Part shown: positions 1 through 64,000 of the stretch, in pieces | Numbering within the stretch: position 1 is the stretch's first letter | How the letters are laid out: the number at the start of each line of letters is the position of its first letter | Source: a virus | Length of the DNA stretch: 64,000 nt | Reading direction: 5' to 3' (one strand) | Virus record (IMG/VR): IMGVR_UViG_3300032722_000006 | Location: 32,001 to 96,000 of that record | Position numbers and translations under genes: made by a program | Notes under the pieces: model-generated | What the model saw: only the letters and a program-made list of their open reading frames with translations | The model's database searches: none | What the model was told of the DNA's origin: nothing

Positions 1-8723: not shown

Positions 8724-9541
8724 AAAGAACTAGGAAGAGCGTGAGTGGAACGGAAAACAAGGAAAACGTTGTGAGTCCCTCACCGCCGGTTCCAACGGTT
8801 GTTGTCGTCCCTGAGGTAGTACTGACACCTGAGGAAAAGGCGAAGGCGAAGGAAGATCGCAAGTACTTCAACGCAAACACGCAACGTGCTATCTGTGCGT
8901 ACCAAAAGGCAGGCGAGGACAGGAAGCTGCGCGAGCAACTATACGTCAAGGAGATCATGCCAGCGTTCGAGAAGCTAGTCGAGAACTTGATCAACATCCA
9001 CAAGTTCACGAGTCTCTACGATACGTACGATGACCTCAAGAACGACTGCGTCAACTTCTTGTTCGAGACAATTGGCAAGTTTGACGGTGAGCGAGGAACA
9101 AACGCATTCTCATACTTCAATGTCGTTGCTAAGAACTGGCTCATCATCCGTACCAAACAGAAGAGCCAGCGCATGCGCAGGAGCGTCAGCTTAGACGATC
9201 CTGAGGCTCTTTCTGCGAATGAACACCGGATCATTGAGGATCATTGCACAATCCCAGGACAGGATGCAGTGCTCGAACTGCAATCAACCGCCAAGGGAAT
9301 CGTGGAGCTACTCTACGAGATCAGGACTAAGTCGAAGACAGAGAATGAGCTCGCGTGCATCAACAGCATCATCACCATCTTCGAGAACATCGACGAGATT
9401 GACTTCCTGAACAAGTCGGCGATCCTGCTATACATGCGTGAGCTCAGCGGCCTGTCGCCGAAACAGCTCACCACAACGATGCAGTCAATCAAGAAGGCGT
9501 ACAAGAGAATGCGTGCAGACCCCAAGTTCAGGTTCTGGTGA
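8720..9541 (+). CDS. Phage late-transcription sigma factor (T4 gp55-like)
   Basis: KYF...TQ.AI..Y, KLVENLI, KFD.ERG.NAFSYF.VVAKNWLI resembling sigma region 2; lies just before the tail genes. Confidence 0.7.
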   Translation: MKRTRKSVSGTENKENVVSPSPPVPTVVVVPEVVLTPEEKAKAKEDRKYFNANTQRAICAYQKAGEDRKLREQLYVKEIMPAFEKLVENLINIHKFTSLYDTYDDLKNDCVNFLFETIGKFDGERGTNAFSYFNVVAKNWLIIRTKQKSQRMRRSVSLDDPEALSANEHRIIEDHCTIPGQDAVLELQSTAKGIVELLYEIRTKSKTENELACINSIITIFENIDEIDFLNKSAILLYMRELSGLSPKQLTTTMQSIKKAYKRMRADPKFRFW

Positions 9542-9545
9542 TCAG

Positions 9546-9992
9546 ATGAACAGAGAGCGGTATTTCGACCTTGTCAGCGAGGTCTACAATCGTGTCCTTG
9601 AACTTTCTGATGATGAGGATAAGCTCGTCATCAGGGATTGGCGTGGGACGACAGAGCTCATCGTGAAGACGCCCGATGATTTTTTGAAAGCTGCGGGAGC
9701 GATCAAGGCACACGGGTGGGTACCAAAGAACCTCCTCGACCCAAAGAGGTTGATGTTCAGCGTAGAGTTCGACAGTGATCCAAAGACTGCTGTTCTCATC
9801 TCCCTCAAGGATGTCAACACATGGATACAGAGATACAACGACGATGGAACGCGTATGCCCGTTGCAGAGCTAGCCCAAGCTGCAAATACTCTCGTAGTTA
9901 ATGATGATGTTCCATTGCTAGCAAAGATGCACGTGCTGGTCGCTGCGGAGGAAATGTGGCTAGCACACAGGAATACACAAAAACAAGCGTGA
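9546..9992 (+). CDS. Hypothetical protein
   Basis: ATG 9546 directly after the sigma stop. Confidence 0.7.
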   Translation: MNRERYFDLVSEVYNRVLELSDDEDKLVIRDWRGTTELIVKTPDDFLKAAGAIKAHGWVPKNLLDPKRLMFSVEFDSDPKTAVLISLKDVNTWIQRYNDDGTRMPVAELAQAANTLVVNDDVPLLAKMHVLVAAEEMWLAHRNTQKQA

Positions 9993-10001
9993 GGATCAGC
10001 C

Positions 10002-10397
10002 ATGGCAGACGAGACAGAAAGCAAACCCGTAGACATCATTGAGATCTCTGAGTTCAACGTCGAGAAGAAGATCCAGGACTTCGGTGAACTTTTGCAGTCC
10101 ATCGAGTCAATGGACGACAAGAAACGCGCATTGTGGCGTGAAATCTATGAGAATGCACTCGTAGACAGGCAGAACGCCTACGCCATGTTCACGCGTCTTG
10201 CTAGGATCGCAAAGGAGATCTCTACTGAACATGCCGTGCATGGCAGGACGATGGCGACGTTCCTAGAGCGGATGGGTAAGGCGAACGATCAACTCATCAG
10301 GCTCGCAGAGCTCATCTCGAAAGCTCAGACAGAGAGCGAAGAGATCGACACAGACGACATGTTCGAGAGGATCAAGAAAAACGAGAAGGGGCGCTGA
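10002..10397 (+). CDS. Hypothetical helical protein
   Basis: GAGGA RBS, coiled-coil character. Confidence 0.75.
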   Translation: MADETESKPVDIIEISEFNVEKKIQDFGELLQSIESMDDKKRALWREIYENALVDRQNAYAMFTRLARIAKEISTEHAVHGRTMATFLERMGKANDQLIRLAELISKAQTESEEIDTDDMFERIKKNEKGR

Positions 10398-10433
10398 ACA
10401 TACGTCCTTGGTACGTAAGATCGAGGAACGTCA

Positions 10434-12221
10434 ATGTCTAAGTATGACGATCAGGACACGAGAGGCCTAGTTGAGGGTCGTGGTCATCAGGTAGCAACTG
10501 CCCGGGCTGCATATCGTAAACAAGATTCTTCACGCCCAACGTTCGTCAAAATCATAATTTTAGACGTCATTAGCGATCCATCTGCGATCGATGATGTGAA
10601 GATGCAATTCTACAAAGGAAGCTTGGGTGTTGGCAATGCTCAACTTGCACGCAATGCACCCAGAAATAGCATCATAGGTCGTCGTGTAATGGGTGTCGAC
10701 TCAGGTGCAAGTGAAGCTGCGATGATTTTTTATCCATTCTTCCCTTCTCACATATCGCTTCCTGCTAAACCCGGAGAACATGTTTGGGCAATCTTCGAGA
10801 ATCCTGACGCTCCTAGCAACATAGGATATTGGATCTGCAAGGTCCCTCAGCCCAGCTTCGTTGATGATGTCAACTATACACACGCTGACAGGCAAGCAGA
10901 TCAATCATTCACGCCAGGAATTGCTGCGACTGCAGAAGGCAGTAGCGCGCCAATTTACGAATTTCGAAATGGCGGCGTTGATTCGTTGAATGGTGAAAGG
11001 TACACCGTCGTTGAAACGGTCAGCATGCCGGGAGGTGATGATGTGTACACTAACATTCTCACTAAATCAGACTCATCACAGATTACGTGGTATGAACCTG
11101 TCCCTCGATACAGAAAACGTCCCGCTGACGTTGCGTTTGAAGGCAGCAATAATACGTTGATCGTCCTTGGCAACGATCGCACTGGCCCAATTGCAACATA
11201 TACGACAGACCCAACACATGGTCAAGTGCCTGAAGCAGTTGATGCGGATGCATTCACAGACGGTGCTGGATCAATTGATATCGTTGTAGGCCGAGGACAA
11301 ACGCCCGCGACAGGTGGTACATCTGTTGACAACAAGGTCATCGGTAAAGAAATTGCTAAGGACACACCAAGCCTTGCTGCACAGGAAGGCGATCCGGATC
11401 TGATCCACGATCGTAGCCGTGTTCTTGTTGCGATGCAAACGAATGCAGACGTAAATTTTGGCATCGATTCATTCTTGACTGACGGTTTGCTTGTCGGCAC
11501 GATGAGCGATAAGTCTGCCGCAAAGTCAGGTGCCATTGTCGCTAAGTCAGACCGCGTTCGCATCATAGGACGCTCTGACATTGCCCTCATGACGACTAGT
11601 CAAGGAAAGACTGACAGCAACAATCTTCCCATTGATAGCACGAGCAATGATGATTGGGCAACCATTGGGATCAAGTCGACAGGTGACGTCTACATCCAAC
11701 CCATCGCAAAGGGCTCAGTAGACATTGAGACTCCCAAGTGCAACATCACTGTCAACCCTGAAGACCTTGACATCTCAACGACTGTCTGCGACCTCAAGAT
11801 GAATCAGACTGACATCAAAGTAACTGTCGGTGCAACGTCTATAGATGCGAACGCACAAGGTATCACGTCTACAATTGGTGCAACAACATCAATTGCAGAG
11901 ACGGCGTCTGGAGTGACTGTGACTACGCCTCAGGTGACGTTGACAGCACCCGCAGTCACTGCATCAGGAACGCTAGCCGTAGCAGGAGCAGTGACCGTTG
12001 CTTCAATCTCTTTGTCTGGAGGCACAATGGTCGCAGGCAGTGCTGCGGGTGCAGTTGAAACCATCATCACAGCATTGAATACGTTAGGACAAACATTGTC
12101 TAACTTGAAGCCAACTGGAACGCCTGCTGATGGGAGCGCAGCAATGACAGCGCTCGCAGCTGCAGGAACTGCGCTTTCTGGAGTGATCGCATCACTGACG
12201 CCTATGACAAAGTCTACTTAA
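10434..12221 (+). CDS. Baseplate hub/spike protein (gp5/VgrG-like)
   Basis: OB-fold-like YPFFP..ISLP.KPGEHVW, FEGSNNTLIVLG, beta-repeat C-terminus; upstream of gp25-like gene. Confidence 0.7.
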   Translation: MSKYDDQDTRGLVEGRGHQVATARAAYRKQDSSRPTFVKIIILDVISDPSAIDDVKMQFYKGSLGVGNAQLARNAPRNSIIGRRVMGVDSGASEAAMIFYPFFPSHISLPAKPGEHVWAIFENPDAPSNIGYWICKVPQPSFVDDVNYTHADRQADQSFTPGIAATAEGSSAPIYEFRNGGVDSLNGERYTVVETVSMPGGDDVYTNILTKSDSSQITWYEPVPRYRKRPADVAFEGSNNTLIVLGNDRTGPIATYTTDPTHGQVPEAVDADAFTDGAGSIDIVVGRGQTPATGGTSVDNKVIGKEIAKDTPSLAAQEGDPDLIHDRSRVLVAMQTNADVNFGIDSFLTDGLLVGTMSDKSAAKSGAIVAKSDRVRIIGRSDIALMTTSQGKTDSNNLPIDSTSNDDWATIGIKSTGDVYIQPIAKGSVDIETPKCNITVNPEDLDISTTVCDLKMNQTDIKVTVGATSIDANAQGITSTIGATTSIAETASGVTVTTPQVTLTAPAVTASGTLAVAGAVTVASISLSGGTMVAGSAAGAVETIITALNTLGQTLSNLKPTGTPADGSAAMTALAAAGTALSGVIASLTPMTKST

Positions 12222-12224
12222 CGC

Positions 12225-12695
12225 ATGGGAACATATTCATTCAAATCATCCGGAACGACGAAGGCTGACGCTACCACGCAAGCTGCTGCGATTGCTCCCA
12301 CGTCATTGCCAATTGGTATCTTGACGCCTTTATCATTGGGTGTGGATGATCTTCTCACAACGACAAAAAGTGTTGCTAGCGCAATGGCAGACAACCTTCG
12401 TAATCTCATCATGACGAACTGGGGAGAGCGACTGGGTCTGTACAACTTCGGTGCCAATCTGAGGCCATTGACGACAAATCTAGTATCACAAGACGACTTT
12501 GATTCAGCTGCAATCTCATCAATTAAATCAGCCGTTCAGACGTGGATGCCGTATATCGACCTGCAGAATTTTACGTCATCGATCAACAGGACACAAAATC
12601 AGAACACAGCCGTCATCGTTCTGACGATCACGTACAACATTCCGAACCTGAACGTCTCGAATCAACAGTTACAAGTTACGATGTACGCTATCTGA
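12225..12695 (+). CDS. Baseplate wedge subunit, gp25/GPW-like
   Basis: DNLRNLIMTNWGERL..YNFGANL, WMPYI. Confidence 0.85.
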   Translation: MGTYSFKSSGTTKADATTQAAAIAPTSLPIGILTPLSLGVDDLLTTTKSVASAMADNLRNLIMTNWGERLGLYNFGANLRPLTTNLVSQDDFDSAAISSIKSAVQTWMPYIDLQNFTSSINRTQNQNTAVIVLTITYNIPNLNVSNQQLQVTMYAI

Positions 12696-12720
12696 CGTGC
12701 ATACCTAGACAAGGACGTAA

Positions 12721-14565
12721 ATGACACTTCAAAGAGACGATCTCAAAGTAGTACGACAGAGGAAGTACCTCGCGAAGGACTTTGATGCGTTACGTGCGAA
12801 CTTGCTAGAGTACGCTCGACAGTACTATCCAGATCGTCTTCAAGACTTTTCTGAATCTTCATTGGGAGGTCTGTTCCTTGATTTTGCTGCGTACGTGGGC
12901 GACAACCTGTCGTTCTATCTGGATCACCAGTATGGCGAACTGAACCCAACGACTGCGATCGAGCAAGGAAACATTCAACGTTTGTTAGACGCAAGCGGTG
13001 TTCCAATCACGGGTGCATCTCCTGCAATCGTTGCAGTTACGTGCTACATTGAGGTACCAGCTGCAAACATCAACAGTGTTGTTCAGCCTGATCCGACGGC
13101 ATTGCCAGTCATCAGAGAAAATTCGACATTTGTGTCAAAAGGTGGAGTCATCTTCACACTCACTGAAGATATCGACTACAACGCAACTTACTCAGATGGT
13201 ACGCTTCAAGCATCTGTTACTATCGGTTCAAAAACGCCCGCCGGCCAAATCAAGACGTTCATACTTTCTGCGTCTGGCTTGTGTCTGTCAGGCAATGAGT
13301 ATACTGACAACGTTTCCGTTGGTTCGACATTTACGCCGTACATGCAGATCACTCTACAGAATGCGAATGTTTCAACGATCATTTCTGTCAATGATCAACT
13401 GGGAAACATCTACTATCAGGTAGACGCGTTAACGAACGACGTTGTTTATGCAAACGTCCTCAACACAGCTGCTGACAATGATCTTGCACCGCAAGTAATC
13501 AAAGTGATCCCGGCACCTTACCGGTACATCATCTCAACCAACATTTCAAGTCGTAAAACAACACTCACGTTCGGCGCAGGAAATGCTCAGTCTCTTCAGG
13601 ATGATATCATCCCTGATCCATCGAGCTTTGCAATTTCGCTTCCATTCACAAAGACATTCTCGCGAATTCCCATCAATCCGCAGCAACTGTTGCAGACGAC
13701 AACGTTAGGTATCGCTGCTGCAAATACGACGTATAACATCACGTATCGAGCAGGAGGTGGCCTTAGTCATAACGTGAATATCAACAACATTCAAACTGCG
13801 AAGACGGTCAATATGTTCTTTCCTGGGAATCCATCTCCTGCAGTTGCTGGACGTATCAAGGCTAGTCTCGAAGTCAACAATCTTATCGCTGCCTCTGGTG
13901 GAGAGGATCCTCCGACGCCTGCCGATCTAGTTCAATTGATCCCATCGATCACAAATTCGCAAGAAAGAATCGTTACACGCGAGGATCTCCTTGCACGTGT
14001 TTACACGATCCCATCAAATTTCGGTCGTGTCTTCCGTGCAGGAGTCAGGAACAACCCAAACAATCCTCTTGCGACGCAGTTGTACATCATCTCTCGCAAT
14101 GCGTCCGGACAACTAATCATCTCACCAGACACATTGAAGACTAACCTCGTCAAGTATCTCAATCCATACAGGATGATCAGCGATGCAATTGATATTCTGG
14201 ATGCTAGAATTGTTGACCTGACGTTCAGCTTCAGCGTCCTTATCGATCCATCGTTGAACAAAACGACAGTCATCAACAATGCATTAGTACAGCTTCAGGC
14301 GTTTTTCGATGTCAAAAACTTTCACATTGATCAACCGATCGTGTTGTCAAATCTGACGAACATCCTCTTCAACGTACCTGGGATCATGTCGATCAACAAC
14401 ATTCAGTTCAACAACGTCTCAGGTGTTGTCAATAACAGGCAATACAGCAACGTGACATTCGATCCAACGTCAAACACGTCATCTGGGTTGATGTTCCCGC
14501 CTGCTGGGGGTATCTTTGAGGTCCGTTACCCGACGGTCGACATCACTGGACAATCATCGGTGTAA
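12721..14565 (+). CDS. Baseplate wedge subunit, gp6/J-like
   Basis: YLAKDF..LR, AAYVGDNLSFYLD, ASGGED, QERIVTRED, PSNFG. Confidence 0.85.
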   Translation: MTLQRDDLKVVRQRKYLAKDFDALRANLLEYARQYYPDRLQDFSESSLGGLFLDFAAYVGDNLSFYLDHQYGELNPTTAIEQGNIQRLLDASGVPITGASPAIVAVTCYIEVPAANINSVVQPDPTALPVIRENSTFVSKGGVIFTLTEDIDYNATYSDGTLQASVTIGSKTPAGQIKTFILSASGLCLSGNEYTDNVSVGSTFTPYMQITLQNANVSTIISVNDQLGNIYYQVDALTNDVVYANVLNTAADNDLAPQVIKVIPAPYRYIISTNISSRKTTLTFGAGNAQSLQDDIIPDPSSFAISLPFTKTFSRIPINPQQLLQTTTLGIAAANTTYNITYRAGGGLSHNVNINNIQTAKTVNMFFPGNPSPAVAGRIKASLEVNNLIAASGGEDPPTPADLVQLIPSITNSQERIVTREDLLARVYTIPSNFGRVFRAGVRNNPNNPLATQLYIISRNASGQLIISPDTLKTNLVKYLNPYRMISDAIDILDARIVDLTFSFSVLIDPSLNKTTVINNALVQLQAFFDVKNFHIDQPIVLSNLTNILFNVPGIMSINNIQFNNVSGVVNNRQYSNVTFDPTSNTSSGLMFPPAGGIFEVRYPTVDITGQSSV

Positions 14566-14566
14566 T

Positions 14567-16081
14567 ATGTACAAGGTTCTCAAGCCAATCAAGGACACAT
14601 ACATCACGAACAGGTACGTCAACAACGTACCACAGGTCACGGCGAACGTCGGCGCGGCGGGGTCGCTCGACCTGTTCAAATTGTACGGCGTGACATCAAC
14701 AGCGAGCGGGACGACGTCAGTTCCTAACACGGAACTCAGTAGACTTCTAGTACAATTTGATCTTGACCCGCTCCGGGAGCTCGTCGAGGCGGGGGCTGTC
14801 GATCCTGGCGATCCGAGCTTCTCATGTCACTTACGCATGTCTGATGTGTATGGTGGCCAACCAACACCCAGCAATTTCACTGTGAATGTGTGTCCGATGT
14901 CAGCATCGTTCGATGAAGGCCTTGGTCGTGACGTTGTGTTTTACTCGGACAGTGACGTATGTAACTGGCTCACGGGATCTTCGACGTCAGGTGCGTGGTT
15001 AGTAGAAGGATGTGGATTCAGCGGTAGCGCAGGTCCGACGCCGTGTGACTACATCATCGATCCTTTATTCGAAGCGAGTCAGGCGTTCAAGACCGGTCTA
15101 GAGGACCTGTACGTCGACATTACGTCCATCGTGTCCGCCACGTTGGCTGGTGCCCTACCCGACGAGGGCCTGAGAATATCTTTCGACCCCTCGATGGAGG
15201 ATAACCAGTACACATATTTCGTAAAAAGGTTCGCGAGCCGCTCGGCGTACAATGAGGACAAGAGACCGAACATACTCGTCAAGTTCGACGATTCGATCCA
15301 AGATGACACAAACGATGGCGTGTTCCTTGATTCGACGAGCTACCTCTTCCTCTACAACTACGTTAGATCCGGACTAACGAACCTGATGTCAGGCTCGAGC
15401 GCAATCACGGGCGCTGACAGCATCATCTTGCAACTCACGACACCCGTGTCTGGCGGGATCTGGTCAGGGTACTTCACGGGTTCACAGCACACACGAGGGG
15501 TGTTCCCAGTGACTGGTATCTACTCATGCTCAGTTGACATCCTGTCGTCTGATCCTCTCTTGCAACCTCAGTGGCAAGCATCGGGTTCCATTACGTTCAC
15601 ACCGATCTGGCAATCGCTTGACGGAACGTTACCATACCTCACAGGCAGCACATTCAAGGCATACCCTCCCCAACGCGGTGCACAGTCTCTTGCACCGCAT
15701 CGATTTGTCGTGTCCGTGTATGGAGTGGCAGACGAGCTCGACGCTTGTGAAAAGACGACATTGAGGGTGAACATCTTCGATTACAGCGCTCCGTATGTCA
15801 CAACAGCGCTGAAACTTCCTGTTGATCTACCTGGGATAGTCGTCAGGGACGTACACTACCAGGTGCGTGACGTCATGTCAGATCAGGTTGTCGTACCGTT
15901 CGACACAAAGAACAACTCAACTAGGGTTTCGAGTGACAGCACCGGCATGTACTTCACCCTTGATGCGTCCAACCTCAAGTCAGGAAATTCGTACATCATT
16001 GATGTGATGGTCTTCACAGACAACAACAAGCAGCTGTACAAGTCTGCATCTCCAGCGTTCAGAATAGGTGGCGTGGCGTAG
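14567..16081 (+). CDS. Virion structural (baseplate-associated) protein
   Basis: KDTYITN N-terminus, SRLLVQFD; position in baseplate operon. Confidence 0.7.
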   Translation: MYKVLKPIKDTYITNRYVNNVPQVTANVGAAGSLDLFKLYGVTSTASGTTSVPNTELSRLLVQFDLDPLRELVEAGAVDPGDPSFSCHLRMSDVYGGQPTPSNFTVNVCPMSASFDEGLGRDVVFYSDSDVCNWLTGSSTSGAWLVEGCGFSGSAGPTPCDYIIDPLFEASQAFKTGLEDLYVDITSIVSATLAGALPDEGLRISFDPSMEDNQYTYFVKRFASRSAYNEDKRPNILVKFDDSIQDDTNDGVFLDSTSYLFLYNYVRSGLTNLMSGSSAITGADSIILQLTTPVSGGIWSGYFTGSQHTRGVFPVTGIYSCSVDILSSDPLLQPQWQASGSITFTPIWQSLDGTLPYLTGSTFKAYPPQRGAQSLAPHRFVVSVYGVADELDACEKTTLRVNIFDYSAPYVTTALKLPVDLPGIVVRDVHYQVRDVMSDQVVVPFDTKNNSTRVSSDSTGMYFTLDASNLKSGNSYIIDVMVFTDNNKQLYKSASPAFRIGGVA

Positions 16082-16112
16082 AGTTTGATACGTAGTCTCT
16101 AGTACTCCGTCC

Positions 16113-19100
16113 ATGTCAACACGACCTCTCAATCCGTACATCCCCGCATACCCGCAGTCAGCAGTGACAGGTAGCAGGCCAGTCGCTGTCACCCTCGACG
16201 CGATGTCGGACACGAACATCCTGTCAACGTCGTCATTCGTGTACGATGTTCCTGGGACCGGTCTGAAATCAACACAGCAACTCAACGTTGATTGGTCACA
16301 GTTTCAGAATCACACCTTCTTCATGTCTGCTGAGGCAAAGGTCAACCTCGCATTCGATGCAATCATCAATCAGTTTCCATTTGATGGAACGCGGCAGGAA
16401 GTCGAGGTCTTTGAAGAGAAGCTCTCCGGATTTGAGAAGTGGGTCTTTGACAGCTTCCCATCATATGCGGGTGAACTTCTATTCTCCGGGACACAGGTGG
16501 GGGAAACATCACCTCAAGCCGGCACGTATATCAAGGTTGAGAACAAGGCGGGTGCACTGTACCCTGCGCTGTCGAAGCAGAACACGGGCGTTCCTATACT
16601 GAACCCAACCGGTTCACAGTCGTACACGATCGAGATGCAGTTGTACCTGCCACCAATCAAGAATGATGTCCAAACGATCTGCCAGATGCTATCGACGTCT
16701 GCAGGAACGCTTGGTTCAACGCAGGGATGGACGCTGTACATGACGCAATCATTGTCAACGTCTTCTGTTGATGCTACGTTTGCGATGGTGTCAGGCAGCA
16801 GTTTCATGACTGTTCCTCTCACGTTGAACAAGGGAATGTTCAATCATGTCGCTGTCGAACTCAATCGCACGCAAGGTCTACCGTGGCTCGAGTCTTTCCT
16901 GTTGTCAGTTCCGTATGCTGAGTCCCAGACACAGGTCGAACTTGGTGATATGGCAATCGATGATGCACCGTTGCTTATCGGAAGCGGCACTGCGATACAG
17001 ATCGGTCAATTTCCTTCGGGCCTTATCACACCCATGCAGACGTTGTCCGGCACGATCGACGAATTTCGCATCTTCAACTCGCCTCGTACGCCTCAACAAC
17101 TCGCTGCGTATGCTGGCAAGGCACTGTACTCAACGAACGACCTGCTTCTCTACTATCGTTTCAATGAACCGCCGCCTCCCATCGCAACGTTTCTAAACGA
17201 TAGCGTCAATAGCATCGTCCTTGACTCAAGTGGAAATTCACTTCATGCGATGATCAGCGGCTTCTTCAACATGGGAACGAGCAGCAGCATCGGAATCGGA
17301 CAAACGCCCGGTTCAGGTGCAGATCAAACTGCGTGTGTTTTCAGCTCGAGCGTCATCGGAACAAACGTCGTTGGCAGGAACACGTACTACACCAGCAGCA
17401 TCCAATACACCGTGGGTCCCGAATTGCGCCTCGATGTGACGCAAGATCCACTCAGTCCAGTCGTCTATGAACGTCCTGATAGCCTACACGTGCTGTTCCC
17501 AGCATACCCTCCCACGATGCTATTCAACCAGCAACTTCTGACGAGCGCTAGCGCTTACGATCAGGAGAATCCAAACCTGATCACGCGCCTCGTGCCACAA
17601 CACTACTTCCTCGAAGGCGGCTTCCAGGACGGCTTCATCGACCCACCTGAAGGCAACGCAGGTCAACCTTACGGTGGTGATGGCATCCCTGGTCAAGGCC
17701 AGATGGGTAACGTGCAGATCCTCGTTTCGTTGCTCTTCATCTGGGCACGTTTCTTTGATGACCTCAAATTGTATGTCGATTCATTCAGCACGCTGAGCAC
17801 TGTTGATTATAACACGAACGAGACGATCCCTGACGTATTCCTGCTCGACATGGTGGACAAGATGGGATTCCACCTTCCTCCGTTGTTCAATGATTCGACA
17901 ATCGATCAGTACATCCGAGGAGAGAACGTCGACCTGCACAATTACACGACATCAGTGAATTCACTTCAGCAGGTGCAGAATCAGCTTCTACGTCGCGTCC
18001 TTACCACGTTGCCTCACGTTCTAAAGTCAAAAGGGACACAGTACAGCATTCAGGCATTCCTGCGCTCGATCGGCATCGATCCTGGGAACAACATTCGCAT
18101 CAGGGAATACGGCGGTCCGACGTCAAAGCAGCTGTCATTCACACGAGAGAGCAAGTTCGAGCCAGGAACGATGGTACAGTTCAACTCAACTGCGAGCATC
18201 GTGACATCTCCTCCTCTCGTTGCATCTCGTGTGGAGCCTGGGTACCCAACTCCTGCTGGAACGTTCGTCAAGAATGTTTTGGGTCAGAACATCGGCACCA
18301 CAAACGCAAATGACAACCTTCTCACATCCGGATCCTGGACGTGGGAGGGCATCGTGAAGTGGACACCTGCAGCCATTCCATTGATGACGTCTGCGACTCA
18401 GTCAATTGCACGGTTGTGCACCACAGGCTCGAATTCACCTGGCAGCGAAAATGTCATCGTCAACCTGCTCGCGATCTCGTCATCGATGCAACCTAGGTTG
18501 TTGCTGTTCGCACGCCCGGGCGATGGTCCGAATTCGCCGACGTTGAGTCTGGAACTTGACACGCCCGTCCCCGGGTACCTCAATTCCAACGACATGCCTC
18601 CTGGCATGTTCAACTTTGATCATTGGAATGTGAGTTTCGGTTGCCAACGCAACGACGATGGTCTCAATAGTATCGCGTCATCGTCGTACTTCCTACGCCT
18701 CGCGTACCAGAACGCCGGCAAGGTCGAGTACATGCAGACGACGTCATCGTTCTTCTATGAAGCGCCGTACGGTGAGAACAACGTTCTTAGATCGTTGAAT
18801 TCAACGTCAAATGTCTCAGGCACGTTCCTCGCATTTGGTCCGACACAATTCGTTGCCTCGGGGTCTAGTAGCCAGTATCTGGCCCTCAACAATATTTCTG
18901 CGGCCCCTGCTGCAGCACGAGCAACTGATTTCAACGGCTTGTTGAGCAACGTCCGCTTCTGGTCAAAGGCCTTGAGCATGGCAGAGTGGCAGGAACACGT
19001 CAGGTACTACAAGTCAACTGGTGTAGAGAACCCATTGACGAACTGGAACTATGAGAACACTGCATCAGGTTCCTGGGAGAGATTGCGCATGAGCTCGATG

Positions 19101-19859
19101 ATCCAACAGGACGTCAGGCAAGCGATCTCGACCGCCTCCCACGCCACGATCTTTGGACCTCCCGGCAACCCGATCGGTCCCGTAGGAAGCATCGTGTTCC
19201 CTGACTTCAGCGAGAACGGGTTTCACCTGACGGGAAGCCTATTCCCAATCAACCAAGATGTTGTCGTTGGTGAGACATTCGAGCTTAGCCATCTCAGCCC
19301 GTACTTTGACGAAGCGACGTGCGATGAAAAGATCAGGGTGCGCTCGTACCAGGATTACTCTCTTGTTCAGCAGACACCCTGGGCACAGCTAGCGCCGTTG
19401 CACGAGATCGATCCTAGTGAAACGCCGACTGATGACGTGCGATTGAGCGTTGAGTTCTCGCTGATCGATGCGTTGAATAGGGACATCGTCACCATGTTCG
19501 CAACGTTCGACTCGATCGATAATGCGATCGGTGATCCAGAATTAATGTTTTCTCCTGATTATCCCGACATTGCACGAATGCGCGATATCTACTTCAATCG
19601 AATCAAGGCAAAGCTGAACTTTCAGGCATTCTACGAGTTCTTCCTGTGGTTCGACAAGTCGATCGGTACCTTCATCAAGCAGCTGATCCCGCGCAAGACG
19701 AGCTTCAAGGATGTCAATTTCATGGTTGAATCTCACATGCTCGAGCGCGCAAAGCAGGAGTACCTGACGTACAACAGTTACCTCGGTGACTCCAATCGGA
19801 CAAACCTCACCTCTGTCATCCTCCTGCAGCAGATCGACGGATCTGTGACAAAGTACTGA
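16113..19859 (+). CDS. Large baseplate wedge protein with LamG/ConA-like domains
   Basis: SGTIDEFRIF and NGLLSNVRFW LamG motifs; LKSKGT...I..FLRSIG; VESHMLERAK. Confidence 0.75.
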   Translation: MSTRPLNPYIPAYPQSAVTGSRPVAVTLDAMSDTNILSTSSFVYDVPGTGLKSTQQLNVDWSQFQNHTFFMSAEAKVNLAFDAIINQFPFDGTRQEVEVFEEKLSGFEKWVFDSFPSYAGELLFSGTQVGETSPQAGTYIKVENKAGALYPALSKQNTGVPILNPTGSQSYTIEMQLYLPPIKNDVQTICQMLSTSAGTLGSTQGWTLYMTQSLSTSSVDATFAMVSGSSFMTVPLTLNKGMFNHVAVELNRTQGLPWLESFLLSVPYAESQTQVELGDMAIDDAPLLIGSGTAIQIGQFPSGLITPMQTLSGTIDEFRIFNSPRTPQQLAAYAGKALYSTNDLLLYYRFNEPPPPIATFLNDSVNSIVLDSSGNSLHAMISGFFNMGTSSSIGIGQTPGSGADQTACVFSSSVIGTNVVGRNTYYTSSIQYTVGPELRLDVTQDPLSPVVYERPDSLHVLFPAYPPTMLFNQQLLTSASAYDQENPNLITRLVPQHYFLEGGFQDGFIDPPEGNAGQPYGGDGIPGQGQMGNVQILVSLLFIWARFFDDLKLYVDSFSTLSTVDYNTNETIPDVFLLDMVDKMGFHLPPLFNDSTIDQYIRGENVDLHNYTTSVNSLQQVQNQLLRRVLTTLPHVLKSKGTQYSIQAFLRSIGIDPGNNIRIREYGGPTSKQLSFTRESKFEPGTMVQFNSTASIVTSPPLVASRVEPGYPTPAGTFVKNVLGQNIGTTNANDNLLTSGSWTWEGIVKWTPAAIPLMTSATQSIARLCTTGSNSPGSENVIVNLLAISSSMQPRLLLFARPGDGPNSPTLSLELDTPVPGYLNSNDMPPGMFNFDHWNVSFGCQRNDDGLNSIASSSYFLRLAYQNAGKVEYMQTTSSFFYEAPYGENNVLRSLNSTSNVSGTFLAFGPTQFVASGSSSQYLALNNISAAPAAARATDFNGLLSNVRFWSKALSMAEWQEHVRYYKSTGVENPLTNWNYENTASGSWERLRMSSMIQQDVRQAISTASHATIFGPPGNPIGPVGSIVFPDFSENGFHLTGSLFPINQDVVVGETFELSHLSPYFDEATCDEKIRVRSYQDYSLVQQTPWAQLAPLHEIDPSETPTDDVRLSVEFSLIDALNRDIVTMFATFDSIDNAIGDPELMFSPDYPDIARMRDIYFNRIKAKLNFQAFYEFFLWFDKSIGTFIKQLIPRKTSFKDVNFMVESHMLERAKQEYLTYNSYLGDSNRTNLTSVILLQQIDGSVTKY

Positions 19860-19860
19860 C

Positions 19861-21168
19861 ATGGGAACGACAAGCTTCATCACGGCATCATCTGCAATCC
19901 TGGGATCGCACATCGGTTCATTCCAACCGATCTTCCAACCAATCTTCACGCATGACACGTCATTCTTTGACGAGGGGCCTAACCAGAACCTTCCCAGACA
20001 ATCGTTAGCTGTAGAACAGTCTGTGATGTCTAGCAGTCTCTCTAACCTGTCAAGCTCGTATCCGTACCTGCAAGGTATCGAGATCAGTACGCAAGCGCAG
20101 TACGACGCAGGATTCGTCAAGATTTGGTCAGGTGAACCCGGACATCGGATGCCTCAGCTTACCTTCGATGAAGGTGTTGAGGTCGTGTCTAGCCCGTTCT
20201 CAGACGGCACATCAGACTCCTTCAACGTATTCAGCAAGACAGTCACTGATTTCAACGAGAACATGCATTTTCCGGTGTTGCAATTTCCTTTGCAGAACAC
20301 CTCAGAGAATCCGCACCTGAACGCAAGGACCTTCCTCTACAAGACGATCGTTGTCAAGGCAAACGATGGAAGGACAGTGCAATACAGGCTCGATCAGGAC
20401 CTCGAAAGTACAGTGATGAGCAGCATCATTGAACCTCTTGCGATCAGACTGACGCCCTCGTTCTACAACAGTGACGTGCCCGTCAGCGTCAATCAGGTCA
20501 GAGGGTTCGCAGGACAGGGAAACGCTGATCCTTCAGGCGCATGCGATGACGTTGTGACAGTCGATCGCTTCTGGGCAACGTCAGGCATGACGAAAAGCAA
20601 GGCGCCTGGACAAGCACCGTTCATTGACGATCAGTTGGGCTTGAACCCACAAGAGTACTTCACGAACACAGTGTTGGACGTCACAGGATCGTACTACGGG
20701 GTCTTCTTCAATGACACGCTCGCTGGCGTGTACTACCCAAGCGATGCGTTCGGATTGTATGCTCCCGTCACATCATCGTACGCATTCGCACAATTGTCTG
20801 GTAGCGCTGGCACGTTCCTCATCACTGGATCCTTTCGTTTCAATAGCACACAGTTCAACGAGGAGACGATCGATGAATTGATGTATCAGGGTGTCCTCGC
20901 GCAGAGTGAGAAAACGCTAGACATGCCAGAGAAACGCCCAGCATTCTTTAGCGTTGCAAGTGCGCCCTTTGCAGACGTACGATACGTCAGGAACGTTCCT
21001 GCACCTGCGACTGAAAGCACCAGCATGTTGAACGTGATGTCGCTGATGACAGGGTCGACAGATAACTACGTCAGCTACGATGAGGTATCTGCTACGTGCG
21101 GGTGGTACTATGATAACAATACGAGCGTCGGGACAGACTCCCTTGCGTTCGGAGGGATGACATACTGA
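19861..21168 (+). CDS. Putative virion structural protein
   Basis: Coupled to neighbours (TGA-C-ATG); C-terminal GTDSLAFGG. Confidence 0.65.
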   Translation: MGTTSFITASSAILGSHIGSFQPIFQPIFTHDTSFFDEGPNQNLPRQSLAVEQSVMSSSLSNLSSSYPYLQGIEISTQAQYDAGFVKIWSGEPGHRMPQLTFDEGVEVVSSPFSDGTSDSFNVFSKTVTDFNENMHFPVLQFPLQNTSENPHLNARTFLYKTIVVKANDGRTVQYRLDQDLESTVMSSIIEPLAIRLTPSFYNSDVPVSVNQVRGFAGQGNADPSGACDDVVTVDRFWATSGMTKSKAPGQAPFIDDQLGLNPQEYFTNTVLDVTGSYYGVFFNDTLAGVYYPSDAFGLYAPVTSSYAFAQLSGSAGTFLITGSFRFNSTQFNEETIDELMYQGVLAQSEKTLDMPEKRPAFFSVASAPFADVRYVRNVPAPATESTSMLNVMSLMTGSTDNYVSYDEVSATCGWYYDNNTSVGTDSLAFGGMTY

Positions 21169-21169
21169 C

Positions 21170-24100
21170 ATGCCTGCCACAACCATCTCGACAAGGACAG
21201 CGCCTCCTCGAAAGTTCGAGAACTACATCCTGACGCACCTCGTTGATTCGTCAGCAGGCATAACGAACATCACCGACTCACAGATGGTTCTGTTGAAAGG
21301 ACCTGGTGATCCCAGAGAAACTTTTCGTACGATAGGCGACGCATACTGCAATAACGCAATGTCATTCACTTATCCGATTGGATTTGACTTTGCGCTTGAC
21401 GGCGTCACATACAAAAGTTTCGTTGCTGACACCAACGGCTGGATGGCGCTTGTTGGCCCGGGAACACCATTCAGTCTTTCTCAGATTCTTGAGTATACGG
21501 GTCCGTCCAGCAACGGATCGACAGGATATGAGGATTGGGACAACTCTTTCATCTTGCCTGTGATGGCATCAAACACCGTGTTATTGTGTCCATGGTTTTC
21601 TGACCTCAGAAACGTGCATGGTAGTTTGTATGATGACACTAGTTCAACGTATAGCCGTCAGAAGGAGAAGCGCGTCGGCATGGGACTCGAACCCATGCCA
21701 AGTGTTGTGAATGAACTGTCGCCGGGCGTAAAATACTACAATGACAATCACTCACCAGCGGGAGGTAGACGTCTGATTGTGCGATGGCACAGTCTAAGCA
21801 GTTATAACAATGCAGCTAGCGGCATCTTGAAATTTGAGGTCGTACTGTACGAGAATGGAACGATTGAGTTTAGATACGCACCTAGAACGCCTCTAGCTGT
21901 ACCCGTCAATAGCGGCGAACGTGCGACGATCGGCATTTTCATGCCTAATGGTACGCATCGTTTTCGAGATTTTTCGTCAGGGTTGGGATATGATGATCAA
22001 CGCCAGCAGTACGTGTATGGTGGATACGTGTACGATGCTAGTTATAACGACGGGCAGAGTAACGCGAACTCCTGGTATGATGCTGGTCCATCGTACACAC
22101 ATCCCGTACCATACGCATGGAACCTAAAGCCATACAACAATTGGCCATCCGTTTCAACTGGCGGCGGCACCTTCACATTCTCTCCACCGATGAACCGTCG
22201 AAAGGTGCTTCCTCGCAACCTCATTCGCAAGAATGACGCGATGCTTAAGTTACCGACCGTCGCACGAACAGGTGACAGTCGACTTGGTACCGGTCTTGTT
22301 ACGTTCGATGATCGCAGATCTCCTACGTACTCATCATCAAGCATTGTCAACTACCCATCAACGTTGCCAAGGTTCTTCGGTGGCACCGGCGTAGGAACAC
22401 TTCAACGTCAAGACTTGTTCACGAATGATTTTGTCGCTCCGGGGGGCACGAACAGCAGCGCAATCGATCAATTCATGAATGATGGACCGGTGACGTTGGT
22501 TGATGCATTTAACGAAACAAATCGTTATGAACAAGATCAGGCAACGTTGTCTACGAACTTCTTCGCCACGGGGTCTAGCACCACATATCTCGCTGATGGT
22601 TTCACGCAGAACCTAAAATCAAAGACGCAGATCAAGTTCACATTGAACGTTGACACTAGCGTCACGATGCCCGACATCACGTCAAGCATCTACTACTACA
22701 ACAACACGACGAAAGCGTGGGAAGTACCGCAGAACTCATCATACATCATCGGAAATCTGGCTAGCGGTCCTCCGTCGCCCAATCCTTACGCAGGAGGTGA
22801 TTGGACTGATGCTGCAGTCGACGGCATGAACTGGCAGATCGCTGAGGACATGAAGGGATTTGGTCCGATTGGGAACCTCGTTGCTTCAGGTACGCTTGAT
22901 CGCTACGGTGCATACGCACAGACCGATCCGCAGATCGGCGCAGTGTACGACCCCAAGGCGTTGCCGTACGCGATCGGAAAGTCATACGCAAAGAGCATTC
23001 GAAACAACAACGACTACGTTGCGAATAATGATGAAACGTTCACGCTTCCGATCACGTCACCATTCCTGATTGAAAAAGCCGTCTTTGAGATCCCATTCGC
23101 GGCCGGACCGGGATGGTTCAACGATATAACACAATGTTTCATTCCAGGCAATAGCGCGTTCTACAGAAGTGAAAATCCTGCCGCGACGTCGTTCGATTTC
23201 GCCGGTCCAGCGTTGACTGTCGCCTTATTCAGGCAAGTTCCGCTTGACGGAACTGCAACCGGACCGGGAATTCGCGACCTGATCATGACAGGCACGATCA
23301 CACACACGTACGACAACACGCGCGGAATCATGCTCGCGAGCTTCGCGCCAGCAGATTCGACAACGCAGGTATGGCCTGTTGGATTCCTATCCTATGCCGG
23401 GCCCCCAGGCGCAGTTGTCACTCCCAATTCAACAGGACATTTCACCGGATCAGTCACAATTGAATCAACGGCGCTCAGTTCCGCGGGCGTGATTGTCAAG
23501 TTTATCACAAATTTCATGGCATCGCCCGAAGGCGCAGCTGCGACGGATCTCTCGAACTTCTTGACAAGCACGCCTACACTAACATTGACGACGAACGGCG
23601 TGTTGCAGACCGATGGGAATGGCACACAAAATGTCAACATCGCGTACATCTCTCCTCTTGGGCGTGGAGGTACAGGTTTTCAGCAGGCTGGTCGTTGTAT
23701 CCTCGGAAATGAATACGTGACATTGCAGGGATTGAGCGATCCTGAAGGGTTGGTCGTTCCGAACCCACTGTACACGCCTGTCCTCTCCGATCAACAAAAA
23801 CAGGCGTTAGACCAGGTCGCGTTCGGTGACCTCGACAACATTGCGAAAGCAAACGTTTCAGCAGCAATCCCATTGATCAGTCACTTTCCATCACCTTACC
23901 TCGTGATGCCGGGTGACAAGTTGGTCCTCAGCATCTCAAAGATGCGACCGGTGTTGTATCAACCTCATGATTCATCAGACAACCCGACATACAACACGGC
24001 TTTCTCGAGCTCGACCCAACGCCCGAACGCAGGACACGACGTCAGCCTCGTTCCAGGACAAATTAACATCACACTGTACGGTAGTCAGGTACAGGAAGGT

Positions 24101-25537
24101 GTCGAATTTCATGACACATTGAACCAGCCTCTTGCGTCTGATGTGGTGCATGAGATCATCGGTGCAGAACCGGTGCTTGATCAGTTCGAGATCATGTACA
24201 GGAACGAGCTCAGTGGTAGCTTCACAGACAATGCCGTCTTTGGATCGATGTCAGAAGAAGGTCGTTTCAGATTGCTCAGCTGGCTCAATGCCAACAATGT
24301 TCCTGCAGGCAGCGCGATCACGGACTGGCCTCATGTTGGAACATTTCATATTCTGAGTCCGGAACTGCTTGGGATCAGCAATTCAAAGGCCTATTGGTTG
24401 CAACAGTGGTGGGAGCGCGCTGGGGACGTTAGACTGTCGTCATTCGTAAACTCAAGCGAGAGATTCTATGATTCGATGATGCCATCAATCGACACATGTC
24501 TGATCGCTGACGGTAATGGCATCGTTCTCGGGAATAACATCGGGAATTCTCAACAACTTACGACTAAAAATGTCGGATCAGTCAACCTAGCATTGACTAA
24601 CACAACAAGCCCTAGCGGCACACCCAATGCGATACCGAACTGGTCAATGGCATTTCCATTCGAACCACGGTATGCAAATGCTGCACGTCAGCTTGACATC
24701 TCAAAAGGTTACATCGCAACGCAGGTCTACAACGCAGACGGAACAGTGTCAAACATTTCACCGACAGAGGTGAACGGATTGATCGTCGGGACGTATGAAC
24801 AACATGAAATCTATCTGTTAGGAACAGTTGGATCTCTTCCCGTGTCAACGACAGTGTGGTCGAAATTGGGGATGGGCGTAGGCGCTAGTTGGTTTGTTGA
24901 CGTAAATCTTGCGCAGGGAATTAATTCATACGGATTGTATGTCACAGGATCAACGTCAACTGATGATACGTCACGAATACTCTACGGATACGGTGATAGA
25001 AACACTGTGTTTGCAGATCCGTACGCAGAGTCTACGTTGACAGGAGTGAAGAACTGGCCTGATCAACGCGATGTTGCGTTCCGGGATTCAATTTATGTGC
25101 ACGGAGGCGCCGGTCCCGAGCCAACCAACAATCTATGGTTCTACTCTCCTGTAATTCGAGGGTGGAAGTACGGCGTCTATAGTGGAATCCCTACGTTCAG
25201 CAAGTGCTACTGGCGTCGTGGAAAGTTCGGACAATTCAGGGACATGCTCGAGCAACGTCTAGACACGAAGTACTATGAATCTCCAGAGAATGCTCCTGAT
25301 GATCCTGACTTCGTGCAAGGCGTGAAGGACGCGTGCGTGAATGTCAAGTTCATCAGTCCAGACGGTCGCTTGACGAATCCGTCGAACACATGGTCGAACA
25401 ATCAACACTTTGAGTGCACGTCATCGTTGCCGTTTTTCGATGGTGTCATCACGAGTCGTACGCCCATCAACGTTCAGACGCTCAACAAACGCATCATCTC
25501 GTTCAACAAGGACATATTCGGTAACGTCGCACTGTGA
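21170..25537 (+). CDS. Large putative virion structural protein
   Basis: 1455 aa; FEVVLYENGTIEFRY beta segment; GQFRDMLEQR near C-terminus. Confidence 0.7.
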   Translation: MPATTISTRTAPPRKFENYILTHLVDSSAGITNITDSQMVLLKGPGDPRETFRTIGDAYCNNAMSFTYPIGFDFALDGVTYKSFVADTNGWMALVGPGTPFSLSQILEYTGPSSNGSTGYEDWDNSFILPVMASNTVLLCPWFSDLRNVHGSLYDDTSSTYSRQKEKRVGMGLEPMPSVVNELSPGVKYYNDNHSPAGGRRLIVRWHSLSSYNNAASGILKFEVVLYENGTIEFRYAPRTPLAVPVNSGERATIGIFMPNGTHRFRDFSSGLGYDDQRQQYVYGGYVYDASYNDGQSNANSWYDAGPSYTHPVPYAWNLKPYNNWPSVSTGGGTFTFSPPMNRRKVLPRNLIRKNDAMLKLPTVARTGDSRLGTGLVTFDDRRSPTYSSSSIVNYPSTLPRFFGGTGVGTLQRQDLFTNDFVAPGGTNSSAIDQFMNDGPVTLVDAFNETNRYEQDQATLSTNFFATGSSTTYLADGFTQNLKSKTQIKFTLNVDTSVTMPDITSSIYYYNNTTKAWEVPQNSSYIIGNLASGPPSPNPYAGGDWTDAAVDGMNWQIAEDMKGFGPIGNLVASGTLDRYGAYAQTDPQIGAVYDPKALPYAIGKSYAKSIRNNNDYVANNDETFTLPITSPFLIEKAVFEIPFAAGPGWFNDITQCFIPGNSAFYRSENPAATSFDFAGPALTVALFRQVPLDGTATGPGIRDLIMTGTITHTYDNTRGIMLASFAPADSTTQVWPVGFLSYAGPPGAVVTPNSTGHFTGSVTIESTALSSAGVIVKFITNFMASPEGAAATDLSNFLTSTPTLTLTTNGVLQTDGNGTQNVNIAYISPLGRGGTGFQQAGRCILGNEYVTLQGLSDPEGLVVPNPLYTPVLSDQQKQALDQVAFGDLDNIAKANVSAAIPLISHFPSPYLVMPGDKLVLSISKMRPVLYQPHDSSDNPTYNTAFSSSTQRPNAGHDVSLVPGQINITLYGSQVQEGVEFHDTLNQPLASDVVHEIIGAEPVLDQFEIMYRNELSGSFTDNAVFGSMSEEGRFRLLSWLNANNVPAGSAITDWPHVGTFHILSPELLGISNSKAYWLQQWWERAGDVRLSSFVNSSERFYDSMMPSIDTCLIADGNGIVLGNNIGNSQQLTTKNVGSVNLALTNTTSPSGTPNAIPNWSMAFPFEPRYANAARQLDISKGYIATQVYNADGTVSNISPTEVNGLIVGTYEQHEIYLLGTVGSLPVSTTVWSKLGMGVGASWFVDVNLAQGINSYGLYVTGSTSTDDTSRILYGYGDRNTVFADPYAESTLTGVKNWPDQRDVAFRDSIYVHGGAGPEPTNNLWFYSPVIRGWKYGVYSGIPTFSKCYWRRGKFGQFRDMLEQRLDTKYYESPENAPDDPDFVQGVKDACVNVKFISPDGRLTNPSNTWSNNQHFECTSSLPFFDGVITSRTPINVQTLNKRIISFNKDIFGNVAL

Positions 25538-25602
25538 TCACATCCTAGAGGAGGAGAACGGCTCGATGTCCGTAAGTACTGAATAGCGAGCGTTGACGCG
25601 AG

Positions 25603-28600
25603 ATGGCACAGAAAACACCGACAGGGACTCTGACAGAAGCGCTCAGCTCGTTCTTTGTCTACGTCAATGACACGAACACGGGGAAGATCACGCGTGTTGC
25701 GATCCCGGGCGACACGCAGATCGGCATGGTCGGCAACCCTGCTGAACTGATGCTGACTGGCCGCATATCGTTCAACACGACGCAGTACTTCACTGACAAC
25801 GTCAACAAGGGCGTGATCCTCACGTCCAACAACGACACGATCATAGGCATCAACCTTGACGTTGTGCCCGTCAATGGTCAGATTACCGTGACGTTGCCAG
25901 CAAATCCTCGGCAGGGGCAGGTGCACTACGTCATGGATATGACCGGGACGTCACAGACCGTCCCGATCTACGTTTACCCTGCGTTGCCCGGGCAAACGAT
26001 CGACAACTCAAACGTCTCGATCCTTGAGTTCAACTACAGTTCTCTCGTACTGTGTTGGTTGAATGGACAATGGAGGACACTTGCAACCGGTGCGCATGGA
26101 GGTATCAATAACGTTGTTGGCGAAGGCGGAACAACGGCTGAGATAGTCTCAAACATCGTCACAATCTCGAGCTCGATCTACGCTAATCCGTCATCATCCT
26201 ACCTGATGGCTAGTGCGAGCAACGGTGATTCACCCACCTCACGCTATGTTGCGGCTGTGGCACAGTCTGGCATCCAGATCACTGACAATGGCCCAGGAAA
26301 TCAAATCGTCTGGTCGTTGGTATCTCCATTCGAGGCCGGGCAAGCATTAGACGGGCTCCTCGTCGAGCTGCCAGGCGTCCCTGGTCCAAATTACGGACTT
26401 GATGGCGTCTATACGTTCATCTGTCCTAGCGGCTCTGCAGACATCGCAACGATGGGAGGCATGTCAGGCAGCCTGTACGCTGTCACATTGCAATTCAGGG
26501 GTGCTGTGGCGCCGTGCCCATGGGATTCACCCATCAACGGAGAATGGGGCGCAGCTGCAGCTGGTACATGGGATGGTCAATTCTGGATGGTCAACGGAAC
26601 GCCTCAAGGTAATGAGGTTCAGTTCATACTTGACGTCTCTGATCCTCCTGCACGATATTGCCTGAATGCCGAGCCATCCTGGATCGGGAATCAACCTGAA
26701 TTTACTACTGCACTCTTTTCGATCAATTACACAAAGACAATTCCGATCCGTGGAGGGGCACACGTGACCCTCACGGCAAATGCAACATCGAACGGTGGCG
26801 GTTGGGCAGAGCCTGCCAACGATTCTCACTGCTGGCCAAGCGGTCTTGTCAGTTTTGGATCCACGCTTCCTGCTGGCGCGCCGCCGCAGCCATTCTTGGG
26901 CGAATTCGTATATGTCACGTACGTATCGTCCAGCCTCGTCAACGAGGTGTTCGTATCGAACCAGGGTCTTCAATTGCCTGGTGGAGCGTATCAGTTCATC
27001 GAGACTCTTTACGGCGGAGGTATCCTTGCGAGGAGCGGCAGCAACACAAACGTAAATCGATTCGGCAGTCAGGTCGCCGAGTTGATGATCGACAATACTG
27101 TTGTTGCGACGTTATCAGGAAGCACGTTCTCCGGACCGGTCAAGGCACCGACGATCACTGCGACGTCAACTGTCACGTCACCCATATTCATAGGGAGCCT
27201 GCAACAGGTCTCTCCAGGTGTAGCGTACATCATCGCGACCGGTACGATCACCGTCAGCACCAATAGCCTCGGTCAGATCATCATGACCGGTAGCGAGGGC
27301 GCATTCAACATCTCAGGCTCCGGTGGAACGCTGGTGACCGAGGTTGGCGGATTCTACAACGTGTCATCGAGCCTTTACGCTGATGATCATGCATCATACT
27401 TGCTAATGTCATCGTCCTTCCGGGCGTTGAATTCAAGGCTGTTAGTTGCCGGTTCTGGCATTCAGTTCATCGACGGCGGACCCGGTGGTTCACTGACGAT
27501 CATTGCGTCCAGTAGTATCAGCGAAAATGCGTTTGGAATATGGACTGACACAGGTGCAGGATTATACGCAACGTCAAGCGTGTCAGTTGATCAACAGGGT
27601 CGAACGGCGTCTCAAATTGGCACTGACGTGTGGTTCTTCGTTTCTGGCACGCAGAACGTCCCAGCCGGGCAACCCAACAGGAAGGTTGCTGTATTTGGTG
27701 GCGATCTATTCGTTTCAGGCGCTTTCACGACAACGGGATCGATGCATGTGTTCGGTGCAGAACATATCTCAGGCGATCTCGCAACTTCAGGTTCTCTAAC
27801 TGCGCTAGGTGGGTTGACAGGATCGCTTACACACCTCACAAATGGCCAGATTTACATGGTGGGTCTTGGCACCATCGTGATCTCCACGAACAGCTTGGGT
27901 CAGGTGATCCTATCTGGCACGGCGGGTGCGTCATCACTGTTCACGAGTCTGTCGGGTATCGGCGGTTCAACAGCGTCTAACGATGCGTTTGGCAACTATA
28001 CTGTGTCAAGTTCAATAGGCGCAGACAAGTACGGCAATTACATCGTCGCAGCATTCAATGGTGAGAATCCGAATGAAAGGAAGCTCACGGCCGGAGACGG
28101 CATAGTGTTCGCTGACAATGGCCCGGGGAATAACTGGATCTTTGCACTCAACGTTGTCGGTGCCGGTTCAATCAATGTGTTCACTGCGTCCGGTGGCACT
28201 GTCGTTGTCAGCGGTTCGAACTCAAACGTCACAGCTGTGTACGGTTCTGGCGGTTCAACAGTAACGCCATCAGGTACGGCTTTCACTGTGTCTAGTTCGG
28301 TTGGTGCAAACAAGTACGCACAGTATGTCGTTGTCAACGCTGACGGTGAGAACCCAAATGAGAGGAAGATCACTGCAGGATCGGGCATCTCGATCGCGGA
28401 TGCAGGTGGTAACCTCACGATCACAAATACCGGCGTGATATCTGGCACGACATACGCTGATGCATACGCTACGTACCTGCAGGTTTCGCCTGATCTGAAT
28501 AACGTCGAATCACGTTACGTTGTAGGTCAAGGCGGAATATCCGTGATCGATGGTGGTCCATTCAGCTACTTTGCGATCTCAAGTTCTATCGGATCGTATG

Positions 28601-30402
28601 CATCTGCGTCGTACGTCGTCGTCGGAGCTGACACGAGAAATCCCAATGAACGTGTGTTGACAGCAGGCGCCGGCATCACGTTTGTTGATAGCGGTCCCGG
28701 TGGAACGATCACCGTCAATGGAACTATCGGATCGAGTTCAATCTACGCAAACGTCAGCGCGTCATTCGTCGTCATGCAACCTGACGGTGAGAATCCGAAC
28801 GAGCGTGGGTTGCTAGCGACAGGAGGAAGCACGCTCATCGATACCGGTCCTGGTGGTACTGTCACCATCTCGAGCTCGATCGGCGCATACCCATCATCAT
28901 CGTACATCGTGCTCGGAATTGACGGGCGTAATCCCAACGAACGACGCCTCGTGCAAGGCAATGGAATCACGTACGTTGATCACGGTCCTGGTGGTGACCT
29001 GACGCTTAGCGTGTCAAGTTCGATCTACGCAAACGTATCCTCATCATACCTCGTTCTTGCAGTTGACACGCAGAATCCGAACGAGCGACGTTTGGTGACG
29101 CACGGATCACTACAATCTTTCGACGGCGGCGCTGGATCAGCGTACATCATGCTCGTCACCGGAACACTCAATGATAACGGTACGTTACTCAGCACGACAA
29201 GTTCATTGCAGGCGCCCATCATCACTGCAACGTCAGGATTCACGGGAAGCCTCACGCAGCTCGTTGGAGGCAATCCATTCATCGTAGGAACAGGCAACAC
29301 CACCGTTTCTACAGGGTCACTTGGACAGATCATCATCTCTTCCACGGGAGGCGGAGGAACTTCGCTCGCAGTCTATCAAGCTTCACACGGGTTCACGACC
29401 GGTCAGGCAGTGTACTACACGGGCTCGTCGTGGGCGCTAGCTGAAGCAAACAACGCAAACACGTTGGGTATCGGTGTCGTTCAGTACGTTGACGCGAACA
29501 ACTTCATCCTGTATCAGGTCGGTGAGGTGACAGGATTGTCAGGTCTTTAGTCCGGACAGTACTATTTTGTCAGCGATGCAACGCCCGGGTTGTTGACTAC
29601 GACTGCTCCTACGGCGACGACAAGCTTCTCAAATCCGTTGTTCTTTGCGATTTCGACGACTGCTGGCCTTGTGCTACCGTTCAGGCCATCTGCAATCACA
29701 AGTGGATCGTCAGGTGGTGCCGATGCATATGCATCATACATCCTTGCGTCCAGCGACCCATCGCTCACGAACTCTCGATTGCTCACTGCGGGCTCGAACA
29801 TCACGATCAATGATGGAGGGCCGCTCGGCAGCCTGATCATCAGCAGTTCATTGGGAATTAATGTTGAATTGACCGGTTCATCGCTCATCAACAACCCTCA
29901 TTCAATAATGAACTTCACCGGGAGCGGCGTGGCTGTGTCAGACGTCGCGGGCGTTGCAACAGTATTCGTTCCGTACTTTCAACAGGAGATTGTGTTCATT
30001 GCGGGTGATCAGACGACAGAGAGCAATTCAGCGTTCTTCGTCGCAGGGGCGAGGTCGATCGACACCACACAGTTCCCAGCCACGATGGGATCTCTCAATC
30101 GTTACATGAAGTTCATCGCAACGCTTCAGAACACAGCTGGTGCGACAAAGACGAAGGTTCAGCTATACGATGTAAGAAACCTAGCTGTGATCACAAGTAG
30201 CTCCATGGACAATTCAGGAGCTCCATCGCAGGTTCTACCGTATGATGTGATTAGTCCTGTCATACCTCTTGGAACGGCGACAGGAAGCATTCAGACGAGT
30301 TCACCAGGAATGTATGAGGTTCAGGTTGAGATGGTTGGAGGTTCGACGACTACTGATGCATCAACGTGCTCGAACGCACGGTTGATCGTGTACTACGCTT
30401 GA
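25603..30402 (+). CDS. Repeat-rich tail fibre, interrupted by one in-frame TAG at 29548-29550
   Basis: Track ORFs 25603..29550 and 29590..30402 share a frame; GLSGL*SGQYYFVSDATPGLLT reads as one continuous domain and the same repeat occurs on both sides. Confidence 0.75.
26170..29860 (+). repeat. About 10 dispersed/tandem ~45-aa repeats (A..Y.VV..DGENPNERxLxAGxGIxxxDxGPGG)
   Basis: Counted in the translation; two further copies in 38954..41560. Confidence 0.8.
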
Positions 30403-30411
30403 GGATGACGA

Positions 30412-33288
30412 ATGGCTAACGCTGTCACCACGAACTACCCTCTTTTCTCTTCGAATGACATGTTCAGTGCCATCTGGAAGCTGACGCGCACGATGTTGTC
30501 TGCAGGTTGGAGGTACAAGGGCAGCGGTAACGGACAGAACTTGTACGGAACTGGCACGTCGGGCACAGGAGGCGCATACATCGCATCATCATTTAATTGC
30601 GCACGAAGTGGCGGCGGTGCCAGCGTTGTTGCGTTCTCGTCAAACATCATGACGATCACAGTGCCGAACAACTATACCGGTACAGGGAACATACAAGGCA
30701 CGATATCTGTCACGAACGGTTCGACAACTATCAGTTTCTCTGCGAACCAAACGCTTCCTGTGGGCGGCGCATTCGTGTTCAACACGTCGTCTCAACCTTC
30801 AACATTGTACTTCAACTCAGCTGCGATCTCAAACACAAATACACTAACATTAGCAACGAACTTCACCGGCACAACGCAGTCTAGCGTTGCAGCATCATAC
30901 CTGTTTGCGCTACCTGGAACAGTCACCCTATCGGGGTCAACGTCTGTCACAACGTCAAGTTCATGGGTAGGCATTGTTACGCCTGGCGAGCAGATCGTGT
31001 TCAGTCCGCAACCCGGCACAACGTACACTGTCACTGCAGTGACATCATCTACAGTCACGTTGAGCAGCTCATACACGGGGTCGACTGGTTCAGGAAAGTA
31101 CGCAGTTGTCACGTCAACGTTGAACGCAGGAATGATCGGGCAGTACGTCACGTTGTCAGGCGCGGCAAATTCATCCGGAACGATCAACGGTACATGGCGA
31201 ATCACAGGGATCAGCACAACTGCAAATTCATTCACTGTGTACAATGCCGCTGGGGCGTCTACAGACTCAAACAACGGATCGATTAACTGGGCATGCATCC
31301 TTGATGCTGCAGGTGATCAATGGGGCGCCGGCGGTGCAGTCAATCTTAGCAACGCTGGACGTATATCAAACTCTGGTGCAGGCGTCGGATTAGCAGCTGC
31401 GGGTACCGGTACGTCGGGATTGTCAGTTGTCACGGGCATCACAGGCGCCACACAGGCATCCGTGGGTGACTATCTGACGATCACGGGTTCAAGTGCAACC
31501 GGCGGTCCAAACAACTCAACAGGAACAAATAACGGCTCCTGGCGCATCGTTGCGGTGTCAACCGCCGGTACGTCATGCACGGTGTACGCGCCTGGGATGG
31601 TTGCAGAGACAGGTAATGCATCGCTAAATGTTGTCGAGCAATACGGCGGCGCCGGAGCTAGCATCACATCATTCTCGTCGACAACAAGTGGTCAGTCAAC
31701 ACTCATGACGTTGACCGGCCTCAGCGGACTGTCATCATCAGACGTCGGACGTTTCATCACGCTTATCAACCCGACCAGCGTAAGCAACATCGGCTCATTT
31801 TTGATTGTGTCAGTGCTATCATCATCGAGTTGCCTCATCTACAACCCGAACGCCACTGCAAGCGATGCTCACAACGGCAGCATTCAATGGGTCGAGTACA
31901 GCACGTTGAGCCAGACATACCCACTCTACATCCAGAGCACTACCGGAGGCAGCGCATGGATCGACCTACAAGGTCCTACGATCATGAAGATCCCTATCGG
32001 TACGAATGTACCTTCTGGCACTTTCATTCGTGGTGAGAACGTCACGCAAACGAGTTCAGGCGCGCAAGGTGAGCTTTTGGGAATCGTGCAGGACGCTACA
32101 GGTGGCGCCGGTTTCCTAGTCATCGCTCCTCGTGTTGTTGGCACAGGAAGTTACGCTAGTCCAGTCGCAACATATGGGTGGAATAACACAGCGAATGTTG
32201 ACACAGTCACCGGAAGTTGGTCAGGTGCAACGGTCAACACTCCTGCTTCAAGCGTTCCAATCGCATACGTACGTGAAACTGTCATCTGGAAGAACTACAA
32301 CAACTCTGGCATCATCTGGCACCAGTGTATCGATCAGAATTCATCAACCGAGAGTGCAATCACACCGAACACGGGTCGTCTATCGACAATGGCGAACACG
32401 CTTCCACAGATGACAGGAAACATGGCGCCGGGAGGATCCGGTGGTTCGAACAACCCAACGCTAAATGGATTTTCGAATAATTGGGTCGGGACGTACTGCG
32501 TCATGGGATACTGCGGTCAGGGTACGCCGTTTGGAAGCGCGCCTGTAAACAATGCGTGGGCGTATTGGCCCGGGTGCATAAACATCTCGCCTGGAACTGG
32601 CAAGGCACAATTGCTAGTTGCGAACTGCGTTGAACAACAAGGAATTTCCGCCGATGGAACATGGCTCTACCTTCAGGGCGTTCCATCGACGGGCTACCAG
32701 TGCTTGTCATATCTACGACTAGACAATCAGGAAGACGGTGATCTTGATCCGTACGTGCACCAAGCACATTATAACGGTTCATTGAACGGTGCTGCAACAA
32801 GAATCATCAGTACGAATGCAACCAGTGGGTCGGGGAGCACGACAGACAACATGAACACTGCAGCAGCGTGGAATAACTCCACAGCCTCGCATGGATTCAC
32901 AGGATTCCGTCGAAGAGGTTTGCTTGGCGAAACGTTCAATAATTTCAGCGTTGCTATCCTCAGAGATTATGCATCATCAAATTATCCGATAACGACAAAC
33001 ACGTCAAATCCTGACACGGTGAGTCATGCAGTGACATCAACGTGGGTGCGTGAGCCATTTTGGTTGTACTTGACACCATTTCCCAACAATCTCGCGTCAG
33101 GTCGTATGCGAAAGGGCACACCCCGTTGGTTACAGTTGGTCGAGTCCTATCAGACAAACGGCACGGCAATGGCAGTCAATTCTACGTTCGACAGTGCTGA
33201 ATGGGTAGTTCTATCACCGACTTCAAACGCATCATTCACTGTGGGTCTATTCGATGGTGGCACTAGCAACGGCGCCCCCATATTCTGA
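30412..33288 (+). CDS. Virion protein, paralogue 1 of 3
   Basis: Shared blocks WKL.RT...AGW.YK, LQGP, RGENV.Q, RLDNQEDGDLDPY, GFRRRG, RMRKGTPRW. Confidence 0.75.
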   Translation: MANAVTTNYPLFSSNDMFSAIWKLTRTMLSAGWRYKGSGNGQNLYGTGTSGTGGAYIASSFNCARSGGGASVVAFSSNIMTITVPNNYTGTGNIQGTISVTNGSTTISFSANQTLPVGGAFVFNTSSQPSTLYFNSAAISNTNTLTLATNFTGTTQSSVAASYLFALPGTVTLSGSTSVTTSSSWVGIVTPGEQIVFSPQPGTTYTVTAVTSSTVTLSSSYTGSTGSGKYAVVTSTLNAGMIGQYVTLSGAANSSGTINGTWRITGISTTANSFTVYNAAGASTDSNNGSINWACILDAAGDQWGAGGAVNLSNAGRISNSGAGVGLAAAGTGTSGLSVVTGITGATQASVGDYLTITGSSATGGPNNSTGTNNGSWRIVAVSTAGTSCTVYAPGMVAETGNASLNVVEQYGGAGASITSFSSTTSGQSTLMTLTGLSGLSSSDVGRFITLINPTSVSNIGSFLIVSVLSSSSCLIYNPNATASDAHNGSIQWVEYSTLSQTYPLYIQSTTGGSAWIDLQGPTIMKIPIGTNVPSGTFIRGENVTQTSSGAQGELLGIVQDATGGAGFLVIAPRVVGTGSYASPVATYGWNNTANVDTVTGSWSGATVNTPASSVPIAYVRETVIWKNYNNSGIIWHQCIDQNSSTESAITPNTGRLSTMANTLPQMTGNMAPGGSGGSNNPTLNGFSNNWVGTYCVMGYCGQGTPFGSAPVNNAWAYWPGCINISPGTGKAQLLVANCVEQQGISADGTWLYLQGVPSTGYQCLSYLRLDNQEDGDLDPYVHQAHYNGSLNGAATRIISTNATSGSGSTTDNMNTAAAWNNSTASHGFTGFRRRGLLGETFNNFSVAILRDYASSNYPITTNTSNPDTVSHAVTSTWVREPFWLYLTPFPNNLASGRMRKGTPRWLQLVESYQTNGTAMAVNSTFDSAEWVVLSPTSNASFTVGLFDGGTSNGAPIF

Positions 33289-33294
33289 AAACAC

Positions 33295-35403
33295 ATGGCA
33301 AACGCTTGCGATCCAAACTTTAGCATCCTCAACACTTCTGGCTCATCGTCAGAGTACTTCTGCGCGATGTGGAAGTTGAGCCGTACGCTCATCTCGGCCG
33401 GCTGGAGGTACAAGTCATCGGGTAACGGACAAACGTCCGGTGTCAAAGACACGTCTGCGAATGAAGCCACTGACCAGTGGGCCGTCGGCGGCGCAGTGAA
33501 TTTGACATCTGCAGGACGCATATCGAACTCCGGTTCAGGAATTTCGATCGCAGCCGCTAGCGCTAGCACAGGTCTCGCAGTAATTTCAGGCATCACGAGC
33601 GCGAACAGTTACTCTGTGGGAGACTATCTCACGATCACAGGTTCAACTTCGCAAGGTGGCGCAACAATCTCAGGCACGAGCGTCATAGGCACAAACAACG
33701 GATCGTATCGAATCACTGCACAGACAGGAACTACAGTCACAGTGTACGCTCCCGGCATGGTTGCAGAAACTGGAAATTCCGCGCTGGCTGTCGTTGAACA
33801 ATTTGGAGGAGCTAGCGCTCAGATAACGTCATTCTCGACTGTCACGACAAGTGGAGGAAATGGTCAGTCGACCCTCATGACAGTCACGGGCCTAAGCGGC
33901 CTGTCGAGTGCCGACGTTGGTCGAGTGATCACGATCATCAACGCTTCGTCTGGTGCTAACAATGGCACGTTCCTGATCGTGACTGTGTTGTCGTCATCCA
34001 GTTGCCTCATCTACAACCCAAATGCAGTTGCAAGCGATGCGCAGAACGGCGTCGGAATTCAATGGGTCGAAGTTGATCCCAATGCTATGCTGTACCCTGC
34101 ATACTTTGCCGGCAGCTCAGGGGTAGGCGCATGGATCAACCTTCAAGGCCCTACGATCTTGAAGATCCCGATCGGTACGAACCTTCCCACAGGGTCGTTC
34201 GTACGTGGTGAAAACGTCATTCAGACAGGCACCGGTGCTCAAGGTGAGATGTTGGGAATTGTCACCGACTCTTCTGGAGGCACGGGATATCTCGTCATTG
34301 CTCCAAGAACTGTTGGAACTGGTGCGTCTGCTGGTTCAATCGCGTTGTATGGTTGGAACATCTCTGGCACTGACACGATCACAGGAGGTTGGTCAGGCGC
34401 AACCGTGACGTCAACGTCCGGACCTCCAGTAGCATACGTCTCCGAGATGATCATCTGGAAAGGCAGCGCAACGACAGGACACATCTATCACCAACGTGTT
34501 GATCAGAACGCTGCGGGTGAAAGCAACACAACTTCAACGACCGGTCGTTTTTCAACGATGTCGACATTGTCGTATGCAACGTCATTGATCCCACCTGGTG
34601 GTGCAACCGGTGGATCGCCTGTCACAGGAGGTTTTGCGTCTGCATGGACGGGTACCTACGTAGTCATAGGAACGGGTGGATCAGGCGCCGGAGGTACGAG
34701 CGCTGCATTGTGGCCAGGGACGCAGACGCCAACAAATCCGGGAAAAGCGCACCTCATTGCTGCGAACTGTGTTGAACAACAGGGAGTTTCTGCGGACGGA
34801 ACGTGGTTGTACCTGCAATCATGCAATAGTGCAGGCTACCAATGCCTGTCATATCTTAGGATGGACAACCAAGAAGACGGCGATCTAGATCCGTATGTTC
34901 ATCAGTTACATGGCCTTTCAGCGATCAGCAGCACCGCGAGTCGTACAGCAGATGTAGGAAATACAAACGTCGGATCGCAAACTGACAACATGAACGCCGT
35001 GAACGCATGGTTCAACAACACAGGATATCATGGGTTCAAGGGATTTCGCCGGCGTGGATTGTCAAGCGAGACATTCAACTACTTCAGTGTTGCGTTATTG
35101 TACGATTACGCAAATGCTTCATGGCTCACAGAGAACTCAAACAGTGGGAATCCAGATCAGATAGGTTCGAACATTGCAACGACAAGTGTTAGAGACGTGT
35201 TCTGGTTGTGGCTGACACCTTTCACTGCGCAGCTAGCGTCCGGACGCATGCGAAAAGGAACTCCTCGTTGGATGCAGATCATACAATCAAACACGGGTGT
35301 ACACACAACGTTTGATTCCAAATTGTGGGTTGCACTTTCATCGTCACCCTACACTACGTTCGTAGTTGGTCCATGGGATGGAACGACAACTCCCATGTTT
35401 TGA
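33295..35403 (+). CDS. Virion protein, paralogue 2 of 3
   Basis: Same conserved blocks; lacks the N-terminal insert. Confidence 0.75.
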   Translation: MANACDPNFSILNTSGSSSEYFCAMWKLSRTLISAGWRYKSSGNGQTSGVKDTSANEATDQWAVGGAVNLTSAGRISNSGSGISIAAASASTGLAVISGITSANSYSVGDYLTITGSTSQGGATISGTSVIGTNNGSYRITAQTGTTVTVYAPGMVAETGNSALAVVEQFGGASAQITSFSTVTTSGGNGQSTLMTVTGLSGLSSADVGRVITIINASSGANNGTFLIVTVLSSSSCLIYNPNAVASDAQNGVGIQWVEVDPNAMLYPAYFAGSSGVGAWINLQGPTILKIPIGTNLPTGSFVRGENVIQTGTGAQGEMLGIVTDSSGGTGYLVIAPRTVGTGASAGSIALYGWNISGTDTITGGWSGATVTSTSGPPVAYVSEMIIWKGSATTGHIYHQRVDQNAAGESNTTSTTGRFSTMSTLSYATSLIPPGGATGGSPVTGGFASAWTGTYVVIGTGGSGAGGTSAALWPGTQTPTNPGKAHLIAANCVEQQGVSADGTWLYLQSCNSAGYQCLSYLRMDNQEDGDLDPYVHQLHGLSAISSTASRTADVGNTNVGSQTDNMNAVNAWFNNTGYHGFKGFRRRGLSSETFNYFSVALLYDYANASWLTENSNSGNPDQIGSNIATTSVRDVFWLWLTPFTAQLASGRMRKGTPRWMQIIQSNTGVHTTFDSKLWVALSSSPYTTFVVGPWDGTTTPMF

Positions 35404-35423
35404 TACTTGAGAGATAGAGAATC

Positions 35424-38399
35424 ATGGCAAACGCAGCAACAGTCAACCTTGTCGAACAAAACAATGGTGAATTGTTCCACGCAATCTGGAAGTTGACGCG
35501 GACGATGCTCGCTGCTGGGTGGCAATACAAAGCAAGCAGCCTGGCGCTGACAAACACGACGTGGTGGTACAACTATTACGAAACGAGCTACTATTCTCAG
35601 AACGTATACGGCGGATCGATATCGAGCACCGTGAACGCCGCGCAACAGTACACAGGCGCTAGCGTCACTGCGTATTCATCGTCATTGATGACACTCACGA
35701 TACCTGCGATACCGTTCTGTGGAGTACCACAGCCAAATACTTGCACGTGCACCAACGGTAGCCCAAACGTTACTGGGATACCAACCAATACTGCATGTAG
35801 CGCAGGCGATATTTTTACGTTCGTTCCTAGCACGTCAACAAGAAATCCTGGTTCAACGACGTTCTACGTCTGCTCAACGAATGAAAACGGAACTACGACG
35901 ATTCCACTAACGACAAACTTCGGAGGTACGACCGGTACGTACATCTTCTCAAGGTTGTCATGTATCGGCGGCCCAAACTCTGGCGGCCCGTGCACATTCA
36001 CGCTGGCGGCGTCATCATCAGTCACGACATCAGTCAACACGATTGGGTGGATCAACGTCGGCGATCAGATCATGTTCAGTTCACAGTTGAACACGTACTA
36101 CACTGTCACGGCAGTGACCTCAAGCTCGATCACACTCAACACTTCATACACGGGAACTACAGGTTCAGGGAAGTACGGCTACCTGGTATCGAATGGGTTC
36201 AACGCATCGTGTGTTGGACAAAACGTGACGATCTCTGGTGCTGCGAACTCGTCCGGAACGATCAATGGAACGTACCTGATCATTGCGCAACCAACGTTCA
36301 ATACCATTCAAGTGTACAATCCTTCGGGTGCGTCTACCGACTCAAACAATGGTTCGATTGCGCTGACACTCGTGAAGGATGCAGCGCTTGACCTGTGGGG
36401 CGTTGGAGGTGCAGTGAACATCCAGAACGTGTCGGGTACACACGGTTCTGGGTCTGGGACAGGCGTCACGATCGTACCAGGAGGTCCGTACAACGGTACG
36501 TACGGTTACGTTCAGAATTCAGGCATCATGGGATATGTCACCATCACAGGCGTGACAGGCTTCTCACAGACTGCATCACCCGGCAGGTACGTCACCATCA
36601 CGGGTTCAACGCAATTGTATAGCGGCGGCGCAACGCTTTTTTCAAACAATGGAAGCTATCGTATCGTTTCTGCAAATTCTGCCGGAACATCCGTCGTCAT
36701 ATATGCGCCACAATTGATCCCAGAGACGGGAAATTCATCGTTGACTGTCGTTGAGCAGTATGGCGGCGCAGATGGGACACTTGGCGCATTCTCAACGCTG
36801 AGTCCTTCGGGAACCGGTCAGTCGACCCTCATCAATTTCACCACCTCAACGTTCACAGGATTCACAGCGTCTGATGTTGGCAAGAGGATCACAATTCTCA
36901 ACGCTACGAACACGCTCACGAACAGCAACACGTTCACAATCGCTCAGTACGTCTCAAGCAACAACGTGTTACTCTATGGGCCAGGGTGCACTGCAAGCGA
37001 CAGCAATACGTCATTGCAGTGGGTTGAAACTGATCCTCTTCAACAAACATACAGTTCGAACTGGTGGGGTAACGGCTGCAGCGGATCATGGATTATTCTT
37101 CAGGGACCGTCGACGATCAAGGTCCCCATCGGTAACAACACTTCGACGGGCGTGCTAATTCGTGGTGAGAATGTTGTCCAATCCTCGACGGGCGCGCAAG
37201 GTGAACTTCTAGGTTACAACTATGATCCCACGGGAGGTGGTCAGGGCTACTTGGTGATCGCGCCGAGGGTTGTTGGCACCGGGTCGAGCGGTTGGTCAGG
37301 CTGCCTGTACGGATGGAATAATTCCGGCACTGACACTGTGACGGGCGGAATTTCTGGTGCGACGGTCACAACAACGGCAGGTCCACCTGTAGTGTACGTC
37401 CGCGAGATGATGATTCAGAAATTTTCATCCTCGACGGGAAACGTCTACTACCAGTGCATCGATCAAAACCCATTGACTGAAAGCGCTACGACGCCTGTCA
37501 CCGGTAGGTTCTCTACGATGGCGAATACGCTTACACAGTCGTGGGGGTGCATAAGTCACATCGTCGCCCCGGGCGGAAGTTTCTATCAGAATGCTGGTTC
37601 ATTGCTAAATGCATTGCCGCGCTATGGCACCATGGTCATGATAGGCTGGACTGGAACGGGCGTTCCAACATACTATGCTGCAACGACGTACGGAACCTCC
37701 ACGTATGGTTATTGGACAGGTTGCTCTAACGTTGGTAGTGAATGGGGTGCTCGTGCGCATACGCTCGTTGCGAACAACATAGAGCAACAAGGAATATCGC
37801 AAGACGGATCGTGGATCTACTTGCAGTCTGCATACTACTCGGGCAACCCATCTGCGTACCTCGGAATGGCATGCCAACGTCTAGACAATCAAGAGGACGG
37901 AGATGTCGATCCGTATGCTTGTCAGGTGATGTCGAGTTACACACCGGCCACCGCAGTAGCCACTGCATGCGGCACAACTAACATAAATAATGCTGACAAT
38001 TACTCGCTACCGAACGTGATATGGTCAAGCTATTCTCAATGGCGCGGGTTTCGTCGTCGTGGCATGGGACAAGGTGACAACTTTTATGGGTTGCAAATGG
38101 CGTACCTGTACGATCCGTATCAAGGAACTTACATCATGGGAACTTCCAATGGTGGCATTCCAGATCAAGTTGCAACTGCATTCACGCCGACAAACGTACG
38201 AGAGCCGATATGGCTGTACATCGGAGGAACAGCCGGCTATCCTCGCATGCGAAAAGGAACTCCTAGGTGGATGATGCTTTCACAAGGTACATTCTCTAAC
38301 CAGACGTTTGACAGCATGAAGTGGATCAGTCTCTCAAACTCTGGGAACGCACAGTTCGTTGTGGGTCCATGGGATGGCGCGACAGTTCCTACGTTCTGA
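35424..38399 (+). CDS. Virion protein, paralogue 3 of 3
   Basis: Same conserved blocks; Cys/Tyr-rich inserts. Confidence 0.75.
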   Translation: MANAATVNLVEQNNGELFHAIWKLTRTMLAAGWQYKASSLALTNTTWWYNYYETSYYSQNVYGGSISSTVNAAQQYTGASVTAYSSSLMTLTIPAIPFCGVPQPNTCTCTNGSPNVTGIPTNTACSAGDIFTFVPSTSTRNPGSTTFYVCSTNENGTTTIPLTTNFGGTTGTYIFSRLSCIGGPNSGGPCTFTLAASSSVTTSVNTIGWINVGDQIMFSSQLNTYYTVTAVTSSSITLNTSYTGTTGSGKYGYLVSNGFNASCVGQNVTISGAANSSGTINGTYLIIAQPTFNTIQVYNPSGASTDSNNGSIALTLVKDAALDLWGVGGAVNIQNVSGTHGSGSGTGVTIVPGGPYNGTYGYVQNSGIMGYVTITGVTGFSQTASPGRYVTITGSTQLYSGGATLFSNNGSYRIVSANSAGTSVVIYAPQLIPETGNSSLTVVEQYGGADGTLGAFSTLSPSGTGQSTLINFTTSTFTGFTASDVGKRITILNATNTLTNSNTFTIAQYVSSNNVLLYGPGCTASDSNTSLQWVETDPLQQTYSSNWWGNGCSGSWIILQGPSTIKVPIGNNTSTGVLIRGENVVQSSTGAQGELLGYNYDPTGGGQGYLVIAPRVVGTGSSGWSGCLYGWNNSGTDTVTGGISGATVTTTAGPPVVYVREMMIQKFSSSTGNVYYQCIDQNPLTESATTPVTGRFSTMANTLTQSWGCISHIVAPGGSFYQNAGSLLNALPRYGTMVMIGWTGTGVPTYYAATTYGTSTYGYWTGCSNVGSEWGARAHTLVANNIEQQGISQDGSWIYLQSAYYSGNPSAYLGMACQRLDNQEDGDVDPYACQVMSSYTPATAVATACGTTNINNADNYSLPNVIWSSYSQWRGFRRRGMGQGDNFYGLQMAYLYDPYQGTYIMGTSNGGIPDQVATAFTPTNVREPIWLYIGGTAGYPRMRKGTPRWMMLSQGTFSNQTFDSMKWISLSNSGNAQFVVGPWDGATVPTF

Positions 38400-38411
38400 T
38401 CGGAGAAATTG

Positions 38412-38912
38412 ATGACTGATTATGGAAAGTCACAATGCCGTCAGACGGAGAACATAGGCAATTCGCCGTGTGGTCAGACAGGTTATCCCTTTGGTTCACG
38501 AGGAAATGCGTACCACGAGTATGGCACAGTGAAGGATGTACCGGTCCGCGCATCAAAAGACGGAAATCTATCCAGTTCGAGCGTGACGCCAGCTGGTTCA
38601 GGCTCAACGCAATCAGCCGGTGGACATCACTATTTCCGCCTTTCGACGTTGAAAGATGCTTTAAATCGTTATGGAAAATCGAACGGACTGTTCGGTGGAA
38701 AGTCAGGAACTTCAGGTGCAACGCAGGCAAACACTGGACCACTACCATTCCCACCATCGTCAGGGGGCACTGTCACGTATTACTCAATGCGCAGGACTGA
38801 CACTGCAGCAGCAAACGGTTACAGTCATTGGGTGAACACGACTGGTGACGCAACTGGGGCGCCGTCGTCTGTTGGATCGGTTGGCCCTCCTGTCATCATC
38901 ACAACGTTCTGA
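38412..38912 (+). CDS. Gly/Ser-rich hypothetical virion protein
   Basis: GGAG RBS; in structural operon. Confidence 0.65.
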   Translation: MTDYGKSQCRQTENIGNSPCGQTGYPFGSRGNAYHEYGTVKDVPVRASKDGNLSSSSVTPAGSGSTQSAGGHHYFRLSTLKDALNRYGKSNGLFGGKSGTSGATQANTGPLPFPPSSGGTVTYYSMRRTDTAAANGYSHWVNTTGDATGAPSSVGSVGPPVIITTF

Positions 38913-38953
38913 CAGTGGATACGTATGAAACACGCTAACGTGAAGGAAGAACA

Positions 38954-41560
38954 GTGAGCTACAATGCCGTCATACAGGTGATTGGATCGCAAGGACCACA
39001 AGGCCCTGCTGGACCCAAGTCTCCCCTCGTTGACGGTGGAAATCAGGCATATGCCACGTCATCAGTCGCGTTTGATTCCCAGGGACAGTACGCCTCAGCG
39101 TTTGGAACTGACATCTTTCACTACGTCTCAGGTACACAAGGCCTAGGGCCAAATGCATCAGGAAGGCAGGTATTTGCGCTCGGCGGCGACATGTACTCCT
39201 CAGGCTCGGGCATCTTCGCCCAGGGCTTGACCGGCAGCATCACTCAACTTTCCAATGGAAATCCATTTCTTGTGGGAATGGGTAACATCACCGTCCTTAC
39301 GAATTCATTGGGTCAGATCGTTGTCAGCGGCTCGGGCGGCACGCCCACTGTCACAAACGTCACAGGCTCCGGAGGGACGAGCGTTTCAAACATCGGATCG
39401 ATCTTCACGGTTTCTTCTTCAGTCGGCGTGCTGAGCGTCATCCCGCAAGGGGGACTCGCTGCGTCGATTGCCGGATCAACGCTCACCGTCTCTGGTTCTG
39501 CGGGTGTGTTGAGCGTTGTACCGCATGGTGGAACTTCCGCGTCAATCACTGGAACTGCGTTGACTGTCTCGAGCTCTATTGTGTCGGTCAGTGGACAAGG
39601 AGGTACGTCAGTCACTAACGGTGGTGGAACAACGTTCACTGTGTCATCTTCTGCGGGAGTCTTGAGCGTAGTTCCACAAGGCGGAATTGCTGCGTCAATC
39701 ACTGGCACGGCCTTGACTGTCTCTGGATCTGCAGGCGTATTGAGTGTGGTTTCGCAAGGTGGAACATCCGCATCAATCACGGGAACTGCGCTCACGGTAT
39801 CTTCGTCAGTGGGTGTGCTCAGCGTAATCCCACAAGGAGGACTAGTTGCGTCGATCGCAGGGTCAGCACTGACGGTCTCGGGCACAGTGGGAGTGCTAGG
39901 CGTTGTCTCTCAAGGCGGAACACACGCATCGATCGCCGGCTCAATGCTCACAGTCTCTAGCTCAGTCGGTGCGAATGCATATTCATCGTACGTCGTGACC
40001 AATCCAGACGGTGAAAATCCAAATGAAAGATCGCTTGTTGGCAGAGGGTCTGTTCAAACGATCGACAATGGATCTGGCAATGCGTTCGTACTGCTTGTCA
40101 CGGGAACGTTGCAGGATACGGGAGCAGGTCAACTCTTCACAACAAGTTCGATCAGGTCAACGACAGGTCTTACAGGAAGCCTGACGCAGGTCTCTGCAGG
40201 AAATCCATTCCTGCTTCCAGGCACGAACGTCACGCTCTCCGCAAATCCTGCAGGGCAATGGACTATCTCTGCAGCTACTGGCAGCGGAGGTGGGGGTGGA
40301 GGAGGTTCCGGTGTTGACCCGTACGCTAGCTACGTCGTATTTTCGACAACAGGTTCACTAGCGAATGAAAGAACGTTGGCAGCAGGAGCAGGAATTTCGC
40401 TCACCGACGGAGGTCCTGGTGGGTTGTTGACGATCGGGAATACGGGTGGTGGTTCGTCAGGCTCGTGGACAACTTACGTTAATCTGACCGGCTACTATCA
40501 GTATGTACCGTACGATGGGCCAACAGACGTAATTCCCAGTACTGTGATCGTATCAGGCAGCGACAATAGTTTCTCTGGCGTTCAGTATTACATGCCAACA
40601 GGGACACCTTTCATCACAGTGATGTCGTCAACGTTGCCGTCTTCTGACGTAGCAGTGTTCATGACCGGAAGTTATCCTGGCGATGGTACGACCTTCAACA
40701 CTCTTAATCCCACGCTCGTGTACTCAGACGGAACGAACATGTTTTCCTCGTTTGAGTGTCCGAACGGCGAGTATGACCTATCGGTGATCAAAACCGTGGG
40801 TGGTGTCTATCCGCATGGTGGGCCGATGGCGAGGTACGTTTCATCTCTTGGCGGGATGAATCGTTATGCATACACAACAATGCCGTACATCCCAATGTAC
40901 GGATGCATGCTTAATCCTCAGGACAACGCTGCTAGCTATATTTCTTACCCAAACACCGGTGCTGGGAACACAGATGTTTTTCCGTACTATCCCACTGACA
41001 CGCTCGTCTGGCAACATAGTCCTTTGTCAACTTCACCCTACTTTCTTGTGGGTTGGATGGGCCAGACACAGACGGGAGGGTCACAGACGATCGTCCCGGA
41101 GGTCTTCTATCCTGACCCGTATTCACCTGGAAATGCGTGGATTTCACAGCAACAGAGCGAACTAATCATTAGGATCGGAGAAGCAATCGTTGGTCCCAAC
41201 GCTCTATTGACTGACTCAGTCACTCTTCCGGACACTGGGAACGGTACTACGACAACTCTAACCGTAGACATGACAGCTAAGATTAGCTACAGCGATGGAA
41301 CTGCATCGGATGTGCTCGGTGATTCGTGCTATGGTAAATTCTCAGCTACTTTCACAAGCATCGGTGGCGCTGTAACACAGTTGGGAACCACTACAACACT
41401 TGTGCCAATTGCAAACGCAGCTAGCACTTCAATGGCAGACCTGGTCTTCACCTTGAGTGCGGCCGGCACGGTCGTGTACTTACAAACAACGTCAGGTACG
41501 TTGATTGGCACTTCGTCGGTCATCGCGCTTCAATTCAAAGTCACCGCAGAGGTAAACTGA
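38954..41560 (+). CDS. Second tail-fibre-like protein
   Basis: Short collagen-like GPQGPAGP, 26-aa tandem repeats, segments shared with the 25603 fibre. Confidence 0.75.
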   Translation: MSYNAVIQVIGSQGPQGPAGPKSPLVDGGNQAYATSSVAFDSQGQYASAFGTDIFHYVSGTQGLGPNASGRQVFALGGDMYSSGSGIFAQGLTGSITQLSNGNPFLVGMGNITVLTNSLGQIVVSGSGGTPTVTNVTGSGGTSVSNIGSIFTVSSSVGVLSVIPQGGLAASIAGSTLTVSGSAGVLSVVPHGGTSASITGTALTVSSSIVSVSGQGGTSVTNGGGTTFTVSSSAGVLSVVPQGGIAASITGTALTVSGSAGVLSVVSQGGTSASITGTALTVSSSVGVLSVIPQGGLVASIAGSALTVSGTVGVLGVVSQGGTHASIAGSMLTVSSSVGANAYSSYVVTNPDGENPNERSLVGRGSVQTIDNGSGNAFVLLVTGTLQDTGAGQLFTTSSIRSTTGLTGSLTQVSAGNPFLLPGTNVTLSANPAGQWTISAATGSGGGGGGGSGVDPYASYVVFSTTGSLANERTLAAGAGISLTDGGPGGLLTIGNTGGGSSGSWTTYVNLTGYYQYVPYDGPTDVIPSTVIVSGSDNSFSGVQYYMPTGTPFITVMSSTLPSSDVAVFMTGSYPGDGTTFNTLNPTLVYSDGTNMFSSFECPNGEYDLSVIKTVGGVYPHGGPMARYVSSLGGMNRYAYTTMPYIPMYGCMLNPQDNAASYISYPNTGAGNTDVFPYYPTDTLVWQHSPLSTSPYFLVGWMGQTQTGGSQTIVPEVFYPDPYSPGNAWISQQQSELIIRIGEAIVGPNALLTDSVTLPDTGNGTTTTLTVDMTAKISYSDGTASDVLGDSCYGKFSATFTSIGGAVTQLGTTTTLVPIANAASTSMADLVFTLSAAGTVVYLQTTSGTLIGTSSVIALQFKVTAEVN
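39420..39970 (+). repeat. Tandem 26-aa (78-nt) repeat GVLSVxPQGGxxASIxGxxLTVSxSx, about 7 units
   Basis: Visible in translation and degenerate at DNA level. Confidence 0.85.
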
Positions 41561-41561
41561 A

Positions 41562-41921
41562 ATGGCCGGAAGATTCACGCTCTCAACACCTTACGTATCA
41601 ACCGCATGGAACATCACCGTGTCAACTTGGGACTACTCTCTCAACATGTACAACGGAAAAATCCGACACGTTGACATTCACTGGTACTCTAGCGCCGGGG
41701 CCGTCGTTGGACCTCAGGTCGTCCCAGGAGGTCCCGTGTCGAGCGTTGCTGTTCCCAAAGGTACTGCTCAGGGCGTCATTGCAGGAAAGATGTCAACTGT
41801 TGATACGCACATCGCAACGCTCATGGCAACTGCGGCGCTCGCGGGTGAAACGCCGATTCAAACCCTTGATAGGGCAGTCAAGACATACGCAATTGCACTG
41901 TACCCGGCCTTGACGTTCTAA
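41562..41921 (+). CDS. Small protein after fibre (possible fibre chaperone)
   Basis: Coupled TGA-A-ATG; last gene of the + strand operon. Confidence 0.6.
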   Translation: MAGRFTLSTPYVSTAWNITVSTWDYSLNMYNGKIRHVDIHWYSSAGAVVGPQVVPGGPVSSVAVPKGTAQGVIAGKMSTVDTHIATLMATAALAGETPIQTLDRAVKTYAIALYPALTF

Positions 41922-42076
41922 CGTTCAACGGGAACGATCTGAAGCATGAGAGCTCGCCTCATGAGCTCCTCCTCCCACGCGATACGTTCATCCTCCGTGG
42001 GCCCAACCTTCTCAGGCGTTGCAGGTACCATGATGACATCATTCTCGTCACCCATAAGATCAATCATGATGAACAT
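41918..42076 (-). CDS. Small acidic protein, 52 aa (absent from ORF track)
   Basis: MFIMIDLMGDENDV...IVPVER*; GAGAGGTG RBS and ATACTTA motif upstream. Confidence 0.55.
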   Translation of the reverse strand: MFIMIDLMGDENDVIMVPATPEKVGPTEDERIAWEEELMRRALMLQIVPVER

Positions 42077-42157
42077 CTGACACCTCTCGTATTAAGTATC
42101 CCGGACACCTGCAACTGTCACCCGACCGGCCTTGTCGGCCAAACCTACGGCCCACGA

Positions 42158-42185
42158 GCGGCCCACGAAATAACTCGTGGGCCGC
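42158..42185. terminator. GC-rich 11-bp hairpin downstream of RNA ligase
   Basis: GCGGCCCACGA-aataac-TCGTGGGCCGC; an extra direct copy of GGCCCACGA lies just left; no clear U-tract. Confidence 0.45.
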
Positions 42186-42194
42186 CATTATTGG

Positions 42195-43427
42195 CTACAA
42201 GGTCAGCCGCTCGATAATTGTGTCGAGTGACCCGGGTGACAGCTTGTTCTTCTCACAGTTGGATTTGAACCACTCTCGTGCGCTCTTGGCCTTGTTCTCC
42301 CACATGTTGAAGTACGGCGCCCCCCAATCACCCGAGAGGTTGACCAACGACGCGTAGTGCTTGCGTGAGCCGTCAGCCTCCTTGCGAAATTCCGCGACAC
42401 GAGCGTCGATTTCCTTGCAGTACTTGCCGAACTCGTACTGCATGCGAAGCAACCGGTCGCCGACCTCCTTGGGAACGAGGGGCACGATGTCGTCGACCTT
42501 CTCTAGGATCACGCACTCTAGAGCGTTACGCACCGAGGACGTCACAGTGTCCTTCGAACGGTGTGCGAGCACGTACGTCTTGTTCTTGACCTTCATGCGT
42601 CGGAAGTGCGAATCACATGCGACAGCACCCTCGAGCTCTGAAGGTGACGCATTGTCGACGAACGCTGAGAGCGTGACTACGTCCCTGATGGGCCACGTCT
42701 TGGGACGGCGTACCCACTGAAGCCTGACCTTCTCGATGGGCTCTTCTTTGCCCGTCGCGGTATGACGCACAGCGAGAAGGTACACACGAGGCTGAGGATA
42801 GACCACGACGACCTGGTTGTACGGGGAAACGAGCTCGAAGACGTACGTCAGTTCCTTGTTGAGATGGATGACATTGTCAATCCCATGGACGGGCCATACA
42901 ACCTTCTCCATCTCGAGTTCCTCACGAGTCTCGACGAGTGCGCGGAGGAACAGCTCTGCGAACGTCATGTTGCCAATCTCAAGATGATCCTTGACGATGG
43001 GCAGGTCCGCTTCTGGCACGGATCGCGTGCCGGCGTACCACCTGTCGTGCAGCGGGTCCCAGTACAAGATGATGCACGTGCCGTCGACCTTCTCATAGAC
43101 GCGAAGTTCCTTGTCGGTCCAGTTGACGTCCGCAGCGTGCGTATCGCCGTAGTTGTAGAAGCGATTCATCGGCCATGCGAGGACCTCAACGTCTCCAACC
43201 GTGTGATCCTTCCACGAGTCATCGTTGCCCCGCACAGAGAAAGGTCTGGGCCGGATGACGAGCCCGCGGCACTGTTCTGAGATCGGATCTCCCGGTTTCG
43301 CATCGATCATGTCATAATTTAATGTGAATTTATCGAACATGACGTTCGGACGGGCGTTGACACCGTGCTCCTTCTCGAGTTCACGAAAGGTGTGATGACG
43401 CAGGTATTCCTTGACAAGCAGTTCCAT
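42195..43427 (-). CDS. T4 Rnl1-like RNA ligase
   Basis: QCRGLVI, RFYNYG, motif I YEKVDGT, FELVSPYNQVV, EGAV, KVKNKTY. Confidence 0.85.
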   Translation of the reverse strand: MELLVKEYLRHHTFRELEKEHGVNARPNVMFDKFTLNYDMIDAKPGDPISEQCRGLVIRPRPFSVRGNDDSWKDHTVGDVEVLAWPMNRFYNYGDTHAADVNWTDKELRVYEKVDGTCIILYWDPLHDRWYAGTRSVPEADLPIVKDHLEIGNMTFAELFLRALVETREELEMEKVVWPVHGIDNVIHLNKELTYVFELVSPYNQVVVVYPQPRVYLLAVRHTATGKEEPIEKVRLQWVRRPKTWPIRDVVTLSAFVDNASPSELEGAVACDSHFRRMKVKNKTYVLAHRSKDTVTSSVRNALECVILEKVDDIVPLVPKEVGDRLLRMQYEFGKYCKEIDARVAEFRKEADGSRKHYASLVNLSGDWGAPYFNMWENKAKSAREWFKSNCEKNKLSPGSLDTIIERLTL

Positions 43428-43490
43428 GATCCTATCATAACACACCATGGCCTCTTGATACACTTGTTCTTGACCGGTTAGAATTCTAGC

Positions 43491-44066
43491 ATGGGATCAT
43501 CGACGAGGCTCCTGAGGGAGTTAATCAGCGAGATCGTCCTCGAAGAACCGGGTATTCGTAGATTGCGCGTGTTCGACTTTGACGATACGCTCGTTAGGAC
43601 GGACGCAATGGTGCATGTCACTGACGCAAACGGCATCACGCATCATCTCACGTCACACGAGTATGCATTTTACGAGAGGAAGGAGGGTGATACGCTCGAC
43701 TATTGCGACTTCGAGCGGTTGATCAACCCTCGTCCGATCAGGTGGACGAACAAGGTGCTTCGCACAGTGCATGAGAAGTACGGACCGAGCGGCGTAGCAG
43801 TCATGTCAGCGCGTGGCAACGGTGAGCCTATCAGGCAATTCCTCTCTAACATCGGCTACAATGAGATTGAGATCATTGCAATCGGCAACTCGGATCCGCA
43901 GCTGAAGGCAAAGTGGATCGACGAGAGGATAGTGCGCGATGGCCTGGACCTCGTGGAGTTCTTTGATGACTCTCACCGGTACAACGTAGCAGTCAACTGC
44001 CTGAGGCACAAGCACCCGAACGTGAGAATCATCACGCACGAGGTGACGAACACGTACTGGCGCTAG
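43491..44066 (+). CDS. HAD-superfamily phosphatase
   Basis: VFDFDDTL, MSARG, K, FFDDS; N-terminal LLRELISEIVLEE helix. Confidence 0.8.
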   Translation: MGSSTRLLRELISEIVLEEPGIRRLRVFDFDDTLVRTDAMVHVTDANGITHHLTSHEYAFYERKEGDTLDYCDFERLINPRPIRWTNKVLRTVHEKYGPSGVAVMSARGNGEPIRQFLSNIGYNEIEIIAIGNSDPQLKAKWIDERIVRDGLDLVEFFDDSHRYNVAVNCLRHKHPNVRIITHEVTNTYWR

Positions 44067-44500
44067 GGCTCGTCGGGTTCCTCATCGTCCATGTCATCCT
44101 TCACCGTTTCGAAATCAATTTTCGATTCTTCCTCGGTGATCGGCACAATCTCAATGTCAGCGTCAGAGAAGCTCTTCAACGGAAGGAGACCTGAGTTGAC
44201 CCAGCCACCGTGTACAGTGACAACGAGTCCGGCTGCGTTCCTTGATGGCATTGCCTTGCCAATCCTCACGACGTCAAGCCTGTGAAAACGATCCTTGTCC
44301 TCGAACGCATACTCGAACCCCAACAGTTCGACCTCCATGAAACCTCCGGGCTCGAGCAAAAGCTCCTCAAGGTCAGGCATGACCACTTGCTCATCTGCCT
44401 CGAGCGACTTCAACCAGACGTACAGCGATTCAGAGTTCGAGAACATGTAGATCTTCTTACCTGAAGATCCGGGCTTGAGTGTGACACGTACTTTTTTCAT
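44063..44500 (-). CDS. Hypothetical acidic protein
   Basis: AGGAG RBS. Confidence 0.7.
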   Translation of the reverse strand: MKKVRVTLKPGSSGKKIYMFSNSESLYVWLKSLEADEQVVMPDLEELLLEPGGFMEVELLGFEYAFEDKDRFHRLDVVRIGKAMPSRNAAGLVVTVHGGWVNSGLLPLKSFSDADIEIVPITEEESKIDFETVKDDMDDEEPDEP

Positions 44501-44569
44501 TGGCTCCTGTCACGATAGTACGGAGCACGTGCAGATTTGTTCGTCTGCTCACTCGGAGTTGAACTCATT

Positions 44570-44661
44570 TGGTGGACCGCCAGGGAGTCGAACCCTGCAG
44601 TTATGCCGTATCAGAGCGTCGCGGAGGTATAAAACCCGCCCGGGCAACCGACCCGCGGTCC
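44570..44661 (-). tRNA. Atypical tRNA, anticodon UAU (Ile codon AUA), long variable arm
   Basis: GGACCGC/GCGGTCC acceptor, CAGGG-TTCGACT-CCCTG T arm, loop TTTATAC, encoded CCA, non-canonical D arm. Confidence 0.7.
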
Positions 44662-44681
44662 AAGAATGGGAACCGCAGTCC

Positions 44682-45395
44682 TCATATGAGTGCGTTGAAC
44701 AGGTCCTTGTTGTCACCACAGTAGGCACCGAGCTTGTCGAGCCAGGCTTTCGACTTCTGTTTGAACATGATGGGCATCTTCGTCTTCTTGTCGTTCGACG
44801 CCTTGCAGACAACACCCTCGAACGTCATGCCGATGATCGTACCGGTACGCACGTTCTCAATGAACTGCGGCGTGACCTGCCCTGTGTATAGAGCCCGAGC
44901 ATGATCGATTCCCGCTCTTTCGACAAGGTTCAAGTACGCACCGGGCATCATGATTCCCTGATTGAAAGGCGCGATATCGAAGAGCGTGACGGTGATGTCA
45001 TCAGTCGGGTCATGCATCCCTGCAAATGACCTAGGTCCCCACATCTCGAAGAAGCACATGGCACGGTCATATCTTGCATCTTTGAGTGCCTTTGCTAAGG
45101 AATCGCCGTACTTGTTCAGTACGAGCTCAGGAGCGCGCCCGAACATAGGATCCGTGGCATCTACGAGGCGATGACGTGTGCCAAACTTGTGCCAACCCTT
45201 CTTGCTCGTCCACTCGGCTCGGATGTTGCTTCCGTCGAGCTTGTCGAACGCGATGATGGGCATGTGACACTCTGACGCATATGCGATCGACGGATACGTT
45301 TTCACAAGGCTCTCCGGATCTCTTCGTTCGTCAAATTCATTGTCTAGACGTGTGTCACGTCGCCTGTAATGCTCTTTCAACTTGCGTTCCTTCAT
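44682..45395 (-). CDS. RNA-ligase-like nucleotidyltransferase (start may be GTG 45305)
   Basis: KTYPSI, motif I FDKLDGSN, FFEMWG, LFDI, FEGVVCK, FKQK. Confidence 0.75.
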   Translation of the reverse strand: MKERKLKEHYRRRDTRLDNEFDERRDPESLVKTYPSIAYASECHMPIIAFDKLDGSNIRAEWTSKKGWHKFGTRHRLVDATDPMFGRAPELVLNKYGDSLAKALKDARYDRAMCFFEMWGPRSFAGMHDPTDDITVTLFDIAPFNQGIMMPGAYLNLVERAGIDHARALYTGQVTPQFIENVRTGTIIGMTFEGVVCKASNDKKTKMPIMFKQKSKAWLDKLGAYCGDNKDLFNALI

Positions 45396-45470
45396 TCAAA
45401 CTACTTCCTGAAGATGAAACTCCTCTCTTCAGGATAGCACTGTACCACATTACGTTGCAGGTGTTCATTG

Positions 45471-45542
45471 AGCGACCGACGGGGTTCGGACCCGTGACCT
45501 CCTGGATGGGAACCAGACGCGTTGCCACTACGCTACGGTCGC
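45471..45542 (-). tRNA. tRNA-Gly(CCC)
   Basis: Cloverleaf; TCTGG-TTCCCAT-CCAGG; U73. Confidence 0.9.
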
Positions 45543-45607
45543 AAAAACGATCTTCACCTTCTGCCTAGTTTGGATTTTGAGTGGGCCGATGGTCATCCCA
45601 CAAAGGG

Positions 45608-46021
45608 TTACTGATCGTTGGGAAAGACAAGATAATCAGAAGCATAATTCGTTGTGTTGAAATACTTTGTAGACTTCTCAAATCTAACACTCATTCCTCG
45701 AGTGTACTCTGTCAGTTTCTTCAACGTAACGTACAAAACCACGTTTCGATCGGTTACGTAAAGAGCCATCACATCAAACTCATCACCAATGTATGGTCGA
45801 GTGTGATCGTGTTGCTTACACGCTTCGAAAACAACAAGCTCATTCTTAGACGTTGAAGTCTTGACTTGAATTCTCGTGAATTTCGAGTTTTTGTATGCAA
45901 CGAGATCAATCTCGGATGAACCGGTGACCTCTTTAAAAACATCATATTCAAGACCGAGGAGCTGTTGTGTCACAGCTAGTTCACCAATCGTTCCTTTACG
46001 TGAAGTAGGTGAGGCACTCAT
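45608..46021 (-). CDS. PD-(D/E)XK homing-endonuclease-like protein
   Basis: KGTIGE, IDLVA...RIQVKT; AT-richer than flanks; ATG directly after tRNA-Gly CCA. Confidence 0.8.
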   Translation of the reverse strand: MSASPTSRKGTIGELAVTQQLLGLEYDVFKEVTGSSEIDLVAYKNSKFTRIQVKTSTSKNELVVFEACKQHDHTRPYIGDEFDVMALYVTDRNVVLYVTLKKLTEYTRGMSVRFEKSTKYFNTTNYASDYLVFPNDQ

Positions 46022-46022
46022 C

Positions 46023-46104
46023 TGGAGCGGGTGGTGGGATTCGAACCCACGATGCTTTCGCGCCTGCTTGGAAGGCAGGTGATCTACCACTGACCGACAC
46101 CCGC
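46023..46104 (-). tRNA. tRNA-Gly(TCC) with extended variable arm
   Basis: CCTGC-CTTCCAA-GCAGG; variable region CGCGAAAGCATC; U73; CCA. Confidence 0.9.
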
Positions 46105-46126
46105 GTGTCTTTTCATAATTACTCTA

Positions 46127-47005
46127 CTACGCTGCGATGTCTCCGTTCAACCCTATCGAGATTCGCAGGTACCTCGTCAATATGTCAGTCTGGTCCTCGA
46201 GCACCGCTCGTTGGTGTGAGAATGCGAAGTGTGACACCAGTGCATTGCCGACGAGGTACAAGGGCCGTTTTAGTGCTCTCGGAATGCCCTTGGTCAAATC
46301 ACTTTCATCCCTAGGACCGACTCTACCTCCAAACAGGGCAAAATTCTCTCCTGCCCATGCCATGACGCCGATGCGCTGGTGTTGAATCGGAAGTTCCGCG
46401 TTGACGAAGTACAGAGATTTTACGTTCCCGGCGTTGAGAATGTCGAGGAATTGTCTGTGAATGTATGCTGCGAACTCACCGTTTGTGCATGCGTACGGGC
46501 ACCTCGGGTCACCTGTGCAGTGTCCTAGCACATCACCGATGACGCCTTCATCCTGAAGGATCTTGGTGATATGCGGGATGTTGAAGACGTTCGTGACGCA
46601 TGCGAAGTTCGTGGGCGCTCGTTCGATGACAACCGGCATGAGGTTCTCGAAGAACTCGTCGTGTACGTAGCAGATGTCATCGTCCATCTTCACGTAGATC
46701 GTGTTCGGAGCGACGCACGCTGCGTAGAAAAGGTGGATCGAACTGCTGTACTGGAAGTGCTTTCGCCTGGCGTCGTAGAGTTCCTTCTTGAGGGGGCCCG
46801 GCGAGAAGATGCGCTTGACCTTCGGGAACGTCGCCTCGAGTCGTTCGAAGTACGCTAGGTCAGCGGGTTCGTCCGTGTTCACCCAGAGTTGAATCTCATC
46901 GATGATGCTAGCGAAGCGATCAGCAAGCAAGTACGGGAGAAGGATACGCATGTAGCGGTATCGTCCCGATGGGATACAGATGACGACTCTTTTGTCCTGA
47001 AACAT
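46127..47005 (-). CDS. GT-A-like glycosyltransferase
   Basis: CIPSGRYRYM, YVKMDDDICYV (DxD), HFAFSHQR. Confidence 0.7.
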   Translation of the reverse strand: MFQDKRVVICIPSGRYRYMRILLPYLLADRFASIIDEIQLWVNTDEPADLAYFERLEATFPKVKRIFSPGPLKKELYDARRKHFQYSSSIHLFYAACVAPNTIYVKMDDDICYVHDEFFENLMPVVIERAPTNFACVTNVFNIPHITKILQDEGVIGDVLGHCTGDPRCPYACTNGEFAAYIHRQFLDILNAGNVKSLYFVNAELPIQHQRIGVMAWAGENFALFGGRVGPRDESDLTKGIPRALKRPLYLVGNALVSHFAFSHQRAVLEDQTDILTRYLRISIGLNGDIAA

Positions 47006-47024
47006 GTCTAGACCTTGAACAATC

Positions 47025-47213
47025 CTATCTCATCGAGAGATGACCGCGTTCAGGCACCATGAACGTGATGACGTCGCCGCACGCCGGACATTCATGTTCA
47101 TAGACACCTGGTGTGAACACCATCATGCTTGGAGGATTGTGTTCTGGGTGTTTGCAAACAGGGCGGCGTTTGTAAGCGCTGGCAGCGTTGTCATCAATTC
47201 TTCGAGTAGGCAT
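47025..47213 (-). CDS. Small Zn-binding protein
   Basis: CKHPEHNPP...HECPACG. Confidence 0.55.
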   Translation of the reverse strand: MPTRRIDDNAASAYKRRPVCKHPEHNPPSMMVFTPGVYEHECPACGDVITFMVPERGHLSMR

Positions 47214-47223
47214 GTATTCTCCG

Positions 47224-47310
47224 AGGAAGGTGAGGGATTCGAACCCCCGGGACCCGTTAGGGTCCTTCCGCTTTCAAGGCGGACGCAATAGGCCTCTCTA
47301 CCAACCTTCC
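47224..47310 (-). tRNA. tRNA-Ser(TGA)
   Basis: TCCGC-CTTGAAA-GCGGA; long variable arm. Confidence 0.9.
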
Positions 47311-47742
47311 AAATGTCAGTTTCTTACTGCGGTACGTCGGTGTTTGTGAGTGACAATTGGGACACAATAGTTTCAAGTTGTTCAAGATGTGATTCGTTGA
47401 ACATCCATCAATGTGATCAAGCTCAAGTGAGATTGGTTCTCCATTCCATGTGTCAATTTGACACTTTTCGCATTTGTATTCTTTCAGACCTTCTTTGACT
47501 AGTCTCTTTGAGAGATGCGCTGTTGGGTATCCTGGGTATTTTCCTTCAAGAATCTCATTGAGAGGTGTTATTGCGCTTGATCGATTACGAATTTGTCGAT
47601 AAAGACCGCAATCTCTCGCAATTCGTTCGAACGTTCGTTGACACACGCCACTTTTCGCAGCAGCTTCACGAAGATTTCTACTTGTTTCAAACAGATGAGA
47701 AATTTCCTCTCGAGTAAGCGCTGCATTATTTCCCACGTTCAA
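47257..47742 (-). CDS. HNH homing endonuclease (C-terminus runs into tRNA-Ser)
   Basis: CEKC, LELDHIDG..TN..LNNLKLLCPNCHSQT. Confidence 0.9.
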   Translation of the reverse strand: MNVGNNAALTREEISHLFETSRNLREAAAKSGVCQRTFERIARDCGLYRQIRNRSSAITPLNEILEGKYPGYPTAHLSKRLVKEGLKEYKCEKCQIDTWNGEPISLELDHIDGCSTNHILNNLKLLCPNCHSQTPTYRSKKLTFGRLVERPIASALKAEGP

Positions 47743-47771
47743 TCATATACTATGATGCATGAGATTGCACC

Positions 47772-47990
47772 TCAGGGAATTCTGTCGGTTGACCACTGGA
47801 CAGTGATCGCAACGTTGCCGACAGCATCGGTGTGAGGACGTATCCCAACATGATCGTGATGACAGTGCAATTTTTCTCCTTTGCACGCATCGGGAGGCGT
47901 CCTGTAGACGCTCCCTGTGTCCCACCACATGTTTGCTGTCGCGCAAGATGTGCAAAGCATCATCATGACGATCAGGAACCATCTCTTCAT
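47772..47990 (-). CDS. Small predicted lipoprotein
   Basis: MKRWFLIVMMMLCTSC signal/lipobox-like sequence. Confidence 0.5.
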   Translation of the reverse strand: MKRWFLIVMMMLCTSCATANMWWDTGSVYRTPPDACKGEKLHCHHDHVGIRPHTDAVGNVAITVQWSTDRIP

Positions 47991-48002
47991 CCTGATACAT
48001 AT

Positions 48003-48191
48003 TCACCTCTTTTCCTCCTTGAGGGCATACAGTTCAGGGTGTTTGAGCGTGATGTGATTGACGTAGCAATTCACACAGATGATCGCCGGACACAGTTGGC
48101 AGACCCACGCTTCGCCACCGAAAGGATTGTCTCGGGAGGGTCGTTCATGCTGCTCAACCTGGCTTGAGCATGATGGACATTTCATGTACAT
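48003..48191 (-). CDS. Small zinc-finger protein
   Basis: CPSC, CQLC, CVNC..H....H. Confidence 0.55.
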   Translation of the reverse strand: MYMKCPSCSSQVEQHERPSRDNPFGGEAWVCQLCPAIICVNCYVNHITLKHPELYALKEEKR

Positions 48192-48193
48192 TG

Positions 48194-48277
48194 CGGAATC
48201 GGCAGGACTCGAACCTGCAAGACCTTGCGGCTCACGGGTTTAGCAAACCCGCTGTTTAACCATTCACACACGATTCC
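48194..48277 (-). tRNA. tRNA-Ser(GCT)
   Basis: CGGGT-TTGCTAA-ACCCG; long variable arm; G73. Confidence 0.9.
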
Positions 48278-48301
48278 ATGTCCCGTACGTGGGACCGACG
48301 T

Positions 48302-48499
48302 TCACCAGCAGCTGAACCCGTTTCCAGGGATACCATTGCAGTAGCAGATCACGCCTGTCGGCCCGGGCGGGATGACGCACCGACGCATTCCATTCGTGTC
48401 GCAGCAGTATGTCACGGGCTGAGCCTCAACTGGTGAAGATTGAACGCCGATGATTGCGAGTGACATGATGACGAGCAAGGTAGTGATGATCTTTTTCAT
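48302..48499 (-). CDS. Secreted six-cysteine peptide
   Basis: MKK + hydrophobic signal + VEA site; CC-x7-C-x10-CxC-x10-C. Confidence 0.65.
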   Translation of the reverse strand: MKKIITTLLVIMSLAIIGVQSSPVEAQPVTYCCDTNGMRRCVIPPGPTGVICYCNGIPGNGFSCW

Positions 48500-48533
48500 G
48501 ATCAGACATATTACTACGTCAGATGTCACTTGT

Positions 48534-48899
48534 TCAATCAGCCTTTAGACTACCCACGACCCTGTTGATCTCCTGGATAGAGCACGGTCCGAACGCTGCA
48601 CAGGTCGGCTCGTCCTCTTCATCGAGAAAAGGGTGCACCTCAACGTCAGCGAGCTGGGCGCGGAAGATTAGGTCCTCCAATGCTCCGAGCGATTCAACGC
48701 TCATGATGACGGGAGCGAAGGAACCTGACAACCACGTTGCCTCCGCGGGGGTCAACCTGATGTGGACCTCGTCCCCTCGTTCTGCCTCGTTATTGTCAAC
48801 AAGGAACATCATTGACGCATGCGCAATCTGAGCGGCCTGCTCGTTCTTGTGCATGTTCAGATCACGTCTTACCACGATGACTTGCTTCACGTCGTCCAT
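48534..48899 (-). CDS. Second PTH2-family protein (divergent active site)
   Basis: KQVIVVRRDLNM...AAQIAHA, PTCAAFGP. Confidence 0.8.
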   Translation of the reverse strand: MDDVKQVIVVRRDLNMHKNEQAAQIAHASMMFLVDNNEAERGDEVHIRLTPAEATWLSGSFAPVIMSVESLGALEDLIFRAQLADVEVHPFLDEEDEPTCAAFGPCSIQEINRVVGSLKAD

Positions 48900-48959
48900 G
48901 GTTTCCTCCGCTTTTCAAAGATCGTACTACGACACCGGCATCCGAGGATGTTGATGTTG

Positions 48960-49031
48960 TGATCCCAGTCGGGTTCGAACCGACGTCCTCCACCGTGTCA
49001 GGGTGGCGCGCTACCGCTGTGCCATGGGATC
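48960..49031 (-). tRNA. tRNA-Val(GAC)
   Basis: CCACC-CTGACAC-GGTGG. Confidence 0.9.
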
Positions 49032-49094
49032 GTAAAGGAGCATGCGAGTGCATGGTGCCTGCTCCTCTAAGTAGGAAGTTCGTCCGTCAGTGCG

Positions 49095-49433
49095 TCACTT
49101 TCCCGGACGTTTCTGCTGAGAACGCTCTCGGCGCTCCTTCGCGCGCATTCGCTTCTCGGGCTCAGCAGACGCGACGGGCGCGGTCGGTGCTCCTACAGCC
49201 TCGACCACCTTCTTCGCGTCCTCAATCTTCGCAAGGATGCGAGCTCGCTGCTTCGCAGCACCGACGCCCTTTCCCAATCGAGAATCGAGCGCATCCAGCT
49301 GTGCCTGAGGCGACAAGCCCGTCCAGTGCTTCAGACGCTCGGTGCCCTCTTCCTGCTGGATCTTCCTGTGGTCGGGTCGGGGTCCACCACCTGTGAACCT
49401 GCGATCAGTGTTCGTCCTCTTTGCTTGTCCCAT
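49095..49433 (-). CDS. Basic hypothetical protein
   Basis: AAGGA...GGTG RBS; Lys/Arg-rich. Confidence 0.65.
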   Translation of the reverse strand: MGQAKRTNTDRRFTGGGPRPDHRKIQQEEGTERLKHWTGLSPQAQLDALDSRLGKGVGAAKQRARILAKIEDAKKVVEAVGAPTAPVASAEPEKRMRAKERRERSQQKRPGK

Positions 49434-49488
49434 CGTCTTCACCTGGTCCTTTCGTTCCATCAGACACACGGTGACCATCACCGTGCAG

Positions 49489-49563
49489 CACCCTCGGCAG
49501 GATTCGAACCTGCGTTACTACAGCTTAGAAGGCTGCGGCCTAATCCGTTCGAGCCACGAGGGC
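49489..49563 (-). tRNA. tRNA-Arg(TCT)
   Basis: GCAGC-CTTCTAA-GCTGT. Confidence 0.9.
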
Positions 49564-49567
49564 ATTG

Positions 49568-49641
49568 TCTTCACGGCAGGATTCGAACCCGCGACCTCTC
49601 GCTTCGGAGGCGAGTGTTCTGTTCCGCTGAACTACATGAAG
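49568..49641 (-). tRNA. tRNA-Arg(CCG)
   Basis: CTCGC-CTCCGAA-GCGAG; C1:G72. Confidence 0.9.
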
Positions 49642-49645
49642 ATTG

Positions 49646-49720
49646 TCTCCTCGGAGGGATTCGAACCCCCGACACCCGGTTTAGGAAACCGGAGTTCTAT
49701 CCTGGCTGAACTACGAGGAG
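49646..49720 (-). tRNA. tRNA-Arg(CCT)
   Basis: CCGGT-TTCCTAA-ACCGG; C1:G72. Confidence 0.9.
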
Positions 49721-49813
49721 ATGAGAAAGCACTTTCACCTGCCGCCGATCCCTACGTGAGACAGCTCACGATCCGTGAACGGGACAAATTATGCTGCGGT
49801 TACTCATGCTATG

Positions 49814-49896
49814 TGCCAACGGAGGGAGTTGCACCCTCACGCTCTTTCGAACGGCGGATTCTGAGTCCGCTGTGACTGCTGTTCCACCACGTTGGC
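49814..49896 (-). tRNA. tRNA-Leu(CAG)
   Basis: GCGGA-CTCAGAA-TCCGC; T loop TGCAACT. Confidence 0.9.
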
Positions 49897-49897
49897 A

Positions 49898-50314
49898 TTA
49901 CGTGACCTTCTTGACCCTGCTGACCCACCACCTTCGAGCGAACCTTGAGACGAGATACGCTTCCGCGAGCCGCTTCGATCGCCACACCCTCTGTGCAAGA
50001 GCGCTGGGTGAGTACGATGACGTGACAGTGTATCCTTTCCTGAGACCGTATGCGATCGCTTCAGAATACAAGGCGAGTCCCAATCCTTTTCCTCTGTGCC
50101 CCTGATCGAGGTTTGAGTGCGTCTCGTACACCCTGACGGGATGACCCGCACAGTTTGCTGATGCTTCGACTACATTGACACTTCCGATCTCCTTGCCGTT
50201 GAACTTTAGCTTCACGGTGTAGTCAGTGAAGTTTTCCTTAGGAGTGACGCTGATTGCGTATCCGGCCGGCAGCTGCATGAGACCAACATACCACGTCGGT
50301 CTACGGATTTGCAC
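49898..50314 (-). CDS. GNAT-family acetyltransferase
   Basis: Acetyl-CoA motif HRGKGLGLALY; S..AQRVW. Confidence 0.75.
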   Translation of the reverse strand: MQIRRPTWYVGLMQLPAGYAISVTPKENFTDYTVKLKFNGKEIGSVNVVEASANCAGHPVRVYETHSNLDQGHRGKGLGLALYSEAIAYGLRKGYTVTSSYSPSALAQRVWRSKRLAEAYLVSRFARRWWVSRVKKVT

Positions 50315-50786
50315 TCTCTTCTTCGCTCCGACATTCCTCCCTAATTTCCATTAGAAGTCGCCCGAGCCAGTTCTGACCTACACCTTTGTAAACGCCCCAG
50401 AACTTGTCACCCCACGTGTTACCCTCGACCAACGGGATATCTTCTGTCGCAAGTAACATTGACCTAAGAAGGGGGTTCTTGAATTTTTCCTGCAGCAGAT
50501 TCCGCATCACTGTCACCTTCTGTAGGTCCCAGTCAGTGGGTAGCTTGACAGAGTAACCGAGCTTTTTTGCAATGCCCGGTGACGCTGCTTCGCGGATCAT
50601 CTTCTTCGTCACCGGGTCGGATGACTTCGCCGCCTGGTACGCATGCTCCACTGTTGGGTAACGATCACCGTCGACCCAAATTGATGCTGCGTAGAAATTG
50701 CTCAAGAACCCAAACTCACCTCTGAAGTGATCGATTTCTACGGGTTTCTCTGACGGAAGCTGCGGTTGGCGTGTTTCGTCGCTCAT
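50301..50786 (-). CDS. NADAR (YbiA-like) protein
   Basis: FLSNFY, YPTVEHAYQAAK, AKKLG, KFKNP.L...L.AT, EGNTWGDKFWG, GQNWLG.LLM. Confidence 0.92.
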   Translation of the reverse strand: MSDETRQPQLPSEKPVEIDHFRGEFGFLSNFYAASIWVDGDRYPTVEHAYQAAKSSDPVTKKMIREAASPGIAKKLGYSVKLPTDWDLQKVTVMRNLLQEKFKNPLLRSMLLATEDIPLVEGNTWGDKFWGVYKGVGQNWLGRLLMEIREECRSEEESANP

Positions 50787-51322
50787 CTGCTTCTTGTGAC
50801 CTCTTCGCAAACGCTGACGTCATCTTCTTCATCGAGTTCCGTCGCCATGAGCGCCTGGATCCTCGAACCGTCGCCCCAATGGATCTTGGCAACGTTGTCA
50901 GTCGCGTTGTGACAGTGACCGTGTGTGTAAGCAGTCAGAAGGTTGCTGTTCTTCATGCCTGCCTTCTGGCAGGCGGCAATGCTTTCGTCGAGATGGTGCA
51001 ATGCGACGGCGGCTTGCTTCGAGACGTCAGGTGAACACAAAGCTGCTTTTTCTTGATCGTTGAACGGGTGGACCTGGAATGCGCCGAGTGCCTCGCCATG
51101 ATCGCCTCTGACCTTGCATGAAACTACATCATCACGCCACCCACCGGTTTCCCATCGAGCGATCTTGATCAAGGTCTCGACCTTCTGAGGATCTGTCGTC
51201 GTTTGCACGATCGCATCGACGACATTTGTCATCGTGTGAAAATCGTAAGGACCCCAGTTAGAATTCCACGTGCTGTCTGTCAGGTTCATTGCGAAGATGA
51301 GGGCTGCCGTGGCTAGATTCAT
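50783..51322 (-). CDS. Exported lysozyme/transglycosylase-like protein
   Basis: Hydrophobic N-terminus, ARWETGG catalytic-Glu-like motif, GAFQV, LTAY. Confidence 0.55.
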   Translation of the reverse strand: MNLATAALIFAMNLTDSTWNSNWGPYDFHTMTNVVDAIVQTTTDPQKVETLIKIARWETGGWRDDVVSCKVRGDHGEALGAFQVHPFNDQEKAALCSPDVSKQAAVALHHLDESIAACQKAGMKNSNLLTAYTHGHCHNATDNVAKIHWGDGSRIQALMATELDEEDDVSVCEEVTRSR

Positions 51323-51427
51323 TCTTGTGTAGACTCCATGATGCCGGCGAGATAGGTGCCGACACCCCGTCATTATACTTCACCTGTAAAAAATGTTTCA
51401 CTGCCATGTGTTCATGATGAATAATTG

Positions 51428-51501
51428 TCTCCTCGGTGGGATTCGAACCCACGACCTCCGGCTTCGCAGACCGGTGCTCTAATCCGCTGAGCTACGGGGA
51501 G
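51428..51501 (-). tRNA. tRNA-Arg(GCG)
   Basis: CCGGT-CTGCGAA-GCCGG; C1:G72. Confidence 0.9.
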
Positions 51502-51970
51502 ATGATGTTATGAGCCTCCACGGGATATTCGCCTTGACGACGCGGTCTAGCATGTCTGCTGTTCCGCGACTGTCCTGGACGTTATTGTGAAATGCTACGC
51601 AAACATCGATGGGCTCTTCTGCCTTGTGTTCTTTGTCAAGCATCTGCTGGTTTCTGATGGGACCCGCAGCGTTCTTGAACTGAATCCAATCAGCAGGATA
51701 CGCTCTGACCTCAAAGTCCAACGCTTCTGCAACTGCAGCACAGATGATGTCCGCACCCTTGCATGCACCGTGAACTAGGATTGTGCCGGGCCTGTAGCCC
51801 TTCAGAACCTCAACGACTGAGGTGATGTCTGACCACTCCCTGTCACCGGTGACGAGAATTTTCTTGATGATCGTCTCGGAAGGTATGGTTCGACGCTCCT
51901 CATCGTCACGACGCTCGTGATAACGACGTTCGACTTTCTCACGACGAATTTTGCCTGTTCTTTGTTTCAT
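51479..51970 (-). CDS. SLOG-superfamily (DUF2493/YspA-like) protein
   Basis: ILVTGDREW, VHGACKGAD, YPADW....AAGPIRNQQML, SRGTADM. Confidence 0.85.
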   Translation of the reverse strand: MKQRTGKIRREKVERRYHERRDDEERRTIPSETIIKKILVTGDREWSDITSVVEVLKGYRPGTILVHGACKGADIICAAVAEALDFEVRAYPADWIQFKNAAGPIRNQQMLDKEHKAEEPIDVCVAFHNNVQDSRGTADMLDRVVKANIPWRLITSSPRSSAD

Positions 51971-52047
51971 GGTCTCCCTGGAGGGATTCGAACCCCCGAC
52001 CTTCACGTTCGTAGCGTGCTGCTCTGTCCGGGCTGAGCTACAAGGAG
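51970..52047 (-). tRNA. tRNA-Arg(ACG)
   Basis: GCACG-CTACGAA-CGTGA; C1:G72; CCA. Confidence 0.9.
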
Positions 52048-52054
52048 ATGATTT

Positions 52055-52279
52055 TCAACGAATGTCGAGTTCAGAAAGTTTGACACAACTAACGTCGCCG
52101 TCGGAGTGGTACCACCCGTCTTCTGACCATTCAACGATGACGTATTCTGGGCCTTTCTTCGAAAGGGCGATGATCGTGCAACCACCGACCTGTTTAGGTC
52201 CACAGCACAAATCACGTAGGAATGCATGTTGACCGATGAGCGTCTTTTTCTTGCCTAACATGTGACGATCGTACATCAT
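52055..52279 (-). CDS. Small hypothetical protein
   Basis: Fills the gap between RNA genes. Confidence 0.5.
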   Translation of the reverse strand: MMYDRHMLGKKKTLIGQHAFLRDLCCGPKQVGGCTIIALSKKGPEYVIVEWSEDGWYHSDGDVSCVKLSELDIR

Positions 52280-52303
52280 CAGACAGATGAATTACACTCT
52301 TGC

Positions 52304-52332
52304 GTCCTGGTGATGGGATTCGGACCCACTAC
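52304..52332 (-). pseudogene. Orphan tRNA 3' fragment (T arm plus acceptor strand)
   Basis: GTGGG-TCCGAAT-CCCAT-CACCAGG-A next to the HNH gene start. Confidence 0.45.
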
Positions 52333-52365
52333 CATTTACGTGACACGTGTTGTATATTCGTATAC

Positions 52366-52926
52366 ATGAACACTTGCCTAGAATGTCACACAGATACGTA
52401 TAACGCTATGTTTTGTTCACGAAAATGTGCGGTTACGTTCAATAATCGTGGTGTTCAACACAACAAGGTCAAACCAAGAAATTGCGCAAAGTGCGGTGAC
52501 GTTTATTTCAACGTTTGCGGTCGACGTTCTCGCCTCTGCGTGAAATGCAGAGAAGAATTTGATAACAGAAGCGATGAGATTGACAATCGAACGTTGCGTT
52601 TCTATTGGGATAAGACAGGGCAAATAAGCTCTCCTGCAACGTTTCACGAGGTACGACATCACGCCAACAGGCGAAACAAACACCGTCTTCAAGCATGTCA
52701 ACGATGTGGTTATTCAAAACACATCGAGTATGCACACATCAAACCCATAATCAGCTTTGATCTTGATACACCGATCAAGATCGTCAACGCTGAATCGAAC
52801 ATTCTGCTCTTGTGTCCAAATTGTCATTGGGAATTTGATAATGGACATCTAAAACTTGTGCCGGGAATGGGACTCGAACCCACGCATGTCACTGCTTATG
52901 AAACAGCCGCTCTGCCTCTGAGCTAA
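52366..52926 (+). CDS. HNH homing endonuclease, antisense to the array (overlaps tRNA-CAT)
   Basis: FCSRKCA, CQRCG, AHIKPI....N...NILLLCPNCHWEFD; AT-rich. Confidence 0.88.
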   Translation: MNTCLECHTDTYNAMFCSRKCAVTFNNRGVQHNKVKPRNCAKCGDVYFNVCGRRSRLCVKCREEFDNRSDEIDNRTLRFYWDKTGQISSPATFHEVRHHANRRNKHRLQACQRCGYSKHIEYAHIKPIISFDLDTPIKIVNAESNILLLCPNCHWEFDNGHLKLVPGMGLEPTHVTAYETAALPLS

Positions 52927-52932
52927 CCCGGC
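52859..52932 (-). tRNA. tRNA(CAT), elongator Met or Ile2
   Basis: GCTGT-TTCATAA-GCAGT. Confidence 0.85.
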
Positions 52933-53039
52933 ATGATGGGACGTAACCACCACGCCCCCACCACATTCTCGCTTTCACCTTCAACGTTGGTGTACGTTTT
53001 CCGCATATTCAATTTGCGAATCAGACGGTTACTCGCTCG

Positions 53040-53122
53040 TACACCCAGAGGGACTCGAACCCCCACGCCCTTTCGGGCACTGCAGCCTAAGTGCAGCACG
53101 TCTACCATTCCGCCATGAGTGC
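53040..53122 (-). tRNA. tRNA-Leu(TAG)
   Basis: CTGCA-CTTAGGC-TGCAG; long variable arm. Confidence 0.9.
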
Positions 53123-53217
53123 ATGCAGGGGATTCTATGAACCCCTGTCAATGACGCGATCATCCGTTGTCATTAACTAGCGACGATCATTGTCGATGAT
53201 GACGATCGTCGTTATTG

Positions 53218-53290
53218 TGCCCCCGGAAGGAATTGCACCTTCGACATCCGGTTTCGAAGACCGGCGTTCTTTCTGCTGAACTACGGGGGC
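53218..53290 (-). tRNA. tRNA-Arg(TCG)
   Basis: CCGGT-CTTCGAA-ACCGG; T loop TGCAATT. Confidence 0.9.
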
Positions 53291-53292
53291 GT

Positions 53293-53639
53293 GGGTGGTA
53301 CGTAAGCGGGATTTTGTCTAGGATGATCATTCCTCTGTGATGTGTGTCACCACACATCTATAGCAACAACCCGCATGCTCGGGCGAACAGCCCTCAAACG
53401 CACACTGTTTGTCTTGCTCCGGGAGGGACCCCTTACCGTCTGCATTGCTGCATTCGTGGTGGGCTCTTACTCCACCGTTTCACCATCACCTGATCCTCTT
53501 TTGTGAGGCCATCGGCTGTCTTTTCTCTGTTGAGTCTTCCGTCACCTTGCGATGCCCAGTCGTTAGCTGGTTCCCTGTTCTATGGAGTCCCGACTTTCCT
53601 CTGCGCGTATAGTACGCAGCGATCATCTTTCTCCACCCC
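53293..53639 (-). ncRNA. rnpB: RNase P RNA, bacterial type A
   Basis: CR-I GAGGAAAGTCGGGAC pairing with CR-V ACAAAATCCCGCTTA; AACAGAGAA, GGTGAAACGGTGGAGTAAGAGCCCACC, GGAGCAAG; P1 GGGTGG/CCACCC. Confidence 0.93.
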
Positions 53640-53641
53640 TG

Positions 53642-53724
53642 TGCCATCGGAGGGAATTGCACCCTCACACCCTCGCGGGCGCCGGAGTTTGAAACCGGTG
53701 TGTCTGCTGTTTCACCACGATGGC
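53642..53724 (-). tRNA. tRNA-Leu(CAA)
   Basis: CCGGT-TTCAAAC-TCCGG; T loop TGCAATT. Confidence 0.88.
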
Positions 53725-53725
53725 A

Positions 53726-53838
53726 TTACTTTTTCGTTTAGATTCTGAAATTTGTTTTCGAGTTTCAATTGTATGTTTTCTTCCTCGAAATCTGTGTGTT
53801 CCGGTGATAGAGTGACAATTAGGACACAAATATTCGAG
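53726..53838 (-). pseudogene. C-terminal remnant of an HNH-NUMOD3 endonuclease
   Basis: Reads LEYLCPNCHSITGTHRFRGRKHTIETRKQISESKRK with no start of its own. Confidence 0.75.
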
Positions 53839-54325
53839 GCTTGCCCGATCCCACCCATGCGTTGATTTTCACTTTTTCCCATTGTTCTGGTGGACTACCG
53901 TTCTTGCCTAGCTGCAGGATGTTCATTGTCCTGTGCCAACCTTCGTACAATTCGTACCCGTCCACCCTCTTGATCACGATGATCGGTTCGTTCTTTCCTG
54001 TTGAGACCGCGAGTTCCTTGTGCCTTGCCATTCGTTCTTCGTCATTGTGAACTTCGTATGGATTTATCGCACCAAATTGTCTCTCGAGGATGCGCCTGCG
54101 TGTGTCTGGAGCGAAGTCACTCAAGTTGACTATGATGACCTGTTGATGCCAATTGAGGCGATCGAATGCCTTGTACAGGGGATGTTCACCCATCCCAGTC
54201 CTATAGAAATCGTGTAGTACGTATTCAGGGATGTTTGGGTACTTCCTGCGAAGTTCCTTGTAGAGACCTTTCCATCTCATCTCAATGATCAGGCTGATCG
54301 CCTCACGAAGCAACGTCAACGACAT
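53819..54325 (-). CDS. ParB/Srx-like domain protein with N-terminal LLREAI..IIE helix
   Basis: EPIIVIKRVDGYELYEGWHR; ATAGTTA motif upstream. Confidence 0.65.
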   Translation of the reverse strand: MSLTLLREAISLIIEMRWKGLYKELRRKYPNIPEYVLHDFYRTGMGEHPLYKAFDRLNWHQQVIIVNLSDFAPDTRRRILERQFGAINPYEVHNDEERMARHKELAVSTGKNEPIIVIKRVDGYELYEGWHRTMNILQLGKNGSPPEQWEKVKINAWVGSGKPRIFVS

Positions 54326-54341
54326 GTCAGTAACTATTCTG

Positions 54342-54425
54342 TGTCATCGAGGGGACTCGAACCCCTACGGCCTTTCGGCCACAAGCACCTCAAGCTTGCG
54401 CGGCTACCAATTACGCCACGATGAC
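54342..54425 (-). tRNA. tRNA-Leu(GAG)
   Basis: CAAGC-TTGAGGT-GCTTG. Confidence 0.9.
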
Positions 54426-54505
54426 ATTGGAGGAGGGAATCTGGTCGCCTCCCTCCGAGGGCGTTTTATGCTGATCGTCAGCAATTTCTTGCCTCCCAGG
54501 CCAGG

Positions 54506-54588
54506 TGCTATCGAGGGGAGTTGCACCCCTACGCCCTTTTGGGCACAACGTTCTCACCGTTGCGTGACTGCTGTTCCACCACGATAGC
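54506..54588 (-). tRNA. tRNA-Leu(GAG), second variant copy
   Basis: CAACG-GTGAGAA-CGTTG; T loop TGCAACT. Confidence 0.85.
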
Positions 54589-54600
54589 GTGTGATGTCTG

Positions 54601-54675
54601 TGACCCCAACGGGATTCGAACCCGTGTTCCCTGCTTGAAAGGCAGGTCGCCTAGGCCTCTAGCATTGATGGGGCC
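54601..54675 (-). tRNA. tRNA-Glu(TTC)
   Basis: CCTGC-CTTTCAA-GCAGG. Confidence 0.88.
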
Positions 54676-54802
54676 ATTTTCCACCTGCTACTGCTCAGCT
54701 TTTTTCGGCCTGCCGTAGCTTTCCGGGTGATGGAAACCGTTGATTTGGTGACAATGCGAAGTTCGTTTTCCGTTCAAATTCGGTGTCCTTTCGCATTGTC
54801 GG

Positions 54803-54877
54803 GGTGACTGACGGGATTCGAACCCGCGAATATCCGATTCACAGTCGGACGCCTTAGGCCTCTTGGCTACAGCCACC
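54803..54877 (-). tRNA. tRNA-His(GTG)
   Basis: TCCGA-CTGTGAA-TCGGA; G-1:C73. Confidence 0.92.
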
Positions 54878-55025
54878 ATGAAACACTACTTCTTCTTGTT
54901 CTTCTTTTCGAACTGATCCTTGTAGACGTACATTGCAACGACAACGATGACGACGGCTGCAGCAATCTTGAGTTTGTTGTTCATATAGAGAACATACCAC
55001 ACCGGCTGGTGTTAGTACACTCAGG

Positions 55026-55097
55026 AGCTGACGAAGGGATTCGAACCCTCACACGGGACTTTACAGGAGTCCAACCCGACCGTTGGGCGACATCAGC
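55026..55097 (-). tRNA. tRNA-Thr(TGT)
   Basis: GGACT-CCTGTAA-AGTCC; C33. Confidence 0.8.
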
Positions 55098-55111
55098 ACG
55101 TACCTTTCACT

Positions 55112-55176
55112 TTCGCTCAGGACTTGAACCTGATCTTAGGCTTGGACAGCCCCGTGCAACCGTTACACTAGCCTCA
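55112..55176 (-). pseudogene. tRNA-like element lacking an acceptor stem
   Basis: D arm GTGT-AACGGTT-GCAC and T arm TCAGG-TTCAAGT-CCTGA intact; only 2 acceptor pairs. Confidence 0.6.
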
Positions 55177-55191
55177 AGAGTTACTCAGTCG

Positions 55192-55270
55192 TGGTCCCAG
55201 AGGGATTCGAACCCTCACGCATTCGCAGCGATTTTTAAGATCGCCGTGTCTACCGTTCCACCATGAGACC
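55192..55270 (-). tRNA. tRNA-Leu(TAA)
   Basis: GCGAT-CTTAAAA-ATCGC. Confidence 0.9.
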
Positions 55271-55288
55271 AGGTTCATCTCTTTCACC

Positions 55289-55375
55289 TGCATTCGATGG
55301 GACTCGAACCCATAAGCCTCGTCAGAGGCGCCAGCCTTTTTGTCGGCCCGCGTATGCCATTTCCGCCACGAATAT
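55289..55375 (-). tRNA. Leu-type tRNA body with degenerate anticodon loop (GACAAAAA)
   Basis: Leu-like D arm, long variable arm, A73; no U33. Confidence 0.65.
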
Positions 55376-55394
55376 TGATGGTTACTTGAAACGG

Positions 55395-55467
55395 AGCGGA
55401 TGACGGGATTCGAACCCGTGTGTCCAGAGTGGCGCTCTGGTGCCTGAAACCTCTCGGCCACACCCGC
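55395..55467 (-). tRNA. tRNA-Gly(GCC)
   Basis: CCAGA-GCGCCAC-TCTGG; G32, C33; U73. Confidence 0.85.
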
Positions 55468-55468
55468 A

Positions 55469-55544
55469 TGGAGCTGACGATGGGACTCGAACCCATGTGT
55501 TCCTCTTTACCGAAGAGGGGCGCCTGCCTCTGCGCTACGTCAGC
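55469..55544 (-). tRNA. tRNA-Thr(GGT)
   Basis: CCTCT-TCGGTAA-AGAGG; C33; CCA. Confidence 0.88.
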
Positions 55545-55548
55545 GTTG

Positions 55549-55670
55549 AGTCGAGAGAGGGAGTCGGACCCACATGCCCTTCAGATGCCTACGACATCGT
55601 CCGGGCGGCCCGTGTTGGAACACGTGCTGTGCCTGCCGGTTACACCACTGAGGATCGTGCCTCAGGCCAT
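55549..55670 (-). ncRNA. Enlarged tRNA-like RNA
   Basis: D-like arm, extended central stem, nested long arm, T-like arm, and a 3' end TCTCGACT identical to that of tRNA-Cys. Confidence 0.5.
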
Positions 55671-55674
55671 GCGT

Positions 55675-56418
55675 TTACTGGGTCGGAGTCGAGAGTCGGA
55701 CTTGAACCGACATACAGCTGTTTTGCAGACAGCTCGCTGAATCATTCGCGTACCTCGACGTAAATTGTGCAATTCTTTCTTGAAGTTGATCAATCGTGAT
55801 CAATGATTTTGCATTCTTTCGTTGATTCTCTGTGTGACGAACTAGACGACAATTAGCAGGATGTGCTATCAACGTTGGATCGATCCCGAATTTGAAACCA
55901 TCAGCGATCGAAATCAGGTGATCACGTGACACTCCGTTCAAATTTCCTCCTCTGTTAGAGGCTGAATACCACCCGTATTGTTTAAGCAGATCAAGATCGA
56001 AATGCTCTGGGTAGTCATACACGTTGAACGTAAAGAGGCACAAGTACTTGTAACTCTCGCGTGAACTCCGTTGTTCGGCATGAAATCCCTTGTAGCACTC
56101 TACGTTACAAAATCGATGCTTTTGACGTCCTCGACGGCCGTACACACGATTGGGTTTCCCACACAAGTCACACTTGAAATCATGTCCGGTAAGCGATCTA
56201 CCAACGCCCATACCCTTCCTAGGAGAAGGTCGACCCTTCATTGTTTGTCGCGTTTTTTCCCTTGATTCTGCGCTTTGATGACGATGATGTGATGCGCAAC
56301 TCTGTGTGCAGTGTTTGCGTCTCTTTGGAGATTTGAACTGCTTCTCAGTGAGAAGCAGTTCAAACGAACTACCGCATGGACAGATGAACGCGTATGACTT
56401 ACGTGATACCTGATACAC
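55675..56418 (-). CDS. HNH homing endonuclease with NUMOD3-like and Zn motifs (reads through tRNA-Cys)
   Basis: HQSAESREK, CDLCG, SRDHLIS...HPANCRL..H.EN..K. Confidence 0.85.
   Translation of the reverse strand: MYQVSRKSYAFICPCGSSFELLLTEKQFKSPKRRKHCTQSCASHHRHQSAESREKTRQTMKGRPSPRKGMGVGRSLTGHDFKCDLCGKPNRVYGRRGRQKHRFCNVECYKGFHAEQRSSRESYKYLCLFTFNVYDYPEHFDLDLLKQYGWYSASNRGGNLNGVSRDHLISIADGFKFGIDPTLIAHPANCRLVRHTENQRKNAKSLITIDQLQERIAQFTSRYANDSASCLQNSCMSVQVRLSTPTQ
55687..55759 (-). tRNA. tRNA-Cys(GCA)
   Basis: GCTGT-CTGCAAA-ACAGC; U73. Confidence 0.88.
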
Positions 56419-56448
56419 GTCAAATTGTAATCTGATGTACCAGATTGT

Positions 56449-56958
56449 TCAAGAAAGCGCTTCCCATTCTTGATTGATGTCATCCCATCGCATGATGCGA
56501 TTGAGAAGCGTTATGTTTAGTCCATCAGTACGTTTGTCGTTTGGATCTGCGTACAATGTTGGGGGGTTGTCATCTTCATCAACACGAAATTGCATTGTGT
56601 TCAGAAGCTCTTTGGGAGACATTCGTTGGGGTTGACCACCCAAGCTTCTTAGCATGACGATCCATCTCCTCGCAGCGTTTGGGAACATCATCAGTACCTG
56701 TTCGGGAGTTAGGATTCCTCCGTATGCCGGTGCAGTCGAAACGTTCGGTCCAGCGCTTCTTCCTCGAGGAGCCGGTTCCTTGTATGCATCCATGAACGCC
56801 TCACTGAGGCCTTCGACGTTGATGTCTCCCACACGAGCAGGATCGTCAAGATCTCGATCGTCTGCATCATCACGGCTGTTCGCACCACGTGGCAATCTTG
56901 CATGATCCGCGACCGCCTCACGGATTAGGCGCCTGAGCTGCTTCAAGGAAATCTTCAT
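56449..56958 (-). CDS. Putative packaged internal protein
   Basis: MKISLKQLRRLIREAV N-terminus; ATACTTA motif upstream. Confidence 0.7.
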   Translation of the reverse strand: MKISLKQLRRLIREAVADHARLPRGANSRDDADDRDLDDPARVGDINVEGLSEAFMDAYKEPAPRGRSAGPNVSTAPAYGGILTPEQVLMMFPNAARRWIVMLRSLGGQPQRMSPKELLNTMQFRVDEDDNPPTLYADPNDKRTDGLNITLLNRIMRWDDINQEWEALS

Positions 56959-56975
56959 GTCCTAAGTATTCGTTG

Positions 56976-57047
56976 TCCACACAGTTGGAGTTGAACCAAC
57001 ACCTCCGGGGCTTCACTCCGGCGCGCGACCACCTACGCAATGTGTGG
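56976..57047 (-). tRNA. tRNA-Phe(GAA), variant
   Basis: CCGGA-GTGAAGC-CCCGG; C1:G72; G32. Confidence 0.78.
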
Positions 57048-57051
57048 ATAG

Positions 57052-57124
57052 CGGTGAAGGTCGGAATTGAACCGACGCGACCCTGCTCTTCAGGCAGGTG
57101 CTCTACCAACTGAGCTACTTCACC
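57052..57124 (-). tRNA. tRNA-Phe(GAA)
   Basis: CCTGC-CTGAAGA-GCAGG. Confidence 0.92.
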
Positions 57125-57131
57125 ATGTTTC

Positions 57132-57207
57132 TGGAGCTAGCAGTGGGAGTCGAACCCACGTGTTCCTCTTTACGGGAGAGGGGCGCCTGCCTCTGCGCTA
57201 TGCTAGC
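57132..57207 (-). tRNA. tRNA-Thr(CGT)
   Basis: CCTCT-CCCGTAA-AGAGG; C33; CCA. Confidence 0.88.
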
Positions 57208-57215
57208 ATACGTTG

Positions 57216-57288
57216 TCAGGGTCGTGGGACTCGAACCCACATTCTCTCGCGTCCGAGGCGAGCGGGGCTCCATATCCCCTTCACCCTG
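57216..57288 (-). tRNA. tRNA-Pro(CGG)
   Basis: CTCGC-CTCGGAC-GCGAG; A37. Confidence 0.82.
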
Positions 57289-57289
57289 A

Positions 57290-57367
57290 TGGTCGGAATG
57301 GCGGGAGTTGAACCCACGATCTCTCGTCCCCCAGACGAGCGCGATAACCAGGCTTCGCTACATTCCG
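57290..57367 (-). tRNA. tRNA-Pro(GGG)
   Basis: CTCGT-CTGGGGG-ACGAG; CCA. Confidence 0.9.
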
Positions 57368-58152
57368 ATGATTGCTTTCGGGAATCTCTTCTTGGCGTAT
57401 TCGAGCCACTCGTACCTCACCTGAACAAGTACGTTACGAATTTCGACTGCATCACAGCCTTTCTTGACCGCCGCCGTAGCGAGTTCATCAAGATGTTCAT
57501 CGATGACCTTGATGAAGGGTCTCCGCGTACGCTTGGCGAGGTGATAAAATCCTGCGACGAACGCTTCTTTTTCTGCGTCAGAGAGCATGTACCTTGCGAA
57601 AGTCCTAGGACTGTTCCATACGCTGTCTGGGATTGACATCAAGTCCTGGCTAGCTTGAATTCCTCCGAGCAATTTTTCGTCCGACTGGACAGAGTGTTCA
57701 AACTCGTGCCTGATGACCTCGTACGATTGTTGCTGGATCATCGAGAGGTGTTGAGGCTTCATGATTCCTGTCGTTGAATCGACAAAAATCTTGATGGAGA
57801 GCAGGTCCTTGATGGGAGACCATCCTCCTGATATTCCGACCTTGTCGACCGGAGCAGGCTTGTTGAGCAAGTAGATCATTAGTTGCACCGTCATCGCAGG
57901 AGGTGCGTTCGGATCGGTTCCCAAGGCCCGTGATCTTTCACGACGACCTTCGGGTGTTCCGAACCAGTCCTGCCTCTTCATGAATGCCGGCCACGACTGC
58001 AGGTACTTCATGTTGATGCCGCCTTGCTTGTTGACCTTGTCCATCACCTTCTTGCATGCACGGATCAATTTCTGCGTCACCATCCTCGTGAACGAGTCGA
58101 TCTTTGATTCTGCAAGAAGCTCAATGACGACCTGTTCGTACAACGTATGCAT
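57358..58152 (-). CDS. Zincin-motif (HExxH) protein
   Basis: VIRHEFEHSVQ...Y.....EKEAF; ATAGTTA motif upstream; N-terminal ..IELLAE. Confidence 0.7.
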   Translation of the reverse strand: MHTLYEQVVIELLAESKIDSFTRMVTQKLIRACKKVMDKVNKQGGINMKYLQSWPAFMKRQDWFGTPEGRRERSRALGTDPNAPPAMTVQLMIYLLNKPAPVDKVGISGGWSPIKDLLSIKIFVDSTTGIMKPQHLSMIQQQSYEVIRHEFEHSVQSDEKLLGGIQASQDLMSIPDSVWNSPRTFARYMLSDAEKEAFVAGFYHLAKRTRRPFIKVIDEHLDELATAAVKKGCDAVEIRNVLVQVRYEWLEYAKKRFPKAIIGM

Positions 58153-58173
58153 GAATGTAACTATTCTCATCTG

Positions 58174-58246
58174 TCGGGGTGGTGGGACTCGAACCCACGG
58201 CAGCCTGCTTGTAAGGCAGGTGATCTAGCCGCTGATCTACACCCCG
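58174..58246 (-). tRNA. tRNA-Val(TAC)
   Basis: CCTGC-CTTACAA-GCAGG; C1:G72. Confidence 0.9.
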
Positions 58247-58252
58247 ATTGTG

Positions 58253-58323
58253 TCAACGCGCCGGGATTCGAACCCGGGTTTCCTGCTTGTGATGCAGGCG
58301 CTCTGCCGTTGAGCTACGCATTG
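58253..58323 (-). tRNA. tRNA-Val(CAC)
   Basis: CCTGC-ATCACAA-GCAGG; C1:G72. Confidence 0.9.
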
Positions 58324-58375
58324 AAAGGAACGCAAGTTGTCAATGAACGGGAACGTCATACTGGCGTTCCATCCG

Positions 58376-58449
58376 TCAGCGAGGGGAGATTCGAACTCCC
58401 GAAAACCTGTATCCAAAACAGGTGCCCTAGGCCTCTAGGCGACTCGCTG
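58376..58449 (-). tRNA. tRNA-Pro(TGG)
   Basis: CCTGT-TTTGGAT-ACAGG; A37. Confidence 0.88.
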
Positions 58450-58646
58450 GTCTACTTCTGTCTTCCGTCGGGAGTCTCTTCCCGGCTAGCCACTTTCAAC
58501 CCTTTAAGGGGCGTGGCAATCGAAACGGCAGTACGCCTGAGGTATGGGACGTAAGGCAACAGACGCTTCCGCGCCGTTCGCTCTCACTCGTCCTACCTGT
58601 TAGCATACTCGACATCATTTGAATGACTCGTTTCGTAATCTATCTA

Positions 58647-58724
58647 TGGTGATCCCAAGGGGATTCGAACCCCTATTTCTGCGATGAGAACGCAGCTGCC
58701 TAAGCCGTTAGCAATGATGGGACC
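58647..58724 (-). tRNA. tRNA-Glu(CTC)
   Basis: CTGCG-TTCTCAT-CGCAG; CCA. Confidence 0.88.
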
Positions 58725-58783
58725 GTCGTGAGTATACATTACCCTCTTCAAGAAGAGGTGTACACGGAAAACGCTTCACACGT

Positions 58784-59056
58784 TCACTTTGTTATGGGCT
58801 GTTTCACTATCTTCAACAATGCACCCTGTGTCCATCCACTTCCGTCAGGCCCAAGAACGTACACGTCACGGCCATCAAGTCCCTTGACGGCGATGACCAA
58901 CGCAACGTTTCCAACCTTGAGCTTTGCAATGTGACGCAGATCCTTGCCGAAATATGCGCCGCCGGGCATGTTCGTCAGTTCAATCTCTCCATTGTCAGAA
59001 GTTGCTGACCATTCATGGGGCGTGACGAGTTGACCTGCCTTGAACAGTGATGTCAT
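58784..59056 (-). CDS. Hypothetical protein
   Basis: Coupled ATGA overlap with upstream gene. Confidence 0.65.
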   Translation of the reverse strand: MTSLFKAGQLVTPHEWSATSDNGEIELTNMPGGAYFGKDLRHIAKLKVGNVALVIAVKGLDGRDVYVLGPDGSGWTQGALLKIVKQPITK

Positions 59057-59316
59057 TCTTCGTCGTTGCCGTCCTTCTCCTTCTTACTTAGGATCGTCTC
59101 CAGCGCTGCGAGACCTTCGTTGAGAATCTTCGAACACGTCCAGATCAGCGACGTAATGACGAAGATGATGACAGCCTTCTCACCCTTGCCGGCGCAGTCG
59201 ACCACCATTCCAGCAATGACGATGAGCATGAAGGCGACCTTGATGAAGACACCGAAAGTGCCTCCGAACAAAGGGTTTTCGGGATCGTGAGGGTGAGGCT
59301 TAGGCATGATGTTCAT
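59053..59316 (-). CDS. Two-TM membrane protein
   Basis: Two hydrophobic segments; GGAGG RBS. Confidence 0.65.
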   Translation of the reverse strand: MNIMPKPHPHDPENPLFGGTFGVFIKVAFMLIVIAGMVVDCAGKGEKAVIIFVITSLIWTCSKILNEGLAALETILSKKEKDGNDEE

Positions 59317-59322
59317 GATGAA

Positions 59323-60837
59323 TTACCTCCATGCGCCCGTCATGGGCCGTTCCTTGCTGAGAAAGATCTGAATCTCGTTCGACGGGAAGTGAAGATTGCA
59401 TCCTTGGCCGAGAACCCAACCCCGACGAACGCGGCTCGACTCAGGCGCAGGTGCCTGACCGTCAGTCATGATTAGCATTCCGTCCCACCGACCACGATTC
59501 TTCGTGCTGTTCACGACCTTCGTGGGAGCGTCAAAATTCGTTCCGCCGCTCTTGACGCGGGTGAGTAGCGGGTTCGTGCCCTTTTTCCATTCGAAGATGT
59601 CCTTGTCACTGCAACTGCAGTCGAACGGGAGGATCGAGATGTCGACCTTCTTCGTAAGCTGCGTCAATTCAGCAAAGAACATCTCAAGCATCTCATTGCC
59701 TACAGAACCTGACATGTCGATTGCAACGATAAGCTTTGCAACGTACCCTCTCTTGAGACCCGGGTGGATGTACGGGTAGCGCCTATTGATGCGCTTGATC
59801 GACGTTGTCCGTGTTCCGCGAACAAGCATGCCAACGAACTGCCTGAGAACTCCCCGCCAGTCGACGATGTTCGACACTGAGCGACGAATCTGCTCACGGA
59901 TGTCCATCGGAATCGATCCCCAACCTTCGGTCTGGCTGTCTGCGTGGCGCACAGCCTTCTCAACGAGCGACTTGCGCTTTCCCTCGATGTACTCACGTTC
60001 TTCTTCGGTGATGTTCTTCCACGCGCTGTGATCGTCCATCGATGGGATCGCAACGTAGATGTCACCTCCACTGCCGGCATCGCCTTCACCACCATCGTCC
60101 GATTGTTCCTCACCTCCCGGACCAGGATCGCCTTTTCCCGGATCGCCATCATTTCCGGGCGAGCCTTTTCCCTTGCCACCTTTTCCCGGTTTCTTTCCCT
60201 TCCTTTTCGACTTTGAGTTCGACTGCATCTTCAGGTACTCATTGAAGTAGTACTCTGACGACATCAAAGGAGGAAGTCCTACGATGAAGTCCGCGAGCTC
60301 ATTCGTCGCTTCCTGCTGCCACTTGGGCAACGTATCGAAGATCTCAGGATCGATCCACGGGCGTTGACCAGGGACGAGGGCACACCTCGGAAGCGGTCGT
60401 GCGACCTCGCCTGGTTTCAGGTCGCGAGGCATCTCAGCGCTCTTCACGATCAGAGAATCGATGCCGCAATCTGTGGCGATGTTCCAACCGTCGGAGGGTT
60501 CACGAACACGAGCGCTCAGGTGACCGAAGACGATGTGATCGAGCTCGTGCTCGATAACGCCCTGAATCTCCCAGTTGGTGAGTCGCTCCATCTTCCTGAC
60601 ACGCTTTTTCTTGTCGTGCGGGCTGACCCACTCACCGCCGGTCATGAACGTCGGATTCACGAACAGCACGAGCTCATCTGCAGACTTGTCGTAGCAGACA
60701 GCGGCTGTCGGAATGTCAAACGTGAAATGCTTGTGAATGTGACGCGACAACTCCGAATAGAACGGATTGTTAGCGAGGAACGGGATCAGGTGACGTGACA
60801 GGTTGAAGTCGACTTTGTCATCGCATACCGTGAACAT
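59323..60837 (-). CDS. VWA-domain metallopeptidase (DUF2201-like)
   Basis: IPTAAV, HELDH..FGH, WNIATD..I, Gly-rich linker, AIDMSGS, GGTNF, MTDG. Confidence 0.88.
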   Translation of the reverse strand: MFTVCDDKVDFNLSRHLIPFLANNPFYSELSRHIHKHFTFDIPTAAVCYDKSADELVLFVNPTFMTGGEWVSPHDKKKRVRKMERLTNWEIQGVIEHELDHIVFGHLSARVREPSDGWNIATDCGIDSLIVKSAEMPRDLKPGEVARPLPRCALVPGQRPWIDPEIFDTLPKWQQEATNELADFIVGLPPLMSSEYYFNEYLKMQSNSKSKRKGKKPGKGGKGKGSPGNDGDPGKGDPGPGGEEQSDDGGEGDAGSGGDIYVAIPSMDDHSAWKNITEEEREYIEGKRKSLVEKAVRHADSQTEGWGSIPMDIREQIRRSVSNIVDWRGVLRQFVGMLVRGTRTTSIKRINRRYPYIHPGLKRGYVAKLIVAIDMSGSVGNEMLEMFFAELTQLTKKVDISILPFDCSCSDKDIFEWKKGTNPLLTRVKSGGTNFDAPTKVVNSTKNRGRWDGMLIMTDGQAPAPESSRVRRGWVLGQGCNLHFPSNEIQIFLSKERPMTGAWR

Positions 60838-60875
60838 GATTGTATCCTACCACTTTCGTTGAACGAGGTTCACTG

Positions 60876-61097
60876 TCACGCCTTCGCTGTCCAGGCGCAC
60901 CCACCGATAAAACCAACGATCCCAACGATGATCATCGACGGGAAGAAGTCAATATTCAGCAGGAACACAAGTGGGAAGCCGACGACGAAGTACGATGCAA
61001 AACAGCTCATGAGTACGTACGTTGCGTACTTGAAACCCGACGGAAACATCGAGCTCAACGCTGCACACACGAGCAAAAGTTCAAGCACGCCTGTCAT
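60876..61097 (-). CDS. Small membrane protein
   Basis: Hydrophobic; promoter-like TGGTAATAT upstream. Confidence 0.55.
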   Translation of the reverse strand: MTGVLELLLVCAALSSMFPSGFKYATYVLMSCFASYFVVGFPLVFLLNIDFFPSMIIVGIVGFIGGCAWTAKA

Positions 61098-61234
61098 GGT
61101 CTGATATTACCATGGCTGTCTAGGCATTGCACTGACCACTTAGGTGGTCTTGGGCGGCCCACCGTTGCCCTCACGTGGGCCTTTTGGGTCCAAGACAGGG
61201 TATCCTACCACCTGCCCGGGCAATTGTCTGTGGG

Positions 61235-61678
61235 TCAATGAAGTGTAAGAATGATCGCAATGGGCACGAGGCACACAAGATGGAAGATTTGGTCCATCGT
61301 GATGACGAGAATGGCCCCTACGGGCGTCGACATCATTGCAATCATTGCGGACTTGTCGTCAATTCTCGTATCATCGAACGCAGGGTGATGTCGCACGTGC
61401 TTCGCCCACCACATGACAGGCCTGTAACTGTCAATGAAAAAGTGCGTGAAGAACAGGATGCAGATGACTGCAACACATGCAAAGACGTTGATGTTCAGAG
61501 CGCATGCCCACGCCGGAAAGAACAGCAACGTGTACTCAGCGCAGTGCCGAGCTCGAACACGAGCGTCCTGTGACTTGGCAATTGCCATCTTGTGCGACTG
61601 AAACGTCCAATCAACAAAGAAGTGCCAGAGCATGAGAAGCGAGAACAATCCGCCTACTTCAGAGAAGTACCTGGTCAT
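61235..61678 (-). CDS. DUF3307-like membrane protein
   Basis: HFFVDW.FQ...A..K, HFFID, DQIFH. Confidence 0.8.
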   Translation of the reverse strand: MTRYFSEVGGLFSLLMLWHFFVDWTFQSHKMAIAKSQDARVRARHCAEYTLLFFPAWACALNINVFACVAVICILFFTHFFIDSYRPVMWWAKHVRHHPAFDDTRIDDKSAMIAMMSTPVGAILVITMDQIFHLVCLVPIAIILTLH

Positions 61679-61947
61679 GTGTCCTTCTTCTTTGCAATGT
61701 TCGAACGTGGTTGACCAAGCTTGAGGTTGCCACTTTTCTGTCGTTGGAGGCGATTGACCTTGAACTTCTCGCCCTTGTAGACGATCGTCTGGTTGCCCAC
61801 GTCATCGTTCATGACAGTCCGTGTCACGCTCTCCTCAATCAGATCACCCGTCTTCAGCTCGACAACGTCAAACGTCACCTTCCAATGGTTCTCAGCGCGA
61901 GCGGTGCTCTCACCTGCCGGGCACATCTTGGGAGAGTAACCCATCAA
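61675..61947 (-). CDS. Hypothetical protein
   Basis: Coupled to both neighbours. Confidence 0.6.
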   Translation of the reverse strand: MMGYSPKMCPAGESTARAENHWKVTFDVVELKTGDLIEESVTRTVMNDDVGNQTIVYKGEKFKVNRLQRQKSGNLKLGQPRSNIAKKKDT

Positions 61948-62816
61948 CCGCCTTTATTCTCGTAGAGGGAAGTCTGGACATGCTTACGGAACAGATCTGA
62001 CGTCCTCTTCCCGATCGCCTTTCGCGCGTCCTTCGAGTCGACGATCTCACCTGCACCTTCACGGGTGACGTCCTCGACCATCGCGACGATGACATCCTTC
62101 ATGCGATCGAGACCGATCCCGGGATCGAGCTTGTCGAGGACGTGCTGCAACCGCGTAGGTGTGACCCACTCGTTCGCGATATCATCAGCAGCCTCGAGCA
62201 CCGCTAGCTTCGCAGGGTCGCCGACCTCGCGAGGCTTCGCTGTCTCACGTTCTTCGGCGCGCTTGTGCTTGCAGATGACGCGAGACCCGTCGTTCGTCTT
62301 GAATTCCTTCACTGGACGCAGTACGACCCCTTCACGGGGTTGATCGCCTTCGATCCCCCTGCGCTTTGCGACGATGGACGGTGCATCACGCTCAGCGTCG
62401 ATCGCCTCGAACGTGGACGGGATGCGCTTGTACGGGACGAACTCGAGACCCATGCGCTCGACAATCTGACATGCGTTGTCCTGGTCGAGCCAGCAGTCGC
62501 CCACCTTGACCTCGAACGCAATGAAACACAGCGTCTTTCCGTAGCGCCACGACTGTCCTTGCTGCTTTCCGCCGTACGCCTCACCAAAGATCACGATCTC
62601 AGGATGACCGATCGCCTCGAAGCCAGCCTTGAGCGCATCAACGTCAAAGATCTTGACGAAGTTATCGTGTTTCTCACCGCCGGCGAAAAGGTGCACGGTG
62701 CCCTCCTTCCACGAGATGTGCGCGGACGTGCCGTGCACCTTCTCAGAAGCAAAGAGTTCCTTGAAAAGGAGGAAGTCTTGTTCCTTGTATGCGTTCGCAA
62801 TGTGCATGTATCCCAT
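61944..62816 (-). CDS. RNA ligase (Rnl2-like adenylation domain)
   Basis: YMHI.N, motif I SEKVHGT, IFGEAYGG, FIAFEV, REGVVLRP, KHK. Confidence 0.82.
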   Translation of the reverse strand: MGYMHIANAYKEQDFLLFKELFASEKVHGTSAHISWKEGTVHLFAGGEKHDNFVKIFDVDALKAGFEAIGHPEIVIFGEAYGGKQQGQSWRYGKTLCFIAFEVKVGDCWLDQDNACQIVERMGLEFVPYKRIPSTFEAIDAERDAPSIVAKRRGIEGDQPREGVVLRPVKEFKTNDGSRVICKHKRAEERETAKPREVGDPAKLAVLEAADDIANEWVTPTRLQHVLDKLDPGIGLDRMKDVIVAMVEDVTREGAGEIVDSKDARKAIGKRTSDLFRKHVQTSLYENKGG

Positions 62817-62836
62817 AGTGTGTCTCCGTAATGATA

Positions 62837-63091
62837 TTAGATGCCTTCTACCGTGGCTCCGACAGCTGCAAACCTCTCGTATAGTTCACACGCCTCGCGG
62901 CGAGAGACGCAGCGTAGAATGCACACGCGTTCGCCCGCCCGGACTCGATTGTAGGCCTTGATGACGTCAGCCAGAGGCCGAGGTAGTCTGTTATCACCAT
63001 GGTGAAATTCCCTGATGAGTTTTAGTATCGCAAGCTTGTCACCGTCGACGCATGTGAGGTACGTATCGAACGTAGGAACAGGATCTGGCAA
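62837..63091 (-). CDS. Ribosomal protein L7/L12 C-terminal-domain-like protein
   Basis: TFDTYL....GDKLAILKLIRE...L......VSRREA..L...F...GATVE matches the bL12 CTD pattern. Confidence 0.65.
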   Translation of the reverse strand: MPDPVPTFDTYLTCVDGDKLAILKLIREFHHGDNRLPRPLADVIKAYNRVRAGERVCILRCVSRREACELYERFAAVGATVEGI

Positions 63092-63479
63092 GATCTCGTA
63101 CGGACCGGCATCATACGTTCTGCATCATCGTACTCAACGATCTCGTATCGAAGATCCTCATGCGGTGACATCACGTACTTCATCGTGAGTGCTTCACACA
63201 TGACGTCAGCCTTCTCACGCTCCCTTATGCCTTCAGCGATCTTGTGATGACCTATGCGACCTACCCCTGTGCCACTTCTGGACTCGACAATCAAAACAGT
63301 TTCATGTGTCCCTCACGGATCCCACGTCATCCCGCGGGCTTTCTTTTCGTGTCGTGTGAGAAGCCACCACACGAGAGCAACCAACTGCCTGTGACTCATC
63401 TCGTCAATGTCGTGCAGCTTAAGCGACCTTGCGAGCCTCAGCAGGTTCTCGTGCTTAGCTCGCTTGAGGTCTGACTTTT

Positions 63480-63764
63480 TCATCGTTGAGGGTTGTTGCC
63501 GTTCTTCCTACCTTGCAATGCAACACGCATGATAGCAGGAATCTCCTTGTTGGGATCCGGGATCTCATGCTTAGCATAGCACACAGCGCAGGTAAGGTAG
63601 TACGTGTAGTAGCTCTTGCCCGATTCTGGTTCTCGCATGTCACAGTATCCTTCATGGAACTGTGTCATGACATCATCAGCGTCAGCTTCAAGCTCTGACT
63701 CGCACTTGGCACATGTGAACCGGTGTCTCCAGTTCGACCAGTCAACCTTCTTGATGATCTTCAT
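63480..63764 (-). CDS. Zn-ribbon hypothetical protein
   Basis: CAKCESELE...CAVC. Confidence 0.65.
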   Translation of the reverse strand: MKIIKKVDWSNWRHRFTCAKCESELEADADDVMTQFHEGYCDMREPESGKSYYTYYLTCAVCYAKHEIPDPNKEIPAIMRVALQGRKNGNNPQR

Positions 63765-63765
63765 C

Positions 63766-63969
63766 CTACACCTTCTTCTGTACCTCGATGTACGCCGCGA
63801 GGGCCTTGAAGAGCTTCTCTGCGTCGGACGGGATCAGAGAGAATCTGACAGTGCGTCCAGGGTTGTAGCGAGGTTGCATCTCAAAAGAGAACTCTCCCTT
63901 TGAGGTTTCCGCGCCCGGGTCGATGATGTGCATTTGTACAACTTTTTGTCCTTCATTTTCAATCATCAT
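63766..63969 (-). CDS. Hypothetical protein
   Basis: AAGGA RBS; coupled to next gene. Confidence 0.55.
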   Translation of the reverse strand: MMIENEGQKVVQMHIIDPGAETSKGEFSFEMQPRYNPGRTVRFSLIPSDAEKLFKALAAYIEVQKKV

Positions 63970-64000
63970 GAACTTCCTTTGCTAGCCAGTGTGATTTGTT

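Follow-up and report, generated by a model that had tools for sequence, protein, structure and literature searches.

A class A RNase P RNA gene between tRNA genes in the tRNA array of a huge uncultured lake-water phage

RNase P RNA counts as a hallmark of cells and of organelles. The RNA described here resembles the class A RNAs of bacteria, as represented by E. coli M1 RNA (rnpB) and the P RNA of Thermotoga maritima, in its helices P1-P18, its pseudoknots P4 and P6, its conserved regions CR-I to CR-V, the GGU of its loop L15 and its specificity domain; unlike them, it is encoded by a virus, and no cognate rnpA gene was found. Bacterial rnpB is moreover a separate gene, lying in or beside a tRNA array at none of 120 sampled bacterial loci (the maximum was three tRNAs in 8 kb), whereas the phage RNA lies between tRNAs. 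A stable RNA other than a tRNA in a phage tRNA operon does have a precedent: the tRNA cluster of phage T4 includes two co-transcribed stable RNAs, species 1 and 2, of unknown function. The T4 RNAs are released by the tRNA-processing machinery, but they are not RNase P RNAs.

The closest precedent for release by tRNA processing is organellar. In the yeast mitochondrial tRNAfMet-RPM1-tRNAPro unit, cuts by RNase Z and RNase P help to free the RNase P RNA (PMC3866640), and RPM1, which is transcribed together with its neighbours, has like the phage RNA a tRNA on each side. In contrast to the phage RNA, RPM1 is drastically reduced and A+U-rich, functions in an organelle and has its own nuclear-encoded protein; its unit also contains longer spacers and a second promoter, whereas the phage RNA has almost no spacer. 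For viruses, a full-text literature search found no published report of an encoded RNase P RNA: a survey of huge phages predicted RNA genes with tRNAscan-SE and ARAGORN only and never mentions RNase P (PMC7162821), and the RNAs reported for another group of megaphages are tRNAs and a tmRNA only (PMC8172020). The presence of such a gene, complete and evidently under selection, in a phage tRNA operon widens the translation toolkit known from phages (tRNAs, tmRNA, synthetases and ribosomal proteins) to tRNA maturation.

The window, by which we mean the whole stretch of 64,000 nucleotides that was analysed, belongs to a linear IMG/VR virus record of 145,283 bp from a metagenome. Because this record is estimated by CheckV to be ~39% complete, the genome would measure ~370 kb. 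An Rfam cmscan of the window matched the bacterial class A model (RF00010, RNaseP_bact_a) at 53287-53640 on the minus strand over its full length (model positions 1-367 of 367), with 224.4 bits and an E value of 1.5e-71, against a gathering threshold of 100 bits; it is the only RF00010 match in the record. The last 4 nt of this envelope overlap tRNA-Arg, and the mature RNA is predicted to run from a 5' end at 53640/53641 to a 3' end at 53291 (Table 1). The earlier note on this DNA, made from the letters alone, had claimed a class A RNase P RNA at 53293-53639 without stating a strand, and had named a poor covariance-model score as something that would refute it. The match is the same feature, now placed on the minus strand; the identity is confirmed, and so high a score gives no refutation.

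The score falls inside the range of sampled cellular rnpB genes, which was 163-347 bits in 31 genomes of Pseudomonadota, the phylum to which locus L074 (a Usitatibacter MAG) belongs, and 198-316 bits in 31 genomes drawn from the class that includes an acIV actinobacterial genome, and it is below that of most sampled Pseudomonadota rnpB. Taken as a molecule, the RNA is unremarkable within RF00010; what is new is that a virus encodes it and that it is embedded among tRNAs.

Table 1. Positions of the ribozyme gene, its structural elements and neighbouring genes, counted from the first letter of the window.
Feature	Position	Strand	Basis or pairing partner
RNase P RNA gene, class A, ~350 nt	53291..53640	-	RF00010, full model
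P4 5' strand AAGUCGGGA, with bulged U (catalytic core, CR-I)	53588..53596	-	pairs with 53304-53311
P4 3' strand UCCCGCUU (CR-V), J18/2 ACAAAA just before it	53304..53311	-	pairs with AAGUCGGGA
P6 5' strand GAACA (J5/7)	53576..53580	-	5 Watson-Crick pairs with L17
P6 3' strand UGUUC (loop of P17)	53385..53389	-	pairs with GAACA
Complete specificity domain P7-P14, including P13/P14 arms	53421..53575	-	Rfam alignment, structure map
GGU of L15	53369..53371	-	cmscan alignment and structure map
tRNA-Leu(CAA), directly 5' of the ribozyme	53642..53724	-	ARAGORN, Rfam
tRNA-Arg(TCG), directly 3' of the ribozyme	53218..53290	-	ARAGORN, Rfam
tRNA array, 34 genes, ribozyme gene inside	44570..58724	-	ARAGORN
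Rnl1-type RNA ligase, edge of array	42195..43463	-	PF09511, E 3.6e-12
Further RNA-ligase-like genes	44682-45395 and 61944-62816		

Mapping the structure line of the model onto the sequence located helices P1, P2, P3, P5, P7-P14, P15, P16, P17 and P18. Of the 101 model pairs, 86 are canonical, including all seven in P2, all eight in P18, all six in P16 and four of the five in P17. P1 is weak: of its 11 model pairs, only six are Watson-Crick and one is G-U. P3 forms a short hairpin; the shortness of these two helices, together with an identity of at most 66%, distinguishes the RNA from the sampled bacterial rnpB. The molecule is a complete, canonical class A RNA and is not reduced. Since pseudoknots cannot be represented in a covariance model and so go unscored, P4 and P6 serve as independent checks on the fold. 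P6 pairs perfectly, and two of its pairs are compensatory changes against the consensus in Rfam, GGgcA/ugCuc; this pseudoknot between J5/7 and L17, and the P16-P17 arm, are class A features absent from class B.

The conserved single-stranded elements are also in place (GAGGAAAG, J5/15 as GAGCAAG, GGUGAAA, GUAAGAG and the GGU of L15), J11/12 reads ACAGAGAAAAGAC, and GGUGAAACGGUGGAGUAAGAGCC covers J12/13 and P13. CR-I to CR-V can all be seen in the alignment, in keeping with an earlier claim that every conserved region of type A is present. A GGGU stands directly before the 3' strand of P15, and it is with the GGU of L15 that class A RNAs pair the 3' CCA of their substrates, as is established for E. 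coli M1 RNA. The sole change within strongly conserved stretches is in J18/2, which reads ACAAAA vs ACAGAA. The same G-to-A change is present in 5 of the 27 Pseudomonadota rnpB that could be read and, among readable bacterial rnpB with the P4 variant described next, in 7 of 89, and we therefore rejected it as an oddity and regard it as natural polymorphism.

P4 consists of eight pairs and the usual bulged U, and its pairing is perfect; two pairs depart from the consensus, one by a flip (C-G to G-C) and the other by a replacement (G-C to A-U). These two variable pairs covary without exception among the RNase P RNA loci in which both strands could be read, where GUCGGG is found with CCCGCUU and GUCCGG with CCGGCUU, and GGA is found with UCC or GGG with CCC. 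When 185,579 species genomes were scanned for the flip, the motif was matched at least 120 times; among the matches listed, it occurs mostly in Acidimicrobiia, including freshwater acIV genomes, and also in some Bdellovibrionota, Burkholderiales, Clostridium and others. The compensatory variant to which the earlier note drew attention is thus real, pairing as it does without a mismatch, but it is not a special adaptation, being common in cellular rnpB and above all in that of Acidimicrobiia.

On the minus strand the order from 5' to 3' is tRNA-Leu, ribozyme, tRNA-Arg. Three nucleotides (C53641, A53640 and G53639) lead from the discriminator of tRNA-Leu to the first pair of P1, and two (A53292 and C53291) from the last pair of P1 to G+1 of tRNA-Arg, so that the spacing of 2-3 nt read earlier from the sequence on both sides was correct. 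No CCA is encoded in tRNA-Leu(CAA), whose trailer is CA, followed at once by P1. A second tRNA block lies outside the window and brings the record to 52 tRNAs, which cover all 20 amino acids; the spacing of several neighbouring tRNAs is only 4 nt.

The ends of these tRNAs were surveyed in the 31 that Rfam delimits in the window. A C follows the tRNA end in 30 of the 31, a full CCA in only 5, and position -1 is a U in 23. The unusual end pair C1-G72 is found in 12 of the 31 (three Pro, four Arg, two Val, a single Phe, a single Glu and one tRNA at 54603-54673 that ARAGORN missed). An earlier description of the phage tRNAs as atypical accordingly has some basis, in the 12 with C1-G72 and in the mere five with CCA. 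The tRNA-His gene encodes a G-1 opposite C73, which is the bacterial arrangement and needs an RNase P cut one position upstream. No CCA-adding enzyme (PF01743) was found in the record.

On the minus strand, no promoter-like or terminator-like site was found between the three genes. The sole promoter-like match on that strand (53350-53323) is inside the RNase P RNA, and a promoter and terminator scan around the gene gave nothing above chance, the number of sites being no higher than in shuffles. As the abutting genes leave no room for a promoter or terminator, the ribozyme must be made within a tRNA precursor. We propose that a polycistronic precursor, tRNA-Leu(CAA) - P RNA - tRNA-Arg(TCG), would be transcribed; that the 5' end of the ribozyme would arise by 3' processing of tRNA-Leu; and that its 3' end would arise by an RNase P cut at +1 of tRNA-Arg, between C53291 and G53290. 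In known RNase P architecture P1 is far from the active site. Because only 2 nt link the end of P1 to the cut site, cleavage in cis looks sterically unlikely, and release would then occur in trans, with tRNA-Arg cut first by host RNase P and later by the phage-built enzyme. The freed RNA of ~350 nt would be expected to fold into complete catalytic and specificity domains.

Of the protein subunit, RnpA, the earlier note saw no gene in the window. The RnpA family (PF00825) was indeed found neither in the window nor in the whole 145-kb record, nor in five large records whose tRNA arrays contain an RNase P RNA; three of these records, of 279, 463 and 497 kb, are 94-100% complete. The search detected RnpA in 10 of 14 control genomes. 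With the record only ~39% complete, rnpA or another cofactor could sit in the missing part, and a very divergent RnpA could escape PF00825. A search for a hidden protein cofactor among the small ORFs of the array, against Pfam at E values up to 1, found no RnpA. One candidate, a basic ORF of 128 aa at 49095-49481 (pI 10.6), was rejected, having no RnpA match and looking low-complexity. Since no rnpA was found, the phage RNA must rely on the RnpA of its host, work without any protein or have a partner that has gone unrecognised.

It is well established that the P RNA of one bacterium and the P protein of a distant one can combine into an active holoenzyme. We suggest that the phage RNA, for which the phage appears to encode no protein, would bind host RnpA, and that the resulting holoenzyme would cut the 5' leaders off the 52 phage pre-tRNAs, supplementing or replacing host RNase P during infection. 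The likely benefit is capacity or independence, in that a phage with 52 kinds of pre-tRNA brings its own catalytic subunit. The two functional claims of the earlier note, that the RNA is excised by tRNA processing and that it matures the tRNAs of the phage, remain inferences, and they are the best reading of the locus. Taking all the evidence together, we consider it probable that this is a selectively maintained class A gene whose product is an active ribozyme, released by tRNA processing and acting with host RnpA on phage pre-tRNAs, where expression, processing, use of RnpA and catalysis are each inferred. The sequencing runs that contain the stretch are DNA only, and two RNA runs (soil and moss), with ~4% of the sampled words, are uninformative on expression. 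The proposal is open to direct testing by standard assays, namely in vitro cleavage and rnpB complementation, and it would provide a natural case of a P RNA obliged to work with a foreign protein subunit.

Dependence on a host protein also allows the RNA to be seen mainly as a means of capturing RnpA, where this is limiting, and so of starving or redirecting host RNase P. With no rnpA found in the record or in the five large relatives, the phage RNA would have to compete with host P RNA for the protein, and P2-P3, J18/2 and J2/4, where known holoenzymes make their RNA-protein contacts, are well preserved. A pure decoy, however, would need neither an intact active site nor a domain that reads substrates, yet P4, P6, J5/15, the L15 GGU and the specificity domain are all kept, and the elements of the active site and specificity domain are maintained by compensatory change across phages. 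We regard capture as the main role as unlikely, while noting that competition and catalysis can coexist. A bolder form of the preferred reading, in which huge phages with nearly full sets of tRNAs use an RNase P RNA of their own both to commandeer host RnpA and to process precursors to which it is tuned (with C1-G72, mostly without CCA and spaced by 4 nt), is speculative and at present doubtful. If it were true, the tRNA supply of the phage would be free of host rnpB transcription, host tRNA maturation would possibly be starved, and a virus-encoded ribozyme would be a host take-over factor.

An active RNase P need not have ordinary tRNAs as its main target, and odd tRNA-like RNAs, phage mRNAs or other non-coding RNAs could be cut instead. 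The genome does contain several unusual tRNA-shaped genes, which ARAGORN calls 'tRNA-???' (4031-4106 and 55289-55375) and 'tRNA-Stop' (44570-44661). Besides pre-tRNA, cellular RNase P also cuts tmRNA, 4.5S RNA and certain RNAs of phages (for a review, see PMC11143913). The simplest substrates are nevertheless the 52 tRNAs, and in no feature does the RNA deviate from a standard class A enzyme that reads tRNAs; we hold a different main target to be quite unlikely and retain the phage pre-tRNAs as the presumed substrates.

RNase P RNAs of this kind are not confined to one phage. A scan of IMG/VR for exact matches to GAGGAAAGTCNGGNCTC returned 64 loci, and nhmmer found an RNase P-like RNA in 43 of them. 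At least three tRNAs lie on the same strand at 28 of these 43 loci, and a tRNA is found within 15 nt and on the same strand at 19 IMG/VR RNase P-like loci other than that of the window. All 18 of the IMG/VR loci that were run through Rfam passed RF00010, with 155-328 bits, and many of the IMG/VR loci with RNase P RNA are on contigs of 100-500 kb. The nearest relatives of the window RNA are RNase P RNAs in tRNA arrays on IMG/VR contigs of 100-360 kb. These and other phage-array RNAs (L030/L058, L035, L059, L039, L044, L006/L043 and L050) belong to the same family and often abut a tRNA, and the P4 flip is common to them and the window RNA. They differ from it in their flanking tRNAs, and several are miniaturised, whereas the window RNA is full-length: P12-P14 have been lost in L006/L043 and in L050 and are kept in the window RNA.

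We inferred a tree of 166 sequences with IQ-TREE, bearing in mind that cellular sequences were sampled to a limited extent and in part with a bias to the P4 flip, and that some branches are long. The window RNA is nearest to L030/L058 (support 100/85) and falls within a phage-only clade of seven that also contains L035, L059, L039 and L044 (ultrafast bootstrap 98, SH-aLRT 92). Its own branch is long, at 0.75-0.81 changes per site; no sampled sequence is more than 66% identical to it, and the identity to its phage relatives is 59-66%. The next neighbours of the phage clade are weakly supported; they are Pseudomonadota-like and not Acidimicrobiia.

An Acidimicrobiia host, which the P4 flip might seem to indicate, was considered and rejected, as the phage clade is not nested in Acidimicrobiia. 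By nhmmer, the best Acidimicrobiia match scored 82 bits vs 114 bits for the best phage relative, and the identity to acIV rnpB (62%) is no higher than that to phage RNAs. The tree suggests that the flip arose more than once, so that it is no marker of the host. Phylogeny against bacterial rnpB had been expected to hint at the host; it gave no usable hint, the placement near Pseudomonadota-type sequences being weak and the flip apparently recurrent.

The phages that carry these RNAs are themselves only distantly related. A structural protein of 1455 aa from the window phage had no match in five carrier phages, and where its Rnl1-like ligase did have a match, in two of the carriers, the identity is 33%. 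No close kin of the window phage with the same gene was found, and the carriers of the nearest RNAs share only distant proteins with it.

To compare the folds, eight phage-array RNAs were aligned with MAFFT, and the Rfam-derived structure of the window RNA, supplemented with P4 and P6, was applied to the alignment. Standard pairs form in 90.8% of the paired cells vs 74.5% in shuffles, and none of 500 shuffles reached the observed value; sliding the partners by 1-3 columns lowers the paired share to 31-45%. Both sides have changed in 58 of the 99 pairs, and helix P4 is 100% paired. As the structure was taken from one of the aligned sequences, there is some bias in favour of pairing; the size of the effect and the covariation of the pseudoknots are well beyond such a bias. 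The RNAs also offer structure-function work a set of highly diverged class A sequences that look functional.

These results bear on the possibility that the gene is a neutral passenger, a cellular rnpB once acquired and since carried, or left to decay, without function. The long branch, a Rfam score under that of most Pseudomonadota rnpB and the weakened P1 and P3 would all be compatible with decay. The excess of pairing and the pseudoknot covariation are, on the other hand, evidence against a decaying passenger: despite an identity no higher than 66% to any sampled sequence, the RNA has kept both pseudoknots along with most of its model pairs (86/101), and its nearest relatives are phage RNAs among which double compensatory changes occur in more than half of the pairs (58/99). 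That the carriers are so distant (Rnl1 33% identical, structural protein unmatched) and the fold is kept with such changes implies long retention under selection. Carriage without function is very unlikely in our view, and the gene is better read as a maintained ribozyme gene; with a branch so long and identities so low, the sequence leaves room for one exception, since a loss of activity in the window lineage alone cannot be excluded.

The surroundings of the gene are those of a phage. The window encodes NAMPT, glycosyltransferases and a protein with a weak baseplate-wedge match (E 1.6e-6), along with a row of very large ORFs without a PHROG match. In the tRNA array and beside it lie three RNA-ligase-like genes (supported, besides the match in Table 1, by PF09414 at E 1.5e-14 and phrog_548 at E 3.5e-12), Pth2, NADAR, a PD-(D/E)XK nuclease and members of PHROG families. 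Phage-family genes stand on both sides of the ribozyme gene. Among the genes of the record that lie outside the window, one matches a phage helicase (phrog_2488, 370 bits) and another a DNA ligase (phrog_114). The G+C content stays even along the window, at 0.47-0.56.

The earlier note had also named a contig chimeric with bacterial DNA as a ground for refutation. In Logan, contigs from other runs match without difference, one (X6) over 53227-55282 and another (X5) over 49656-54210; X5 was flagged as a possible source of the window DNA and X6 was not. Because such contigs bridge the junctions between tRNAs and RNase P RNA without difference, the ribozyme gene is not a chimeric join, and its phage origin stands. 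An artefact, whether a phage-bacterial chimera or a bacterial or plasmid fragment misclassified as viral, is hardly credible: the record is a linear metagenome fragment (~39% complete), and several other motif matches in IMG/VR and in GenBank 'phage' records are bacterial DNA, but this RNA directly adjoins phage-array tRNAs on both sides, its junctions recur in other runs, G+C is even, and phage-family genes flank a tRNA array of a kind seen beside none of the 120 sampled bacterial rnpB.

The bacterial matches in GenBank came from a blastn search of 50,697 phage records, in which RNase P-like stretches occur only in bacterial contexts wherever the context was checked. The match in 'Microcystis phage MaAM05' lies in a bacterial region with fabI, engB, mtgA and glyS, that on an Acinetobacter contig is bacterial and lies beside a prophage integrase, and that on a Salmonella whole-genome-shotgun contig is bacterial. 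Further matches, outside this context check, are in five short unannotated faecal 'Bacteriophage sp.' records. The window stretch itself recurs in at least 15 metagenome runs from lake water and in a single run from a biocathode, and its carrier is a huge uncultured freshwater phage.

The tRNA array that holds the RNase P RNA gene (window 44570-58724, minus strand) is interspersed with protein genes on the same strand: three RNA-ligase-like genes, a gene for a Pth2 peptidyl-tRNA hydrolase and one for a NADAR-domain protein. This mixture of genes suggests a neighbourhood for tRNA repair and translation maintenance. Among the 31 tRNAs delimited by Rfam, all but one (30/31) have a C directly 3' of the gene, and CCA follows just 5; CA is the trailer sequence of many array tRNAs, and where these genes are closely packed, 4 nt (for example CAAT) lie between one and the next. 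In 12 of the 31, among them tRNAs for Arg, Val, Phe and Glu, the first base is a C1 that pairs with G72. The open reading frame just upstream of tRNA-Leu(CAA) (window 53819-54325, minus strand) has a strain variant in run X7 that differs at many sites, and many of these differences, for example those in 54002-54086, lie at multiple-of-three intervals. On sequence evidence, such a pattern is to be expected if the reading frame is genuinely coding and subject to purifying selection.

Coordinates of the RNA and protein features (positions in the window unless another locus is named)
Feature	Locus	Position	Strand	Source
'tRNA-???', irregular anticodon loop	window	4031-4106	+	ARAGORN
RNA-ligase-like genes (Rnl1-type, phrog_548, PF09414)	window	42195-43463, 44682-45395, 61944-62816	-	
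'tRNA-Stop', 92 nt, anticodon UUA	window	44570-44661	-	ARAGORN
Pth2 peptidyl-tRNA hydrolase and NADAR-domain protein genes	window	48534-48899, 50301-50810	-	
'tRNA-???', irregular anticodon loop	window	55289-55375	-	ARAGORN
tmRNA gene (RF00023)	L035	4074-4409		Rfam
tmRNA gene (RF00023)	L059	7997-8332		Rfam

RNase P RNAs of reduced size are found in other phage tRNA arrays. Those of the IMG/VR loci L006/L043 and L050 are about 290 nt long (155-167 bits), retain the catalytic domain and lack P12-P14, and appear intermediate between the full-length RNA of the window phage and the mini forms. At further IMG/VR tRNA-array loci (L020, L054, L010/L036 and L004), where the RNase P-like RNAs were unmatched or only partly matched by the nhmmer profile, just 137-188 nt lie between the two P4 strands, a spacing that implies strong miniaturisation, insofar as this can be judged from sequence. 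In two related phage contigs, L035 and L059, a tmRNA (97-103 bits) shares the tRNA array with the RNase P RNA.

An unannotated RNase P RNA-like stretch is also contained in GenBank record MW495066.1 ('Microcystis phage MaAM05', 111323-119473), which is deposited as a complete phage genome; there the stretch adjoins the bacterial housekeeping genes fabI, engB, mtgA and glyS, and the record, either as a whole or in this part only, looks like bacterial rather than phage DNA.
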